From assembly GCA_016844925.1 (NCBI GenBank), contig JAERTI010000036.1:11053-75052 (forward strand): a DNA stretch of 64,000 nt, written 5' to 3'. Numbering within the stretch: position 1 is the stretch's first letter; each line of letters opens with the position of its first letter. This document shows, in pieces, positions 1 through 64,000 of this stretch. This DNA comes from Candidatus Uhrbacteria bacterium. Its GTDB lineage: Bacteria; Patescibacteriota; Patescibacteriia; UBA9934; GWF2-40-263. The notes under the pieces were generated by a model. That model was given only the letters and a program-made list of their open reading frames with translations. It was not told the origin of the DNA and searched no databases. The translations under genes and the position numbers were made by a program.

Positions 1-2588
1 CATCAATGGTAACCGTTGCGTTTTCTGCACCGGACCCACTGACACTAATTGTATTGTTCCCTGCGTCAGCAATTGTAGCCACATAATCACCAGTAGTATC
101 AGTACCCAACGTGACCGCGTCTGCAGAAATCGACGCGACTCCAGCGCTGGAAACATCCACGTCACCACTAAGATCAACGGGGTTGTAGCTCGTTCCATCA
201 GCCACGAGGATGAAACCAGATGTGTTGGTATTCATCATCAGATCATCACCAGCAATCTTCAGATCCCCAGAAGTCTCAAGGTTTCCAGTGGTGCCCATGT
301 CCGTAAGTGTAAGAAGGACATTTGTTCCATCACTGAAGGTCAGGACCTCTGTGTTGTTGATGGCAATATTTGGAGTCGTGGCATCGAACGTAATGTCAGC
401 GCCGATCGATGGAACACCGTTGATGTCGACCGTGGAGTCGAAACGTGTTGCGCCATCAACCTCTAGGGCACCCTCGACGAAAAGAGTGTCATCTGCGAGT
501 GCTGTCAGACTATCTGGTGTTGAGCCAGAGCCAATTCGTGCGCCTGAGACAACGGTCAGATCTGATTCTACGTTTGCGTTTGCCGTAAATGTCGTGAGTC
601 CGTCGAACGTAAAGGATCCATCGTCCGATGCCGTGAATCGATCCGCTCCATTGTCCTGAATCACGAAATCTCCCGTTGAAGCAAGGTTGAAAATGATTTT
701 TCCTGTTCCATTGTTTGTGAAAAGAAGCTGGTCATCAGAATCCATGGTAATGGATGTAGACGCATCGAGTCCGAGTGTGTCACTTAAGACAGCAAAGTCG
801 AGACAGTCGTTACAGTTCACATCTACCACATCAAGTGTTACTGGAGCACCCTCAGAACCAGATCCAACCACAGTCACTGTACCGTTCCCCGCGTCAGCGA
901 CCGTGGCAACGTAATTACCCGTTGTGTCTGTACCTAGCGCAACGGCATTAGATGCAATCGTAGCCACTCCAGCGCTAGAGACATCGACGTCACCACTAAG
1001 ATCTACCGGGTTGTAATTCGTTCCATCGGCCACAAGGATGAAGCCTGAGGTGTTGGTACCCATGGTGAGGTCGTCACCTGAAATCGTCAGGTCACCTGAA
1101 AGCGTGAGGTTCCCGGTTGTACCCGCATCAGCCAACGTGAACAAGGTGTTCGTGCCGTCGGTAATGGTGAGAGACTCACCATTATTAATCGCAACATTTG
1201 GTGTTGTGGCATCGAATGTGATGTCAGCACCAATCGATGGGACACCGTTGATGTCGACCGTGGAATCGAAACGTGTCGCACCATCAATCTCTAAGGCACC
1301 CTCGACGAAGAATGAATCATCCGCTAGGGCTGTAAGACTATCTGGTGTTGAACCTGTTCCAATACGCGCGCCTGATGTGACAATCAGATCCGCTCCAATA
1401 GTTGCATCGTTGTCTGTTGAAATCGTTCCGATTCCAGACAAGTCACCTGTGGCGGAGATGTCCCAGTCGCTCGTGTTGATCGCAATGGAGTCGCCCCCAT
1501 CACCAATGGTTGTGTTTTGTGCAAACGTCAAATCGCCACCGGCAATAGACAGAGCCAAATCTGTCGAACCGGTCGTGGTTATAACGCCTGAATCAAACGT
1601 GGTATCGGTTCCCACTCCAAATCCACCATCACTAAACACTTTCCCCTCTACACCAATGGATCCTGCGACAAATAGATCGTCACCCCCGAGAGAGAAAGAT
1701 GTGTGCGAAAGTGTTTCCGTGGAACTTGTTGAAGCTCCTATGACAAGGTCATTATCAATAAACCCATCACCCATAACCTCGAGCTCGTCGACAATCTGCA
1801 AATCCCCAACTCCTCCAGAGGCGTAAGTGAATGAAGTATTTGCTCCAATAACAACAGCGCTATCATCCTCATAGATATGAGGTGGCACCGAAGTAGTCTC
1901 CCACACAGAGGTAACGTCTGAAGTGAACGCAATGGTTCCTGAACTATCCTTAAAGGTATAGACGTTGTCACCTGTTGGATCAGTGAACGCGAATGTTGAC
2001 TCAAAATCATCTGCTGTTGCCCCCTCGAAGACAAATGGAGATGCGCCTGAGAGCGTCGCGCCAGTGAAGTCGAAGACTCCCGTACCAGTATCACCAGTCG
2101 CCGCTAAGAATCCCGTTGAATCGATTCCATCGAGACGCTGAGCATTGATGGCGTATGGTGCTGCCGTAAGCTGCTTACGTGGTGAAAGTGTCTCGCCGGC
2201 AATATCGACCTCAAGATAGATATTTGTATTGTCACCAAAGACCGAGTCGGCAATGGCAGCGTACGAGTTGCTCGTGTCGCCAAGGTTCTCTGTGAAAAGT
2301 CCCGATGTAAGCGTTACGGAGCGACCTGTTGTGGAAGCTGGTGTGTTGCTATCACAGTCCGCACTTGAGTTTGACCACAGACACGTTCCCGATGTCGATG
2401 CGTCGTACAAGAAGAACTTCATTGTCAGACTCGAATCGCTGGCAGGAACGCCATTATTATCAAGAACCCGCCCTTGATAGGTAACGATGTTTGGCGGCGC
2501 AGCAGATTGCACAATGCCAAATACTGCCATCAGTGAGAGGATGACGAGTATTCCTGTGACAAATTGTGAACTGTGTTTGAGTAACATA
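1..2588 (-). CDS. Large repetitive secreted surface protein (partial; start codon at 2588, continues beyond window start). Has an N-terminal signal peptide (MLLKHSSQFVTGILVILSLMAVFGIVQSA) and long Gly/Thr/Asp/Ser-rich beta-repeats, with an internal ~830-bp diverged tandem duplication
   Basis: Manual reverse-strand translation gives an uninterrupted ORF from the ATG at 2586-2588 to position 1. The + strand ORFs 210..659, 687..914 and 1038..1826 are antisense artefacts of it. AGGAGG lies just upstream. The ORF track does not list it because it runs off the window edge. Confidence 0.7.
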
Positions 2589-2593
2589 GCCTC

Positions 2594-5500
2594 CTATGAA
2601 GTTGGTGCTGGTGGAATATTTGTCAGATCAATATCTGGCTCAAGCCCAACCTCCTGAGAGAAGTCGATGGGCTCGGTGAGTTGTGAGTAGTCGATGGGAC
2701 GAATTTCCATCGGCTTGAATCCTTCTTTTTGGAACGTAGCGAAGTATTTGTTTGGTCCGAGCATGAACGCATAGCGCCCCTTGCTATCAGTAATTTGTGT
2801 CTCGAGTACCTTGTTGTATTTCGGCTCGAAGATACGCGCGACCACACGCGAGAGCGGACGACCTGTGTAGGAGTCGTACACCACACCCCAGCTAATAGGT
2901 TTTCGAGGTCGAGCCAGACGCTTGGCCAAGAAGAATACTCCTAGCTGAATGCCGATCATGCCGAGCGAGAATGGTGTCGGTCGAATGGCACCAAACGCTC
3001 CGGCTGCAAGAACACCTCCGAAGGCCAACACATGCTGAGCCGTGCGCAGCCACTTGCGTCGTATAGCTGTTGTAGACGCTTGCGCCACATCCTGCTGCAC
3101 AGGATCAAGTGGAATGTTGGCTGAGATGACCGCACTAGCGTCCGTCACCTCAATAGGCTCTGAGTGGTAGACATCTAAGTACTGTCCATCCACTTTCTCC
3201 CCTGCTAGATACTGTGATGGGAATTGATATCCCGATTTTGTGACTTGAATGCGATACCTTCCTGTATCAACCAAGAAGAAGTATCGCCCCCCCTTGTCGG
3301 TAACCCGACTCTTGACGAGACGACCAGGTAACCCGGCCGCCTCGTCTTGTTGTGTGACTTGAAAGAGACGTACCACCGCAAGATCCACTGGGGTCTTGGA
3401 GATAGCGTTATAGACGACTCCGTAACTCTTCCTGCGTCTGCGCCAGAAAAAGAGAATTGGCGCTGTGAAAATGTATTGCAGGAATGGAAGGAAATCGAAC
3501 GCGACAGAAAGTACGACCACACTCGCCCCCGCCGTAACAGCAAGTGTGGGAACAGATACTTCTGCGGCCTCTTCTACACCGGGGAGCTCTCGAATGGTTT
3601 CGAGGCCCTCTTGTACTGCCTGGATTGGTTCAAGATCGAGCACGGTCTCGATCACACTAAGAGCAGCTGCCGTGTCATCCACTTCCTCAGCTTCAGGTTC
3701 TTCGTCTTCAGCTTCGGCTTCAATGATTGGCTCCTCGTCCTCTTCCTGCTCGTACGCTGCAAGAACAATGCGAGGATTCACAATCGCATTTGCGACCACA
3801 AGCTGACCCGTGCTTGTAGTCTCAAAGCCTTCTGCTTCGACTTCGACAAGATAGGTGCCGTTTGGCACATACCAAGCGAATGACCCGTCTGAGGAAACGG
3901 TTGTTGGGTTGAACTGGTTATATGGGGACCCATCCCACACCACCTGCTCACCATCAACGATTTCAAAGAGCGTAACGGTTGCGTTTGATACCGTTGTTTC
4001 TTCACCATCGATGACCTGGAGTGCGTAGCCCTGAGAGACAACGCGCAGGTATGAAGAAACAAATTCAGATGAACCATCGTCGTATTCGACTTCTATGATC
4101 ACCTGTTGAATGCCTTTAGCACTCGGTACGGCAACATCCGCGTTGTAAAGAACGCCTGTCTCGTCTAGAGACAGAAGGAATAGATCGCTGCCTATGGACA
4201 GCTGAACGCTGCTAACATCGTCAGCAACTTCTGACACGGGAATCTGCACACTCAACGTGCTTGTGGGAAGCACCTCAACCACACCGGAGCTGGTGGTCTC
4301 GAGCGTAAGAGATCTCTCCGCGACAAGATAACTGATGTCACTATCGGTTAGTTCACCTTCCTCCGCACCCAAGGAGGTAGGTTCACTCACGCTAGGACAA
4401 TCGATTGGACATGAGGCTGATGATTCAGACTCAGAACACACACCGTCTCCACAGGAAACCGCCAGACCTGAAGAGTCGTCTGTCTCTGAGATGTCATCAT
4501 CTCCTGTCACATCACCGGATCCACCTGATTCAGAATCTTCTTCGGACCCCTCCGTAGAATCTTCTTCACCTTCTTCGGTGGCCGGCTCTTCCTCTGAAGG
4601 AACTTCCTCCTCAGAGGGCACCTCTTCTACTGGAGCACTTGGTAACCCAGATCCAAGCGCACCAGAAGCAAACTGCCCTGCTTCATCGTAGGAAAAAACT
4701 CCAAGGTAATAAGTAAGATCAGCTGTTAAACCAGACAACGTCCCTTCTTCAGTAAGATCGTCGAGGCCTGTCGTGCAATCTTCATCTGTTGGACCGTCTG
4801 GATAGTCATCTTCACAAACCAACACGAGAACTCCATCCAAATCTTCATCCGTTGGATTTGTCCAAGACAATGAAAGGGACTCAACGCCGGACTCTACCAG
4901 CAAGTCTGAAACATTTGCCGGTGGCAAATCTTCCTCTGTCGTGAAGGTGTTATCTGCAGAAAACGCTTGATTCGAGAATTTGTCTGTCGAAACAGCTTGA
5001 AAATGATATTCCGTCTCATCATCAAGTCCCGTCAACAAAACAGAGTGTGATGTGACATATTCGCCGTCATATCCAGTAGACTCATAGGTTTCCGTAAGCC
5101 CATAAGAGACCACACTGTTGGCATCTTCATTGGTCGTCCAAGTGATTCGCGCCGAATCATACGTGATATCAATCACTTCAATATCTGAAATAACAGGCGC
5201 TGTTTGATCCAACGTTGTGAACACGAGCGTGTCTGAAATTCCGACATTAGATGCACTGTCAGTTGAATTGGCGTTGAAGTAATAGGTTTCCCCCTCACTC
5301 AACCCAGTCAACGTTAGACTGTGGGATGTCACGAACTCACTGCTGTAGAAGTTATCTAGATCGACATACTCATCTAAACCAATATTCACCCTTGAATCTG
5401 ACGATTCATCGGTTGTCCAACTCACCACAGCCGAAGTTGTGCTCACGGACGAAACCTTGAGTCCAGAGAGTACTGGCGCTGTGGAATCAGGACTTCCGCC

Positions 5501-6097
5501 ACCACCCCCAGTCTCTGGAGGTTCAGGGACTGTTGCCGAAACAGGAATGCTTCCATCCCCATTAATTGGTAAGGCAATGGAACCACGGTCACCAAACGTT
5601 CCAGCAATGGAGATAAAATGCGTGCCACTTGTTACCGGATTAGTAACTTGATTTGCACCCGTTCCGCTTTCTGTGGCATTCGTCCCCACCTCAACGGTAA
5701 CTTGACTTGCCGCCGCAACGGCCCCACCGTCGCCGGCACAGATAGTAATTGTCACTACATCTGAAGCGATTTCAACGGAAGCTTGCTCTGTTCCAGAGCA
5801 GTCTGCAGCCGTAGTCAGATCGACTCCGTCATCAGCCACATCTACATCATCTTCAATGATCGATGATGTATCGAAGGCTGAAGCAAATGTAATCGTTACG
5901 TTTTCACCTTCTGCTATACCTGAAGGAGTTGTAAAGATCAGCTTATGATCCGCAGGAAGGAACGCCTGGAGCGTGGAAGGATAATCATTCCCCGCTGTAA
6001 GCGTCGCTGCTGACACCTGCGAAGCACCCACAATAATCGCCGTTGCAAATACCGCGACTAATAGGATGTTTCGAGTTGTATTGATGAGCGTTCGCAC
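2594..6097 (-). CDS. 1167-aa secreted surface protein. It has a signal peptide, fibronectin-III-like repeats (TAPV.S...VSW.T.E...Y.F), an acidic Ser/Glu-rich linker, and two C-terminal hydrophobic anchors. Each anchor is followed by an Arg/Lys tract and a carboxypeptidase-regulatory/Cna-B-like beta-sandwich domain
   Basis: ORF track protein. Signal peptide MRTLINTTRNILLVAVFATAIIVGASQVSAA; TM segments at ..AGASVVVLSVAFDFLPFLQYIFTAPILFFWRRRRK and ..VLAFGGVLAAGAFGAIRPTPFSLGMIGIQLGVFFLAKRLARPRKP. It is the same operon as the flanking genes, with gaps of only 3-6 bp. Confidence 0.8.
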   Translation of the reverse strand: MRTLINTTRNILLVAVFATAIIVGASQVSAATLTAGNDYPSTLQAFLPADHKLIFTTPSGIAEGENVTITFASAFDTSSIIEDDVDVADDGVDLTTAADCSGTEQASVEIASDVVTITICAGDGGAVAAASQVTVEVGTNATESGTGANQVTNPVTSGTHFISIAGTFGDRGSIALPINGDGSIPVSATVPEPPETGGGGGSPDSTAPVLSGLKVSSVSTTSAVVSWTTDESSDSRVNIGLDEYVDLDNFYSSEFVTSHSLTLTGLSEGETYYFNANSTDSASNVGISDTLVFTTLDQTAPVISDIEVIDITYDSARITWTTNEDANSVVSYGLTETYESTGYDGEYVTSHSVLLTGLDDETEYHFQAVSTDKFSNQAFSADNTFTTEEDLPPANVSDLLVESGVESLSLSWTNPTDEDLDGVLVLVCEDDYPDGPTDEDCTTGLDDLTEEGTLSGLTADLTYYLGVFSYDEAGQFASGALGSGLPSAPVEEVPSEEEVPSEEEPATEEGEEDSTEGSEEDSESGGSGDVTGDDDISETDDSSGLAVSCGDGVCSESESSASCPIDCPSVSEPTSLGAEEGELTDSDISYLVAERSLTLETTSSGVVEVLPTSTLSVQIPVSEVADDVSSVQLSIGSDLFLLSLDETGVLYNADVAVPSAKGIQQVIIEVEYDDGSSEFVSSYLRVVSQGYALQVIDGEETTVSNATVTLFEIVDGEQVVWDGSPYNQFNPTTVSSDGSFAWYVPNGTYLVEVEAEGFETTSTGQLVVANAIVNPRIVLAAYEQEEDEEPIIEAEAEDEEPEAEEVDDTAAALSVIETVLDLEPIQAVQEGLETIRELPGVEEAAEVSVPTLAVTAGASVVVLSVAFDFLPFLQYIFTAPILFFWRRRRKSYGVVYNAISKTPVDLAVVRLFQVTQQDEAAGLPGRLVKSRVTDKGGRYFFLVDTGRYRIQVTKSGYQFPSQYLAGEKVDGQYLDVYHSEPIEVTDASAVISANIPLDPVQQDVAQASTTAIRRKWLRTAQHVLAFGGVLAAGAFGAIRPTPFSLGMIGIQLGVFFLAKRLARPRKPISWGVVYDSYTGRPLSRVVARIFEPKYNKVLETQITDSKGRYAFMLGPNKYFATFQKEGFKPMEIRPIDYSQLTEPIDFSQEVGLEPDIDLTNIPPAPTS

Positions 6098-6103
6098 ACA
6101 TGT

Positions 6104-7042
6104 TTAGGTTTTGTGTGTCCTCCTCGATGCACGCGCACCGAATTTGTAAACGATGAGTAATAGAGCTGCTGCTGCAAAAACCGTGAGGATCAACTGCCAT
6201 GGAATCAGCCAGAATGTGAACTCTGCGTTCATCATGTCATCACCATCGCCATAGCTGACGTTTAGCAGAGCCGTAACAGGACCAATGCTGAAATGCTGTG
6301 CCTGATAATTCACCAACTCATACCAACTCGCATGCTCGCCGGATGAAATACTTCCTCGGTACGTTCGTGTGGATCCAGGAAGGACACGTCCACCCGACTG
6401 ATTTGCATCAACGCGTGAAATTTCTCTTCCTAAGAAATCCGTTACAACAACCTCGCCAGTTGGGAGAATATGTACATTCCCCTGATTCTGCACACGATAT
6501 TGAAAATCAATATCTAACGTCGAGAGCAATGCAGCAGGGGTCTCACTTGTGAAATCAAGCAAACTGGCCTTCTCAGTCGTCTCACCAGCAACTGTTAATA
6601 GCACTAAGACGGCTGTTTTTGCCTCGATAATGGCACCATTGCTCGCAACCACATCCTCTGGAGCTGGCGACACTGTAATCGCGGCATAGTAACCACCGGA
6701 GGCAACATCCTGGGGGACACGGACTTCAAACGGAATATCTGCAGCACTTTCTGCTGGCACAACAACGACCTCTGAATCGAATGTAAACCATTCAAGATAG
6801 TCGGCAGTTGATTCACCTGTTGGAATGAACTGTGGCTCTCCTCCTTCATCACGAGCCGTAAACTCGATTACGTCCAAATAGTACGTTTGATCGATTCCAC
6901 TCGTGTTGATGACGGAAATCGCATCCTCAGTAAGGCTTCCTCGCTCTAGAACCATCTCTACTAGCGAAGGGGAGACACTTGCTGCGGATACCATTACTGG
7001 CATCAGAAGCAGGATAAACAACGTGATGACAAGCTGTTTCAT
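6104..7042 (-). CDS. 312-aa cell-surface protein with N-terminal signal peptide and C-terminal TM anchor plus basic tail (reminiscent of DUF916-type surface proteins of Gram-positives)
   Basis: ORF track. Signal peptide MKQLVITLFILLLMPVMVSAAS; C-terminal WQLILTVFAAAALLLIVYKFGARASRRTHKT. Confidence 0.7.
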   Translation of the reverse strand: MKQLVITLFILLLMPVMVSAASVSPSLVEMVLERGSLTEDAISVINTSGIDQTYYLDVIEFTARDEGGEPQFIPTGESTADYLEWFTFDSEVVVVPAESAADIPFEVRVPQDVASGGYYAAITVSPAPEDVVASNGAIIEAKTAVLVLLTVAGETTEKASLLDFTSETPAALLSTLDIDFQYRVQNQGNVHILPTGEVVVTDFLGREISRVDANQSGGRVLPGSTRTYRGSISSGEHASWYELVNYQAQHFSIGPVTALLNVSYGDGDDMMNAEFTFWLIPWQLILTVFAAAALLLIVYKFGARASRRTHKT

Positions 7043-7045
7043 ACA

Positions 7046-7951
7046 TTAGAAGTTTCCTGACGCAATAAACGAAAGTGTTTGAGAATAGGAGCCTGCAGTT
7101 GCCCCATCTGCAACAGCCGCCTTTAGAGTAAGGAAGTTTCTGCTCGAGAAACTCGCTGATGACTCTGTGGCTATATCTTGATAGGTCGTCGTAATCGCTG
7201 CGTCTGCTGAATCGAAATCACTTGAGGCGAGAGTTGTGTCTGATGATCGAGCACCATATTCTGTGGCCCCCGAACTTACCGCACCATCTGAAACATCTGT
7301 AATGGCATTGCCTCCACTCCTAAGGTCACCATCCTCGAACAACTGCACAACATAACCGTTATCATTCTCAACATTCACCTCGATTCCAATGATGGCGGTA
7401 GAAACAGAACTTGATGAAAGCTCACCAAAAGCAATCGAGGAAGCATCCAATTGATAGACATAGTCATTAGATCCATCAATAGAAGGGGCTGTTCCACCGT
7501 TTGTCAGGCTATCTACCGTAATAGTTGATGCACCGACACTCGTCACCTTTCCAATAGCTCCAACCTGATTAACTCCCCTGTCTTGGATCAAAGCAACGTA
7601 GTTACCAACACTGATACCACTTACAGAAGTTGTAATCGTTGTCCCAGAAAGCCCTGATGCGGAACGAGCGTCAGATAAATCTTGTACCTGTACATCAAAT
7701 GTAATGATCTGATCGTAGACACCTTCTCTATAACCCTGCCCAAGGATATAGCTGGAGCTCGATGAACGACCCGCAGGGCCATTTTCAACAGAGTCCCTTA
7801 AGAGGTAGTTAGATGAACTGGATGTATCAGAACCACCGGTGCTGAACGTATCCCACCTAATCTCGTAGTTTGTGGATGTCATTTCGGCCTGGGTAAAACC
7901 AGCGCATACAAAAAACCCCACAAGCGCAAAGGTGAAAAGATGTAATCTCAT
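7046..7951 (-). CDS. ~300-aa secreted Ser/Thr/Gly-rich surface protein, first gene of the surface-protein operon
   Basis: ORF track 7046..7981. The more likely start is the ATG at 7949-7951 (MRLHLFTFALVGFFVCAGFTQA signal peptide), preceded by GAGG. A TTGACT-N17-TATACT promoter lies just upstream. Confidence 0.65.
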   Translation of the reverse strand: MRLHLFTFALVGFFVCAGFTQAEMTSTNYEIRWDTFSTGGSDTSSSSNYLLRDSVENGPAGRSSSSSYILGQGYREGVYDQIITFDVQVQDLSDARSASGLSGTTITTSVSGISVGNYVALIQDRGVNQVGAIGKVTSVGASTITVDSLTNGGTAPSIDGSNDYVYQLDASSIAFGELSSSSVSTAIIGIEVNVENDNGYVVQLFEDGDLRSGGNAITDVSDGAVSSGATEYGARSSDTTLASSDFDSADAAITTTYQDIATESSASFSSRNFLTLKAAVADGATAGSYSQTLSFIASGNF

Positions 7952-8012
7952 AGGCTTACCTCTACAAATAGAGTATATCATGAATACTAAATGTAGTCAA
8001 AGTATTTCTTTG

Positions 8013-8038
8013 CTAAGCTTAGCAAAGAAATGGACCTT
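8013..8038. promoter_or_regulatory. Perfect 26-bp palindrome TTTCTTTGCTAAGC|TTAGCAAAGAAA abutting the -35 box of the surface-protein operon promoter; candidate operator
   Basis: Read directly. A perfect DnaA-box nonamer TTATCCACA also occurs at 8100-8108 in the same intergenic region. Confidence 0.5.
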
Positions 8039-8288
8039 TTTTGATGCAAAAGTAGGAAAAAAATAGAAAAAACTTCTAAAACTCTTTGAAATTGCCGCTT
8101 ATCCACATTTTTCCCTGTTTGTCTACCCCAGTGTTGCCAAATAACTAAAATCCACCAAAAGTTGGTGGATTTTAGTTCGATCTATTTAACCTTATCGCTT
8201 GCATCTCATAACTACTGTGATCTGATCTACTTAACCATGACTTCAGATTTCACAGTATCGTTTCTCGTGAAACACCATCAGAATTTTA

Positions 8289-8364
8289 TGGTGTCCCCGG
8301 AGGGACTCGAACCCCCATGTCATCCTTAGGAGGGATGCGCTCTATCCTGTTGAGCTACGAGGAC
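8289..8364 (-). tRNA. tRNA-Arg (anticodon CCT), CCA encoded
   Basis: Manual cloverleaf fold of the reverse complement: acceptor GTCCTCG/CGGGGAC, anticodon stem CATCC/GGATG with loop CTCCTAA, T-arm GGGGG-TTCGAGT-CCCTC. A hairpin terminator lies downstream at ~8143-8170. Confidence 0.8.
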
Positions 8365-8444
8365 AATTGACATATTTTACTCTGTGAAATAAGAGCTATT
8401 GCGCATGATATAATCCCAGAGCGTCGTTATAATACGCCACTCAA

Positions 8445-9581
8445 TTGGCACAGTCAAAACTTTTTATGTCAACAGAAGCATTTTTAACTTCAGTCATTGT
8501 TGCACTAGTTCTAGGGATCTTGTTCTTAGCTACTAGAAAACCTCGCTCAAAAAGTCCAGATACTGATTCAAACCTGCTCGCACTCATTAATGATTTAAGA
8601 AAAGAGATACAATCTACAACCAACTCTCAAAGAAAAGAGGTTGAAGGAAAGCTTGATCAAATGCATGATCGGCTCCTCCAGAATATGCAAGAGTCTTCTT
8701 CAACTCTTCAGAAGCATTTTAGGCACACATCAGTCATCATAAAGGATGTGACTGAACGTCTCACGCAACTTGATGACACGAATAAACAAGTCCTTGGTTT
8801 TTCTGAACAACTTCAAAGCTTGGAAAACATCTTAAAAAATCCAAAACAACGAGGAATCCTAGGTGAATATTGGCTTGAATCCCTTTTAAATCAAGTTCTT
8901 CCTCCTGGGCAATATAAAATGCAACACGATCTAGGTATCAACGAAAAGACCGGGCAAAAACTAATTCCAGATGCAGTTATTTTTGTTAAAGATTTTATCA
9001 TTCCAATTGATTCAAAGTTTTCTCTTGAAAACTACAACCGTATTTCACAAGAAACAGATCAAGCAAGACGCTCACTACTTGAAAAAGAGTTTAAAGCTGA
9101 CGTTAAACTCAGGATCGATGAAACGTCTAAATATATCCAGCCAGAGAAAGGAACAACGAACTTTGCATTCATGTTCGTGCCCGCAGAAGGTGTCTACCAC
9201 AACCTGATCACTCAAAACGTTGGGGCTGTAAAAGTAAACACCCGAAATCTTATTGAGTATGCTTTTGAAAAAGGTGTGATGATCGTTTCTCCAACATCAT
9301 TTTTTGCCTACCTACAAACGGTGATCTTGGGATTAAAAGCTCTTCAAATCGAAGAATCTGTTAAAGACATTCAGATGCAGTCAGAAAAACTCATGCGTCA
9401 CATGAAGGCCTATGAAGATCATCACAACAGAGTGGGCAAGCACCTTGAGACAACGGTCCGGGCGTACACAGCATCATCTAAAGAATTGAAAAAGGTCGAT
9501 AAGGACATCTATAAAATCACTGACGGCATCGCCGGTAAAGAGCTTGAGCCAATAGAGCTTGAAGTGCCCCAAAGGGACTAA
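8445..9581 (+). CDS. rmuC: DNA recombination protein RmuC
   Basis: N-terminal TM, coiled coil, and a conserved RmuC C-terminal region (..GEYWLESLLNQVLPPGQYKMQ.., FMFVPAEGVYHNL..). Confidence 0.7.
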   Translation: MAQSKLFMSTEAFLTSVIVALVLGILFLATRKPRSKSPDTDSNLLALINDLRKEIQSTTNSQRKEVEGKLDQMHDRLLQNMQESSSTLQKHFRHTSVIIKDVTERLTQLDDTNKQVLGFSEQLQSLENILKNPKQRGILGEYWLESLLNQVLPPGQYKMQHDLGINEKTGQKLIPDAVIFVKDFIIPIDSKFSLENYNRISQETDQARRSLLEKEFKADVKLRIDETSKYIQPEKGTTNFAFMFVPAEGVYHNLITQNVGAVKVNTRNLIEYAFEKGVMIVSPTSFFAYLQTVILGLKALQIEESVKDIQMQSEKLMRHMKAYEDHHNRVGKHLETTVRAYTASSKELKKVDKDIYKITDGIAGKELEPIELEVPQRD

Positions 9582-9730
9582 TCTAAGGACCTGATTGTCT
9601 ATCCAAAGTATTTTACGACACAAATATCAATGAGCTGTGTATATAGATTGACACATCACCATTATCAGCTATACTACCGACGTCTCAGTTAGCGCCATTG
9701 CTAACAAAAATACGCTCAACATATAGAACT

Positions 9731-10000
9731 ATGCCAAACTTAAAGAATGCAAAGAAAGCTATTCGCCAAAGCGACAAACGCGCACAGCGCAATAAAATCG
9801 CCAAAGCGGAGATCAAGTCCCTTCGCGTAAAACTGCGTAAGGCACTTACAGCAAGTAACCTTGACGAAGCGGCAACTGTTGCGCAGCTCGTCGGGAAAAA
9901 ACTCGACAAAGCCGTCAAGAAGAACATCTTCAAGAAGAACACTGTGGCTCGATACAAGTCACGCATGATGAAGAAGATCAACGCGCTGAAAAATGCGTAG
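9731..10000 (+). CDS. rpsT: 30S ribosomal protein S20
   Basis: MPNLKNAKKAIRQSDKRAQRNKIAKAEIKSLRVKLRKA.. is a typical S20. The TTGACA-N16-TATACT promoter sits at ~9650-9680 and a hairpin terminator at 10003-10032. Confidence 0.85.
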   Translation: MPNLKNAKKAIRQSDKRAQRNKIAKAEIKSLRVKLRKALTASNLDEAATVAQLVGKKLDKAVKKNIFKKNTVARYKSRMMKKINALKNA

Positions 10001-10077
10001 AAAAAATAGACCCATGAGGGTCTATTTTTTAATTAGATTCATCTTACTAAGATTGGATTTCTACCAACCAGATAAAC

Positions 10078-11040
10078 TCAGCTCATCAGCTTCATCGCGA
10101 CAAGATCTACTGCCATATCAGCTTGAACTTGCCCAGTCTTTAATTGACGATCAAATACAAACAGCTGTTCATGGACATGCCTCAAATGCTCGAGTGAAAA
10201 GCCGCGCGCTTGAGTAAGGGCCTTACTTGCAACAAACGGATGTAGCCCCATGATACTCGCGAGTTCCTGTTTATCAGCACTGGGGTTCTCATCAAGAATC
10301 GCACGAGCGCCAAGAAGTATCCGAACCTGACGCCCCAACATGGTAAGTAGGTAATGGTCATTTGCTCCGCTCCATCTCTCTTCCTGCAATAGCCGAATTG
10401 CTTGTTTTGAGTTTCGGCGCGAAATAGCATCTATCAGGTCGAAAATCTTCCCCTCGAAACTAGCATGAACCAATTTATCAACCATCCCAACTTCAATCTC
10501 TTGAGTGTCGGCAAATGCTACAAGTTTTCCAATCTCATGATCCATTTGCCACAGATCAGGGCCAACTCTCTCAATTAACGCCCTCAGTGCCCCCGAGTTT
10601 ATGCTCCCTGAACGTGCACGAACCCTCTCTGAAACCCATGCTGTGAGCTGTGCGCCTTTCAATTGAGGAAACGCGTAATGATGAACCTCCGCAGAGTCCT
10701 GAAGAGCCTTGAACAGAGGCTTCTTCTCAAGCTTTGCAGGCTCCTCCGTTTCCCAAAAAATAACAATTGAACTCTCTGGAGCATCTTTCAGGCCCTCAAC
10801 CCACACATTCATATCGGCCTTTTTTGTTGAGCCGATCAAGTCCCGAACCACAACCATTCGTTTCTGTCCCATAAATGGCATCGAGCGCGCAGATTGGATC
10901 ACCTGACCAGGGTCTAGCTTGCCACTGTACTCTGCCGTGTTCAGCCCGGTAGGATCAAACTTCTCGCCAAACGCCGCCTTCATAACTTGGACTTTCTCCT
11001 GCACGCGAAAGCTATCGTCTCCGTAAATAAATATCAGCAT
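10078..11040 (-). CDS. holA: DNA polymerase III delta subunit
   Basis: 320-aa protein with the HolA-like fold signature (MLIFIYGDDSFRVQEKVQ.., C-terminal helical domain). Confidence 0.7.
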   Translation of the reverse strand: MLIFIYGDDSFRVQEKVQVMKAAFGEKFDPTGLNTAEYSGKLDPGQVIQSARSMPFMGQKRMVVVRDLIGSTKKADMNVWVEGLKDAPESSIVIFWETEEPAKLEKKPLFKALQDSAEVHHYAFPQLKGAQLTAWVSERVRARSGSINSGALRALIERVGPDLWQMDHEIGKLVAFADTQEIEVGMVDKLVHASFEGKIFDLIDAISRRNSKQAIRLLQEERWSGANDHYLLTMLGRQVRILLGARAILDENPSADKQELASIMGLHPFVASKALTQARGFSLEHLRHVHEQLFVFDRQLKTGQVQADMAVDLVAMKLMS

Positions 11041-11101
11041 AACGCGATCATCTTACCCCAGCTTAAGTTCCCCAACAAAAAAAGGGGCCTCGTCTAGGTC
11101 C

Positions 11102-11749
11102 CTAGTGACTCGCAGACGTCCGTGGACGCTGCATGACATCACGAATCTTGCCACGCATCAGGCGCCTCATCGTTGCATCGATCTCTTCCCATCGCGAAAG
11201 CGGATGTGTTTCCCGCAGACCAGGAAGGGTCACAACGATTTTGTTGTCCTTGACCTCCACCGTCGCGTTGGGAGCCCCCTCAATACGAAAGCTGTGCGTT
11301 CCAGGATCCTGTTGCGCTGACGCAAGCACAATGATCCCCTTGGATGATTCGTGACAGATGATGATCTCGTCTTCGTCCGGAATTCCCCAGATCAGCTCCG
11401 GACGCTCGTGCGTCATTGCGATCACCCGATGAGCAATGATCTCGTAGGGAATCCTCGCGGGGTGCCCCAGAGCTACGACCACGTCACTGGCACCACGCGC
11501 TGCCAACTGGCAAATCCGTGACATCGTCCCGACGGACAGTGCCGCCTGGCCAACCTGACGTGCAGGACGATTGAGCCGTCGGACTTCCCACCGAACCTCT
11601 TTCTTGGTCCTGAGCTGCATCGGCACCTGCTCGAACATGCCCCTCATGACCTCAAGGACCATCGGGTGCACGGGCTCTGTGAATGGTTCGTGCAAGGAAA
11701 GTGGGCTCTCACTCGGCCTCCATCCCAGCGTGAAAATCTTGGACGACAT
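11102..11749 (-). CDS. Hypothetical protein (C-terminal half weakly reminiscent of YmdB-type metallophosphoesterase; not confident)
   Basis: ORF track only; no firm motif match. Confidence 0.35.
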   Translation of the reverse strand: MSSKIFTLGWRPSESPLSLHEPFTEPVHPMVLEVMRGMFEQVPMQLRTKKEVRWEVRRLNRPARQVGQAALSVGTMSRICQLAARGASDVVVALGHPARIPYEIIAHRVIAMTHERPELIWGIPDEDEIIICHESSKGIIVLASAQQDPGTHSFRIEGAPNATVEVKDNKIVVTLPGLRETHPLSRWEEIDATMRRLMRGKIRDVMQRPRTSASH

Positions 11750-11845
11750 AGATACCTCCTCGCCGTGGCCTTAGATTAGAGGAATACCTAGATCAATGTC
11801 AAAAACAAAACAGAGGGATGCCACACCCCTCTGTTGCTCAATAAC

Positions 11846-14494
11846 TTATTCCAACCCTTTCATTTCTCCCCAATTTTTCCCAACTTCCACATCTACCTTT
11901 AGCGGCACATCGAACTCTGCCACACTTTCCATCATCTCCCTTAGCCCCTTAGCCACAGCATCCACCGCATCCTTGTCGCACTCCAGCACCAGTTCGTCAT
12001 GCACCTGCAAGAGCACCTTTGCGGGCCACTCACTTGTCTTGAGCCAGCCTCCCACTGCGAGCATAGCTTTCTTCATGAGATCTGAGGCCGTTCCTTGTAG
12101 CGGATGATTAACCGCCATACGCTCTGCAGCTGAAACGAGCATGGGGACACCACTTTCAATCTCAGGCACGTAGCGTCGGCGTCCAAACAATGTTTCAACA
12201 TACCCCTGCGCATGTGCCAACGCTTTCGTTTCTTCAATGAAATCGCGTACCGCTGTGTGGATCTCAAAGTATTTCGCAATGAATTCCTTTGCCTCGGAAA
12301 AACTCAGCCCAGTAGAACGTGCCAGTGCCCGAGGTCCCATGCCATACATGATCCCAAAATTGATCGCCTTGGCTGCACGACGCTGATCCTTCGTCACATC
12401 CTCCTCAGCAACCTCCCACACCTCTGCGGCCGTACGTGTGTGAATATCTGCCCCCTCCCGAAATGCCTGGATGAACGGCTTGTCTTTTGCTAGCACGGCA
12501 ATGAGACGCAATTCGATCTGACTGTAATCAGCAGCGATGAGACGCTTGCCACGTGGCGCCACGAACGCCTTGCGAATTTCTCGTCCGAGCTCTGTCTTGA
12601 TGGGAATGTTTTGCAAATTCGGTTCAGAAGAAGACAGGCGCCCCGTTGCCGCCACTGCCTGGTTGTACGTCGTGTGTACGCGCCCATCGCTCGCCACCAA
12701 CTTTGGCAGCGCCTCCACATACGTCGATTGCAACTTAGCCAACTCACGATACTTTGCGATCAACGGCACGATCTCATGCTCATCCCACAACTTCTCGAGC
12801 TCACTAGCCGCCGTAGAATATCCTGTCTTTGTTTTCTTAATTCCTTTTGTCGGCAACTCCAACTTCTCGAAAAAAATGACTGCTAACTGTGAAGGTGAAT
12901 TCAAATTGAACTCTTCTCCCGCAAGCTTTGTCACCTTCTTAATGAGGGAACTAATTTGCTTCGCCAAACTTTTCTGAAATATCGCAAGAGATTCTGTGTC
13001 GAGCATGATCCCCTCAACCTCCATCTGGTAAAGCACCGGCACCAGAGGCATCTCGATCTTGTCGAATACATCTTCCTGCCCAGCCTCTTTCAGGGCCTCA
13101 CGCATCTTCTTGGCCAAACGTGGGAGCGTAGCTGCCACCTGACCCAGTCGCTGATAATCCTTTTCCTTTGCAAACGCCTGGGGGATCTCCGGCACTTTCT
13201 CTTCTAATTGTCGATGCACAACGGAAGAGAGCTCATGTGTCCGCGAACCGGCGTGAAGCAAGTAGCTGGCAATCATGACATCAAACGTCGGTGTGCTGAT
13301 CCGTTTTTCGATTTGATGCATGAGGTGTTTTGCGTCGTGTGTCACCAGGAGCCCAGCCCCCAAGAGGGTCTCAAACACCTGCTCCACGGTCTCCTTAGAC
13401 GGATTCACCAGCACACTCGTTCGGCTCCCATCTGAGATAGCTAAAGCGGCCATGGTCGCGCCAAATAAATCTGCAGGTTGTTCTGCGATCAGAACCCCCA
13501 CGGGGCTATCAAATTTCTTCGCTGAATAGTCTTGCCCAGATCGAACAATCTCAACATGACCAACGGGCTCGCCCTCACCATTCTCCAGTGGTGGAGGTGG
13601 AAGCTCGCGTGCACCATGAACGTCCCCGTGCTTACGCAGAAGCGTTCGAAACTCTAAATTCCGATACAAGGGCAACAGCGCCTCATAGTCAGGAGGACTC
13701 ATCTTAGCCTGAGGAAAACGGAACCCCGTCTTCACATCCCGAACAATTGTCACAAGCGTTTTAGATGTTTCGACCTCCTCCTCAAACCCGCGGAACTTCT
13801 TCGCAAACTTCTCCGGCACCTCTCCACGCTCGATAGCATCATAAATACCCTCTACGGTCTCATGAGCCTGAAGCAATGTCGTAGCCGTCTTGTCTCCTAC
13901 TCCCTTGAGCCCAGGAATATTATCGCTCGAGTCTCCACGGAGCGCCTTATAATCGATTACCTGCTCCGGTGTAAGACCATACCGCTCGTGCACGGCCTCC
14001 CGGTCGTAAATCTTTGTCTGACTAATACCTTTTACAAAAAACACGACGTGCACGTCGTCGTCTACAAGCTGCAAGGCATCGAGATCTCCGGTCACAATCA
14101 ATGTCTTGTACCCTTTCTTGCTAGCTCTGGTGCTAAGCGTCCCGATGATGTCATCAGCCTCATATCCCTCAGCCTCAAGACAAGGAATCCCAAAGGCTTC
14201 AAGAATCTCTTTAATAATATCAATCTGATCGTACAGCTCCTGCTCCTTCTCTTCACGCCCGGCTTTATACTCCTCGTAAATCTCATTACGGAACGTCCCC
14301 CCAGGAAGATCCCACGCCACAGCCATGTAATCAGGCCGGTACGTCTCGATCATCTTTTCTGTGATCATGGCAAAGCCATAGGCGGCATTCACCACCAAAC
14401 CATCCTTGGTAGTAAGGGGAGGTAAAGCGTGCCACGCACGGTGCAACAGTGCGTTGCCGTCTAGTACTAAAAATGTAGGTTTTTTATCAGTCAT
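11846..14494 (-). CDS. polA: DNA polymerase I
   Basis: 5'-3' exonuclease N-terminus (MTDKKPTFLVLDGNALLHRAWHAL..) and polymerase motifs (..RRAAKAINFGIMYG.., ..LQVHDELVLE..). The start was moved to the ATG at 14494, downstream of the ORF-track start. Confidence 0.9.
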   Translation of the reverse strand: MTDKKPTFLVLDGNALLHRAWHALPPLTTKDGLVVNAAYGFAMITEKMIETYRPDYMAVAWDLPGGTFRNEIYEEYKAGREEKEQELYDQIDIIKEILEAFGIPCLEAEGYEADDIIGTLSTRASKKGYKTLIVTGDLDALQLVDDDVHVVFFVKGISQTKIYDREAVHERYGLTPEQVIDYKALRGDSSDNIPGLKGVGDKTATTLLQAHETVEGIYDAIERGEVPEKFAKKFRGFEEEVETSKTLVTIVRDVKTGFRFPQAKMSPPDYEALLPLYRNLEFRTLLRKHGDVHGARELPPPPLENGEGEPVGHVEIVRSGQDYSAKKFDSPVGVLIAEQPADLFGATMAALAISDGSRTSVLVNPSKETVEQVFETLLGAGLLVTHDAKHLMHQIEKRISTPTFDVMIASYLLHAGSRTHELSSVVHRQLEEKVPEIPQAFAKEKDYQRLGQVAATLPRLAKKMREALKEAGQEDVFDKIEMPLVPVLYQMEVEGIMLDTESLAIFQKSLAKQISSLIKKVTKLAGEEFNLNSPSQLAVIFFEKLELPTKGIKKTKTGYSTAASELEKLWDEHEIVPLIAKYRELAKLQSTYVEALPKLVASDGRVHTTYNQAVAATGRLSSSEPNLQNIPIKTELGREIRKAFVAPRGKRLIAADYSQIELRLIAVLAKDKPFIQAFREGADIHTRTAAEVWEVAEEDVTKDQRRAAKAINFGIMYGMGPRALARSTGLSFSEAKEFIAKYFEIHTAVRDFIEETKALAHAQGYVETLFGRRRYVPEIESGVPMLVSAAERMAVNHPLQGTASDLMKKAMLAVGGWLKTSEWPAKVLLQVHDELVLECDKDAVDAVAKGLREMMESVAEFDVPLKVDVEVGKNWGEMKGLE

Positions 14495-14586
14495 GTGAGC
14501 ACAGTGTACCGCACCGAGGGATTGACAAAAAGGGATAATTCCAACAACATCGAAACGTTCCAACACGGGAACGGAAAGGTGCTCTC

Positions 14587-14901
14587 ATGCGCTATCTGCG
14601 ATGGTACTTGCGTAGCCTCTTCACCATCTTCCTCGGGCTGTACATGGTCAGCATGCCCACCATCCTGAGCCTCAAGCTCATAGACGGTTGGCCCTGGTGG
14701 ACGCTGACGATCCTCACGGCCGCAGTCGGCCTGATCAGCGGCATTCTCGCACTCTTCGGTCTGTTCAGTGGAGAATGCATCCCCACCTCCGAGGACGATG
14801 ACTGGTTCCTCGGCACCATCGTTCACACGGGTGTACACACCTACATCGGCGCCATCATCTTGATCGGACGCTACGCCTGGATCGGACTTCAGGCCAGCTA
14901 G
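14587..14901 (+). CDS. GC-rich small integral membrane protein (104 aa, 2-3 TM)
   Basis: ORF track. TTGACA at ~14523, RBS GGAAAGG, and terminator CCGCGTACGCGG+TTTTTTCTTTT at 14905-14930. Confidence 0.55.
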   Translation: MRYLRWYLRSLFTIFLGLYMVSMPTILSLKLIDGWPWWTLTILTAAVGLISGILALFGLFSGECIPTSEDDDWFLGTIVHTGVHTYIGAIILIGRYAWIGLQAS

Positions 14902-15006
14902 CTCTCAACCGCGTACGCGGTTTTTTCTTTTATGTTACCTGAGATAAACGCATTGACACTCCCTTTATAAGCCGCTAACGTGCCTGCGCCCTCAAAGGAG
15001 AATGTC

Positions 15007-15642
15007 GTGGAATTCTTGATTACCCACCTCACAGGCGTCGAGCCCCACTCGGAGCCTCTCACCCCCGAAGCCGTAGACCAACGTCTGCAGCAAGATCGGG
15101 TGATGTGGTTCATCACCAAGAGAATCGGTGATGGGTGCCGGACGCACGTCCTGTTCCCCAGCACCGTGCCCTCCGCACTGCACGCCGAGCCGGAACAGAT
15201 GCATCCGCCCGATTACAAGAACCTGACCAAGTTGGTCCAGGCGCTCTACCCGGGAAGCCGTCACCGTCGAAGCGTTCAGGGAGGACTCCTGAAGATCGGC
15301 GCGGACGGAAGCGACTGCTGGCGTCTCTCCGCAATCACCAAGCCCGACGAGCCCTGCGCCTCGCGCTACAACGACGTCTGGGCCCTGCACCTGATGCACC
15401 AGTGCGGCCGCATGGTCTGCGTCCGCTCGCCAAACGATCCGGTGGTGGTCTGCAGCCCGGAGGGACTGCACCTGAGCCCCGGCTTCGACGAGGCCGGCAT
15501 GACGCGCTGGACCAGTGAGCAGTTCCTGCACCTGGCCTTCCAGGAGGCCGCGCGCAAGCTCGGACAACGCTTCCAGCCCGTGCCGCTGGATATCAACGAC
15601 AAGGGGAAGGTGACCAAGTACCTCCTCGTCACTCAGGGCTAA
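15007..15642 (+). CDS. GC-rich hypothetical protein (~211 aa); likely GTG start
   Basis: ORF track 14980..15642; AAAGGAG-N6-GTG at 15007; TTGACAC promoter at ~14950; terminator CCGTGTC..GACACGG+TTTTTTATTTTT at 15643-15675, bidirectional and shared with trmB. Confidence 0.5.
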   Translation: MEFLITHLTGVEPHSEPLTPEAVDQRLQQDRVMWFITKRIGDGCRTHVLFPSTVPSALHAEPEQMHPPDYKNLTKLVQALYPGSRHRRSVQGGLLKIGADGSDCWRLSAITKPDEPCASRYNDVWALHLMHQCGRMVCVRSPNDPVVVCSPEGLHLSPGFDEAGMTRWTSEQFLHLAFQEAARKLGQRFQPVPLDINDKGKVTKYLLVTQG

Positions 15643-15669
15643 ACGCCTCCGTGTCTGTGACACGGTTTT

Positions 15670-16443
15670 TTATTTTTCTGGCTGATCAGCTTTAGACCAC
15701 ACCAAATCAAAAAGGGTCTTGTACGTCCGCGCTACATCACCCGAGGCAAGGATGATCATGGCGTTCTCTCTTCGAGTTGTAATAAATGCAACCTGATCAG
15801 CAAAGATAATAACCGTCGCTGGAAGATCAACATCCTTTGGCAGGAAACGCGACTCTCGCAACTCATTGATATCTTTCTCAACAATCTTCCGCGTGGCTCG
15901 ACTCTCAGGAATGAGTTGTTTTGAATGAATCCCTCGTTTTTTTCTTTCAGAAATAATCCGATCAACAAGGTAGGGCTCTTTTACATAATCAAGGAGCCCA
16001 ACCCCAGATGTAATCAAGCGATACTCTTTCACTTCCGACTCCAACAACTGTTTCCACAAGCGCTTAAACCCGTCCGTCCCTTCATAAAACGTCACACCCG
16101 GACCACCACGAGCCGTCTCCTGAAGGAGCTCTAGTGCTGGAACCGTTTTCTCAACCAAGCTCTCTCGCTCACGCATTTGCTCTTCTAAACGTCGCGGGGA
16201 CTCAGCGATGTACACGGTCGTCTTCTTCTCTTTACCGACACGAAACACTCCACGACGACGGAGTCGCTCCAAAATAGGGTAGAGCGTTGTGCGGGGTAGG
16301 CGTGTACGGCGTGAAAACTCCAGGACGCTCGCGCTCCCTAACTCAAGCCCTGCCAAATAAATCTTCGCCTCTTTTTTGTCGAGCCCGTAGGCCTGAAGGC
16401 CTTTCATGAGCTCGGAAGGATAGTGCATACGCATAGTAACCAT
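15670..16443 (-). CDS. TrmB-family transcriptional regulator
   Basis: N-terminal winged HTH (LQAYGLDKKEAKIYLAGLELGSASVLEFSRRTRLPRTTLYPILERLRRRGV) plus the TrmB C-terminal domain. GC is moderate, unlike its flanks. Confidence 0.75.
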   Translation of the reverse strand: MVTMRMHYPSELMKGLQAYGLDKKEAKIYLAGLELGSASVLEFSRRTRLPRTTLYPILERLRRRGVFRVGKEKKTTVYIAESPRRLEEQMRERESLVEKTVPALELLQETARGGPGVTFYEGTDGFKRLWKQLLESEVKEYRLITSGVGLLDYVKEPYLVDRIISERKKRGIHSKQLIPESRATRKIVEKDINELRESRFLPKDVDLPATVIIFADQVAFITTRRENAMIILASGDVARTYKTLFDLVWSKADQPEK

Positions 16444-16559
16444 AGGGTCTCACAGCCAGATGGGGGAGTCAAAAAGTTGTCGAAAATATCGTCAGATCTC
16501 CTGGGCAAATTTTTTTGGTCACGTAGTGTGATTATAGGTCATTCACAAAGGAGGCTCGC

Positions 16560-17270
16560 ATGAACTGCTATGTTCACGATCGTGGCCACCGCAGACAGGT
16601 TGCCGGACTCACCCCACATCTTGCCCGCACACATCGTGAAGGCACCCCTATGGATCCAGCTCTCATGTCTCCACTGGATGCGGCCACCTGCCACTGGGCC
16701 GGATGGCGCTTCGGTAAGGGAGTCAGCAGGGGAGAGACGCACGTCTTTGCCATGGCTACGGAGCTCACCTCCGGTCAGCATGCCGATATGGTCCAGGGCT
16801 TCGATCACGTCGATCCTCCACAGGGGTGCTACCACCACAGGTACCGTGTGCACGGCTTCGGTGGATTCCTGCGTTGGGTGTACTTCGCTCATCAGGGCGA
16901 TGCTGTCCTGGGCGTAGACTGGAGCCTGGCTGAGCGTGAGAACGCCGGCGTGGCCCTGTCCATGCTCGATGTGCACCGCCTTGCCGGATCGCTCATCGAT
17001 GCCGGAGCTAACCCCTCCACCACCCTTGCCCTGCTGAACCCGCAGATGTGCGAACCAGCAGAACTCGCTGCTTGGCGTCGTCACCACGGATTGAACACCT
17101 TGCGCGATTGGAGATGTGCCAGAGCCATCCTTGCCCCACACGGCATCCTTTGCGGACGTTGCGGATTGAAAACATTTGTTAGCCCCTGCGCGCGCTTCTG
17201 CGAGCAGTGCGGCGCCCCCAAACACTTGGTTGAGGAGCCCACCCATGGCTTGGAAAACGACCTCCCCTGA
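16560..17270 (+). CDS. GC-rich hypothetical protein with C-terminal zinc-ribbon (CGRCG...CEQCG)
   Basis: Promoter plus AAAGGAGG-N5-ATG at 16560. The antisense ORF 16539..17246 is rejected because it lacks signals and has antisense-like composition. Confidence 0.5.
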   Translation: MNCYVHDRGHRRQVAGLTPHLARTHREGTPMDPALMSPLDAATCHWAGWRFGKGVSRGETHVFAMATELTSGQHADMVQGFDHVDPPQGCYHHRYRVHGFGGFLRWVYFAHQGDAVLGVDWSLAERENAGVALSMLDVHRLAGSLIDAGANPSTTLALLNPQMCEPAELAAWRRHHGLNTLRDWRCARAILAPHGILCGRCGLKTFVSPCARFCEQCGAPKHLVEEPTHGLENDLP

Positions 17271-17613
17271 CTACTGCTTTCATGCGCAGCCCTCGGGACC
17301 ACCTCCCAAGCCTGCGGACACCTACTGCTGCAAGTGCGGTAAGAAGTACGGACACTCAGCCCGCTTCTGCGCCGCTTGTGCCAGGCCGCGCGGCGAGATC
17401 TCGCTGGTCAAGAACCTCATCCCCACACAGTGTGGGGAGTGCAACAAGTCCGTGGAGTCTGACGACAACTACTGCGGCCACTGCAGGACCCCCGTCGACA
17501 AGAGTTGGAAGGAAGTTCCTGCCTGCTCCTGCGGCACTCTGCTTGAGCCCAACGCCCAGTACTGCGGTGCCTGCGGCAAGTCCGTTCCCGGCGCAAGAAA
17601 GGAAGCGTCATGA
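17245..17613 (+). CDS. GC-rich tandem zinc-ribbon protein (three CxxC-N-CxxC ribbons)
   Basis: GAGGAG-N7-ATG at 17245; CCKCG..CAACA, CGECN..CGHC, CSCG..CGACG. It overlaps the upstream ORF end by 26 nt and the downstream start in an ATGA. Confidence 0.55.
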   Translation: MAWKTTSPDYCFHAQPSGPPPKPADTYCCKCGKKYGHSARFCAACARPRGEISLVKNLIPTQCGECNKSVESDDNYCGHCRTPVDKSWKEVPACSCGTLLEPNAQYCGACGKSVPGARKEAS

Positions 17614-17945
17614 TCCTCGACCTGCCTGCACGTCTTCTGGTCTACGCGGCCCTGCACTTCATCGGGGACTTCCCGTTCCAGAGCACCTGGATGGTCATGG
17701 AAAAGGGTAAGAGCTGGGAGATCATGCTCTACCACTGCCTGACCTACACGGCCCCCTTTGCCCTGATGGTCCTCGTACCCTCCATGGCGGACGCAGTCAC
17801 GATGCAAGGCCTCGCCTTCGTCTGTCTGAGCCACATGGTGGTCGACACCCTCAAGGCACGCTACAAGGTGATCAAGGAAATCTGGGTCGACCAGCTCCTG
17901 CACGTCGCCACCTTCGTCTTCTGTGTCGCTGTCGGCTGGCTGTGA
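17610..17945 (+). CDS. GC-rich small membrane protein (111 aa, 3 TM), translationally coupled to the zinc-ribbon gene
   Basis: ATGA overlap at 17610-17613, then terminator CCCCGATACGCATCGGGG+TTTTTTTT at 17950-17985. Confidence 0.55.
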   Translation: MILDLPARLLVYAALHFIGDFPFQSTWMVMEKGKSWEIMLYHCLTYTAPFALMVLVPSMADAVTMQGLAFVCLSHMVVDTLKARYKVIKEIWVDQLLHVATFVFCVAVGWL

Positions 17946-18099
17946 CACGCACACCCCACCCCCGATACGCATCGGGGATTTTTTTTGTGCAAAATAAATA
18001 CCCGCACTTGCTTCCGAAGAAGTGTAGTGCGGGGGAGTGGAGCCACGCGCTGGCTACACACTCAGTGCCCGACGTGCATCAGGCGGGTGTCCTGTCGGA

Positions 18100-19209
18100 C
18101 TAGGCCGCGAAGCGGTTCTCGCTCGCCGCCTCGACCATCTTGGCCACCTGCAGGCCGTAGGGCTTGTCGGTGTCCAGGTTGGTCGGGAAGAAGGACACGG
18201 CGTTCTCGCCGCCGTTGGTGTCGATCTCCTCGATCAGGCCGGCCGTGTGGCTGGCGCGGGTGATGCGGGGCAGCTCGACGTCCTCGCCCAGGTCGGCCAC
18301 CTTCACGCCGAAGGCGCTGTGGGGGATGAGCTGGATGGTGTCGTCGTCGATGCCGACGCTCACGGGGATCGCGGCGTACTCGCCGTCGTCCAGGGACAGG
18401 ATGAAGTTGTCGGTGTTGTCGACGCCCAGGGAGATCTCGGTCACGTTGCCCGGGGTCTGGAACTCGGCCCAGGCCAGCTCGTCCATCTCGCCGGAGAGGT
18501 ACTTGCTGATCTGCTCGGCGCTGACCACGTTCACCACGTTGGTGCCGTAGACGGACTCGAGCAGGAAGCGCGGGGAGTTGGCGTTGACCAGGGTGTTGTC
18601 GACGGTGTCGACGAAGTCGGAGCCGATGACCTTGTAGGACTCCGTGTCCTTGGAGATCATGCCGACCTTGGTGCGGACGCTGTCGCGGCCGATCAGGAGC
18701 AGCGTGGTCGCCTCGTTCTCGGAGCCGACGATGGTGCGGGTCTCGGAGTCGACGTACTGGTCGAAGCGCGCCTGCATGGCCCGCTCGGTCCAGCTGCCCT
18801 CGTAGTCCTGGCCCCAGACGCCGAAGTCGACGTTCTGGTCCATGGCGGTCACGGCGAAGCCGTAGCGCCAGTTCTTGCCCTTGTAGCGGCTCAGCAGCTC
18901 GGTCTTGTCGAGCGTGGCCTGGGCCTCGGTCAGGGACATGCCCTCGGGGGTGTCGACGATCGCGACGATCTGCCGCTTGTGGTCGCTGGCCTTGCTGTCC
19001 TCGCTCAGCTTGAGCGAGTTGTCGCCGTCGGCCACGATGGCCACGGGGTTCAGGCCCTGGTCCTGGATGAAGTCGGTCACGTGGTCGAACTGGCCCTCGA
19101 CGGCCAGGAGCTTGACGCCGCTCTTGTCCTCGTAGGTGTCGAGCTTGAGCGAGCCGATCTTCGGCTTCGTGGCGGCGAGGAGGGCGAGCGAGATGACGAT
19201 CCGGTTCAT
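18100..19209 (-). CDS. GC-rich secreted hypothetical protein (~369 aa) with signal peptide MNRIVISLALLAATKPKIGS
   Basis: ORF track 18100..19287, trimmed to the Met before the signal peptide. Promoter TTGACA..TATAGT at ~19300-19330 with a ~120-nt 5' UTR. The + strand 402-aa ORF 18037..19245 is antisense junk (G/V/D/H-rich). Confidence 0.6.
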   Translation of the reverse strand: MNRIVISLALLAATKPKIGSLKLDTYEDKSGVKLLAVEGQFDHVTDFIQDQGLNPVAIVADGDNSLKLSEDSKASDHKRQIVAIVDTPEGMSLTEAQATLDKTELLSRYKGKNWRYGFAVTAMDQNVDFGVWGQDYEGSWTERAMQARFDQYVDSETRTIVGSENEATTLLLIGRDSVRTKVGMISKDTESYKVIGSDFVDTVDNTLVNANSPRFLLESVYGTNVVNVVSAEQISKYLSGEMDELAWAEFQTPGNVTEISLGVDNTDNFILSLDDGEYAAIPVSVGIDDDTIQLIPHSAFGVKVADLGEDVELPRITRASHTAGLIEEIDTNGGENAVSFFPTNLDTDKPYGLQVAKMVEAASENRFAA

Positions 19210-19471
19210 TGGGAGTTCTCCAGTGTCCGCAGGCGGTTTGGTTGATGCCTTTGGACGTCTCTGCACACCAGTGAACTGCACTGGCACAGTGTTGCCCGTA
19301 TTCGGGACGAACGGCGGGAATACTATAGGAACCCTCTTAGGGTGTCAAGAGATCTGCCCGGGGATAAGTATTTAGCCCTTGTTTTAGGAAAAAAATCGGT
19401 TTTTCTCAGTAAAGTGATTAAGTGCAACGTTTTTACCTCAACGATGAAAAGCGATGCTACAATAAACTTCT

Positions 19472-20554
19472 ATGAAAGACCTTCTTATCCTCCTTGGCAT
19501 CGCCGGACTGCTAGTCGCTTTATTTACCGGCGCCATTTGGGCCGGCTCACGCATGAGCCAGACTCCAGATCTAGAAACAACCCAAACTATAGAACCCGAA
19601 GGAGCACCTGAGCTCCCATACCTGGGAACCATGCCTCCTATAGAAGGTATAGACGGTTGGATTAACAGCAACCCCTTAGTCCAAGACGACTTAGCTGGAA
19701 AAGTCATCCTCATCGACTTCTGGACATACAGCTGCATCAATTGCATCCGCACCCTCCCATATATCCAGTCCTGGCAAGAGAAGTACGCAGACGACGGCCT
19801 GGTCATCCTTGGTGTCCACGCACCAGAGTTTAATTTTGAAAAAGTGTATGAAAACGTTTTGGCAGCTGCTGTGCAGTACGGCCTCACGTACCCCATTGCT
19901 CAAGACAACAACCACACCACCTGGCGGAACTTCAACAACCGGTACTGGCCCGCCAAGTATCTCTTCGACCAAGACGGCAACCTGCGCTACTACCACTTTG
20001 GCGAGGGGAGTTATGAGGAGACCGAAGCCGCCATTCAACAACTCCTCTCTGTCAAAGAAGAAATGACCGAGGAGCTGGCCGTCGATCGTTCTGGCATCAA
20101 CTCTCCCGAGACCTACTTTGGCTACTGGCGCACAGAGAACTTTGCGAGCCCTGAAGGAGTCGTCGAGGACACCCCCACCACCTATACCAACCCGCAGACC
20201 CTCCCACTCAACCATTGGTCGCTCTCAGGCGACTGGTCTATTGAATACCAACACAGCGAGGCGCAAACCTCTGGCGCACGCTTTGCCTTTCACTACAGTG
20301 CCGGCGTTGCGAACCTCGTCATGGCCACGGCAGACGGCACGCTCCAAGACATTGTCGTCTACCTAGACGGCCAAGCGGTCCCAGCAGAACTCCTGGGCGC
20401 CCACACCGTCCGTGACGAGCTCACCGGCGGCACATTCATCCAAGTAGAGTTCTCAGATCTCTACGAACTCATCGCCGGAGAGCCTGGTGAGCACCTTCTA
20501 GAGATCGAGGTCCTTGAACCAGGCCTGCAGATCTACGCGATCACTTTCGGTTGA
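19472..20554 (+). CDS. Membrane-anchored thioredoxin-like (TlpA/DipZ-type) thiol-disulfide oxidoreductase with CxxC (WTYSCINCIR) and a C-terminal beta-rich domain
   Basis: ORF track; redoxin motif recognised by eye. Confidence 0.65.
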   Translation: MKDLLILLGIAGLLVALFTGAIWAGSRMSQTPDLETTQTIEPEGAPELPYLGTMPPIEGIDGWINSNPLVQDDLAGKVILIDFWTYSCINCIRTLPYIQSWQEKYADDGLVILGVHAPEFNFEKVYENVLAAAVQYGLTYPIAQDNNHTTWRNFNNRYWPAKYLFDQDGNLRYYHFGEGSYEETEAAIQQLLSVKEEMTEELAVDRSGINSPETYFGYWRTENFASPEGVVEDTPTTYTNPQTLPLNHWSLSGDWSIEYQHSEAQTSGARFAFHYSAGVANLVMATADGTLQDIVVYLDGQAVPAELLGAHTVRDELTGGTFIQVEFSDLYELIAGEPGEHLLEIEVLEPGLQIYAITFG

Positions 20555-20617
20555 CGTAGCTGCTTTTTCCCCCTAAAGTCGCCATTCGCACCTTCCAGCT
20601 GAACCCGAGGAGACTAC

Positions 20618-21883
20618 GTGACGCAGAAGCTGTTCTATCCAGACAAGGCGCTGAACTTCAGGCCGCTTCCGGAAGTGATGACCCTCATCACCAAGATGGG
20701 GCAGGAATTTAGGCGCCAGACTGAGGTGATTCACCTCCACGAGGACGACGCCTTCTACTTCGCCTACCTCCACACCTACCAGAGCCCTGACGCTCTAGGT
20801 TCGATGGAGTTCAATCAGCGCATGTCCAGATTCGTCGGCCTCGCCGTCGATATCGTGGAGCTCATGATCCGAGAGCACTTCCGCCCCATGGGCGACCTTC
20901 TCTCACTTCACAGCGACATCGCCAACTGCCTCGAACCCATCGAGCTGCTCATCATCGCCACCACCGACCCGGGTGCTGGCGCTTCCCCCCTGGACTTCAG
21001 AAGGCACTTCGAGGCGAGACGGAACCTCGCCATCGCCCTGCAGATCTACGAGATCGAGAAGTGTGACCCAGAGTACTGGGTCGCCAAGGACCTCAGGCAC
21101 ATCGAACAGCTCTGCTGGGGGCGCCTCTTCCTTCGCGGTGTTTCACAGACCATCTGGTTTACCACGCAAATCCCGGAGGATGGGAAGAGTCCCTGCAACA
21201 ACATCAAGCTCGCGTTTGCCAAAAGGCGCGCCAACCGCTTCAGAAGAGAATTCGATCCGACAAAGGGGCCCGTCATGGTCTCGTCCATGATGTGCCGCGT
21301 CGTAAGAATCTCGCGGAATCGTCGACTCATCATCTACGTCGTCAACCGCCGCAAGCGCATCTTCTCCACCCTGCTCAAGATGGAGCGTGGACGAGAACTG
21401 CGTGACCGTCGCGGGTGGAAGTACGTGGTTGTAGGGGTACAGACTGGCAACAAGATCCGCCCTGCCAAGCGAAGCGACGCGGAAGCGTTTGTTGCCTTCA
21501 CGCAAGAGCAACTCTGGAATCCACCTCTGTTCCACGAACCCGACGAATCCGCAGAGAACCCTGACAGCGACAAGGACTACTGGGACCGCAAGATCGTCGG
21601 TCGTTACCATCGAAAAGACAACGGTCGAGTCGTGGGCGCTGCCACCGAACAGCTGGTCACCACCATCCGTGACCATCTCAGCGACAAGTACTCACGAAGC
21701 AATCGCAACCACGAGATGTATCGACACCTTCAGGTGCTCAACCACCTCGGCCCTCTCTGGTTCCCCTCCACACGAGAGCACCTCCAACACCTCAAGTCCG
21801 TCCGCCTCCCAGGCTACGGCGTGAACTGGTACGGCCCCGCCACCAGGGAGACGCTCTGGAACTGGTGGCTCAGCCAGCTCTGA
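20618..21883 (+). CDS. GC-rich hypothetical protein (421 aa), GTG start
   Basis: TTGACG-N17-TAAAGT at 20552-20585; GAGGAG-N5-GTG; terminator CCCGCTTACGCAAGGCGGG+TTTTTTG at 21890-21915. No confident domain assignment. Confidence 0.5.
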   Translation: MTQKLFYPDKALNFRPLPEVMTLITKMGQEFRRQTEVIHLHEDDAFYFAYLHTYQSPDALGSMEFNQRMSRFVGLAVDIVELMIREHFRPMGDLLSLHSDIANCLEPIELLIIATTDPGAGASPLDFRRHFEARRNLAIALQIYEIEKCDPEYWVAKDLRHIEQLCWGRLFLRGVSQTIWFTTQIPEDGKSPCNNIKLAFAKRRANRFRREFDPTKGPVMVSSMMCRVVRISRNRRLIIYVVNRRKRIFSTLLKMERGRELRDRRGWKYVVVGVQTGNKIRPAKRSDAEAFVAFTQEQLWNPPLFHEPDESAENPDSDKDYWDRKIVGRYHRKDNGRVVGAATEQLVTTIRDHLSDKYSRSNRNHEMYRHLQVLNHLGPLWFPSTREHLQHLKSVRLPGYGVNWYGPATRETLWNWWLSQL

Positions 21884-21972
21884 GCCCCACACCCCCGCTT
21901 ACGCAAGGCGGGTTTTTTGATTGACAACCATGTAAGAAACAACTACGTTGACCACCCTGAACAGGAGAAAGG

Positions 21973-22296
21973 ATGGATCGGTTACAAGAGCTGGATGACC
22001 AGCTCTACGCACTTCACCATGACCATGTGCTTCACGGTGCCACGCTCGTCGAACACCACGAAGACGGCACGCAGTCGCGTGGACGTATCAGCAGCACAGG
22101 ACACGGATACGGTGAACTCGGACTATGGTGGCACAACGAAGATGATCGTCATCGACAGGCCTGCCTGAGTCACAGCAGCTGGAACTTCTCCAGAACGGGG
22201 AACGAGATTCGTTTCAGTAGGACTGGCCCTGACCGGAGAAGCTTCGACATCCCCCCCGGGGACGTCAACCTCTACGTCATCACCATCGCGGACTAG
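21973..22296 (+). CDS. GC-rich small hypothetical protein (107 aa, His-rich)
   Basis: TTGACA-N17-TACGTT immediately after the upstream terminator; AGGAGA RBS; terminator ending TTTTTTCTTTT at ~22300-22330. Confidence 0.45.
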   Translation: MDRLQELDDQLYALHHDHVLHGATLVEHHEDGTQSRGRISSTGHGYGELGLWWHNEDDRHRQACLSHSSWNFSRTGNEIRFSRTGPDRRSFDIPPGDVNLYVITIAD

Positions 22297-22391
22297 CACC
22301 ACGCCCAATACGGGGCGTTTTTTCTTTTATTCGCTTCCTGCTGGCGCTCTTTGCTTTCACCCGGTACAGTGATTTTAAGGAGGTAACACAC

Positions 22392-23306
22392 ATGCGTCAC
22401 GTGTACCTGGCTGCTCTTGGCACGCTCTGCCTGCTCCTCACCAGCTTCCACATCCCGAAGGACTCCACCCTGGAGCTCGGCGTGGAACACGCGAGCACCA
22501 GCGACAACGCGACGAGCCGCACCACGCGGCAGCAAGACGAGATGCTGCAGACCCTCGTCTCCCTGGCTACATACAAGCAGCGCTTGGAAGAAGCCTGCGA
22601 GGCGTTCCTGATCTCAGACGCCACGTCCGAAGATCTCTCCGCGCTCCTCACGGTCGCCGGCTCTCACCGCGACCCCGCCGCCGTCTTCGTACGTTGCGGC
22701 CTGGAAGAAGATGATGTCGAGGATCTCTTGATGAGCATGCTCAGTGACCGCATCGAGGAAGGGGACCGAGAGGCCTCCCGCATCGCCTTCGCCCTGGCTG
22801 GCACACAGTGTTCCCAGACGCCGCTACAGATCGACCGCGAGTGCGAAGACGCCGCCGATGAACTGGAGTGGCCCGTGACTCGCTGGCGCTCTTGCATCAA
22901 GGACGGCTACAGCAGCTACAAGCAGTGCAGCCTCGACGTCCTGACCGAGCACGGCGTGAGTGCCACCAAGGTGGAGGACGCTTACTTTGGCAAGTACGCC
23001 AAACAGACCAGCGACCTGGTGCACGCAGCCAAGGACGGAAGCGCCGACCCTCACGAGGTCGTCGACGAACTCATGCGCCGCGCCGAAGATCGCGTCCTGA
23101 TCGAGACCATGGGCACGGGTGCCATGGGCGCCTCCAGCTACATGATCTTCGCCCTCTCCCAGAACCTGAAGTTCCAGGGCGAGACGGAACTCCAGGAAGA
23201 GATGCAGCCCCTGCTCGACTTCTGGATCCACCGCTGCGACCTGGACCAAACCGGAGCCCTAGACGACCACGAAGTAGACGACATCCAACTCGCCTACAAC
23301 GACTGA
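22392..23306 (+). CDS. GC-rich secreted hypothetical protein (304 aa; signal peptide, acidic, Cys-containing)
   Basis: TAAGGAGG-N8-ATG; terminator GACCCCCTGAGGGTC+TTTTTCTTTTTT at 23306-23335. Confidence 0.5.
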   Translation: MRHVYLAALGTLCLLLTSFHIPKDSTLELGVEHASTSDNATSRTTRQQDEMLQTLVSLATYKQRLEEACEAFLISDATSEDLSALLTVAGSHRDPAAVFVRCGLEEDDVEDLLMSMLSDRIEEGDREASRIAFALAGTQCSQTPLQIDRECEDAADELEWPVTRWRSCIKDGYSSYKQCSLDVLTEHGVSATKVEDAYFGKYAKQTSDLVHAAKDGSADPHEVVDELMRRAEDRVLIETMGTGAMGASSYMIFALSQNLKFQGETELQEEMQPLLDFWIHRCDLDQTGALDDHEVDDIQLAYND

Positions 23307-23385
23307 CCCCCCTGAGGGTCTTTTTCTTTTTTGTTTAATCCCTGCCAACCAAACAAAAAGCCCTCGCTTTCGCGAAGGCTTTCTG

Positions 23386-23402
23386 TGGGGCGGCTAACGG
23401 GA
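23386..23402. repeat. 17-bp exact direct repeat of the 3' end of tRNA-His (TGGGGCGGCTAACGGGA = complement of ..CCCGTTAGCCGCCCCA), 151 bp downstream of the gene; att-like scar
   Basis: Identical string at 23554-23570 inside the tRNA gene. Confidence 0.7.
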
Positions 23403-23553
23403 GTCTCACGTCGCTTCGCTCCTCCAGGGGCTTGTGCCCCTAGGACGGCCTCCGGCCTGTACCCCCAGCATGTAAGGGGGTATCCCCCTTACCATCCCCC
23501 GTTCGATTCCCATTAGCCAACAGAAAACCCCCGATAAATTCGGGGGTTTTCTA

Positions 23554-23630
23554 TGGGGCGGCTAACGGGAATCGAACCCGTAATACCAGTACCACAAACT
23601 GGTGTGATAACCGTTTCACCATAGCCGCCA
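23554..23630 (-). tRNA. tRNA-His (anticodon GTG) with encoded G-1 and CCA
   Basis: Manual fold: G-1, acceptor GCGGCTA/TAGCCGC, C73, anticodon stem CCAGT/ACTGG with loop TTGTGGT. A hairpin terminator CCCCCGAATTTATCGGGGG lies at ~23527-23552. Confidence 0.8.
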
Positions 23631-23668
23631 TGGCTTGTTGAGGTTCAACGGAGCCAAGAATAGCAGAA

Positions 23669-24388
23669 CTATTCGATGGAATCAAGCATTGAATCAAGCT
23701 CGAATGTATCAGTGATCGCCTTTGCCTCAAGGAGCGCCGCCTCTGCCTCTTCTGAGTAACCGACGGTAGCCATGAGGATCCATGCATGTTCGCCATCATC
23801 TATATACTGAGACCTCACAGCTGGAGCTTCTCCGTCTCCGGAACATGGCTTTTTACACCCCCACTCGAGAACATAGCCATCCCGTCCCTTAAACTCACCC
23901 GGGGTCAAACTCTGATAAATGTCACTTGCTGTGATCCCAGCATTTGGAGAATCTGGATTCGCCTGAATATTCTCCACTGCTTCTTCAAGTGTCTCCTTGG
24001 ACGTAGAAAACTCTGTCACCACTTCATCGAAACTTCGCTCACCTTTTTCAATATCGAATATCCTCAAGAACACAGGGCTCTCGGTAAGGGGCACTTCTGG
24101 ATCTGCGTTCACGACGGTACTGCGGATAAGCATGCCATTTGCTCCACGTGGGTACACAATCGATTCTAGAATGTGCCAATCAACAGGCACGACCATGGAA
24201 TACCCATCCCCGCGCACGAGCGTCTCATCTTCTGCGTCGCGCTCGAGCTCTGATTCATAAACAAGACCCTGTGACTCTTGTTGATCTGTTGAGTCTTCCG
24301 TGTCTCCCCCCGTCCAAATGACAACTCCCACAACAAGCAGAACAAGAATGGCGGCACTTAGCAGGTATGATCGATTATCAAATTTCAT
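23669..24388 (-). CDS. Membrane-anchored acidic extracytoplasmic protein (239 aa), tandem paralog of the next gene
   Basis: N-terminal TM; shared motifs with 24395..25213 (VVP.DW, C..(P/A)C, W(I/V).(I/L)(M/T).(V/T)GY, A.A..DTFEL). Confidence 0.6.
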   Translation of the reverse strand: MKFDNRSYLLSAAILVLLVVGVVIWTGGDTEDSTDQQESQGLVYESELERDAEDETLVRGDGYSMVVPVDWHILESIVYPRGANGMLIRSTVVNADPEVPLTESPVFLRIFDIEKGERSFDEVVTEFSTSKETLEEAVENIQANPDSPNAGITASDIYQSLTPGEFKGRDGYVLEWGCKKPCSGDGEAPAVRSQYIDDGEHAWILMATVGYSEEAEAALLEAKAITDTFELDSMLDSIE

Positions 24389-24394
24389 AGAACG

Positions 24395-25213
24395 TTAATT
24401 GAGTTCAAAGCTATCCATAACCTCTTGCGCTTGCGCGAGGAGCTCATCTGCTTGATCGGAATACGCCGTGCGACCAGTAATCACCCACACTCTGTCACCT
24501 GCATCAATGTAATACGCAATCATCGCTGGTGGGGACCCTTCGATGTAACACGCCTGCTCACACACAAAGGTATTCATGTAAGCCTCTCGTCCGTCAATCT
24601 GAACTGACTCGAGCTCCACCGTAATGTGGGCATCCATGTACGCATCAATCTCTGACTGATCAGCCTCACTCAATTCGCCCCCTCCACCGAATAAGTAAAC
24701 CTGCACACCAAACCGAGCTCCATCTTCATCCATGGCCCATCTATCTACAACAGAATCCAGTGTCCACTCATCTCCTTTCTCATAATCCTCCACATGCACA
24801 GAAACTTCTGTTGGGTGCCCATAGGCCTCCTGTGCATCGAGGTTCTTGATCCACCCATGTGAGTAGCGACCACGACTTGAACGAGTGCTGCGCTCGCTTG
24901 CGCTCAGAACAAGCCAATCCTCTGGAACCAGGAGTGAAAATCCTTCACCAAGAACCACCGTCGGATCTGCGGCATCACGTTCAAGAGACAGCTGAGCTGG
25001 CTCTTCTTCTGTTTCCACCTCTTCTTCAGCTTCTTCTTCTGAAAGTACCTCCTCAATAAGATCCTCAATCTCTTGCTCAAGAAGCTCAATCTCCTCAAGA
25101 GCTAACTCTGGTGTTTCCAGAGGCGTTGGCTCAGCTTCCGGGGCCTTCACAACAGAAAGTGCCCAGACACCAATAGCCAGCAAGACGAAAAATAAACTGA
25201 TATTTCGAAACAT
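24395..25213 (-). CDS. Membrane-anchored acidic extracytoplasmic protein (272 aa) with Glu-rich coiled region, tandem paralog of 23669..24388
   Basis: ORF track plus shared C-terminal motifs. Confidence 0.6.
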   Translation of the reverse strand: MFRNISLFFVLLAIGVWALSVVKAPEAEPTPLETPELALEEIELLEQEIEDLIEEVLSEEEAEEEVETEEEPAQLSLERDAADPTVVLGEGFSLLVPEDWLVLSASERSTRSSRGRYSHGWIKNLDAQEAYGHPTEVSVHVEDYEKGDEWTLDSVVDRWAMDEDGARFGVQVYLFGGGGELSEADQSEIDAYMDAHITVELESVQIDGREAYMNTFVCEQACYIEGSPPAMIAYYIDAGDRVWVITGRTAYSDQADELLAQAQEVMDSFELN

Positions 25214-25236
25214 AAACTCTGATCAAGCAATAACGC

Positions 25237-25313
25237 TGGCGGCCCGAGTAGGATTCGAACCTACGACCTTGGGCTTAGAAGTCCCCTGCTCTATCCAGCT
25301 GAGCTATCGGGCC
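25237..25313 (-). tRNA. tRNA-Arg (anticodon TCT), CCA encoded
   Basis: Acceptor GGCCCGA/TCGGGCC, D-arm GCTC..GAGC, anticodon loop CTTCTAA, T-arm GTAGG-TTCGAAT-CCTAC. The anticodon stem has two non-Watson-Crick pairs. Confidence 0.65.
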
Positions 25314-25398
25314 AACAGCGACATTGCTTATCACGCGCGCATGGTAACCATTCTGCACAAAAAAGAAAACAGGCTCCGTGTGAGCCTGGTGTGGAGCG

Positions 25399-26076
25399 CT
25401 AGTGGCTCCGGACGATGTTGCCGACGAGCACGCGCTGCTCGCCGATCGGCTGGATCTCCTTCAGCTTCCGCTTGGCGAACCAGTCGATGTCCTTGTTGGT
25501 GCGTCCCGACAGGCTGATCAGGGGAATCCCGACCTCCGTGGAAGACTGGGCCGTCTTGATTGCCCTGTCGAGCAGGGCCGTACCAACACCATGCTCACGC
25601 CACTGGGGCCGCACGATCAGGTGCTGGATGTAGAAGTAGGCACCGCAGCGCCCCAGCTCCCGCACCACCGATGCCATCACCTGGGCTCCGACCTGTTCGT
25701 TGAGCTGATCCATGGCCAGCGGGCGTAGCTCGATCACCCCTACGGGCATCGGATGACCAGAGCTCACCACGAAGGCTACGAGGGTCTGAGCGCAGCGCAT
25801 GCGGAGAGCCTCGATGGTCTCGCGCTCGGCGCGCCGCTCGGTCCAGAGCTGCTGGACCACCCCCCCGCTGCACCAGGAACAGATCTCGTTCGCCGGCTTG
25901 CTGAGGAAGTCACGCTTGCATCCGCTGCAGCGCCACTGCTCGCCCCACGGCGCACCGCGGCGCCCCTCGACGATCATCTCCGCCAGACCCGGCACCAGAC
26001 GCTCGACACCCTGGCCCAGCCTGGCGACGTGCACTCGCTGCTCCACTCCTTCCCTCGCTACCGTGGCTACTTGCAT
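25399..26076 (-). CDS. GC-rich GNAT-family N-acetyltransferase with N-terminal Cys-rich (zinc-ribbon-like) region
   Basis: GNAT motif A (..YIQHLIVRPQWREHGVGTALLDRAI..); CSGCK...CSWCSGG; GGAGG-N5-ATG. Confidence 0.6.
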   Translation of the reverse strand: MQVATVAREGVEQRVHVARLGQGVERLVPGLAEMIVEGRRGAPWGEQWRCSGCKRDFLSKPANEICSWCSGGVVQQLWTERRAERETIEALRMRCAQTLVAFVVSSGHPMPVGVIELRPLAMDQLNEQVGAQVMASVVRELGRCGAYFYIQHLIVRPQWREHGVGTALLDRAIKTAQSSTEVGIPLISLSGRTNKDIDWFAKRKLKEIQPIGEQRVLVGNIVRSH

Positions 26077-26169
26077 CCATACCTCCGCTACAGCTCGTCC
26101 CAGTTTCTTTACCAGAACGAAGCGATGCTAGCGCAGACCCCCCCTCCTGTCAACCAAAAAACGCCCTTT

Positions 26170-27117
26170 TCAGGACGTTTTATTTTCTTCCTTAGGTTTT
26201 TTCCGAGCCCGATCATGAAACTTCTTATGCACCTCTTTCATCTTTTTGTTCGTGATGTGGGTATACACCTGGGTCGTCGTAATCGATGCGTGCCCAAGCA
26301 GGGACTGCACAGAACGAATATCCGCCCCTCCCATGAGCAGGTCCGTGGCAAACGTGTGCCGGAGCGTGTGTGGTGTAATGCGTTTGGTAATGCCCGCCTG
26401 CTTTGCATAGCGCTCCACGAGCCGCTGTACTGATCGCGACGTAAGCCCGCCTGTCTTTCCACGACCAGCTCGCGCCTTGTCGTGACAGATGAATAGGTAC
26501 TCAGACGTATCTCTTCGCTTCGCTAGATACTCTTTCAGTGCTTCTTTGGCTGTACTGGAGAGATACACGGCTCGCAACTTACCCCCCTTACCCCTCACCG
26601 TGAACTCATCTCGCTTCAAATTAATCTGTTCGATCTTCAGGTTCGAGAGCTCACTCACGCGCAAGCCCGTAGAGAAGAGCAGCTCGAGAATGGCTCGATC
26701 ACGCAACGCCACAAGATCTTTCCCAGCCGGCGCCGCTAACAATCGATCCAACTCCTCGACCTCCAAGAACGACACCTCTCGCTGCTCCTGCTTTGCGAGC
26801 TCGATCTTCTCCGGAGCCAGGGAAGTGATGTCTTCGCGCGCCAGGTATTTTAGAAATGATCGTAGAGCGATCAGGTGATAATTCTGCGTCGACTTCTTGA
26901 GCGTCTTTCCATCGCGACCAGCTACTTTCCGGTTCAGCCAAAGACGATACTTATGAATCATCTCGCTGGTAATCTCCTTGGGTTCTGGCCCCTTAGCCCA
27001 CTGAGAAAACCGTCGCAAATAAAAATGATAGTTGCGAATCGTCTTCTCCGTCCTCCCTCGCTCAACCTCTAGATATTCGAGGAACTTCGTGATCAATTTG
27101 TCGATCGTCGTGGGCAT
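26170..27117 (-). CDS. Xer-type tyrosine site-specific recombinase (XerC/XerD-like)
   Basis: C-terminal catalytic region ..HTLRHTFATDLLMGGADIRSVQSLLGHASITTTQVYTHI..; N-terminal core-binding domain. Start trimmed to MPTTIDKLI. Confidence 0.8.
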   Translation of the reverse strand: MPTTIDKLITKFLEYLEVERGRTEKTIRNYHFYLRRFSQWAKGPEPKEITSEMIHKYRLWLNRKVAGRDGKTLKKSTQNYHLIALRSFLKYLAREDITSLAPEKIELAKQEQREVSFLEVEELDRLLAAPAGKDLVALRDRAILELLFSTGLRVSELSNLKIEQINLKRDEFTVRGKGGKLRAVYLSSTAKEALKEYLAKRRDTSEYLFICHDKARAGRGKTGGLTSRSVQRLVERYAKQAGITKRITPHTLRHTFATDLLMGGADIRSVQSLLGHASITTTQVYTHITNKKMKEVHKKFHDRARKKPKEENKTS

Positions 27118-27568
27118 ATCTGCTCCTAGTATAACATCGGGGCCGTGTGATACCATGCACTCCACTATGGGAGCCGTCCTGACCCGCAGACTCCTGGCCG
27201 CCGCAACGATCTTCACCATGATCGCTTGCGGTTTTGTTTTCAGCACATCACAGAGCTGTCTGGCAGATTCCGGTGACTCAGGCTTTATCTGCACGGCCGA
27301 GGCGCTCTCAGCCCCAACAACCTGGATGGCCTCAGCAAATCACATGGCAATCCAGGCAAAGGAACTGTTCACGGTGGCAATCGTCGTGTTTACCGCCGCC
27401 ATCCTCATCACCCAAGGGCGCCGGTGGCAGCCGCCGCATACCTCACTCTGGATTGAGCGGAGAGCCCCCATACCAAACCACACATTCATCCCGCATTTAT
27501 CAGCCTCTCACGGTGGGTAGCTATCTCCCCTGAAACGCAGAACCTCTTGATTCACATGAACAGACTTT

Positions 27569-28360
27569 ATGGATAAACACCCACATACGACCCATCACAC
27601 AAAATCACTTTTTGACATCATCCCTGCCAAGCAGGCCTTCTGGCTCGGGTTTGGTACTGCCATTCTCTCCATCGGAACCCTCGGCTTCATCCTTCTTGGA
27701 AGCTGTGTCCTCCAGGGAGACTGCGCGGCTAGCGTTGTCTTCGAAGACGATGCTGAGGATGCAGATGACGACGATTACGCACCATCTGCCGCGGACCTTG
27801 CTGCAGCAGGTGCCCCAACCGTTCCAACAGCCCAAGGTGTTCCCGCTGTAGACGACGGTGATTACATCCGCGGAGACGTAGACGCTCCTATCACCATCAT
27901 TGAGTACTCCGACTTTGAGTGTCCCTACTGTGAGCGATTCCACCCAACCATGGAACAGGTCATGGAGGAGTACGATGGCCAGGTCCGTTGGGTCCTCCGC
28001 AACTTCCCACTTTCCTTCCACCCAAATGCTGAGGACGCTGGTGTCGCAGCTGAGTGTGCCGGACAGCAGGGCAAGTTCTGGGAGTACGGTGACGAGCTCT
28101 TTGCCAACCGCGCAAGCCTCGGTGAAGACTACTACGTTGAACTCGCTGGTGACTTCGATCTCAATATCAGTGAATTCACCACCTGCTACGAGGGAGACGA
28201 GGCTCGTTCCAAAGTACGTGCACAGGCCACAGGTGGTGCTGCTGCAGGTGTCACAGGAACCCCAGGAAGCTTCATCATCGATGAGGACGGTAACGCCACC
28301 CCAATCAAGGGAGCGCTGCCATACTCCTCCGTTGCTGCTGCGATCGACGCCATGCTCTAA
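27569..28360 (+). CDS. DsbA-family thiol:disulfide oxidoreductase, membrane anchored (CPYC active site)
   Basis: ..IIEYSDFECPYCERFHP..; hairpin terminator at ~28365-28395. Confidence 0.75.
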   Translation: MDKHPHTTHHTKSLFDIIPAKQAFWLGFGTAILSIGTLGFILLGSCVLQGDCAASVVFEDDAEDADDDDYAPSAADLAAAGAPTVPTAQGVPAVDDGDYIRGDVDAPITIIEYSDFECPYCERFHPTMEQVMEEYDGQVRWVLRNFPLSFHPNAEDAGVAAECAGQQGKFWEYGDELFANRASLGEDYYVELAGDFDLNISEFTTCYEGDEARSKVRAQATGGAAAGVTGTPGSFIIDEDGNATPIKGALPYSSVAAAIDAML

Positions 28361-28428
28361 GTTGATTCAAAACAGGCCCCATGGGCCTGTTTTTGTTTTC
28401 CCGCACCCATCCCTTATACTTGGAACAT

Positions 28429-30585
28429 ATGAAAAAACTATCCTATCTACTTCTTTTTTTGTTCTCTATTTTCTCGCTCTCCGCCTCACCGACGGCCGCC
28501 ATCAGCTCAAGTGAGCAGTGGTTCCAGCTTGAAAAAGGTTCATCCTCGGTCATCTACTACGACGTTGATGAGGGCCGAGATATGCTTGTTGCCGTGGGTC
28601 TAAGTGGAGAACTTATTTACTCCATGGACGATGGCGACACATGGACAGACGTCAACGAAACATCAAACACGCTCTACGCTGTTACTGAAAGTGACTTCGG
28701 TATTGTCGCCGCAGGTGAAAACGGCACAGTCGTCACCGCAGAAGATAACGAGTCCTGGAATGTTCAAACTATTGGTAGCGGGACTCTGGACATCATGGAT
28801 GTTGATTGTTCTGGAGACTACTGTGTTCTCGTCACAGACAGCGGCTATTACTACTACTCACGAGATGCTGGAGAGAGCTGGTCCACCGTCATCAGCCCTC
28901 CTTCATCAAGTAACTATCAAGGTGTGCACGTTGGCGCCTCAGGAACATTCTGGGTCTCAGGAGCCAATGGAGAACTCAAGCAAAGCTCCGCTGCCACCAT
29001 CACATCTTTCACAGAACAAACGAGTGGTTCTTCCCAGGTGCTTCTGGACGTCCACTTCCTCTCAGACGAACAGACCGGTTGGGCTGTTGGAGGGAGCGGA
29101 ACGATTGTTACTACCACAGATGGTGGAGACAACTGGACGGACGCATCTGTCGGATCAACCAACTGGTATCACATTGCAAGCAACCCCTCTGACGAAGATC
29201 ATCTCTTCATTCTTGGTGAAAGCGACATCATGGAGTCCACTGACGGCGGAAGTAGCTGGGACTCTGTCACACTTAGCTCATCCATGGCATCAGGCCTATT
29301 CTCCGGATCGATTGTTAATGGATCTCTCATTGCCGCAGGTGTCAGCAGCTCAGGTGGTGTGATCATCACCGATGACACAACGGCTCCATCAGCACCAACG
29401 AATCTTTCCACAAGCCCAAGCTCTCCATCTGCAAACCAAACGCCAACCTTGAGCTGGACCGATAGCACAGACGACAAATCCGGCATCGAGGGGTACTACG
29501 TCTATCTAGACGGCACCATGATCGACGGTGTCGAAAACGGATCTGGCGACGAGTCCTACACGTTCTCATCCCTGAGCGAAGGTGAGCACACGCTCGGCGT
29601 GATCGCCGCAGACTACGGAGAGAACGAATCTTCCATGGCGACCGTCACCTACCGCGTCGACAAGACGGGGCCAACGATTGGATCGCTCTCATCAACAACC
29701 GTTGCACCTGGCGAATCGACTATCACCAGCACCGTCACAGATGATTACGGAACCGTTGATGAATGTAACGCACATGTTGATGGGGCCACTTCTCAGGAAT
29801 ACCTACTTGAACGAGATACGCTACACATCACATTCACTCTTGAGGAAGTCGGGGAGTTCAACGTAAACATTGATTGCACCGATAGCTTTGGCAACACCAG
29901 CAACGCCAGTGAGATGATCACTGTGAGCGAGGAAACCAGCTCAGAGTCAGAAAGTTCAGAGTCGAGTGAATCGAGCTCTAGCTCATCCTCGGAAAGCAGC
30001 GAGTCGAGCTCATCTGAGTCTTCCAACGGCGGAAGCTCGAGCCCAACAGAGACCAGCGCTCCGGCCGTCGATGACTCTTCCAGCGCGGTGAGTAGTCTCT
30101 CTGAACTTTCCACGGGATCACTCATCAAGTTCGCCTGTGAAGAAGGGGCGCTCGTGAACGATCCTTGCACTGCGGTCTACTACTACGGCGCGGATGAAAA
30201 ACGTCACGCCTTCCCAAACAGCAAAGTCTACTTCACCTGGTATGAAGATTTCGACGACGTGATCGTTGTCACTCAGGACGTCATCTCTGACATTACCCTG
30301 GGCTCTAACGTGACCTACCGTCCAGGTGTCCGCATGGTGAAGTTCCTTTCTTGGAACACAGTCTACACTGTCAGCGCCGGGGGAGAGCTCCGCGCGGTTC
30401 CATCTGAAGAAGTCGCCATCGCCATGTACGGAGACGACTGGAACCAGCAGATCGATGACATCTCTGACGCGTTCTTCTCGAACTATTCGTTTGGCGACGA
30501 CCTAGAAGATGAGAACGATTACGATGCCGATGATGCCTACGGGGAGGTAGACGACATTGATGACGATATCGAGGCAAAATCTTAG
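28429..30585 (+). CDS. Secreted BNR/sialidase-like repeat beta-propeller protein with FN3-like domain and Ser/Glu-rich low-complexity linker
   Basis: Repeated S.D.G.(T/S)W motifs (SMDDGDTW, SRDAGESW, TTDGGDNW, STDGGSSW); signal peptide MKKLSYLLLFLFSIFSLSASPTAA; terminator ACGGGCCGAAAGGCCTG+TTTTTT. Confidence 0.7.
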   Translation: MKKLSYLLLFLFSIFSLSASPTAAISSSEQWFQLEKGSSSVIYYDVDEGRDMLVAVGLSGELIYSMDDGDTWTDVNETSNTLYAVTESDFGIVAAGENGTVVTAEDNESWNVQTIGSGTLDIMDVDCSGDYCVLVTDSGYYYYSRDAGESWSTVISPPSSSNYQGVHVGASGTFWVSGANGELKQSSAATITSFTEQTSGSSQVLLDVHFLSDEQTGWAVGGSGTIVTTTDGGDNWTDASVGSTNWYHIASNPSDEDHLFILGESDIMESTDGGSSWDSVTLSSSMASGLFSGSIVNGSLIAAGVSSSGGVIITDDTTAPSAPTNLSTSPSSPSANQTPTLSWTDSTDDKSGIEGYYVYLDGTMIDGVENGSGDESYTFSSLSEGEHTLGVIAADYGENESSMATVTYRVDKTGPTIGSLSSTTVAPGESTITSTVTDDYGTVDECNAHVDGATSQEYLLERDTLHITFTLEEVGEFNVNIDCTDSFGNTSNASEMITVSEETSSESESSESSESSSSSSSESSESSSSESSNGGSSSPTETSAPAVDDSSSAVSSLSELSTGSLIKFACEEGALVNDPCTAVYYYGADEKRHAFPNSKVYFTWYEDFDDVIVVTQDVISDITLGSNVTYRPGVRMVKFLSWNTVYTVSAGGELRAVPSEEVAIAMYGDDWNQQIDDISDAFFSNYSFGDDLEDENDYDADDAYGEVDDIDDDIEAKS

Positions 30586-30675
30586 TAAGCAAAAACGGGC
30601 CGAAAGGCCTGTTTTTTGTTGACGCACGTATGGGCGCATGCAAAGATGCCGGCGCACATTGAAAGTGGAGTACTC

Positions 30676-31590
30676 ATGTCAGCTACTGGCACCCAGGTCG
30701 AGCTCGGCCGCCAGATCATCGGTCGCATCTCTCAGGACCGACAAGGCCATATTTCCGAGCAGCAGCTCGAGGTGGCCAGGGCCTACCTGGTGGGCAACTA
30801 CCTCCCGCTGGGCGAGAACGACTTCCTCGCTGTCCCCACGCCGACGGGCAAGATCATCAGCCTGGTCGTGAACGAGAAGATGGAGCTCATGATCTGCATC
30901 GAGACCACCCCCGGCAACGAGTCGACCCGGCAGATGTGGCACGGCCCCCTCGGGAACCTGAAGCAACTGGAGACCACCCCCACCAGTGCGACCGAGTCGG
31001 ATAGCGACGATCCTGACAACGAACAGCTCCCTCTGCCACAGATGCCCCAGCGCTTCGAGACCGGTGGAGAGATCTTCGAAGTCCGCTGGACCGACCCACA
31101 GACCCCGGGACTCAACACGGTCTACTCGCACACACGCGGGGACGAGACGCTGATCGATGGCATGTACGTCATGATCACCGACCTGGCCGTGACGGACAAG
31201 CACCTCATCTTCACCTTCCACCTCGACGTCCTGGGCACGTCCACACAATGGCAGGTCAAGAAGACGCAGATCACCGTCGTGAATCGTGGAACGGGTGACC
31301 ACCGTATCGAGGAAGAGGGGGAGTTGATCCAGGCCCGATGGGCCTTGCAACCTCCGTTCAGGGAGCTGCACTCCACCGGCACACGCATTGTTGTGGTGAA
31401 GCGCCACCCCTACGGTGGCAAGCATGCCACGCTCGGCGGCGTCTCGATCTACACCAACCGTGGACACATCTTCCACCGACTCCGCGGTGACTTCTCCACG
31501 CTCCACTACGCCTGCGGCGCCCTCTGGACCTGGCGCCCCGCACCCGGCGGCGCGGTCCTGACGCGCTACGACCTCCCCAACAGCGACTGA
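30676..31590 (+). CDS. GC-rich hypothetical protein (305 aa)
   Basis: TTGACG-N17-AAAGAT placed immediately after the upstream host terminator T-run; AAGTGGAG-N5-ATG. The ORF track start at 30616 is probably too far upstream. Confidence 0.5.
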   Translation: MSATGTQVELGRQIIGRISQDRQGHISEQQLEVARAYLVGNYLPLGENDFLAVPTPTGKIISLVVNEKMELMICIETTPGNESTRQMWHGPLGNLKQLETTPTSATESDSDDPDNEQLPLPQMPQRFETGGEIFEVRWTDPQTPGLNTVYSHTRGDETLIDGMYVMITDLAVTDKHLIFTFHLDVLGTSTQWQVKKTQITVVNRGTGDHRIEEEGELIQARWALQPPFRELHSTGTRIVVVKRHPYGGKHATLGGVSIYTNRGHIFHRLRGDFSTLHYACGALWTWRPAPGGAVLTRYDLPNSD

Positions 31591-31647
31591 ATGCTGGCGG
31601 GGCTTTTTCTTTTTCAAATAAAAATCCGCACCAAGCGTGGTGCGGGA

Positions 31648-32445
31648 TCAGCTGCTCGCCGTCGTGATCTCCCAGCGTACATGGGGATCTTCTGGCGGCG
31701 TCAGGTCGAACGTGTCGGACAGGTAGAAGATGTGATCGATGATGAGGGCAGCCTGGTGAGGTGGCGCGCCCACTGTGGCGAGGGTTAAGACCCTCAGCTC
31801 ATCCTGCACGATCTTCCGTTCGCGCCTGCGAAGCTCCGGCTGGAACCGCTTCATAAGCACGTCACGGATGTGCGTGAAGAAGGGGTGTGCCTTGGACAGA
31901 AGCGACACAGCTGCGACGGACTTCTGACCACTCAGCGCCAACGTCGCCGTCACCACCTCACAGTCCTCCCTAGGAAGGAGAAGGAGCGGGACAGCTCCGG
32001 GGTATAGATCCACGAATGAACCTTGGTCACGACAACGCTCAACGAGGCGCCTCAGTGCCTCATCGAACTTCTGGTAGAACTCCTCACCGAGCGCCGCATC
32101 GCCCAGAATCTCCTGGAGGCAGTCCGAAGCCGCCATGAGTACCGAGGCGACATCGCGACCAATCTCGCTCGCATGTTTGAATGCCTCATCCGTGGGTGCG
32201 TCCAGGAGCAAGTACGCCCCCTCATCAGCATCCTCGTAGCCAGCGTCGTATCCGAACGTGTACGTTCCAGCCGGTGCATCACGCACCCACCGGTCAGAGA
32301 ACGCCTCTACCAGGGCAGGGGGAATGCCTGACTCACAGGTCGGCGTCATGTTTAGTGTCAGGCGTGCCTGACTCTCTGTGCGCGTCACCTCAGCAACCAG
32401 CACGACTCCCGTCTCCGACATCTCAACGGTAGGAAGGTCAGCCAT
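31648..32445 (-). CDS. GC-rich hypothetical protein (266 aa), convergent with the previous gene
   Basis: TTGACG-N17-TAGCGT plus GAGGAGG-N5-ATG (MADLPTVE..); hairpin CCGCACCACGCTTGGTGCGG in the convergent terminator region. Confidence 0.5.
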   Translation of the reverse strand: MADLPTVEMSETGVVLVAEVTRTESQARLTLNMTPTCESGIPPALVEAFSDRWVRDAPAGTYTFGYDAGYEDADEGAYLLLDAPTDEAFKHASEIGRDVASVLMAASDCLQEILGDAALGEEFYQKFDEALRRLVERCRDQGSFVDLYPGAVPLLLLPREDCEVVTATLALSGQKSVAAVSLLSKAHPFFTHIRDVLMKRFQPELRRRERKIVQDELRVLTLATVGAPPHQAALIIDHIFYLSDTFDLTPPEDPHVRWEITTASS

Positions 32446-32527
32446 TATCACCTCCTCGGATCCACACGCTACCGACCACAACCCACTTCGTCAACCAAAA
32501 AACCGCGTCTGAACGCGGTTTCCATCC

Positions 32528-33745
32528 TCAGCTCTGCGCATGATACTGCGAGAGCGCATTGATACCAAGGCTTGTAAACGCCGCAATAAAGAACGACGCG
32601 GATATGGAAAAGTAACTTGTTACCACCATCAGGAAGACCATCATCAGCACGCGCCCAATAGAGAGCGAAATCTCTCGAAGCACTGTATATTCATCCACGT
32701 AGTGCCCACTATCAGCTGCTTGCTCGTACATGAGTGTATCCATGGGTGTGCGCAGCATAATGGAACCAAGGTTGTGAAATGTGGAAGCGGCAAACACACC
32801 TACAACCGTTTCAACCAACCCTTTCCAGAGCCAACCAAGCGCGTAAACTCCCGTTCCCATCTTTAGCATGCGTACAGGAGATTTTTTATCTGCCTGCTTT
32901 CCAATAAACACTTCGAGTACCAGCGAGATGGTCACAATAACCGCTGTGAACGCTCCCACATTCAAGTAATCACCTTCAAACACCGAAAAGAGGAAGATGG
33001 GCCAGACGGCAAACCCAACGATGTTCTCTGCCCCGTAGGCCATCATAGAATAGGCCATGCCTCGATACCTCTTGGAGAACAGCTTTTTAAAACTCTCAAT
33101 GAACGTAAACTCGTACGCAACATTATATGGAGGCAGGAAGAACAGGGGCACAATCGATGCAGCAGCGATGAGCAACCCCAGAGCAAAGTTCATGCCATAG
33201 CCAAACCGCGTGATAATAAACCCAGCGCCAATCGGTGCAAGCACACTTATAAGACGCTGTGCCGCATAAAAAACACCAATCTGTTTTCCCCGATGCTTCT
33301 TTGAAGAAAACTCTGCAAAGTCGATGTGAAAGGGAGACCAATAAAAGACACTTACGATTGTCAGCCCCACCATACCAAGCCCCATCAGAGCATAGGGATC
33401 AATCGCACTCCCTGTATCAAGAAGATAGAACGTGAGATAAAAAAACATGAGCCCCATCACACCAAAAACCATCGAAGGGACTAAGCCTGTTTTTGAAAAA
33501 ATCTTTGCCCCCCAAATAAAGAACGGGATCTTTATGACAAAGTTAATGGCATACCAAGCAAGCACCAGTGTGATGGACATCCCAAAAAACTCGTAGAGAA
33601 AGATGGGGAGAAACATTCCCGTTACTGATGAAGCCGCGAATCCCAGTAAACGATTCGTCATCAGTGCAGGAAGTCCTCCCACATGTGAGAGAGAGTGACG
33701 ATGTGTACGAAACGGATGAGATGTTGCGTGATGTGTACGTGGCAT
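32528..33745 (-). CDS. MFS-type transporter (about 12 TM)
   Basis: The ORF-track entry 32528..34372 is over-extended and overlaps rpsO. It was trimmed to MPRTHHATSH.., after which continuous TM helices follow. Terminator GGAAACCGCGTTCAGACGCGG+TTTTTT on the minus strand. Confidence 0.6.
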   Translation of the reverse strand: MPRTHHATSHPFRTHRHSLSHVGGLPALMTNRLLGFAASSVTGMFLPIFLYEFFGMSITLVLAWYAINFVIKIPFFIWGAKIFSKTGLVPSMVFGVMGLMFFYLTFYLLDTGSAIDPYALMGLGMVGLTIVSVFYWSPFHIDFAEFSSKKHRGKQIGVFYAAQRLISVLAPIGAGFIITRFGYGMNFALGLLIAAASIVPLFFLPPYNVAYEFTFIESFKKLFSKRYRGMAYSMMAYGAENIVGFAVWPIFLFSVFEGDYLNVGAFTAVIVTISLVLEVFIGKQADKKSPVRMLKMGTGVYALGWLWKGLVETVVGVFAASTFHNLGSIMLRTPMDTLMYEQAADSGHYVDEYTVLREISLSIGRVLMMVFLMVVTSYFSISASFFIAAFTSLGINALSQYHAQS

Positions 33746-33941
33746 AACGCTTAGTAGTATAGCAGTGATCGTGCACAGCCCCGTCCACAGTCCTGTGTGT
33801 TCCAAAAGTGAACTCAATAGCCACCGCCCCTTGACCAAAACCCATCTTTTCGCTACGATTCGGCCGTAAATACTAACCAGGACGACGTCTTGGATGAGGA
33901 ATGAGCCCCTCTTCTCGGATATCGCCATGTAATCAAGAACT

Positions 33942-34205
33942 ATGCTCACAGCCAAGAAGAAGCAGAACATCATTAAGAAGTACCGCACGCACGACTCAGA
34001 CACTGGGTCACCGCAGGTCCAGATCGCTATTTTGACCGCTGAGATCGCCGACCTCACCATCCACTTGCGCGAGCACAAGAAGGACAACTCCTCTCGCCGT
34101 GGTTTGATCAGCAAAGTCAACGAGCGCCGTAAGCTTATGAAGTATTTGGAGCGCGAAGATCTCGCTGCTCTTACAAAGCTAAAGGAAGCTCTCAAAATAA
34201 GGTAA
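33942..34205 (+). CDS. rpsO: 30S ribosomal protein S15
   Basis: ..DTGSPQVQIAILTAEIADLTIHLREHKKDNSSRRGLISKVNERRKLMKYL.. is a canonical S15. Confidence 0.9.
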   Translation: MLTAKKKQNIIKKYRTHDSDTGSPQVQIAILTAEIADLTIHLREHKKDNSSRRGLISKVNERRKLMKYLEREDLAALTKLKEALKIR

Positions 34206-34319
34206 AATGAATACCCTGCCAGACCGGCAGGGATTTCGCTTTTTTTAACCAGGCACACCCACGCATTGTTCGGTCGAGACAAGCACCGTATTGTGCCTGA
34301 CATTTTTTCAAAAACACGT

Positions 34320-34979
34320 ATGTTTAAGCACAAAGACCAGCGTGTCGGCGTTTTTATCGACACGCAAAACATGTACTACAGCGCGAGAAATCTTTTTAAG
34401 CGCAAAGTGAACTTTAAAAATATCGTCGAGGACGCCGTTGCCGGACGGAAGCTCATCCGAGCCATGGCCTACGTCGTCGCTACAGAGGACGGCCAAGAGA
34501 AGCCTTTCTTTGACGCCCTTGAGAAGGCAGGAATCGAAACCATCGCAAAAGACCTTCAGGAATATGCCTCCGGAGCAAAGAAGGCGGACTGGGATGTGGG
34601 ACTCGCCATCGATGTCGTGCAAATGCTCGACACTTTGGACGTCGTTGTCCTTGCTTCCGGAGATGGGGACTTCCTCCCTCTTGTAAACTATGTTCACTCT
34701 CGAGGCAGAATGATAGAGGTCATGGCCTTTGGTCAGACCACCTCAGGAAAACTTCGTACACTTGCCAATGACTACACGGACCTTTCAGGAAACAAGCGCC
34801 GATACCTCATCGGACCAAAACTTGACGGGCCAAAAGCTAGCGCAAAAAAGAGCCGAACCATCGCCCAAGAGGAACGCGAGGTGCCAGAAAAGGAAACTGG
34901 TGACACAGGGGGATTCTTCATGGAGATCGAGGATGTAGACGACCAGGAAGAAAGCCGCACACGTCGACTGGAATTCTAG
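34320..34979 (+). CDS. NYN/LabA-like PIN-fold domain protein with acidic C-terminal tail
   Basis: ..RVGVFIDTQNMYYSARNL..; ..VVVLASGDGDFLPLVNYV.. Confidence 0.65.
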   Translation: MFKHKDQRVGVFIDTQNMYYSARNLFKRKVNFKNIVEDAVAGRKLIRAMAYVVATEDGQEKPFFDALEKAGIETIAKDLQEYASGAKKADWDVGLAIDVVQMLDTLDVVVLASGDGDFLPLVNYVHSRGRMIEVMAFGQTTSGKLRTLANDYTDLSGNKRRYLIGPKLDGPKASAKKSRTIAQEEREVPEKETGDTGGFFMEIEDVDDQEESRTRRLEF

Positions 34980-35102
34980 TAGTCAGCCCATATCCGCCAC
35001 CGATACGTCGGTGGCCTCGATGGTCTAATTACTAATCTACTCCTGTAGAAACAACGAGATCTCGACATGGTCGAAATCTTTCGCTTCTACAGGAGACACA
35101 TT

Positions 35103-37397
35103 ATGCCAAACGCAAAACGCTACGAAACCCAGTGGGGAGGTCGAACCCTCTCCATTGAAGTGGGCAAGTTTGCCCAGCAAGCAGGTGGATCCTGCATCGT
35201 GCAGTATGGTGAGACCGTTGTTCTCGCCACTGCCACCATGAGTTCCCACGCACGACCAGGACTCAACTGGTTCCCGCTTATGGTCGACTTTGAAGAAAAG
35301 CTGTACGCAGCCGGCCGCATCAAAGGCAGCCGATTCATGAAGAAAGAAGGACGTCCTACAGACGAGGCTGTTCTCACCTCACGTATGATCGACCGCGCTC
35401 TGCGTCCGTTGTTTGATAGCAGCATCCGCAACGACGTTCAGGTGATCGTTACTGCCCTGGCCTACGATCAGGAGAACGACCCAGATGTTGTTGGGCTCAT
35501 TGCCGCCAGTTGCGCGCTGCACATGAGTGACATCCCATGGGCCGGCCCACTTGCTGGTGTTCGTGTGGGACACGTTGGAGGAGAGTACGTGCTCAATCCA
35601 ACGAAGTCACAAATGGAAGACTCACAGCTCGACCTCATCTTTGCCGGACTTAACGACAAGGTCATCATGGTTGAAGCAGGAGCCAACGAGGCAAAGGAAG
35701 ACATTGTCCTTGGAGGATTCTGGCATGGGCTCGATGAGATGAAGGCACCTATCGCCCTGATCGAAGAAGTCCGCGCCGCCCACGGAAAAGAGAAGCGTTA
35801 TCCTGGGGCCGCTGTTACAGATGAAGAAAAATCTGCAGAAGCAAGGCGAAAAGAGGTCGAAGATCTCGCTCGCCCGTATATCGTAGAGCAAGTACAAGAA
35901 CTCTTCTTTAAGGCCCCACAAGCTACAAAGGGCGAACGTGGAGCTGCCAAGAGTGAGCTTAAAGATCGTGTGAAAGCTTTTCTTGAAGAGAAGGGTGTAG
36001 AGGAAGAAGAGATTGGATACGGCACAGGCATCGCTGTTGACGTTCTCGAGTCTGAGATCCAACGCCTCGTTGTTGAAGAAGATCGACGTGTAGACGGACG
36101 TAGCACCACAGAGATCCGTGAGCTCATTTCAGAGACCGCCATTCTCCCCCGCGTGCACGGCTCTGCTCACTTCAGTCGTGGAGAGACGCAGGTCATGACG
36201 GTTGTCACCCTCGGTGCCCCTGGCGACGAACAGACACTCGACGGTATGCGTTACACGGGAACCAAGCGCTACTTCCACCACTACAACTTCCCTCCGTACT
36301 CCGTTGGTGAAGTAAAGCCAATGCGTGGACCATCCCGTCGTGACATCGGTCACGGGGGTCTCGCAGAAAAAGCACTGGCACCAATGATGCCAGACAAGGA
36401 AAGCTTCCCGTACACCATCCGTGCTGTCTCAGAAGTGCTTGGGTCAAACGGATCAAGCTCCATGGGATCCACCTGTGGTTCAACACTTTCCCTCATGGAC
36501 GCCGGTGTTCCAATCAAAGCTCCTGTCGCAGGTATTGCCATGGGCCTCGCCATGAACGAATCTGGCGACTGGAAAGTACTGACCGACCTTCAGGATCTGG
36601 AAGACGGAAAGGGAGGTATGGACTTCAAAATCGCTGGTTCCCGAGACGGGCTCACAGCCATCCAGATGGACACAAAGACCCACGGACTCTCCCGCGACAT
36701 TGTGCAGAAGACCTTTGAGCAGGCACTGGATGCCCGCATGGAAATCCTGGACGTGATTGAAAAAGAAATTCCAGCCCCACGTGCAGACCTTTCACCACAT
36801 GCGCCACGCATTATCTCTCTCAAGATCAACCCAGAATTGATTGGAAACGTCATTGGACCTGGAGGAAAGACCATCAACGAGCTCATCGCCACAACCGGCG
36901 TAGGTGCCATCGATATTGATGACGATGGTCTGGTCATGATCACCTCCACAGACGCAGAAGGGGCTCAGAAGGCTCTCGAGAGCATTAAGAACCTTACGCG
37001 AGAAGTGGTTGTAGGCGAGATCTATAAAGGAAAGGTTGTCCGCATCATGGACTTTGGAGCGATCGTCGAATTCCTGCCAAAACGTGACGGGATGGTACAC
37101 GTAAGCATGATGGCCCCTTGGCGAGTTGAAAAAGTTACCGATATCGTTAAGCTAGGGGATGAAGTGAACGTAAAGGTTATGGAGGTATCTCCAGACGGAG
37201 GCAAAATCAGCCTCTCTATGAAGGATGCTCCAGGAAACAAGCTTCCAGAGCGCCCAGCGTACAAACCACGTGAAGACCGTGGTGGACACGGACGCGGGCC
37301 ACGCCGAGGTGGAAATGGAGGTGGTCGCCCACAGGGAAACCGCCGTCCACCAGCTCCAAGAGCACCAAAACCAGCAGGGGGGTCTAGCGACCAATAA
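35103..37397 (+). CDS. pnp: Polyribonucleotide nucleotidyltransferase (PNPase) with C-terminal KH/S1 and Arg/Gly-rich tail
   Basis: Full-length PNPase architecture; AGGAGA RBS; start MPNAKRYETQWGGRTLSIEVGKFA. Confidence 0.9.
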   Translation: MPNAKRYETQWGGRTLSIEVGKFAQQAGGSCIVQYGETVVLATATMSSHARPGLNWFPLMVDFEEKLYAAGRIKGSRFMKKEGRPTDEAVLTSRMIDRALRPLFDSSIRNDVQVIVTALAYDQENDPDVVGLIAASCALHMSDIPWAGPLAGVRVGHVGGEYVLNPTKSQMEDSQLDLIFAGLNDKVIMVEAGANEAKEDIVLGGFWHGLDEMKAPIALIEEVRAAHGKEKRYPGAAVTDEEKSAEARRKEVEDLARPYIVEQVQELFFKAPQATKGERGAAKSELKDRVKAFLEEKGVEEEEIGYGTGIAVDVLESEIQRLVVEEDRRVDGRSTTEIRELISETAILPRVHGSAHFSRGETQVMTVVTLGAPGDEQTLDGMRYTGTKRYFHHYNFPPYSVGEVKPMRGPSRRDIGHGGLAEKALAPMMPDKESFPYTIRAVSEVLGSNGSSSMGSTCGSTLSLMDAGVPIKAPVAGIAMGLAMNESGDWKVLTDLQDLEDGKGGMDFKIAGSRDGLTAIQMDTKTHGLSRDIVQKTFEQALDARMEILDVIEKEIPAPRADLSPHAPRIISLKINPELIGNVIGPGGKTINELIATTGVGAIDIDDDGLVMITSTDAEGAQKALESIKNLTREVVVGEIYKGKVVRIMDFGAIVEFLPKRDGMVHVSMMAPWRVEKVTDIVKLGDEVNVKVMEVSPDGGKISLSMKDAPGNKLPERPAYKPREDRGGHGRGPRRGGNGGGRPQGNRRPPAPRAPKPAGGSSDQ

Positions 37398-38611
37398 TGC
37401 AACGACTCAACATTCCATTATCCAGACATAGCAGAACAACCCGTCATAACAGGCGGGTTGTTTGGATTCTGGTAATTTTTGGGCTTATCGCACTCGCTGT
37501 AGTCTGGAGAGGATCTGCAACCCTACTGAGCCGGGCAACCATCTTCTCCACTGCACCAGATGGCACCGTGGCCGCCGTCTATCTGCAGATAAACGACGAA
37601 ACAGGCCCCTATATCGATACATTGCTCCAGAGCGTACCCCTTATATCCAATAGAAGCATTGAATTAAAGGACATCGTGGAGGAAACTCGAGGGGATGTGG
37701 CTATATTTCTTACCGAGAATGGACAACGTTCTTTGGCCATCCGCTCAAATACAGAAGCTCTAGAAAGTCTCTCGTTAGAAGGAATAGGTGTGACCATACA
37801 GCAACATGGGCCCTTTTTGCTCCTTTCTGAGACACTTGTTTCCATTAGCGGGATAGACATCTCCCTCTCAAAGCCATTTTTCCCTTCGTTTTCGAAGACT
37901 TGGGTTGGTGGAGTTTGGGTTCAGGGCTATGGCCAGGGGGATATCCGGGTAAATAACCAAGGGGTTGAAGTTGCTTTTGAGACAGAAAAGCAACAAACAT
38001 CTGAAACAGTTCTCATGAACGATATGATCGCTCATGCTCTACTAAACAACCAAAATATAAATACCCCTCCACTCTCTTATGAGGAAATTTTTCCTTATTT
38101 TGGTCAAATTGAGGAGGTCATTATTCGTGAGAACGGAATTCTTATCTCCTTAGAACAGGGGACACTCGACGAAAACGATCTCACAAGCCAACTTCAGGAA
38201 ATTACCGCCCTAAATAATCCGTCCACGCTCACAAAAATAATGATTGACGGTAGTAGTTACGATGAACTTCAAATCGACCCAACTTTGATCACCGTAGAAG
38301 AAATAAGCATTGGCGGTGTGCGTGTTTTTCGCAGCGGAACACTCCTAGGGCTCCTGCAAGATGGTCGTGCCATTATCTCAACAAGTCAGCAGCTCGTTGA
38401 GGCCTTTGTAAAACCAGAAGAGAGTGAAGCCAACCTCTGTACAAACGCTTCAATCGTTGTGAGACCACAATCTTTGCTAGAAAGTATTTCATCGGTTCAT
38501 TACGACCCACGACTTACCCCACTCGCATTTATTGATCGTTTTTCAGTCATTTACCTTGAGAAGAATAAGTATTCAAACGTAATTCACCTTTCATCACATG
38601 ACTGTGGATAA
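37397..38611 (+). CDS. Hypothetical membrane-anchored protein (404 aa)
   Basis: ORF track; N-terminal TM; TAATG overlap with the pnp stop. Confidence 0.5.
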   Translation: MQRLNIPLSRHSRTTRHNRRVVWILVIFGLIALAVVWRGSATLLSRATIFSTAPDGTVAAVYLQINDETGPYIDTLLQSVPLISNRSIELKDIVEETRGDVAIFLTENGQRSLAIRSNTEALESLSLEGIGVTIQQHGPFLLLSETLVSISGIDISLSKPFFPSFSKTWVGGVWVQGYGQGDIRVNNQGVEVAFETEKQQTSETVLMNDMIAHALLNNQNINTPPLSYEEIFPYFGQIEEVIIRENGILISLEQGTLDENDLTSQLQEITALNNPSTLTKIMIDGSSYDELQIDPTLITVEEISIGGVRVFRSGTLLGLLQDGRAIISTSQQLVEAFVKPEESEANLCTNASIVVRPQSLLESISSVHYDPRLTPLAFIDRFSVIYLEKNKYSNVIHLSSHDCG

Positions 38612-38688
38612 GTTATTTATATCTCACCTTTTTTGTGGATAACTTTTCCTTTAGTCAAAATACCTCGAACACATAATGTATCCACCAC
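38604..38688. promoter_or_regulatory. Cluster of DnaA-box-like nonamers (TGTGGATAA at 38606 and 38634; TATCCACC at ~38678) in an AT-rich spacer
   Basis: Read directly; about 24 kb from dnaA. Confidence 0.45.
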
Positions 38689-38759
38689 CACAACTTCTTT
38701 CCTAAACTTAGCCAGATATCATAAATTGACCAGAGGTCAATTTTTTGGTATTATGTATT

Positions 38760-39150
38760 TGTAAGTCGTTCTTTCACACCAAACTCTTGGGAGGTTTCCC
38801 GAAATCACGTTGACAGCTTGTCGGCGGGTGCCCCACGCCCGTGTGCTTTAGGGAAACGTCTTACCGACTTTACTGTTCAGTGAACTGTAAAAACGAAAAC
38901 AAAAACGAACATTCCTAGGTTAGCCAGCACTATGACGACCTCGGTCGTTCGCAGGTAAAACCAATGAATGGTAAAGCGGAGAGTTTCTTACCGGTCCGTG
39001 TTCGTGCCCAAAGGGCGTTGAGTTGTGTGACAGCAAAACTGTCATAGAACCCAGCGCCTAGACAGGCCAACATCTAAACCGGTCCTACGTGAGGGCCACA
39101 TCTGAAGTAATCTTCATTAAAGCAGATGACATGGCCCTCTTCTTCTTTTT
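38760..39150 (+). ncRNA. Candidate structured non-coding RNA or long leader (~390 nt), with its own promoter (TTGACC-N17-TATTAT at 38727-38755) and a strong intrinsic terminator (GAGGGCCACATCTG...CAGATGACATGGCCCTC + TTCTTCTTTTT at ~39080-39145)
   Basis: No protein-like ORF. By eye it has no RNase P, tmRNA or SRP signatures; family unknown. Confidence 0.35.
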
Positions 39151-39184
39151 AAAAAATGGTGATACGCTTTCATCACTGTTTTTA

Positions 39185-39571
39185 ATGACAAGACGTATGG
39201 GAACCGATTTTGAAACAAAAATGAACGACTACTTGCAAGGAGAGAAGACTCGTCTAGAAAAAGAACTAGCGAGTTTTGCGCACCGCAACCTCAAGGCAAG
39301 TGAGACAGATTACGACACTGACTTTCCAAACATCGGAGATAAGGATGATGAAAACGCTTCAGAAGTCGCACAATTTTCAAACAACCTCTCTCTAGAAGAC
39401 GAACTAGAGAAGGCTCTACGCGACGTTGAATCTGCTCTCAAGCGCATCGAGGATGGCGCTTACGGGACTTGTAAGTACTGTTCACAACCAATCAACGAAA
39501 AGCGGCTGGTTGCACGCCCAACTTCTAGCTCTTGTATCCAGTGTAAGAAGACCCTCACACAAGAAGTGTGA
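39185..39571 (+). CDS. DksA/TraR-family C4 zinc-finger protein
   Basis: C-terminal CKYCSQPI...CIQCK; coiled-coil N-terminus. The start is uncertain (ORF track 39089; ATG at 39185 preferred because 39089-39180 overlaps the terminator hairpin). Confidence 0.55.
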   Translation: MTRRMGTDFETKMNDYLQGEKTRLEKELASFAHRNLKASETDYDTDFPNIGDKDDENASEVAQFSNNLSLEDELEKALRDVESALKRIEDGAYGTCKYCSQPINEKRLVARPTSSSCIQCKKTLTQEV

Positions 39572-40047
39572 AGTACACGCAGAAAACATTTTGGCTCCTG
39601 CTCCCGATCGCCCTCGTTGTTCTTGCAGATGAATGGATGAAGTACATTGCCCTAGGGCGACTCCCTCAAGAAGGGAGTCTTCTTAGTAACGGTATCTTTG
39701 ACCTGGCAATCCACAAAAACTACGGCATCGCTTTTGATATCCCTTTTAAGCTGGAGTTTGTCATTGCTTTTTCTCTCATTATCGGAGCAATTCTACTCAA
39801 GATCGCTTGTGAGAATAGGAAGAAGAAACCTGAAATCAGTTTTGCTGCTCTTGTCATCGTCATTGGAGCAATTGGAAACCTCTATGACCGCATCGTCTAT
39901 GGCTTCACGGTCGACTACATGATCTGGTTTGAGCGTTCAGCAATCAACCTGTCGGATATCGTTATTGTTATGGGTGTTGTACTGCTCTTACTGAATTCAA
40001 GACGAGGAAAGAGACGCTCACCAAGATTGACATCAAGGAAAAAATAG
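39568..40047 (+). CDS. lspA: Lipoprotein signal peptidase (signal peptidase II)
   Basis: ..AIHKNYGIAFDIP.., ..NLYDRIVYGFTVDYMIWF.., 4 TM; terminator hairpin after the stop. Confidence 0.8.
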   Translation: MKYTQKTFWLLLPIALVVLADEWMKYIALGRLPQEGSLLSNGIFDLAIHKNYGIAFDIPFKLEFVIAFSLIIGAILLKIACENRKKKPEISFAALVIVIGAIGNLYDRIVYGFTVDYMIWFERSAINLSDIVIVMGVVLLLLNSRRGKRRSPRLTSRKK

Positions 40048-40096
40048 CGTAGTCTAGCCATATAAATAAACCCCCTGCGTAATCGCTGGGGGTTTT

Positions 40097-41617
40097 ATGT
40101 TTCATATTATTTCAAGTGCCAACGTTGGAATCGAACCGGTTCCAATCACTGTAGAGACCGACGTTACCATGGGCCTTAGAGTATTTTCTGTTGTTGGATT
40201 GCCAGATGCATCCGTGCGTGAAGCGCGCGACAGAATTCGAGCAGCCATGCGTTGCTCAGGGTACAAGTTTCCGCGCGGACGCGTGACGGTAAATCTTGCA
40301 CCAGCCAACGTGCGTAAACAAGGACCTGTGTACGATCTACCTATCGCACTCTCTATCCTTGTAGCGATGGGCATTATTCCACGAACAGCTATCGAGCACG
40401 CCGTATTCATCGGAGAACTTGCCCTAGATGGAAGCGTGCGCCCTGTTCACGGAGCACTCACCACGGCCCTTATGGCACACCGAACTGGACGCACCGCGGT
40501 CTTTGTCCCAAAACAAAACGCTGCCGAAACCTGTGCACTACGCGGACTCACAGTGTACCCCGTTGAATCGTTGAGCACACTTGTCGATCACCTTCTTGGC
40601 ATCAAACGTATCAGTCCTGCCAAACGCGTTCGTCAAAACACAACAGCCACACATCGATACGACTTCTCGAATGTGAAGGGTCAGGAGGGAGCAAAGCGTG
40701 GATTGGAAATCGCTGCAGCTGGAGCTCATAACATTCTCTTGAAAGGCCCACCTGGGGCAGGGAAGACGCTCCTGGCTCGATCACTTCCATCCATTCTTCC
40801 AACTCTTACCTACGAAGAATCGCTTGAGGTGACATCCATCACATCGATTGCCGGCCTCCCACTTCCCGCCACGGGACTCATTCACAACAGACCATTTCGC
40901 GCACCACACCACAGCGCCTCTGCCGTAGCTCTCGTTGGTGGGGGAGCATGGCCAAAACCAGGGGAAGTCTCTCTGGCACATCGAGGCGTTCTCTTTCTAG
41001 ATGAGCTCCCTGAATTTTCGCGATACGCTCTTGAGCATCTTAGGCAACCGATTGAGGATGGTTGTGTGACCATCTCTCGTGCCACAGGATCTGTTCAATT
41101 TCCAGCACGGTTTCTCCTTATCGCCGCCATGAACCCATGCCCCTGCGGGCATTTCACCAACCCTCATCGCCAGTGCACTTGTCGATTGAACCAAATAACG
41201 AAGTATCAAAAGAAGATCTCCGGGCCGCTCCTTGACCGGTTCGATATTGTCATTGAAGTCCCCGCGGTGGAGCATGACAAACTCCTCTCAGACGAGACAC
41301 TCGAAACATCACAGAACGTCCGAACCCGAATCAAGCAAGCGCGCGTGGTTCAAGAGAAGAGAATGAAACCTCTTGGACTCCTCACGAACAATGAAATCAC
41401 CACTGGACAACTCGACACGATTTGCCATCTCTCCAGTGACGCCAAACAACTTCTTGAGCAAGCACTCAGGGCAAACAAACTTTCTGCACGCGGCTACACA
41501 AGGGTACGGAAGGTGGCACGAACCATTGCCGACCTGGCAGGCGAGGAATCCATTGCTGTCGAACATATCGCTGAAGCGCTTCAATATCGTGGGCAAGACG
41601 CTCTAGAGGTCTCATAG
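40097..41617 (+). CDS. comM: YifB/ComM-family Mg-chelatase-like AAA+ ATPase
   Basis: N-terminal Lon-like domain (..GIEPVPITVETD..), Walker A GPPGAGKT, C-terminal ComM domain. Confidence 0.85.
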   Translation: MFHIISSANVGIEPVPITVETDVTMGLRVFSVVGLPDASVREARDRIRAAMRCSGYKFPRGRVTVNLAPANVRKQGPVYDLPIALSILVAMGIIPRTAIEHAVFIGELALDGSVRPVHGALTTALMAHRTGRTAVFVPKQNAAETCALRGLTVYPVESLSTLVDHLLGIKRISPAKRVRQNTTATHRYDFSNVKGQEGAKRGLEIAAAGAHNILLKGPPGAGKTLLARSLPSILPTLTYEESLEVTSITSIAGLPLPATGLIHNRPFRAPHHSASAVALVGGGAWPKPGEVSLAHRGVLFLDELPEFSRYALEHLRQPIEDGCVTISRATGSVQFPARFLLIAAMNPCPCGHFTNPHRQCTCRLNQITKYQKKISGPLLDRFDIVIEVPAVEHDKLLSDETLETSQNVRTRIKQARVVQEKRMKPLGLLTNNEITTGQLDTICHLSSDAKQLLEQALRANKLSARGYTRVRKVARTIADLAGEESIAVEHIAEALQYRGQDALEVS

Positions 41618-41689
41618 AGGCCCTTGACACCCTCTACAGCCATGCTAATGTCTTCAGCCAGCACAACCCGAACGAGAAGGAGACTTTCC

Positions 41690-42196
41690 ATGCGACTCGT
41701 GCTGCTGATGGCGCTGTGCGCCACGACCCTGACCGCCTGCGGCCCCGACATGGTGGGCGGCAACGGTGGTGACGACACCGACGCCCCCGAGACCGAGACC
41801 TACCAGATCTGGGCCGAGCGCCTGGACGAGCACGCGCAGGTGAACGCCGAGCTGCTCGCCACCTGGGACGATCCCAACGCGCACGGCTGGCACTTCCAGC
41901 AGCCGGACACCGAGGGCGACGTCGAGCTCGAGTTCAACGACGCGCAGATCGAAGGTGCGCTCGCGAGCAACCCGGACTTCGACCTCGAGAACCTGGAGTG
42001 CATCCGCTTCAACGTCACCTGGGGCGAGGGCTGCGAGCAGGACGGCTCCCAGAGCCACTGCAACTGGCTGAGCTACGGACAGGGCGACAGTGCCTACACC
42101 ACCGGCGACTACAGCTTCGACGCCCCCGGCGACTGGGACACCCCCTGGATCATCGACGTCGACTCCGGCAGCTCCCTCATCAGCTGCCGCAACTGA
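41690..42196 (+). CDS. GC-rich lipoprotein (lipobox LTAC; acidic, Cys-containing), single-gene module
   Basis: TTGACA-N16-TAATGT plus GAGAAGGAG-N9-ATG. The promoter abuts the comM stop and the terminator ends TTTTCTTTTTG. The ORF-track start at 41624 is upstream of the signal peptide. Confidence 0.55.
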   Translation: MRLVLLMALCATTLTACGPDMVGGNGGDDTDAPETETYQIWAERLDEHAQVNAELLATWDDPNAHGWHFQQPDTEGDVELEFNDAQIEGALASNPDFDLENLECIRFNVTWGEGCEQDGSQSHCNWLSYGQGDSAYTTGDYSFDAPGDWDTPWIIDVDSGSSLISCRN

Positions 42197-42467
42197 GCCA
42201 CACCGGCTCCGCCCCTACCTCGGTAGCGGGCTTTTCTTTTTGAAGACAATTAGATCTTGTAACAAAAAACCGAGAGCTCGATGCCCTCGGTTTTTTACCC
42301 CCACCACCTCACCTTCCACTCGGTCCACCCTGGTGAACGAGCGCTGGGACAATTTTGAGTCGGACAGTGTCCCTACAGATCTCAACATTCGTCCCAGTGA
42401 TCGGCTCGCCCACTCATAGCGAGACCAACCCCCAGTCTTCGACGAGCTCCGAGCTTTGTCTCGTCAC

Positions 42468-43133
42468 CTACTTACCAAACCGCCGCTGCCTATTCTCAAA
42501 ATCCTCCAAGCACGCTTCCAAATCTTCCTCACCAAAATCCGGCCAATTCTTTTCAATAAACTTCAACTCACTATAGACACCACCCCACGTCAGGAACCCC
42601 GACAACCGTCGCTCACCTGATGTACGCACAATCATGTCTGCGTCAGGAATCGACTGTGACCAAAGCACCTGACTAATATTCTCCTCTGTCACCTCAACTC
42701 CAGAGTCAATCAACGCCTTCACTCCATCCACAATCTCGGCGCGCCCTCCATAGTTCACACATAAATTAATCTGCCCACGCTTGCCGCTCGCCGTTGTCTG
42801 CTCCGCCTTCTCAATCGCGGTAATAATCTTGTCACTCAACCCCTCACGCCGACCAACAACCTTCAAACGCACATCATGCTCCAAGAAAAAATCGAGGTCC
42901 TTTGTCAGGGCCTTAAGGAGCAGGTCCATCAGGTACCCAACCTCTTCCTCACTCCGCTTCCAGTTCTCCGTCGAGAATGCGTAGACAGTAAAAAATTCAA
43001 CACCGCGCTCAAGCGCGGCCAGTCCGATCGTTTTTACATTGTCGTATCCTCGACGATGTCCCTCCAGTGTTGGCAGACCCTTCTCACGAGCCCACCGCCT
43101 GTTTCCATCGATAATAATAGCTAGATGTTTCAT
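42468..43133 (-). CDS. uppS: Undecaprenyl-diphosphate synthase
   Basis: MKHLAIIIDGNRRWAREKGL.. plus the conserved cis-prenyltransferase core; start trimmed. Confidence 0.85.
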   Translation of the reverse strand: MKHLAIIIDGNRRWAREKGLPTLEGHRRGYDNVKTIGLAALERGVEFFTVYAFSTENWKRSEEEVGYLMDLLLKALTKDLDFFLEHDVRLKVVGRREGLSDKIITAIEKAEQTTASGKRGQINLCVNYGGRAEIVDGVKALIDSGVEVTEENISQVLWSQSIPDADMIVRTSGERRLSGFLTWGGVYSELKFIEKNWPDFGEEDLEACLEDFENRQRRFGK

Positions 43134-43531
43134 ATCAGCCGGAAGTATAGATAGATTCCTAGCAGAAGCGCAACCCAAGCTAATCCAATGGCGTCCATGA
43201 GCTTCATGCGCCACTGAAACTCCTCCCAACTACTCCAACCACCATACTTCCAGCTCCAGCGCCTCCCAAACAATAAGCAGGCAAACAAAGCCACGATCCC
43301 GAAGACAGGCACAAGCGAAAGCAGAAACCAAAGATATAAATGTGCGCCAAAGGCCCAACCTTGTGTAAATAGTAGCGCTCCAAGCGCTGGCCCACGAAGG
43401 TACCGCGCTCGAATCTTCTCATCCGGCTCAAGTACAAGCGTAAATCCGCATCCACCACAGCGCTCATTCCAGGTCTCGATCTCTTTTTTACATGATGTGC
43501 ACGTGCGTTCCATACCTGAGCAGTATAACAA
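43130..43531 (-). CDS. Small zinc-ribbon membrane protein (CxxC...CGGC then 3 TM)
   Basis: ORF track. Confidence 0.5.
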   Translation of the reverse strand: MLYCSGMERTCTSCKKEIETWNERCGGCGFTLVLEPDEKIRARYLRGPALGALLFTQGWAFGAHLYLWFLLSLVPVFGIVALFACLLFGRRWSWKYGGWSSWEEFQWRMKLMDAIGLAWVALLLGIYLYFRLI

Positions 43532-43554
43532 AACAGAGCCCTATGGGACTCTGT

Positions 43555-44829
43555 TTATCGAACGTAATCAAGTGGGTTCTGGAATCGGCCGTTGCGGATA
43601 ATCTCAAAGTGCAAGTGCGTTCCTGTTGAGCGTCCGGTGGTACCTGTCTGTGCGATCGCTTGCCCTGTCGAAACAGTATCACCTACACCCACGTAATTCT
43701 TCGCATGGTGCGCGTATCGAGTGACATATCCATCACCATGATCCACTTCCACCGTAAGTCCATATCCACTGCGCCACCCTGAGAAAATGACCACACCACC
43801 ACGGGCAGCGTAACTATTGGTCGAATAATCTCCATCGATATCCAATCCCGTGTGTCGCCAACCCCAGTACTGCGTAATCACGCGCCAGTCGGTAGGCCAG
43901 ACCCACCCTGTGGCAGACGACGTCGCCCCAGAGGCCGTAGATGGTGCCGTAAAGAGTGTTGTAAGTGAGGCACTCTTACGCGCGGTACTTGCTGGAGATG
44001 GTGGCTCGCCTCCTGGCAGAAGCAACTCGTCACCAATCGAAAGCGTATGAGCACTCTCCATGTTGTTTTGGTTCATGATGTCCTCGACGTCCACATCATA
44101 CCGACTCGCAATACGTGAAAGTGTGTCTCCACTTGTGACGGTATAAAGCACACCGTCGGACGGAAGAATTTTCAAATCATCACCTGGCTGAATCGTACTG
44201 TTGTATGTCAGGCCATTGGCCCAAAGTACTGTTGAGAGCGAGAGACCAAACTTCTCCGCAATCACCCCAAGCGTATCCCCCTGCTCAATCACATACGTCT
44301 CAACGCTCCCGCGAACAGGAATATCTCGAGCTGGCTCCTCTACAAGATCTGTACCCACCTGCGGTGTTACGTAAGACTCCTCCAAATAATGAAAGTCAAT
44401 GTGTCGACGCGCGTCCACAATCGTATCAGACATATAGGACGAACTTGACCCAAGTGACACAACAGGGCTCCCAGCCTCAACCACCTCCAGGACATAACTA
44501 TCATCCTGCGCCACCAGCTCATACAGCAAGCTCTGCTGACCAAAATCCTCAGCGCGCACTTCACGCGCGGAAAGATTCACAAACACGACACTCCCCACAA
44601 TGATCGCCATCATCACGTGCACGGTATAACGATTCGAGATAAAGAACGCGACGCGATGCTTGGCTGGCCCCATAACCCTGGCCACGTTCCGCCTGAAGAG
44701 AAGCACTAAGCGATACACGGGCACACCAATCACGCGGGTCAAAAAAAGACCAATACCCCTCATGGGCACGGCCATCTTCTGGAGGATTGGTCCCCCTTTC
44801 TGCTTTACAAAAACCAAGGCGCGCAGCAC
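43555..44829 (-). CDS. LysM-domain M23-family metallopeptidase (cell-wall hydrolase)
   Basis: Two LysM-like stretches (..YVIEQGDTLGVIAEKFG.., ..YTVTSGDTLSRIASRYDV..) and an M23 catalytic region (..HTGLDIDG.., ..GTHLHFEI..). Confidence 0.75.
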   Translation of the reverse strand: MLRALVFVKQKGGPILQKMAVPMRGIGLFLTRVIGVPVYRLVLLFRRNVARVMGPAKHRVAFFISNRYTVHVMMAIIVGSVVFVNLSAREVRAEDFGQQSLLYELVAQDDSYVLEVVEAGSPVVSLGSSSSYMSDTIVDARRHIDFHYLEESYVTPQVGTDLVEEPARDIPVRGSVETYVIEQGDTLGVIAEKFGLSLSTVLWANGLTYNSTIQPGDDLKILPSDGVLYTVTSGDTLSRIASRYDVDVEDIMNQNNMESAHTLSIGDELLLPGGEPPSPASTARKSASLTTLFTAPSTASGATSSATGWVWPTDWRVITQYWGWRHTGLDIDGDYSTNSYAARGGVVIFSGWRSGYGLTVEVDHGDGYVTRYAHHAKNYVGVGDTVSTGQAIAQTGTTGRSTGTHLHFEIIRNGRFQNPLDYVR

Positions 44830-44930
44830 GCCTAGAGCGGATTGAACGATGAGTTGTTTAATCCTGAGATTGATAAAAATCGCTTAATTTGCAGCCGGAA
44901 TCATAGCGGAAATGACCGTTTCTGTCCAGG

Positions 44931-45299
44931 CTAGTGGGGTCGCGTTGTTCCCTCGCGTCCGTAGTCATCTGAGAACCGTTCAATGTCATCTTCCCCAAAG
45001 TAGTCACCACGCTGCACCTCAATAAACACCAACGGCTCATCTCCAAGACAAGCAATACGATGCTTGGATTGCAAAGGAACGATCAACACCTCTCCAGGAC
45101 CGTGCTCTGTATCAACATCGTCGAGTGTAAACGTTCCCCGACCAGAAATGATGACCCAAAACTCTTCCCGGCGCTGATGCCTTTGATAGGAGAGCCTGCC
45201 ACCTGGCTGCACTTGAATGCGCTTCACTTGATGATCGGCTTGCACATCCAAAATGTCATAGCGTCCCCAAGGTCGAATATTTTCTGGCTGCTCGGTCAT
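44931..45299 (-). CDS. Cupin-domain protein (mannose-6-phosphate-isomerase-like cupin)
   Basis: ORF track; cupin His/Glu pattern. Confidence 0.55.
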   Translation of the reverse strand: MTEQPENIRPWGRYDILDVQADHQVKRIQVQPGGRLSYQRHQRREEFWVIISGRGTFTLDDVDTEHGPGEVLIVPLQSKHRIACLGDEPLVFIEVQRGDYFGEDDIERFSDDYGREGTTRPH

Positions 45300-45913
45300 A
45301 CCAATGTTGGATGGAATGTTTTATACGTCATGCGATGAATGGCACACGGGCCATGCTCCTTAATCGCCTGTCTGTGCGCGGCCGTACCATACCCTTTATG
45401 TCCATCGAATCCATATTGAGGAAATGCCTGTGCATGCTCACGCATCTGCCGATCTCGTGTCACTTTAGCCAAGATCGACGCGGCGGCAATGGAACGAATC
45501 TTTCGATCACCCTTGATAAATCCCTGCTGCGGAACCGTGAGTCCTGGAACAGTCCATGCATCAACGAGTGCGTAGTCGACTTGTGCAATCGACTCAACGG
45601 CACGCCTCATGGCTAAGTACGTTGCCGGACGAATACCAATCTTTTCAATCTCCTCAACACTTGCCTGTCCCACGCCCCAGCTCACTGATTGTTCTTTTAC
45701 CTGATCAAACAGCTCCTCACGCACCTTTTCACTTAAAAGCTTGCTATCACGAAGCTTTTCTAGTCCCGAATCGATGGTCAGAATCGCTGCCCCAGCCACC
45801 ACGGGCCCCGCAAGTGCGCCACAACCAGCCTCATCTACACCCACAATCCACTGATATCCCTGTGCCTGTAATGCTTGTTCAACTTTAAACGTAGGAGCCT
45901 GACGGATTGACAT
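45296..45913 (-). CDS. rnhB: Ribonuclease HII
   Basis: ..VGVDEAGCGALAGPVVAGA.. Confidence 0.85.
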   Translation of the reverse strand: MSIRQAPTFKVEQALQAQGYQWIVGVDEAGCGALAGPVVAGAAILTIDSGLEKLRDSKLLSEKVREELFDQVKEQSVSWGVGQASVEEIEKIGIRPATYLAMRRAVESIAQVDYALVDAWTVPGLTVPQQGFIKGDRKIRSIAAASILAKVTRDRQMREHAQAFPQYGFDGHKGYGTAAHRQAIKEHGPCAIHRMTYKTFHPTLV

Positions 45914-45988
45914 AAGGGGGCTATTTTCTTAGACTTACGACCGTATTTCCGTAAATAAATTAAATCTCGCATTTCGTATCGAGTCTCT

Positions 45989-47980
45989 ATGACTATTATA
46001 CAGTACGCTATTGGCGCGGGGATCCTGGCACTCCTTTATGGAGGGCTTTTGATTCAGTGGATCCTCAAGCGCCCAGCAGGAGAGGGGAAGATGAAAGGAA
46101 TCGCTTTGGCGATCCAAGAGGGAGCATCTGCCTACATGGCACGCCAGTACAAAATGATCGCCGGTATCGGTGTCGTGATGTTCTGGATCCTGGGCATGGT
46201 CCTGGGCTGGAACCTGGCCTTCGGGTTCGCTGTCGGTGCCGTTCTTTCAGGACTCGCCGGCTACATCGGCATGAGCGTGTCCGTACGTGCGAACGTTCGC
46301 ACCACTGAGGCAGCAAAGAAGGGTCTCTCAGAGGCCATGGACGTTGCTGTCCGCGGAGGAGCCGTTACTGGACTCTTCGTTGTTGGTCTCGCCCTCTTGG
46401 GTGTTGCTGGATTCTACGCAGCAACAGGAGACACTCACGCCCTCATCGGACTGGGCTTCGGAGGATCTTTGATCTCCGTCTTCGCACGTCTTGGAGGAGG
46501 TATCTTCACCAAGGCTGCTGACGTAGGAGCTGACCTCGTTGGAAAAACTGAGGCTGGCATCCCTGAGGATGACCCTCGTAACCCAGCTGTGATTGCTGAC
46601 AACGTTGGTGACAACGTTGGTGACTGTGCTGGAATGGCAGCCGACCTCTTTGAGACGTACGCTGTGACATCTGTCGCCGCCATGCTCTTGGCAGCACTCA
46701 CCTTTACTGGAAACGAGACCGTTGTTCTCTATCCACTTGCCTTGGGGGCTGTTGCGATCGTTGCCTCCATCGTTGGAACACTCTTTATCAAGATTGGAAA
46801 AGATAAGAACATCATGAAGGCTCTCTATAAGGGCCTCATCGTCGCAGGTATTCTCGCAGCTGCCGGTTTCTACCCTGTGACTACTTCCATGCTCGCGGGC
46901 ATTGAAGGACTCAACGCCATGAACGTGTATTACTCCGCCCTTCTGGGACTCGGTGTAACCGCGCTCATGATCATGATCACCGAGTACTACACTGCTACCG
47001 AGTACAAGCCTGTACAGCGCTTGGCTGAGGCTTCAGAGTCTGGACACGGAACCAACATCATCGCTGGTCTTGCTCTGTCCATGAAGTCCACCGCGCTTCC
47101 TGTGATCACCATCGTGGTTGGTATCTTAGTTGCCTTTGAACTCGCTGGACTCTTTGGTATCGCCATCGCTGCCATGTCCATGCTTTCACTCACCGGTATC
47201 ATTGTTGCCATGGACGCCTTTGGTCCTATCACCGACAACGCTGGTGGAATTGCTGAAATGGCCGAGCTCCCAGAGAAGGTCCGTGAAATCACCGACGCAC
47301 TGGACGCTGTTGGAAATACCACAAAAGCTGTAACCAAGGCGTACGCCATCGGTTCTGCCGGACTCGCTGCTCTCGTACTCTTCGGAGACTATGTGCACGC
47401 TATCGAGGCAGAGGGTGTAAGCGTCGTCTTTGAACTCGACGATCCAAACGTCATCGCCGGACTCTTCCTCGGAGGTCTCGTAACCTACCTCTTCGGCGCT
47501 ATGGCCATGGAAGCTGTTGGAAAAGCGGCTGGTGCGGTTGTCGAAGAAGTACGCCGCCAGTTCCGTGAAATTCCTGGCATCATGAAAGGAACGGCTAAGC
47601 CAGAGTACGGTAAGGCTGTAGACCTCGTAACTGGTGCCGCAATCCGTTACATGTTTGTTCCATCTCTGCTCGCTGTGCTTGCTCCAGTTGTTGTGGGATT
47701 CACCCTCGGTGTAGAGGCTCTCGGTGGACTCCTTATCGGATCCATCATCACCGGACTCTTCGTGGCTATTTCCATGACCACCGGTGGAGGAGCTTGGGAC
47801 AATGCAAAGAAATACATTGAAGTTGGAAACTATGGCGGTAAGGGCTCCGACGCCCACAAGGCTGCCGTTACAGGTGACACCGTAGGCGATCCCTACAAAG
47901 ACACCGCTGGCCCAGCTATCAACCCAATGATCAAGATCTTGAACATTGTGGCCCTGCTGATTGTCGCACTAATCGTCTAA
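45989..47980 (+). CDS. hppA: Membrane-bound proton-translocating pyrophosphatase
   Basis: ..[24 protein letters not shown].. and ~16 TM; hairpin terminator at ~47990-48022. Confidence 0.9.
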
Positions 47981-48092
47981 ATAGACAGAACAAAAACACC
48001 CCGGCCTCGGCTGGGGTGTTTTGATTTTGGCAAAGAAAAAACCGCCGCGTTGCGTACGGGCGGAGATGTGCTTGTCAGGAGGTCGAGTTGTT

Positions 48093-48362
48093 TCAGTCCT
48101 CCATTACACTGAGGACGTAGCGAGTCTTCTCCTTTCCACCGAGAGCCTTCAGAAGCGTCTCGATGGCTTTCTTGTGGACCCACTTCTTGCCAATGAACTT
48201 CCCGCGGTCACGTGGGGGGATGTCCACCTCAATGACGACGGATCTGGTGCCGACGACTTCTCGGACGTCGATTTCGTCGGGATTGTCCACGAGGGACTTG
48301 GCGATCTTCCTGACCAGCCAAGTGCCGTGACGTTCTCCGCAACTGGGATCGTAGCTGGCCAT
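48093..48362 (-). CDS. KH-domain RNA-binding protein (YlqC/UPF0109-like), GC-rich, stand-alone
   Basis: ..IAKSLVDNPDEIDVREVVGTRSVVIEVDIPPRDRGKFIGKKWVHKKAIETLLKALGG..; AAAGGAGG-N5-ATG; terminator CCGCC..GGCGG+TTTTTTCTTTG on the minus strand at ~48035-48065. The ORF-track entry 48093..48770 is over-extended. Confidence 0.65.
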   Translation of the reverse strand: MASYDPSCGERHGTWLVRKIAKSLVDNPDEIDVREVVGTRSVVIEVDIPPRDRGKFIGKKWVHKKAIETLLKALGGKEKTRYVLSVMED

Positions 48363-48478
48363 GACGACCTCCTTTGTGACAAGTGTGGCCAGCATGGTGC
48401 AAACGCGGGGGGAAGTCAAGAAAGAAAAAAGCCGCCGGAGTGATTCCAGGCGGCAGCGGAGTTGTGTCCGCACGTTGT

Positions 48479-49879
48479 CTAGGGCCGATCGATCTGGGAG
48501 GCGAGCTCCTTGACCGCGGCCACGATAGGCTCCGTTCGGGGGTTGCCCGAGAGCTCTCGGTTGAAGCGCACGCGCTTGCGCGGCTTGTTGCGCTCGAGTA
48601 CACGCCCCATGGTCAGGAACTGCCAGGCGCGATCGCGATCCCTCTCGCTGATCCGCAGTCGCCTGAAGTGCGGCTGACACAGACGCTTGAAGTCCGCATC
48701 GCTGACCCACGAACCTGTGAACGTGTTCGAGACGCTCTGCTCGGGCTGCAGCACACCGAACACCAGCCATACCTGCACCGCCGCCAAGTTGACCCTACCG
48801 GTCACGTAGGCGCCGATCTTCAGCTGACGGTGATCGAACGGTGGCAACACCGGCGGCGTAGCCTTGGCCTTGCGGGCCGGCGGCGGCTTGGGTGCTGGCG
48901 GCGGATCCGGTTCCGGCTCCTCCTCGTCCATCTGGCTCATCTGCTGCTCGAGGCGTGCGAACTCGATGAACTCACGATCCTCTCGATGACGATGATTGGC
49001 ATCGATCAGGTCACTGCTAAACGAGACCACACAGTCCTTCAGATCTTGCCCCTTCTCCCGCATGGAGTAGATCGCCAGCAGGTCGCCGAGCGCCTTGAGC
49101 GAGAGCGAGGGAAGCAGTCGGTGGTGCTGAATGAGCCCCTGAGCACTGTCGCTATCGAGCTCACCATCGAGCATGACGAGCACGTCGTCCAGCCGGTGGG
49201 CGAAGTGATCCATCAACTTCACGGTGGTCTCAACCGTGAGCGTGCGGCGCACCGACAGGGCACTGATGGCCAGCAGCTTGCACATGGGCAACGGCTGTGT
49301 CAGCCGGCTCATGAGTGCCACAAGGCGCTCGACGACTCCACGCGTCAGCCCCTCAGTGAGCACCGCTCCCATGGGCGCGTCTTCGCGATCGATCACCAGC
49401 GGCTCACAGCGCATGTGCGTGCCGATGAGCCAGAACAGCTCGGCGGGACGCTCCCAGTAGGCACGCTGCTGCGGCACCTTCTCCTTGGACCGACTCGAGA
49501 CACCCGGCGTGAGTGCATCGTAGATGGCCTTAAGGCTGGGCACCACATCCTCAGCACTGGCGAAACGAACACCGTAGTGCCAGGCCATGCCCAGCAGGTG
49601 AATGTGTCGCGGTGCGCGCTTGCGCGTACGCCCCTGGTTGATGGCGTCCACGCACTGCGCGAACGCTGCTTCCCTGGAGAGCGTACTGTCCTGAGACATC
49701 TTCACGGACGTCAGCGCGTGCAGCGCCGCGTTCGTGGCCACCACGAGCTCCGGGATGATCCCGAAGTCGACATAGACGGCCGGCACCTGAGAAGATCGCA
49801 GATCCGCGAGCTCTCTGGTGGCCTGGGGAGCCTTCAAGCTCCCGAGCTCCATGAGCCCTGAATGGATCATCTCCATGAG
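48479..49879 (-). CDS. GC-rich hypothetical protein (~466 aa) with Pro-rich acidic segment
   Basis: TTGACA-N17-TAGTCT plus CAGGAGG-N7-ATG (MEMIHSGL..); terminator GCCGCC..GGCGGC+TTTTTTCTTTCTT. The + strand 492-aa ORF 48383..49861 is rejected as antisense. Confidence 0.5.
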   Translation of the reverse strand, partial: LMEMIHSGLMELGSLKAPQATRELADLRSSQVPAVYVDFGIIPELVVATNAALHALTSVKMSQDSTLSREAAFAQCVDAINQGRTRKRAPRHIHLLGMAWHYGVRFASAEDVVPSLKAIYDALTPGVSSRSKEKVPQQRAYWERPAELFWLIGTHMRCEPLVIDREDAPMGAVLTEGLTRGVVERLVALMSRLTQPLPMCKLLAISALSVRRTLTVETTVKLMDHFAHRLDDVLVMLDGELDSDSAQGLIQHHRLLPSLSLKALGDLLAIYSMREKGQDLKDCVVSFSSDLIDANHRHREDREFIEFARLEQQMSQMDEEEPEPDPPPAPKPPPARKAKATPPVLPPFDHRQLKIGAYVTGRVNLAAVQVWLVFGVLQPEQSVSNTFTGSWVSDADFKRLCQPHFRRLRISERDRDRAWQFLTMGRVLERNKPRKRVRFNRELSGNPRTEPIVAAVKELASQIDRP

Positions 49880-49939
49880 ATTTCCTCCTGTCTGGGTCGA
49901 TAGGATATCTAAACCAGACGGTAGACTAGCCATTCATTG

Positions 49940-49977
49940 ACATTCTGTCAATCCATTGTTAACGTGCGTCCTCGCGG
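49940..49977. promoter_or_regulatory. Back-to-back divergent promoters whose -35 hexamers overlap in the palindrome TTGACATTCTGTCAA
   Basis: Read directly; serves 48479..49879 (-) and 49978..51025 (+). Confidence 0.5.
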
Positions 49978-51025
49978 ATTTTCCCGGGAGAAAGGGAGGA
50001 AAAACGTGGTAAACCGCTCCTACGCTTACCCAGCGCATGATGCACTGCGGCTCGCGTGGATGGCCTATCAACCGCGCGGACCCGTCCATGAGGACGACCG
50101 AATCCTGTACCTCGCCGGCGAAGAGAACCTGGAGCTTCCAGGTTACCGCCAGCTCGGCTACAGACCTGACCAGCTCCTTACCTGCGAACATGACCCTCGC
50201 CGCTTCCCTCACGTCCTGGCCAACGGCCAGGGAGTGAATGTGGCTCAGGGCAACATCGCCGATGCCATCGCTGCTCTCCAACAGTGGGAGTGGCCACGCT
50301 TGCGTGGCGCCTGGCTGGACTTCGACGGCAACTCCCATACCTACACCGACGAGCTCCTCAAGCTCGCGGCCGTGCTCCCATCACCCCGGGGTTCTACCCT
50401 GGGTGTGACGAGCTTCGCCGCGCGTGACAACGAGGCTCTAGTGCAGGGAACGGTGAACACCTGCAAGTTCCTTTCCGGACTCGAGAACCTCAGTCAATTC
50501 TTGCGCGAGTACGGAACACAGCTCAGGCAGTACGAACATCTACTGCGCTTCATTCGCCACGGCGAGTCGACCCCTACTTCGCACTTCCAACGCGAGATGG
50601 GGCTCCTCTGGTGGCTGGTGCTCATGTTCGGCTCGGTAGACCTCCCCAAGGGCGAGCGCTACTACCGCACCGACGGCGCTTTCTTGGATCGCTCTGCCAG
50701 CATCCTTGACGGACTCACCCGTAAGGTGGAAGGTGCTCTGAGCACCGGCTCACAGAGTCGCATGGTCTGGGAATTCGATCCCGCCCTGCGCGACCTGCTC
50801 GCTGGACGAAAGGTCAGCGTGTGGATCACGCACCTGGAGCGCTATGCGTTCTGGTCGCAGAACCGCCAGCCCATGCGAACCTGGTTCGTAAAGGTTCAGC
50901 CGGTCATCGAGGGCACCTTCGCGCCCACGATGCAGGAACTGTTGGTGCAAGTTTGGAAACTCGCGTGCCGAAGCCCGCTCATCTACATCGATGAGCAGGG
51001 TGGACGCGTGCAAATCGACCCCTAG
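49978..51025 (+). CDS. GC-rich hypothetical protein (~349 aa), GTG start
   Basis: GGGAGG-N6-GTG; ORF-track start 49937. No confident domain. Confidence 0.45.
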
Positions 51026-51040
51026 TGTAAGGAGGAAGCG

Positions 51041-51793
51041 ATGAAGGTCGCAGAGATCCTGGAGAAGGGAGCGGAGTTCCTGATGGGACTCGCTCAGCTG
51101 GCACGGATGGTGCCGGAGCTGGATGCGCGCGTGAAGGCGCTGGAAGAGCAGAGCTCGCCGCCCGAGCAGGACGGTGACAAGGAGCCCGAGCAGGGCGACG
51201 GTGGCAGCGCGGATCCCGAGCCCGAGCAGGGCGGAGACGGTGGTGGCGACGGTGCCACGGACCCGAAGGCCATCACGGCCGACCCGGACACCTGGCCGCT
51301 GCGCGAGCCGGATCTGTCCAGCCGGAAGATCCTCAAGCGCAAGAAGTACGACGTCGACGACGTCGACCGTGCCATCGTCGCGGCCGTGCTCGCCACGGAC
51401 CCCGACGACGCCACCTGGAACGAGGACCGCAAGAAGATCGCCAAGGTCCGCCGACTGATCCTCAAGCAGATCGACGGTCTGCACGCCGCGCACTCGCGTG
51501 CCAACGGCAACGGTGGTGGCGGTGGGGCCGACCCGGTCTACACCCACGTGCCGGCCACCTGGCCCACCCGGCCGCCCAAGCAGGTGCATCCCGACGGCTA
51601 CCCGCCACGCGGAGCCCAGAACTACGACAGCGATCAGACGGACCTGGCCATCGCCCTGGCCGTGCGCAAGCACGCCCCGAACGACTGGTCCACGCTCCGC
51701 TTCGAGATCGCCAAGGCCCGCCAGCTCACCACCCAGCAGGTGGCCGAGCTCGGAGCCCGCATCACCCGCCTGGGACTGCTAGACGCGGCCTAG
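51041..51793 (+). CDS. GC-rich hypothetical protein (250 aa; coiled-coil N-terminus, Gly/Asp/Pro low-complexity middle)
   Basis: TAAGGAGG-N6-ATG 16 nt after the upstream stop (same operon); terminator CGACCGCTACGACAGCGGTCG+TTTTCTTTTAC. Confidence 0.5.
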   Translation: MKVAEILEKGAEFLMGLAQLARMVPELDARVKALEEQSSPPEQDGDKEPEQGDGGSADPEPEQGGDGGGDGATDPKAITADPDTWPLREPDLSSRKILKRKKYDVDDVDRAIVAAVLATDPDDATWNEDRKKIAKVRRLILKQIDGLHAAHSRANGNGGGGGADPVYTHVPATWPTRPPKQVHPDGYPPRGAQNYDSDQTDLAIALAVRKHAPNDWSTLRFEIAKARQLTTQQVAELGARITRLGLLDAA

Positions 51794-51935
51794 ACGGCCA
51801 ACTTCCGACCGCTACGACAGCGGTCGTTTTCTTTTACTTCACAGGGGAAACCTCTTGACAAAGCGCTTTTTTCCGCCTAGGCTCCTCCTCTGGTAACCTT
51901 TCGTTACCGTTCATTCCCTTTCAGGAGGAGAACCC

Positions 51936-53852
51936 ATGTCAGGACGTAGATCCCGCCGCATCAGAGACGGCGGGGTCAGCGATGATCTGCGCCGCTCCCG
52001 AAACTTCCTTGCGCTACTGGGTCAGCTGGTAGACGCCGAGCAAGACGGAGATTTCGAAGACCATCTGTTCGACCCTGGTGCGTTCCAGCCGACCAAGGGA
52101 AGCCTCAGGACGGCCCTGGACCTCAAGCCACCGAGCGCAAGCCCGGCGAGCAACGAACCCAAGCCTGTTCAGGAAACCGAGCCTGCCGCCGAGCCGGAGC
52201 CGACTCCGGAACCCGAAGTCAAGCCCGAGCCCATCGAGGTTTCGCCGCCCGACCTTCCCGAGGAGCCTGCTCCTGAGGAACCTGCTGCCGAGCCGGAGCT
52301 GGAGATCGCTGCTGAACAGGAGCCCGAGCCGACTCCGGAACCCGAAGTCAAGCCCGAGCCGACCGATGCCAGCGAAGATCGCGCCGCGATCATCCAGCTG
52401 CATCCGCCGGCGCCTGCTCCTGAGCCGGAAGCGGCACACGAGCCGGACATCGAGCCCGAGGTGGAAGCCGAGGGACAGGACGCCGCAGACGAGATCACGC
52501 TCCTGGAGCTGATCGCCTACGCGAACGCCTTGCACACGAGCCATCCGCTCGCCGAGGGGCTGGAGAGCATCTCGCTCCGACGCATCCTCCGTGGTTTGGA
52601 CTCCGCCGGTGTCCTGGTGGAAGCCGTGGGCACTGGATCCCTCACGCAGGCCAAGAGTCTGTTGTCCGCGCGTCACCGCACGCTCAAGACACTGCTCGAT
52701 ACGGCACAACAGGAAGCAACGGCCGCTGGTGCACCCGGAGACCTTCCGGATGAAGACCAGGGTCTGATCCGTCGACTCAACTCGCTCGTTGCGGGCCAGG
52801 CGGAGCAGCTTGAAGATGTGCACTCGCAGATCTACATCTCCGTGACAGAAGCACAGGTCATCACCGATGCTGTCGTCGATCTGGGAAACCAGGTCACCCA
52901 GCACGAGGATGCCTTGCTGGCACAGGTGGCGGTGGTCAAGGGCCTGGAAGCCCACATCACTCGTTACCACCTCTTGCGCGCGCACTCGATCGAGCAGCGT
53001 GCTGCCAACGACAAGAAGCGAGATGGCTTCGTCACGCAGATGCGCACCATCACGGCACGCATCGACACCTTGCACGCGCAGATGCGCAGTGCCATCACGG
53101 CGGCCGAGAGCAAACTCTCGGAACGCCAGACACTGAACCTCACCACGCGCAAGCCGCGTGATCGCGCCAAGCGTGGCATCACGCAGCTGCGCGCGCAGGT
53201 CAGCGCTGTGGAACTGCTCGGCGCCCGCGTGCCGGACGACCTCCTCGAACAGATCGAGGGTCTGATCCAGCCGTTGGACCTCTCCTTGCGTCTGTGGAAG
53301 CGGAGCACGCCTCCGCTGGAGACCCCGGAACTCTCGATGGAAGTCGAGGAGGCACTGAAGGAACTCGAGGACATCAAGGGTCGAGTCATCGCCCTGTTGA
53401 GTGCCCCAGAGGGACCGTTCCTGGGTCGTGAGACCCGTGAGCTGGAGCTGCGCAAGCTGCTGCTGATCACCATGGAGCTGGTCATCCCTGAGGGGAACGA
53501 GACCACAGGGAGCAAGAAGTCTGTCCCTCACCGAGGCTACAAGACGGCCCACTACCTCAACGCCCTCCTGCACCTGGGCTACATCACCCAGGCTGAAGTG
53601 GACCTTGAGGAAGAAGAAAAGAACTTGATGAACTGGGCAAAGTTGGAGCGCAAGCGAAAGACAAACCCCAAGCTCAAGTACGCCAAGGGCCATGGTCGTA
53701 GGACCAGAGGCATGAACTGGCACTCGTTCAACCTGACCCAGCACGGACACGATCTGGCACAGGAGCACTTGAACGAGTTGCGGGACCGCGCTGCCTTCAC
53801 GGTAGCCATCAAGCGCGCCTTCAAGCACGTGCTTCCCAAGCACTGGCAGTAG
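51936..53852 (+). CDS. GC-rich hypothetical coiled-coil protein (638 aa) with Pro/Glu-rich N-terminal region containing a perfect 35-bp direct DNA repeat
   Basis: TTGACA-N17-TAGGCT; CAGGAGG-N7-ATG; terminator CCCCACCATCACGCGGTGGGG+ATTTTTTG. Confidence 0.55.
   Translation: MSGRRSRRIRDGGVSDDLRRSRNFLALLGQLVDAEQDGDFEDHLFDPGAFQPTKGSLRTALDLKPPSASPASNEPKPVQETEPAAEPEPTPEPEVKPEPIEVSPPDLPEEPAPEEPAAEPELEIAAEQEPEPTPEPEVKPEPTDASEDRAAIIQLHPPAPAPEPEAAHEPDIEPEVEAEGQDAADEITLLELIAYANALHTSHPLAEGLESISLRRILRGLDSAGVLVEAVGTGSLTQAKSLLSARHRTLKTLLDTAQQEATAAGAPGDLPDEDQGLIRRLNSLVAGQAEQLEDVHSQIYISVTEAQVITDAVVDLGNQVTQHEDALLAQVAVVKGLEAHITRYHLLRAHSIEQRAANDKKRDGFVTQMRTITARIDTLHAQMRSAITAAESKLSERQTLNLTTRKPRDRAKRGITQLRAQVSAVELLGARVPDDLLEQIEGLIQPLDLSLRLWKRSTPPLETPELSMEVEEALKELEDIKGRVIALLSAPEGPFLGRETRELELRKLLLITMELVIPEGNETTGSKKSVPHRGYKTAHYLNALLHLGYITQAEVDLEEEEKNLMNWAKLERKRKTNPKLKYAKGHGRRTRGMNWHSFNLTQHGHDLAQEHLNELRDRAAFTVAIKRAFKHVLPKHWQ
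52197..52360 (+). repeat. Two copies of an exact 35-bp direct repeat (GAGCCGACTCCGGAACCCGAAGTCAAGCCCGAGCC) at 52197-52231 and 52326-52360, encoding EPTPEPEVKPEP
   Basis: Read directly. Confidence 0.8.
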
Positions 53853-53927
53853 AAGGTACCCCCACCATCACGCGGTGGGGATTTTTTGTTGTAAGAAAAA
53901 ACCGACCGCGTAACGGTCGGGGACGTA

Positions 53928-55160
53928 CTAGTCGGTGACAACCAGTCGTGCGTAGAGGCGGAGCAGGGTCCGCAGCTCTTCGATCTGCTCTTCGATCTGG
54001 GTGATCTCGGGGAGACCCTCGGTGCTGAACGAACCGACGAGCTCGGTACGCTGCCCATCCAGATCCTTCAGGTCCTTTGCGACGCCGTCACGCGCAGCGG
54101 TCAGCTCCGCGATCTCACGGTCCAGCTCCTCTCGACGAGTCGTGAGGCTGGCGATCTGCTCGTCCAGCCCCTGCGTCGCCTCAGCGAGCTTCTCGCTGGC
54201 CACGCGCTCACGCTGAGCGAGCAGCTCGTCGATCTCGCCCTGGAGCTCCTCCGGCGTCTTCACGCGCGGAGACGCGGGCGGAGCGGGAACCGGGGGCTCC
54301 GGCTCCTCCTCGGGCTCGGACTCCTTCTGCACCAGCTCCTGCCAGCGCTGACACTCCTCCGGCGTGACGAGATCGCCCGCCAGGTTGAAGTACGGCCGGA
54401 GGACCACCACGTACATGGACGGGTCGGTCCGTGAGCGCAGCTTGCCACGCGTCACGTAGAGCAATCCGAGCCCCTTGAGGTCACGAATCATGCTCTGGGG
54501 CGACGTGATGTCCGCATCCTTGAGAACCTCCATGAGCTCCCCGAAGGTGAACTCGCGGTGACCCTCTCGAGCAGAAAACTCGCAAAGGGCCTCGACGGCT
54601 CTCTGTCGACGATCGGATCGAATCACGACCTGATCGGCGTCCGGAGGCATGATCCACGGCCCGTCGGGCAGAGGGCTCGGCCAGATCACTTCCGAAGGAC
54701 CGAGATCACCACGGAGCTTGCCGTCATGACCAGGCTTCTGACCCTTGAGATCCTCGGGCTCCCACCGCTCGTTGTCGTTGGCCTTGCAGATGAAGACCAC
54801 GCCGGAGGTGTAGGGCACCACCGGAACACTCACGCTGCCGACCTCTTCGACGGTCCCGATGGCGTCGCGCTGCTTCTTGAGCACGCCGAGCATGGTTGAG
54901 CCAGGAGTCTTGGCGTGCCAACCGACGATCTCATCGCGAACATCCTGGGGCACCGGACGCTTCCGGTTGTCCCAGAACCACCGCGTCAGATCCTTGACGA
55001 TGGCGTTCTCCACCTTGCCCAAGCGCACCTCGCGCAGGGGCTCCTCGCTCGCTCCAGCTCCGACTGCGCCTTGCATGGCGCTGGCATCGGAACGCGTTAC
55101 CGTTCGTCCTCCGCGCCCTGGACCTTGTCCAGTCGCCTGAGGGGCTGCCTCATTCGGCAT
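53928..55160 (-). CDS. GC-rich hypothetical protein (410 aa) with central winged-helix-like segment and C-terminal coiled coil
   Basis: TTGACA-N17-TAGGGT plus GAGAGGAGG-N6-ATG; terminator CCGACCGTTACGCGGTCGG+TTTTTTCTTAC on the minus strand. Confidence 0.5.
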   Translation of the reverse strand: MPNEAAPQATGQGPGRGGRTVTRSDASAMQGAVGAGASEEPLREVRLGKVENAIVKDLTRWFWDNRKRPVPQDVRDEIVGWHAKTPGSTMLGVLKKQRDAIGTVEEVGSVSVPVVPYTSGVVFICKANDNERWEPEDLKGQKPGHDGKLRGDLGPSEVIWPSPLPDGPWIMPPDADQVVIRSDRRQRAVEALCEFSAREGHREFTFGELMEVLKDADITSPQSMIRDLKGLGLLYVTRGKLRSRTDPSMYVVVLRPYFNLAGDLVTPEECQRWQELVQKESEPEEEPEPPVPAPPASPRVKTPEELQGEIDELLAQRERVASEKLAEATQGLDEQIASLTTRREELDREIAELTAARDGVAKDLKDLDGQRTELVGSFSTEGLPEITQIEEQIEELRTLLRLYARLVVTD

Positions 55161-55204
55161 TGGTACCTCCTCTCAGTGAAAAAACTGAGGGTTGACCCTA
55201 CGTC

Positions 55205-55262
55205 TGCAGCGCCTGGATGTCAAGGTTTTAGCCTTGACAGAGCCCAAACGCACTGTTAACTT
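55205..55262. promoter_or_regulatory. Divergent back-to-back promoters (..GATGTCAAGG TTTTAG CCTTGACAGAG..) forming an imperfect inverted repeat
   Basis: Read directly. Confidence 0.45.
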
Positions 55263-55331
55263 GTGCCTCTTCTGGGCGTTTTACAAAAAACCCCAGATTT
55301 AGGCTCTTTCCCCCCTACCGGAGGTAGCTCC

Positions 55332-56873
55332 ATGACAACGACACCCACCTGGAGTGTTCCCGAGTATGAATACCGGCGTGAGCTGCTGGGTAAGCAGTTC
55401 CACAGGCTCTTCAAGCAGTTCCTCGACGCCAACCGAGGTGACCCGTCACCCAAGACGGCGTTCAAGAGACTGAGCACTTCGGCGGTCGAGGCATTCGCCC
55501 GCGAGCCCACCGATCCGCTCCCTTTCGCCAAGTACTTCCCCAACATCGAGGAAGTCACGGGGATCGACATCGATCGGCTCATGGTCATCGATGCCAAGCT
55601 CAAGCTCATCAAGTTGTGGGAGGATCGATTCCTCCTGCGACGACGTGACGAGCCCCTGGCCTTCCTACTGGACCAGTGCGACGACTTGCCCGAGAGGTTC
55701 GAGTTCGATCGGTACCCAACTCGCGATGAGATTGTGCTGGAAATCCAGGCACTCAGCGACGAGATCGGCTCGCCGATGGTCGCCCAGCAGATGTTCGTGA
55801 ACCAAGGAACGGTCACCAAGTGGTGGGCCGCCAACAAGCCGGGTCGACCGGCAGGCGAAACCCTGATCAAGTGCATCGCCCTGCTGACGGTGGGACCCGT
55901 GCGCTTCCACGGTGGGATCAACTCCCGCGATGACGTCCGATTCCGACTGGTCGTTCGCAACCTTCTGGGCTGCGACCCCCACGAGGTCCTGGGCGTCCGC
56001 AACCTCCCCGAGGCCATCGCGGCACTGGAGCTCGGTGACATCGGCGACATGATCTCTGTGGTGGAGAACCGCACCGGACTTGGTGCTACCACCATCAAGA
56101 ACCTGCGCAAGTGGAGCGCCGAGACCTCCAGCGGCAAGATGCCCGCTCAGAGCATGATGAAGATCATCCGCTTGCTCCTGGCGCGCACCCACCCTGACAA
56201 GCTGACGGACTTCGACGCGGCCGGGAAGCTCTTCCTGGACGCGAAGAACCTCGGCTGGGGCGGCACACCGCTGTTCTGGCCCAAGGTAGTCCAGCAGCCG
56301 AAGCAGCCCGCACCGGAGCCTGAGCCCGTTGTGGCACAGGAGCCGGAGGAACCTGCACCGGAGCCGGCCATGGGACGCAACACCCCCAGTTCGCTCGAGC
56401 TCCTGGAGTTCAAGCGCGCAGTGGTGACGCTGGAACATCTGACCGAGCTCTTTCCTGGACTCCTCGACCAGCTCCCTGAGGCCCTCAAGCCCAAGGTGGC
56501 AGTCGATCCGGAACCGGAGCCCGAACCAGAGCCGGCCGTCGCCGCTCCAGAACCGCCCACCAATGGCGTCACGTCTGAGGTGGACCTGGAGAAGTTGGGG
56601 CCCAAGTGGTTCATCGCGCTGGTGGAGAGCGACAGGCGCCCCACGGCCGGAGAGCTCTCGCAGATCTCCGCGATCCTGCGTGCGTACCCCAAGCTGATCG
56701 GCCGCCTTCTGGGGCTGCCGGTCGAACAACGACGACGTTTCTTCCGAGGCGTTGATGGCTCCATGCTCGCAACCGCCGAGCGACTGCAGGCCGTCGACGC
56801 AACGGAACCCGAACGCTTCCTGAATTTCCTCGACCACGAACTCGAGGACCGGTTCAAGGCCGCAGGAGGCTGA
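55332..56873 (+). CDS. GC-rich hypothetical protein (~514 aa) with a Cro/C1-type helix-turn-helix segment (..SPMVAQQMFVNQGTVTKWWAANKPGRP..) and Pro/Glu-rich linkers
   Basis: TTGACA-N17-TAACTT; CCGGAGG-N8-ATG (MTTTPTW..). The ORF-track start at 55263 is upstream of the RBS. Confidence 0.5.
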   Translation: MTTTPTWSVPEYEYRRELLGKQFHRLFKQFLDANRGDPSPKTAFKRLSTSAVEAFAREPTDPLPFAKYFPNIEEVTGIDIDRLMVIDAKLKLIKLWEDRFLLRRRDEPLAFLLDQCDDLPERFEFDRYPTRDEIVLEIQALSDEIGSPMVAQQMFVNQGTVTKWWAANKPGRPAGETLIKCIALLTVGPVRFHGGINSRDDVRFRLVVRNLLGCDPHEVLGVRNLPEAIAALELGDIGDMISVVENRTGLGATTIKNLRKWSAETSSGKMPAQSMMKIIRLLLARTHPDKLTDFDAAGKLFLDAKNLGWGGTPLFWPKVVQQPKQPAPEPEPVVAQEPEEPAPEPAMGRNTPSSLELLEFKRAVVTLEHLTELFPGLLDQLPEALKPKVAVDPEPEPEPEPAVAAPEPPTNGVTSEVDLEKLGPKWFIALVESDRRPTAGELSQISAILRAYPKLIGRLLGLPVEQRRRFFRGVDGSMLATAERLQAVDATEPERFLNFLDHELEDRFKAAGG

Positions 56874-56996
56874 CACGCGGGTGAGGCACCCCTCGCCCCT
56901 TTTCTCAAGCAACTCATTCATCCTGAATGTGTTGCTGGAGCTAAAGACACGCTCCTTTCATTGTCATCTACCACTTCCCACACTGGAGAGAAGCCC

Positions 56997-59021
56997 ATGG
57001 GCGCTCGAAAGCTGAAGATCGCAGGGGGCGGCATCGACCGTTCCGCACTGCGCAAGAACACGGACGCGTACCTACGCTGGGTGGACATGTTCATCGAGCT
57101 GGCCAGCAACATCGAAGACGCTGGCGGCAACGAGGTCACCATCAAGTTCATGCGCATCAAGCGCAAGCTCTGTGTGCTGGTCTGGGGCAACGGCCCCGGC
57201 GTCATCAACTGGACTCCCTTCGTGAGCCTGCTGAACAGCCCCAGCGAGTCGGACCTGACCAAGCGTGGCAAGATGGGCTCGGGTTCCAAGTCCCCCCTGC
57301 GCCACGGCCAGGAGGTGACCTACCAGAGCCTGCGCCGCGGCGCCTCGCGCCTGCAGCAGCTCAGCTACACCGCCGAGCTGCTGGAGACCATTCTCCACGA
57401 CGGCGTGGAGCCCGAGCTGCTGGAGCTGGAGATCCCGGCCGGCTGCCCCCTGACCGGGAGCGGTCTGCTGGTGACCATCACGGGCATCGGCAAGGGGCCG
57501 TCGCAGTACGTCGACCCCAAGGAGGACCGCTCGTTCAAGCGGGCCATGGAGGACTACTCCACCCTGGCCTCGCGTTCGCTCGCGCACATGACCACGTTCA
57601 TCGACGAGCGTGGGCACAAGCACCAGGTCAAGCCCCGTGAGCTCGACGGCGAGCTCATCGAGCTGACCGGGGAGATCCCCGGTCTGGGCCCCATCGGCGC
57701 GCACGTGTCGGTGGCCAGCAAGCCCAACCGCCAGGAGCGCCTCTCGGTGTGGTCGCACGACCGCGCCTGCACCATGGGAGAGTTCCTGCGCCAGGCGGCG
57801 CGCATCCCGTCCAACCGTGATCTGGCCCTGCGCCTGCTCAAGGTCCTGGACGTCCCGCTCGTGCTCGGCGAGGTGAGCTGCAAGGGCTTCGGTCCGCACC
57901 ACGTCCGTGGGGCCAACACCGGCTTCATGCAGAGCCTGTACAACGACGAGGAGACCGTCTTCCTGTTCCTGCAGTGGCTGCAGGACAACCTGGTGCCCAA
58001 GGTGCTCGCCATCATGGGAGCTCCCGAGCCGGAGCAGGAGACCACCGACTCGGACCTGTGCCGAGAGCTGGTGCAGCGCTTCCAGCAGATCGGCGGCGCT
58101 CCCGAGGACGACACGGACACGCACGACCTGAACACCACGCAGCTGTCCACCGACCCCACGGTCATCACCCTGGAGTGCGGAGACGACTGCTGGATCACGC
58201 TCGGAGGAGCGCCTGAGGGTGCCTCTGTGCGGTGGGATGCCAAGAGCAGCGGAGGCTCGCTCAACCGCACCAGCGGCAAGCGCGTGCACTTCACCGCTGG
58301 CACGGACCGTGGCAAGTACAGGCTGTACATCCACGTGAACAAGGTCGTCCACGCGGTGCAGGTGGAGCTGTTCACCCGCCTGACCCCCAAGCTGCGTCAG
58401 CGCACCCGCACGGGCGCGCCCGACCAGATCATCACCTGGACCCTGGACCACACCGGTCACATCAAGGGCAAGGTGCAGTGGCGTCTGAACCCGCAAGACG
58501 CGGGAACGCTGGAGATCGCCGAGGACACCTTCTCGTGCAGGCACCGCCTGCCGGGCGTGACCACCAAGCCCATCGAGATCTTCCCCACGGGGAAGCTCGA
58601 CGACGGCACGAACATGAACCTCAAGGGCATGGTCATGGTGGCCCCCCGTTCGACCAAGCCGAGGGAATCCACGCCGCGCAAGCGGTCGGCTGTGGAGTGG
58701 ACGCTCGACGGCCACACCTACGCCCTGAAGATGTTCCGCGGCGGAGCGTCCAAGGACCTCGAGTCCTGCATGGTCGACCCGCACGACGAGGAGCCCTACA
58801 CCACGATCTTCATCAACCTGGCGCATCCCAAGTTCCAGGGCTCGGCCACCACGCGTCAGCGGGTGGCCGAGGTGGAGATCGCGGACGCCATCTCGGGTGA
58901 CGAGATGCGTCGCAAGCAGACGAACCTGCGCACCCGCAGGACGCTCAGCGCCGAGGACATGCTCCAGACCGTGCGCGAGCGTGCCAACGAGCTCTTCGTC
59001 CAGCTGATCCAGCTGGGCTAG
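56997..59021 (+). CDS. GC-rich ~675-aa protein with an N-terminal GHKL (Bergerat-fold, Hsp90/MutL/MORC-like) ATPase-like region and a large uncharacterised C-terminal region
   Basis: N-box-like ..FIELASNIEDAGGNEV.., G1-like ..VWGNGPGV.., G2-like ..GKMGSGSKS.. in the canonical order and spacing; GGAGAG-N6-ATG; terminator CCCCGACAACGCAACGTCGGGG+TTTTTTC at 59045-59080. The assignment is motif-based inference only. Confidence 0.5.
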   Translation: MGARKLKIAGGGIDRSALRKNTDAYLRWVDMFIELASNIEDAGGNEVTIKFMRIKRKLCVLVWGNGPGVINWTPFVSLLNSPSESDLTKRGKMGSGSKSPLRHGQEVTYQSLRRGASRLQQLSYTAELLETILHDGVEPELLELEIPAGCPLTGSGLLVTITGIGKGPSQYVDPKEDRSFKRAMEDYSTLASRSLAHMTTFIDERGHKHQVKPRELDGELIELTGEIPGLGPIGAHVSVASKPNRQERLSVWSHDRACTMGEFLRQAARIPSNRDLALRLLKVLDVPLVLGEVSCKGFGPHHVRGANTGFMQSLYNDEETVFLFLQWLQDNLVPKVLAIMGAPEPEQETTDSDLCRELVQRFQQIGGAPEDDTDTHDLNTTQLSTDPTVITLECGDDCWITLGGAPEGASVRWDAKSSGGSLNRTSGKRVHFTAGTDRGKYRLYIHVNKVVHAVQVELFTRLTPKLRQRTRTGAPDQIITWTLDHTGHIKGKVQWRLNPQDAGTLEIAEDTFSCRHRLPGVTTKPIEIFPTGKLDDGTNMNLKGMVMVAPRSTKPRESTPRKRSAVEWTLDGHTYALKMFRGGASKDLESCMVDPHDEEPYTTIFINLAHPKFQGSATTRQRVAEVEIADAISGDEMRRKQTNLRTRRTLSAEDMLQTVRERANELFVQLIQLG

Positions 59022-59135
59022 AGCCGGTCGAGCCACAAAGCACGACCAACCCCCGACAACGCAACGTCGGGGTTTTTTCATTGACAAAAACACCCAGGAC
59101 AGCTACCCTCCGGGCGTTATTTACTCCCATTTATT

Positions 59136-60428
59136 ATGCCAAACGTAGAAATCGAGAACTTGGAAAAAAACCAAGTAAAGCTCACATTTACCGTGAGTGC
59201 TGAAGAAGCTAAGCCCTACATGGAAGAAGCGGCGAAGGCCATCTCTCAGCAGACCAAGATCCCGGGCTTCCGCCCAGGAAAGGCTGATTATGAAGTGGTT
59301 AAGCAGCGCGTTGGAGAAATGAAGCTTTTAGAAGAGGCTCTTCAGAGCATCATCCGCAAGTCTTTCGTTTCAGCCGTGCTCGAGCATGACATCGACACTG
59401 TGGGCTCCCCACAAATTGACGTCGGTAAGCTCGCCCCAGGAAACGACATCGAGTTCACCGCTGTGGTAACAAAGATGCCACAAACCACTGAGCTCGCTGA
59501 CTTTGCAAAACTCACCGTGAAGAAGCAGACACCTGAGGTGAAGGACGAAGAGATCGACACTGCCCTGCGTGACGTACAGCGCATGCAGACCAAAGAAGTG
59601 CGTGGTACAGCCGAGGAGGCCGTTACCATCGAGGACAAGGTGGTCGTATCCATGAACATGAAGCTCGAGGGCGTGCCTGTGGAAGGTGGTCAGTCACCAA
59701 ACCACGCCATCTACTTGAACGAGGACTACTACATCCCAGGTCTGAAGGACCAGGTGGTCGGGCTCAAGGAAGGTGAGGAGAAGACCTTTACCCTCCCGTT
59801 CCCAGAGAACCACGTGCAGGACATGCTTGCAGGAAAGGACGTTGAGTTTGAGGTAAAAGTGAAGGAACTCTTCCACCTGCAGCCACCAGAACTCGATGAC
59901 GAGTTCGCTAAGGGCCTTGGCATGAAGGACATGGCCATGCTCCGCGAGACCGTTCAGAAAAACTTGCTCACAGAAAAAGAAGGAGAGGCTCGTGCAAGTG
60001 AAGAACGTGAGATGCTTGAGGCTGTGGCAAAGAAATCAAAGTTTGAAGACATTCCAGATCTGCTCATCAACGAGGAGATCCACAAGATGATCGAGGAGCT
60101 CAAGCGCGCTGTGGAGTCACAGGGGCTCGAGTTCGACACGTACCTGCAGAACATGAACAAGACCCTGCCGCAGATGAAGATCGACTTCTCTCCGCAGGCC
60201 CTCATGCGCATCAAGGTCGCCTTGGCTATGCGCGCTGTGGCGAAACAGGAAAAGATCGCTGTGGAGGAAGCAGAGCTCGATGCAGAGCTCGACCGCATTG
60301 CTGAGCAGTACAAAGAAAATAAAGAAGCACAGCAGCAAATCTTCTCCCCACAGCACCGCGACTACATGGAGCAGATCCTGCGCAACCGCAAGGTCATCGA
60401 GTTCCTCCGTGGCGCTATGGTCAAATAG
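59136..60428 (+). CDS. tig: Trigger factor
   Basis: Full-length trigger factor architecture (..GFRPGKAD.. ribosome-binding signature-like, PPIase, C-terminal arm). TTGACA promoter immediately after the upstream terminator. Confidence 0.85.
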   Translation: MPNVEIENLEKNQVKLTFTVSAEEAKPYMEEAAKAISQQTKIPGFRPGKADYEVVKQRVGEMKLLEEALQSIIRKSFVSAVLEHDIDTVGSPQIDVGKLAPGNDIEFTAVVTKMPQTTELADFAKLTVKKQTPEVKDEEIDTALRDVQRMQTKEVRGTAEEAVTIEDKVVVSMNMKLEGVPVEGGQSPNHAIYLNEDYYIPGLKDQVVGLKEGEEKTFTLPFPENHVQDMLAGKDVEFEVKVKELFHLQPPELDDEFAKGLGMKDMAMLRETVQKNLLTEKEGEARASEEREMLEAVAKKSKFEDIPDLLINEEIHKMIEELKRAVESQGLEFDTYLQNMNKTLPQMKIDFSPQALMRIKVALAMRAVAKQEKIAVEEAELDAELDRIAEQYKENKEAQQQIFSPQHRDYMEQILRNRKVIEFLRGAMVK

Positions 60429-60487
60429 ACCATCTAGGCAAAAAAGAATGAACAGTGATAGAGTGGTTAAACCACTCTATTTGTTTT

Positions 60488-61282
60488 ATGAGCCCAGCAG
60501 ACATCGCACAAAAAGCCGCACGAAAGGCCGGTTCGCTCATTCTTGAAGCGTTCCCTTGTCATAAAAATGTGCAGTTAAAAGAGGATTGTTCTCCTGTCAC
60601 AGAAACAGACCACGCCAGCCATGAACTGATTTCGCGCCTCATCTTAGACCAATTCCCAGGACACACCATCTTAAGCGAAGAGCAGCCTGGCGCGCTTGAA
60701 ACCCCTATTACCAATGAACCAACATGGGTCCTTGACCCCATCGACGGAACAAGCAACTTTATTGCGGGTATTCCTTTGTTTGCTGTGGCTATTGCCTATT
60801 TAGAAAACCGTGAGACCAAGATGGGTCTCATTTTTGATCCTTTGCACGATGAGATGTTCGTAGCCGTCGCGGGAGAAGGCGCAACACTCAACGGAGAGGC
60901 TATTCACGTGAGCGACAAACCGTCCGCGCGAGGAGCTATGTTGTTTGCAGGAAGGGGATACAAGGACCGCGACCAGGATCGTCATGGCCAAATCATCTAC
61001 GCCCTTGAGCAGCAAACAACGTACTTCCGCCGGCTCGGAACCGCCGCACTCATGCTCTCTTCTGTGGCTGCTGGCCGAGCAGACAGCGTCATCCTCACAG
61101 GATCAAAATCCTGGGACGTCGTCGCCGGTGCCCTCCTCATCCAGGAAGCTGGTGGGAAGATCACGGACTACTGCGGCAAGGCATGGACCTTGGACAGCGA
61201 AGACATGGTCGCCACCAACGGCCGTCTCCATGACCAACTAGTAGACATCACAAAAATCCAAGACGGGGCAAAATGCCTATGA
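60488..61282 (+). CDS. Inositol monophosphatase family protein
   Basis: ..WVLDPIDGTSNF.. and ..WDVVAGALLIQEAGG.. Confidence 0.75.
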   Translation: MSPADIAQKAARKAGSLILEAFPCHKNVQLKEDCSPVTETDHASHELISRLILDQFPGHTILSEEQPGALETPITNEPTWVLDPIDGTSNFIAGIPLFAVAIAYLENRETKMGLIFDPLHDEMFVAVAGEGATLNGEAIHVSDKPSARGAMLFAGRGYKDRDQDRHGQIIYALEQQTTYFRRLGTAALMLSSVAAGRADSVILTGSKSWDVVAGALLIQEAGGKITDYCGKAWTLDSEDMVATNGRLHDQLVDITKIQDGAKCL

Positions 61283-61500
61283 TGCTCACCTGCCACGTCC
61301 GCCCAGGAGCACGCGAGAATCGCGTCGAGTGGCTGAGTGATACTGAGGCGAAGGTGTGGCTAACTGCCGCACCAGAGAAGGGGAAGGCGAATAAGGCACT
61401 GATCGATCTGCTGGCAAAGGATCTAGGGATCGCCAAGAGTCGAATCGAGATCAAGTACGGAAAGACGGCAAAGGTGAAGACCCTTGAAATTGATACATAA
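61273..61500 (+). CDS. DUF167 (YggU-like) small protein
   Basis: ORF track; terminator AACCACCGTCTAAACGGTGG+TTTTTATTTT after the stop. Confidence 0.55.
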   Translation: MPMMLTCHVRPGARENRVEWLSDTEAKVWLTAAPEKGKANKALIDLLAKDLGIAKSRIEIKYGKTAKVKTLEIDT

Positions 61501-61510
61501 AAACCACCGT

Positions 61511-61792
61511 TTAGACGGTGGTTTTTATTTTGCTCTTTTCTGGCGGCTCATCAACTCCTCCTTGATTAAACGGATTGCATCTCAGGATGCGCCACGCTGT
61601 CAGGACACCTCCCTTCATCACCCCATGATCCTCGATGCACTTATACCCATATTGTGAACAGGTGGGATAAAAGCGGCAGTAGCCTTGGGGATAGAGCTTA
61701 CTGGGAAGTCCGTGATCAAATGAAAGGGTCTTTTGGTACAGACGAATCACGCCCAGCAACGCGAGACGGGGGAGAGCGAAGACCCATCTCAT
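61511..61792 (-). CDS. yidD: Membrane protein insertion efficiency factor YidD
   Basis: ..[25 protein letters not shown].. is a canonical YidD. Confidence 0.85.
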
Positions 61793-62130
61793 ACAAGCAA
61801 CTTCGCCTTGTCCAAGGTCTTCATGAGCTGCTCTTCGATTTCACTCGACTTCTTTCCAACAGCTTCTTTGCGAACAATGAGGAGGACGTCATACCCAGGA
61901 ACAATCTCATCTAAATGACTATGCACAATTGTGCGCACTTGCCGCTTCACACGGTTTCGGTCAACAGCCTTTTTGGAGACTTTTACCCCCGCCGCTACAG
62001 CAAAACGAGAAACGTTCAGATCGTTCTTTTGTGCCTTCACTCCCACGTACATACCAAAGACGCTCTTGCCTTTGGCAGAGAGCGTTTTGATATCCTTATC
62101 TGATTTTAGCCTATGCGCCTGAGGCAACAT
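61789..62130 (-). CDS. rnpA: Ribonuclease P protein component
   Basis: ..[39 protein letters not shown].. The ORF-track entry 61789..62295 is over-extended into rpmH. The start ATG at 62128-62130 is directly after the rpmH stop. Confidence 0.8.
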
Positions 62131-62131
62131 A

Positions 62132-62269
62132 TTACGCACTAAGCTGCTTGCGACCCTTTGCACGGCGACGCTTGAGAACGTTCTTGCCGCCTGGGGTAGC
62201 CATGCGTGCGCGGAAGCCGTGCACCTTGGCACGCTGCTTCGTCTTTGGCTGGTGAGTTCGTTTAGGCAT
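62132..62269 (-). CDS. rpmH: 50S ribosomal protein L34
   Basis: Manual translation gives [45 protein letters not shown]; not in the ORF track (too short). Confidence 0.9.
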
Positions 62270-62450
62270 ATATTTTTACGAGGAAACTGTAACACATTTA
62301 AAGCATCGAGATGCTAACACACTATCCACAGATGATCAACCCATATACACAGTTGCACCCCACTTGCCCACATGTGGATAGATGATCTAAACTACACGGC
62401 ACGTGTAACTTTTTAGGAGGATTTTTGCCCTTCATTCATACTCGCACCCT
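62270..62450. other. Probable chromosomal replication origin region (oriC) between rpmH and dnaA with DnaA boxes CTATCCACA (62325-62333) and TGTGGATAG (62375-62383) and GATC sites
   Basis: Conserved rnpA-rpmH | dnaA synteny plus DnaA-box nonamers read directly. The DNA-unwinding AT-rich element is not obvious and may lie downstream of dnaA, beyond or at the window end. Confidence 0.6.
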
Positions 62451-63863
62451 ATGAATACCAATGAACTTTGGCAAGCTGTACTCGGTGAGCTTGAACTTAC
62501 CCTCAGTAAAGCCAACTTTACCACCTGGTTTAAACACACATTCATTTCACATGTGGATGAAAACTCTGTGGTCATTGGTGTTCCAAACATGTTTACCAAA
62601 GCATGGCTTGAAAAGAAATATTCGAAGGAGATCCTTCGTTCACTGCAGGAACTTTCAAACAACTCTATTAAGCAGCTAACTTATCGCGTCGAGGCGCGAC
62701 CAGCTGCCCCACAGGCTGTCCCCGTTTTTGAAAAAGAAAAGGCACCAGAGCCTGCACCATCATACGCCCAGCCAACACACTACGGGCAAACACACACCCA
62801 TACACACGCGGCTCCAGTAAAAGAAATCCGTACGGGTGAATTCTCACTTAATGGGAAGTACTGCTTCGGTACCTTTATTGTTGGTAAACAAAATGAACTT
62901 GCCCACGCCGCCTCTCAAGCTGTGAGCACACAGCCGGGCGGTGTTTATAATCCACTATTTATCTACGGCGGTGTAGGACTGGGGAAAACACACCTCCTCC
63001 AAGCGATCGGAAACGAGTTGATGCGCAAAAACCCTAATACAAAGATCCTTTACGTTACTTGTGAGCGTTTCACCAACGACTTCATTGGTGCACTGCGATC
63101 AAACCGCATTAACGAATTCAAGAACCGTTACCGCACTGTGGATGTTTTGTTAGTAGATGACATTCAGTTCATTACGGGTAAAGAGGGGACGCAGGAGGAG
63201 TTCTTCCACACGTTCAACCAGCTCTATCAAAACAATAAACAGATTGTCATCTCGTCAGACCGACCTCCTAAGGCGATCCCTGCACTGGAGGACCGGCTCG
63301 TCTCCCGCTTTGAGTGCGGCATGCTCGCAGACGTTGGTTCACCAGATTTTGAGACGCGCTGCGCTATTTTGGACACAAAATGTAGGGAAAAACAGTATCA
63401 AATGGAGCGAGAGATCATGCATCACGTTGCCACTGTTGTGCAGACAAACGTACGTGAGCTCGAAGGGGCGCTCAATAAAATCATCGCGTTCCACCAATTC
63501 AAGAACGCTCGCCCAACACTCGACACCGTAAAACCGATCCTCACAAGCTTCCAGCCAGCGTCCATTCGAAAGAGTGTCACGCCAAAACAACTGATCCAGA
63601 CTGTGGCTGTCTACTTCGACATTCAAATAGAAGACCTTCTTGGAAAGAGCCGACAAAAACGCCTCGCATTCCCTCGCCAAATTGTGATGTACCTCATGCG
63701 AGAGGAAATGAAGTCCTCCTATCCATCTATTGGTACTGAACTTGGAGGCCGCGACCACACCACCGCCATGCACGCGTACGACAAAATCTCGAACTGTCTG
63801 TTGGAAGATGAAAAATTGCAGCACGACCTAGAGCTCATCAAACAAAAGATGTACGCCATGTAA
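62451..63863 (+). CDS. dnaA: Chromosomal replication initiator protein DnaA
   Basis: Walker A GGVGLGKTHLLQAIGN, sensor/box VII, C-terminal DNA-binding domain (..DHTTAMHAYDKI..). Confidence 0.95.
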   Translation: MNTNELWQAVLGELELTLSKANFTTWFKHTFISHVDENSVVIGVPNMFTKAWLEKKYSKEILRSLQELSNNSIKQLTYRVEARPAAPQAVPVFEKEKAPEPAPSYAQPTHYGQTHTHTHAAPVKEIRTGEFSLNGKYCFGTFIVGKQNELAHAASQAVSTQPGGVYNPLFIYGGVGLGKTHLLQAIGNELMRKNPNTKILYVTCERFTNDFIGALRSNRINEFKNRYRTVDVLLVDDIQFITGKEGTQEEFFHTFNQLYQNNKQIVISSDRPPKAIPALEDRLVSRFECGMLADVGSPDFETRCAILDTKCREKQYQMEREIMHHVATVVQTNVRELEGALNKIIAFHQFKNARPTLDTVKPILTSFQPASIRKSVTPKQLIQTVAVYFDIQIEDLLGKSRQKRLAFPRQIVMYLMREEMKSSYPSIGTELGGRDHTTAMHAYDKISNCLLEDEKLQHDLELIKQKMYAM

Positions 63864-64000
63864 AAACGCACTCCACAAGTTTCCCACGGGGATGAGATGG
63901 GGAAGAGGGTGTCCATAGCTATGTGTATGACACCGTTGATATGTGGGTACAACTCACCCTCCCCTTAGGACCCCTAAAGATATCCTCCCATCACCCACAG

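Follow-up and report, generated by a model that had tools for sequence, protein, structure and literature searches.

Engines that join a GHKL domain to an S5 transducer, among them the topoisomerases, MutL, Hsp90 and MORC, make up a small and ancient set in which new architectures are rare. The Patescibacteria are a group whose lineage-specific biology is largely unknown, and those such as the Uhrbacteria-like ones are mostly without CRISPR. The MORC family comprises eukaryotic MORC1-4 and prokaryotic MORCs; prokaryotic and eukaryotic members are united by the S5 motif GhXhhpXXRhl (PMC2292703). The five paraMORC families (1-5) are prokaryotic and lack the MORC motif, and in them an N-terminal GHKL domain and an S5 domain are followed by a C-terminal extension peculiar to each family (PMC2292703); they occur sporadically, are laterally mobile and lie in restriction-modification contexts with SF2 helicases, methylases, RE-fold and HNH/TIR proteins (PMC2292703; Iyer, Abhiman and Aravind 2008).

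Here we describe a protein, g7, encoded in a stretch of 64,000 nucleotides from a Candidatus Uhrbacteria bacterium (the whole of which we refer to as the window). Its gene closes a fast-evolving, GC3-rich cluster of seven genes (g1-g7) that lies between an H+-PPase gene and tig. The open reading frame spans 56961..59021 (+), and initiation at the ATG at 56997, which has GGAGAG ~8 nt 5' of it, gives a protein of 674 aa whose N-terminus lines up with those of its homologues. The features of the locus are as follows:

48479..51793: g1-g3, the variable accessory part (g1 48479-49933, minus strand; g2 49937-51025, plus strand; g3 51041-51793, plus strand)
51936..53852, plus strand: g4, core-module protein with orthologues in L001, L006-L009 and L012
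53928..55160, minus strand: g5, core-module protein with a C-terminal coiled coil, divergent from g6
55263..56873, plus strand: g6, partner protein, likely true start at ATG 55332
56625..56837, plus strand: C-terminal helical domain of g6, ~70 aa, the universal partner domain
56879..56948, plus strand: conserved two-hairpin element of the g6-g7 spacer (pairing and compensatory changes)
56997..59021, plus strand: g7, GHKL+S5 (paraMORC-like) protein, 674 aa
56997..57506, plus strand: N-terminal strap and GHKL (Bergerat) domain of g7, residues 1-170 (profile to MORC2; model)
57096..57128, plus strand: N-box, E34-x3-N38-x2-D41-A-G-G
57180..57203, plus strand: G1 box, V-W-G64-N-G-P-G-V, Gly64 standing where the canonical box has the adenine-binding Asp
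57261..57293, plus strand: G2 box and end of the ATP lid, K-R-G91-K-M-G94-S-G96-S-K98-S, of the MORC-type form GxxGxGxK
57507..57896, plus strand: S5-fold transducer, residues ~171-300
57897..58106, plus strand: helical linker, residues ~301-370 (helices 318-340 and 345-365 in the AlphaFold model)
58146..58376, plus strand: Ig-like beta-sandwich domain 1 (Ig1), residues 384-460, hypervariable
58377..58646, plus strand: Ig-like beta-sandwich domain 2, residues ~461-550 (AlphaFold strands 470-548; W495 in 63/66 members)
58695..59018, plus strand: C-terminal domain, four strands and a long helical hairpin (helices 617-642 and 652-673 in the AlphaFold model)
59051..59072, plus strand: intrinsic-terminator-like hairpin followed by U6 (-13.9 kcal/mol, z -2.8), starting 30 nt past the g7 stop

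Searched alone, the window protein had no match in Pfam (no HATPase model), PADLOC or PHROGs, gave two chance-level matches only when compared by phmmer to the PDB (E=0.26 and 1.3), and in NCBIfam matched only the sacsin-like model NF047352, below threshold (residues 31-107, E=0.043). A word-indexed homologue search returned only 3 relatives and a rerun with a 66-sequence profile added almost none; altogether ~80 full-length relatives were found, and 66 family members underlie the conservation counts given here. HATPase_c_3 from Pfam was matched by 57 of these 66 members, and it is also matched by an orthologue at the same locus that is 35% identical to g7. Moreover, the family profile matched residues 26-128 of MORC2 with E=3.6e-14, with MutL and Hsp90 ranking next, and the best structural matches include MORC2 and SMCHD1. 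The Bergerat alpha/beta sandwich is present in g7 (helix 28-41, strands within 47-64, helix 96-102, strands within 106-125 and onward in the AlphaFold model) and the S5-fold transducer follows directly on it, as in the GHL subgroup of GyrB/TopoVI-B, Hsp90, MutL and MORC. The GHKL fold that the original prediction had put at stake in profile and structure searches was thus found by both routes, through the match of the family profile to MORC2 and through the predicted model; what had been read into that fold is supported in part only, as set out below. We conclude that g7 belongs, as a highly diverged member, to a GHL-type family (GHKL domain plus S5 transducer) that had not been described before and that, judged by sequence, is closest to the MORC/paraMORC/MutL group. 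So far the family comes only from Patescibacteria, to which all of the handful of organism-named members belong. (Note that the presence of the S5 transducer and the absence of a HisKA domain rule out a histidine kinase, and that secretion or a place at the cell surface, to which the Ig-like domains might point, was rejected because g7 has no transmembrane or signal-like segment. No transmembrane segments were found in any of g1-g7, which argues that the proteins are cytoplasmic.)

The N-box, G1 and G2 strings quoted in the original prediction are all present exactly: F32-IELASNIEDAGGN (with E34, N38 and D41-A42-G43), V62-WGNGPGV and G91-KMGSGSKS. Searched for as a regular expression, the three motifs in this order occur a single time when the window is translated in all six frames, and in 0 of 20,000 protein shuffles and 0 of 100 window shuffles. 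The motif residues of g7 are invariant in its four closest homologues, and conservation across the family is high (N38 in 65 of 66 members, D41 in 63, G66 in 63, G68 in 64, G91 in 65, G94 in 60 and G96 in 65). The G2 box, G-x-x-G-x-G, aligns with IGQYGNGLKSG of MORC2. The assignment of VWGNGPGV as G1 holds for its glycines and not for the canonical D-x-G-x-G box, the Asp of which is Gly64 in the window protein (G64-N-G-P-G). In GHKL proteins this Asp contacts adenine N6 (GyrB D73, Hsp90 D79/D93, MutL D58). It has been lost in the window clade, which predicts impaired adenine binding; the Mg and phosphate-loop residues are retained. Because the window protein has no HATPase match and its G1 box lacks the adenine-binding Asp, the "ATPase" part of the earlier description is not established for it. 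Position 64 is D in 53 of the 66 members and G in 10 (the window clade and two independent cases), W63 is peculiar to the window clade, and the catalytic base is E in 35 members, including the window protein, and Q in 31. Even orthologues at the same locus differ in these respects, with E/D in L006-L008, Q in L009 and G64 in the window, L001 and L004, and the family is in this way a natural experiment on how far a GHKL active site may drift: at one locus the base can be E or Q, and the residue facing adenine D or G.

The ~500 residues that had been described as without recognisable similarity proved to contain the S5 transducer, the two Ig-like domains and the conserved C-terminal domain, so that in the predicted structure the order of domains is GHKL, S5, helical linker, Ig-like, Ig-like and C-terminal hairpin domain. 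Transducers of the GHL subgroup carry a conserved basic residue that senses the gamma-phosphate. In the transducer of g7, the family motif P296/N299/R307 is altered to K, G and N in the window clade: R307 is found in 41 of 66 members, and the window protein has N307 together with R304, which is invariant in its clade. The C-terminal domain carries the motif h-x-h-N607-x-x-H610-P611-x-F (N607 in 52, H610 in 59 and P611 in 46 of 66 members) and is a candidate dimerisation domain. The family thereby adds to the GHKL-S5 repertoire an architecture with two Ig-like domains, a hairpin domain and an obligate partner.

A regular expression for the MORC motif GhXhhpXXRhl matched only once among the 66 members, outside the S5 domain, so that the S5 motif of MORC (Pfam HATPase_c_3) is absent from 65 of them; its absence argues that g7 represents a paraMORC-like new family. 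The family also differs from MORC in having two Ig-like domains and a hairpin domain rather than a CW, coiled-coil or other MORC-type C-terminus, and the window member differs in lacking the G1 Asp and a restriction-modification neighbourhood. Set against the published description of paraMORC1-5, the family shares their general architecture, their prokaryotic distribution and their lack of the MORC motif, but it has no recognisable restriction-modification partners, descends vertically at a single locus and comes with a partner of its own, g6. No SF2 helicase, methylase, RE-fold, HNH/Vsr or TIR domain was found in g1-g6 or their orthologues with Pfam, PADLOC, PHROGs or NCBIfam, and only one distant relative of g7 has an SNF2/methyltransferase-like gene nearby, at 4.8 kb. 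With no nuclease, helicase or methylase recognised among the neighbours, the restriction-modification setting by which MORC and paraMORC systems of prokaryotes are defined (PMC2292703) is missing. SMCHD1, a eukaryotic protein of ~2,000 aa that dimerises through an SMC hinge, is related to g7 in sequence only through the GHKL module. Unlike MutL/MLH/PMS proteins, the family is fast-evolving and has no recognised endonuclease motifs; no DNA_mis_repair (PF01119) or MutL_C match was found among the 66 members, and matches to the mutL NCBIfam model are weak and do not extend beyond the GHKL domain. Nor did any of the 66 match HSP90 (PF00183), and only 2 matched PRK14083, weakly. As for anti-phage proteins, weak matches came from the more canonical members, namely to TmtA of Tiamat (17/66, best E=1.6e-8), MzaB of MZA (6-9/66) and BbrUII/HgiDII (BbrUII in 34/66, best E=2e-12), with E-values as expected for a shared GHKL domain alone and with different gene contexts. 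The window protein matches none of these, and against the PADLOC models it gave no match and its neighbours coiled-coil noise only. The whole protein is captured by no curated model or defence catalogue, and literature searches on Patescibacteria and MORC, on Tiamat/TmtA and on GC islands in Uhrbacteria found nothing relevant.

The upstream neighbour, g6, lies where the original prediction placed an HTH gene, its stop at 56873 leaving a gap of 123 nt (given as 120 bp) before the g7 ATG. Its HTH character is weak, however (HTH_3 at E=0.011 in 1 of 7 orthologues; HVO_A0261_N at E=0.0037): XRE-like HTH-like segments are followed by a Pro/Glu-rich linker and the C-terminal helical domain. Every syntenic locus has an orthologue of g6 upstream of g7, and such orthologues abut or overlap g7 in L007, L008, L009, L012 and L015. 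The C-terminal domain is homologous to genes that abut or overlap g7 relatives in L010, L011, L015 and L016, and in L011 the homologue is a stand-alone protein of 80 aa. The universal core of the system is g7 together with the C-terminal domain of g6. Whether the two genes are co-transcribed, as was thought probable, is uncertain, since the spacer carries a terminator-like hairpin (56879-56898), an invariant CUUUUCUCAAGC and a second conserved hairpin extending to ~56948. Pairing is kept in 86.5% of cells versus 40-51% in slid controls, and 8 pairs show compensatory changes, both figures coming from only four independent sequences. No known RNA family was found in the spacer. (The idea that the spacer motif is a repeated operator was ruled out, as the motif is unique in the window.)

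All seven genes of the cluster are orphans. The g4 protein has an acidic N-terminal region rich in Pro and Glu, is helical in its middle and ends in a conserved domain; it had no family match in profile database searches beyond the weak SMC/Rad50 coiled-coil-type matches that it shares with g5; those of g5 (orthologues in L001, L004, L006-L009 and L012) are of coiled-coil type only. Genes g1-g3 occur in L001 and L006; in L007-L009 they are inverted or in part missing, and in L012 a sigma-70 gene takes their place. Although g2 has 35 homologues, it has no Pfam or PDB match; Pfam searches with orthologues of g1, g2, g3 and g6 gave nothing significant, and profiles of g6, g5 and g2 gave nothing or coiled-coil noise against PDB sequences. 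Any DNA binding by g6, g4 and g5 is putative, coming from weak or by-eye matches.

Identity between g7 and its orthologues falls through 53, 35, 27, 27 and 24%, as compared with 77, 70, 61, 59 and 61% for tig, and dN/dS is 0.39 for g7 and 0.19 for g6 versus 0.011-0.039 for flanking genes. The protein evolves rapidly, with Ig1 its most divergent and variable domain. (A diversity-generating retroelement acting on Ig1 was ruled out, as neither a template repeat nor a reverse transcriptase nor a paralogue occurs in the window.) In 8 syntenic genomes of related Patescibacteria the cluster occupies the same place, with the PPase gene on one side, tig on the other and rnpA-rpmH-dnaA-dnaN ~3.4 kb away; g7 is single-copy, and distant members of the family lie in unrelated chromosomal contexts. 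The cluster has descended vertically, in place, beside the replication-origin genes and is not a mobile island of the kind typical of conflict systems.

We infer for g7 a function as a DNA-directed clamp or switch, probably conflict-related. Our best explanation overall, which we hold tentatively and at somewhat less than even chances, is a GHL clamp of Patescibacteria with g6 as partner, a role in genome conflict and an altered gate. By analogy with MORC and MutL, g7 would be a constitutive dimer held together at the C-terminal hairpin domain, and the GHKL halves at its N-terminal end would shut as a gate on DNA or nucleoprotein brought by the HTH-like N-terminal segments of g6 and by the coiled-coil proteins g4 and g5. 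Ig1 would form the recognition surface for a fast-changing ligand, and the role to which we commit would be the surveillance or silencing of invading DNA, in the manner of a vertically inherited restriction factor. The change from D64 to G and the loss of the family's transducer Arg, with the Mg and phosphate-loop residues kept, suggest that the gate is probably not driven by normal ATP turnover; weak or non-canonical nucleotide binding, or a partner, may drive it instead. If the conflict reading is true, the module would be to bacteria what fast-evolving, vertically inherited restriction factors such as MORC3 are to eukaryotes. The weak GHKL-level similarity of family members to TmtA, MzaB and BbrUII/HgiDII speaks for this explanation. 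Counted against it are the missing restriction-modification context and the lack of PADLOC matches, a dN/dS that stays below 1 in every domain of g7 and so does not point to positive selection, and the strict synteny and single-copy vertical descent, which are atypical of defence systems and would go well with a housekeeping role for the chromosome near oriC.

A more elaborate version, doubtful as a whole, is an origin-fixed, vertically inherited nucleoprotein module of restriction-factor type in Uhrbacteria-like Patescibacteria, engaged in an arms race and dosed by the spacer RNA. It would comprise a MORC-like GHKL-S5 clamp, a hypervariable Ig sensor, a small domain as obligate partner, and accessory proteins that form coiled coils or bind DNA; catalytic residues would be lost repeatedly, frequent allelic recombination or selection on the DNA itself would keep GC3 raised and dS low, and the two-hairpin RNA element would set the dose of the clamp. 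Were this true, it would amount to a novel form of innate immunity that is fixed in the chromosome, or to a system resembling chromatin.

Among the alternatives to the conflict-related clamp, a housekeeping role survives best, although we consider it unlikely: a lineage-specific chromosome-organisation or origin-linked system, in which the GHKL+S5 protein, along with partners that bind DNA or form coiled coils, compacts or bridges chromosomal DNA as MORC or SMCHD1 do, would be kept beside oriC because it acts there. It would account for a position fixed in 8 of 8 syntenic genomes and for single-copy vertical descent, and it fits the lack of any recognised toxin or nuclease domain, the presence of the DNA-compacting MORC2 and SMCHD1 among the best structural matches, and the SMC/Rad50-type matches of g4 and g5; it would also give bacteria a MORC-type nucleoid organiser. 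It sits poorly with a dN/dS 10-35 times that of the flanking housekeeping genes, with the repeated loss of catalytic residues among orthologues and with the hypervariability of Ig1, and the unrelated contexts of distant members argue that closeness to the origin does not characterise the family.

That the GHKL domain of the window clade no longer binds or hydrolyses ATP, leaving g7 as a scaffold or adaptor for the cluster proteins, seems rather improbable to us. G64 in place of the adenine-contacting Asp, the clade-specific W63 and the changed P296/N299/R307 motif speak for such a pseudo-enzyme, as does Q at the catalytic base in 31 of 66 members, so that hydrolysis appears dispensable in many members. 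Within the Gly64 clade, however, at 53% overall identity, E34, N38, D41, G66, G68, the K89-K98 lid and G2 are invariant, which argues for a ligand pocket that is still in use. Note also that this reading overlaps our best explanation rather than excluding it.

The original prediction leaned towards a mobile, horizontally acquired conflict or defence island of the MORC+HTH type, the high GC being a foreign mark, and we now regard this as very improbable. A GC of 61-67% against ~50% in the flanks, a GC3 of 0.74-0.92 and seven orphan genes are what such an island might show, but eight genomes carry this cluster at one and the same site and its divergence follows the ranking seen in the flanks, and the GC3 excess holds across genomes of very different base composition, which argues against an un-ameliorated import. 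Furthermore, no integrase, tRNA or flanking repeat was found around the cluster, in tblastn no phage matched g7 or g2 and no plasmid matched g7, and a profile search for further loci, made with a narrow alignment, returned known loci only and none in viral contigs. A lineage-specific Hsp90/HtpG-like chaperone or MutL-like repair factor can be set aside as least credible, given that HSP90, DNA_mis_repair and MutL_C were matched by 0 of 66 members, that conserved proteins of these kinds do not evolve at a dN/dS of 0.39 or shed catalytic residues among orthologues, and that the family profile ranks MORC above MutL and Hsp90.

The persistence of the GC3 excess together with a depressed dS presents a separate puzzle, which concerns how base composition is maintained.

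The gene g7 (window 56997..59021, +) had originally been predicted, from three ordered motifs, to encode a GHKL ATPase. The N-box, G1 and G2 strings quoted in that prediction were all found exactly in the protein (E34-LAS-N38-IE-D41-A-G-G, V62-W-G-N-G-P-G-V and G91-K-M-G-S-G-S-K-S), and when a six-frame translation of the window was searched with a regular expression for the three motifs in order, only the g7 ORF (56961..59021, +) matched; 20,000 protein shuffles and 100 window shuffles gave no match. The ATG at 56997, from which the N-termini of g7 and its homologues align, lies ~8 nt 3' of a Shine-Dalgarno-like GGAGAG and gives a 674-aa protein. We regard g7 as a real gene because comparison with a 92%-identical orthologue indicates purifying selection (dN/dS 0.39).

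Searches with the window protein alone found no match in Pfam, PADLOC or PHROGs, nothing credible in the PDB (two chance-level matches), and one sub-threshold match in NCBIfam, to a sacsin-type GHKL model (residues 31-107, E=0.043). A word-indexed search returned three homologues, and an exhaustive HMMER search with the alignment of these gave 146 matches, ~80 of them full-length proteins of 630-720 aa and the others confined to residues ~384-450, in repeated domains of giant proteins. In the resulting family alignment (n=66), HATPase_c_3 was matched by 57 members and HATPase_c by 33, and an orthologue of 35% identity at the same chromosomal position as g7 matched HATPase_c_3 confidently. The family profile ranked MORC2 first (E=3.6e-14, N-box-to-G2 region), then MORC3 and MORC4, MutL, MLH1/PMS2, HtpG/Hsp90 and TopoVI-B. 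Moreover, AlphaFold produced, from the 66-member alignment, a high-confidence model (mean pLDDT 88.9, pTM 0.68; a 4-sequence alignment reached a pLDDT of only 42.9 and was unusable), and Foldseek of this model agreed with the GHKL call. The fold call stands because the Foldseek-aligned lengths give, in the model, a two-domain GHKL and S5-transducer module over residues 1 to ~300.

The ~500 residues beyond the motifs, previously described as novel, call for a more qualified label, as they resolve into two Ig-like domains (the first, Ig1, at residues 384-460) and the following parts:

g7 residues ~171-300, S5 transducer
g7 residues ~301-370, two-helix linker
g7 residues 372-380, flexible hinge
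g7 residues 567-674, C-terminal domain with four strands, a conserved motif and a long helical hairpin

Ig1 shows the lowest conservation in the two closest pairs (72% vs 91-100%, and 62% vs 73-81%). Of the ~66 nonsynonymous changes that separate g7 from its nearest orthologue, 26 fall in Ig1 (dN 0.167), where dS is likewise raised (0.272 vs 0.05-0.15 elsewhere; omega 0.61). Ig1 marks a variability hot spot, possibly a recombination mosaic, at rates that do not prove positive selection. No transmembrane-like segment was found in g1-g7 (the cluster that g7 closes), which argues that the Ig domains are cytoplasmic. The C-terminal motif, h-x-h-N-x-x-H-P-x-F, is a candidate site for mutagenesis, with N607 conserved in 52/66, H610 in 59/66 and P611 in 46/66 members. 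(Note that its h-N-x-x-H-P-x-F part, at window 58812-58838 and residues 606-614, is superficially like the transducer NVHPAK loop of MutL.)

In GHKL proteins the G1-box Asp contacts adenine. The G1 box of g7 is non-canonical, with Gly64 at this position, which is Asp in 53 of the 66 relatives and Gly in 10 (the window clade and two independent cases). The adenine contact is degenerate in g7, and from the sequence the label ATPase, unlike the fold, is unproven for this protein. The family transducer motif (P296, N299, R307) is altered in the window clade, where R304 is invariant instead; at the catalytic-base position 35 members have Glu and 31 have Gln, and only 20/66 are fully canonical (E, D, R). 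Even orthologues at the same locus differ, with E/D in L006-L008, Q in L009, and G64 in the window, L001 and L004 (L numbers denote loci with g7 relatives in other assemblies).

By analogy with MutL and MORC, g7 would dimerise C-terminally, and the GHKL halves of the dimer could form a gate that shuts on DNA or nucleoprotein brought to it by the products of the upstream genes g6, g4 and g5, with Ig1 as a putative recognition surface. We tentatively favour a conflict or surveillance role for the module because of the evolutionary rates (vs the closest genome, g7 and g6 have dN/dS values of 0.39 and 0.19, against 0.011-0.039 for tig, dnaA and suhB), the recurrent turnover of the active site and the variable domain. 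The main rival, a housekeeping chromosome or origin function, seems rather doubtful. It is unlikely that g7 is a pure scaffold pseudo-enzyme; its pocket is still constrained, since the Gly64 clade, at 53% overall identity, shows no variation in E34, N38, D41, the basic lid or either glycine loop.

g7 is the last of seven genes without a Pfam match (g1-g7, 48479-59021); this cluster sits between tig-suhB-DUF167-yidD-rnpA-rpmH-dnaA and the genes for H+-pyrophosphatase and KhpA. Seven other assemblies (L001, L003, L006-L009 and L012), all Parcubacteria, Uhrbacteria or Patescibacteria, carry a homologous cluster of five to seven genes in this position; its conserved core is g4, g5 (minus strand), g6 and g7, whereas g1-g3 are inverted, missing or swapped for a sigma-70 gene (as at L012 4454-5608). 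Identities are 53/35/27/27/24% for g7, 77/70/61/59/61% for tig and 72-89% for DnaA; island proteins and flanking genes rank the genomes alike, the island divergence being far larger. We found no integrase, tRNA or flanking repeat at the island, and no match in phage, plasmid and viral-contig searches. Thus, the shared position, the flank-like ranking and these negative results show that the cluster descended vertically in place, evolving rapidly, rather than being a recent import, and make a mobile island very improbable. The best conserved island protein is g2 (49937-51025, +), at 67% and 55% identity in the comparisons that give 53% and 35% for g7; its 35 homologues are all ~335 aa, it matched nothing in Pfam or the PDB, and its motif order (GLYLPG ... 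E-x-D ... G-x-I-x-x-A ... LDFDG) looks, by eye, like a Rossmann-type methyltransferase. Window 61511-63863 has the classical origin-region order of yidD (-), rnpA (-), rpmH/L34 (62132-62269, -) and dnaA (+), and cumulative GC skew declines monotonically as far as the end of the window. Were oriC located at the boundary of rpmH and dnaA, replication would run head-on into the transcription of tig and of most island genes (+ strand).

Distant members (L010, L011, L015 and L016) lie in unrelated contexts, and directly 5' of all four is a gene with a ~70-aa C-terminal helical domain homologous to the g6 C-terminus (at L011, a stand-alone 80-aa protein). In L007, L008, L009, L012 and L015 the partner coding sequence runs up to or into that of g7. 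The universal unit is therefore this domain plus the GHKL protein, the partner being obligate. The helix-turn-helix originally ascribed to the neighbour matches weakly at the g6 N-terminus (HTH_3, E=0.011, in one orthologue; HVO_A0261_N, E=0.0037). At L016 (an Andersenbacteria contig; 13884-17161 and 15435-15748), the g7 relative adjoins an AAA_3/AAA_5 ATPase gene and a reverse transcriptase gene (RVT_1), with a 43-nt imperfect direct repeat 3' of the latter; these may represent a retron, DRT or DGR-like element. At L015, a 1,036-aa SNF2-like/methyltransferase-like gene (16784-19894) lies 4.8 kb downstream of the g7 relative.

The defining feature of MORCs is an S5-domain motif, GhXhhpXXRhl, and paraMORCs are GHKL and S5 families that lack it and occur in restriction-modification neighbourhoods (Iyer et al., PMC2292703). 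The g7 family lacks this motif and, unlike in paraMORCs, no helicase, methylase or nuclease domain is recognisable in g1-g6 or their orthologues. More canonical members give only weak, GHKL-level matches to Tiamat TmtA, MzaB, BbrUII/HgiDII restriction enzymes, sacsin-like proteins and MutL. We found MutL domains (DNA_mis_repair, MutL_C) or an HSP90 domain in none of the 66 members, and a chaperone or repair factor is the least probable reading of all. We therefore file the family as a new paraMORC-like one, not MORC sensu stricto.

In the window clade, g6 and g7 are separated by 90-125 nt; in relatives without this spacer the genes overlap or abut instead. The features are:

56874-56996, g6-g7 spacer, with an element at ~56879-56948
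56879-56898, terminator-like hairpin (-14.5 kcal/mol)
spacer element of the window clade, invariant CUUUUCUCAAGC and GCUGGAG
second hairpin, pairing the U-tract with downstream AAAG
59051-59072 plus U6, canonical terminator 3' of g7

The two-hairpin element has 8 pairs with compensatory changes and 86.5% of cells paired, vs 40-51% in slid controls, and has no Rfam match. It is a lead, since only four independent sequences back it, and may be an attenuator or processing site that sets g7 dosage. Because of this element, the simple co-transcription of g6 and g7 originally proposed is uncertain in the window genome.

The high GC content of the island resides mostly at third codon positions (GC3 0.74-0.92, vs 0.53-0.67 in the flanks). 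The GC3 of g7 exceeds that of tig by +0.10 to +0.36 in each of the six syntenic genomes measured, irrespective of base composition; values for g7 vs flanks are 0.92 vs 0.53-0.67 (window), 0.76 vs 0.37-0.46 (L001), 0.83 vs 0.36-0.47 (L006), 0.46 vs 0.23-0.31 (L007), 0.29 vs 0.14-0.19 (L008) and 0.65 vs 0.36-0.41 (L009). The excess is larger in the one non-syntenic relative measured (L010, 0.70 vs 0.20-0.33 in neighbours). A relic of foreign origin would be erased at such protein distances, so the excess must be actively maintained; possible causes are selection acting on DNA or mRNA and, if the locus recombines, biased gene conversion. The dS of g7 to its nearest orthologue is 3-6 times below that of flanking genes. 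Other GC3-rich ORFs (0.77-0.96), some with signal-peptide-like or lipoprotein-like N-termini, lie far from the island at 18100-19287 (-), 20618-21883 (+), 22392-23306 (+), 30616-31590 (+) and 41624-42196 (+), and high GC3 therefore marks a non-housekeeping gene class of this genome that extends beyond the island.
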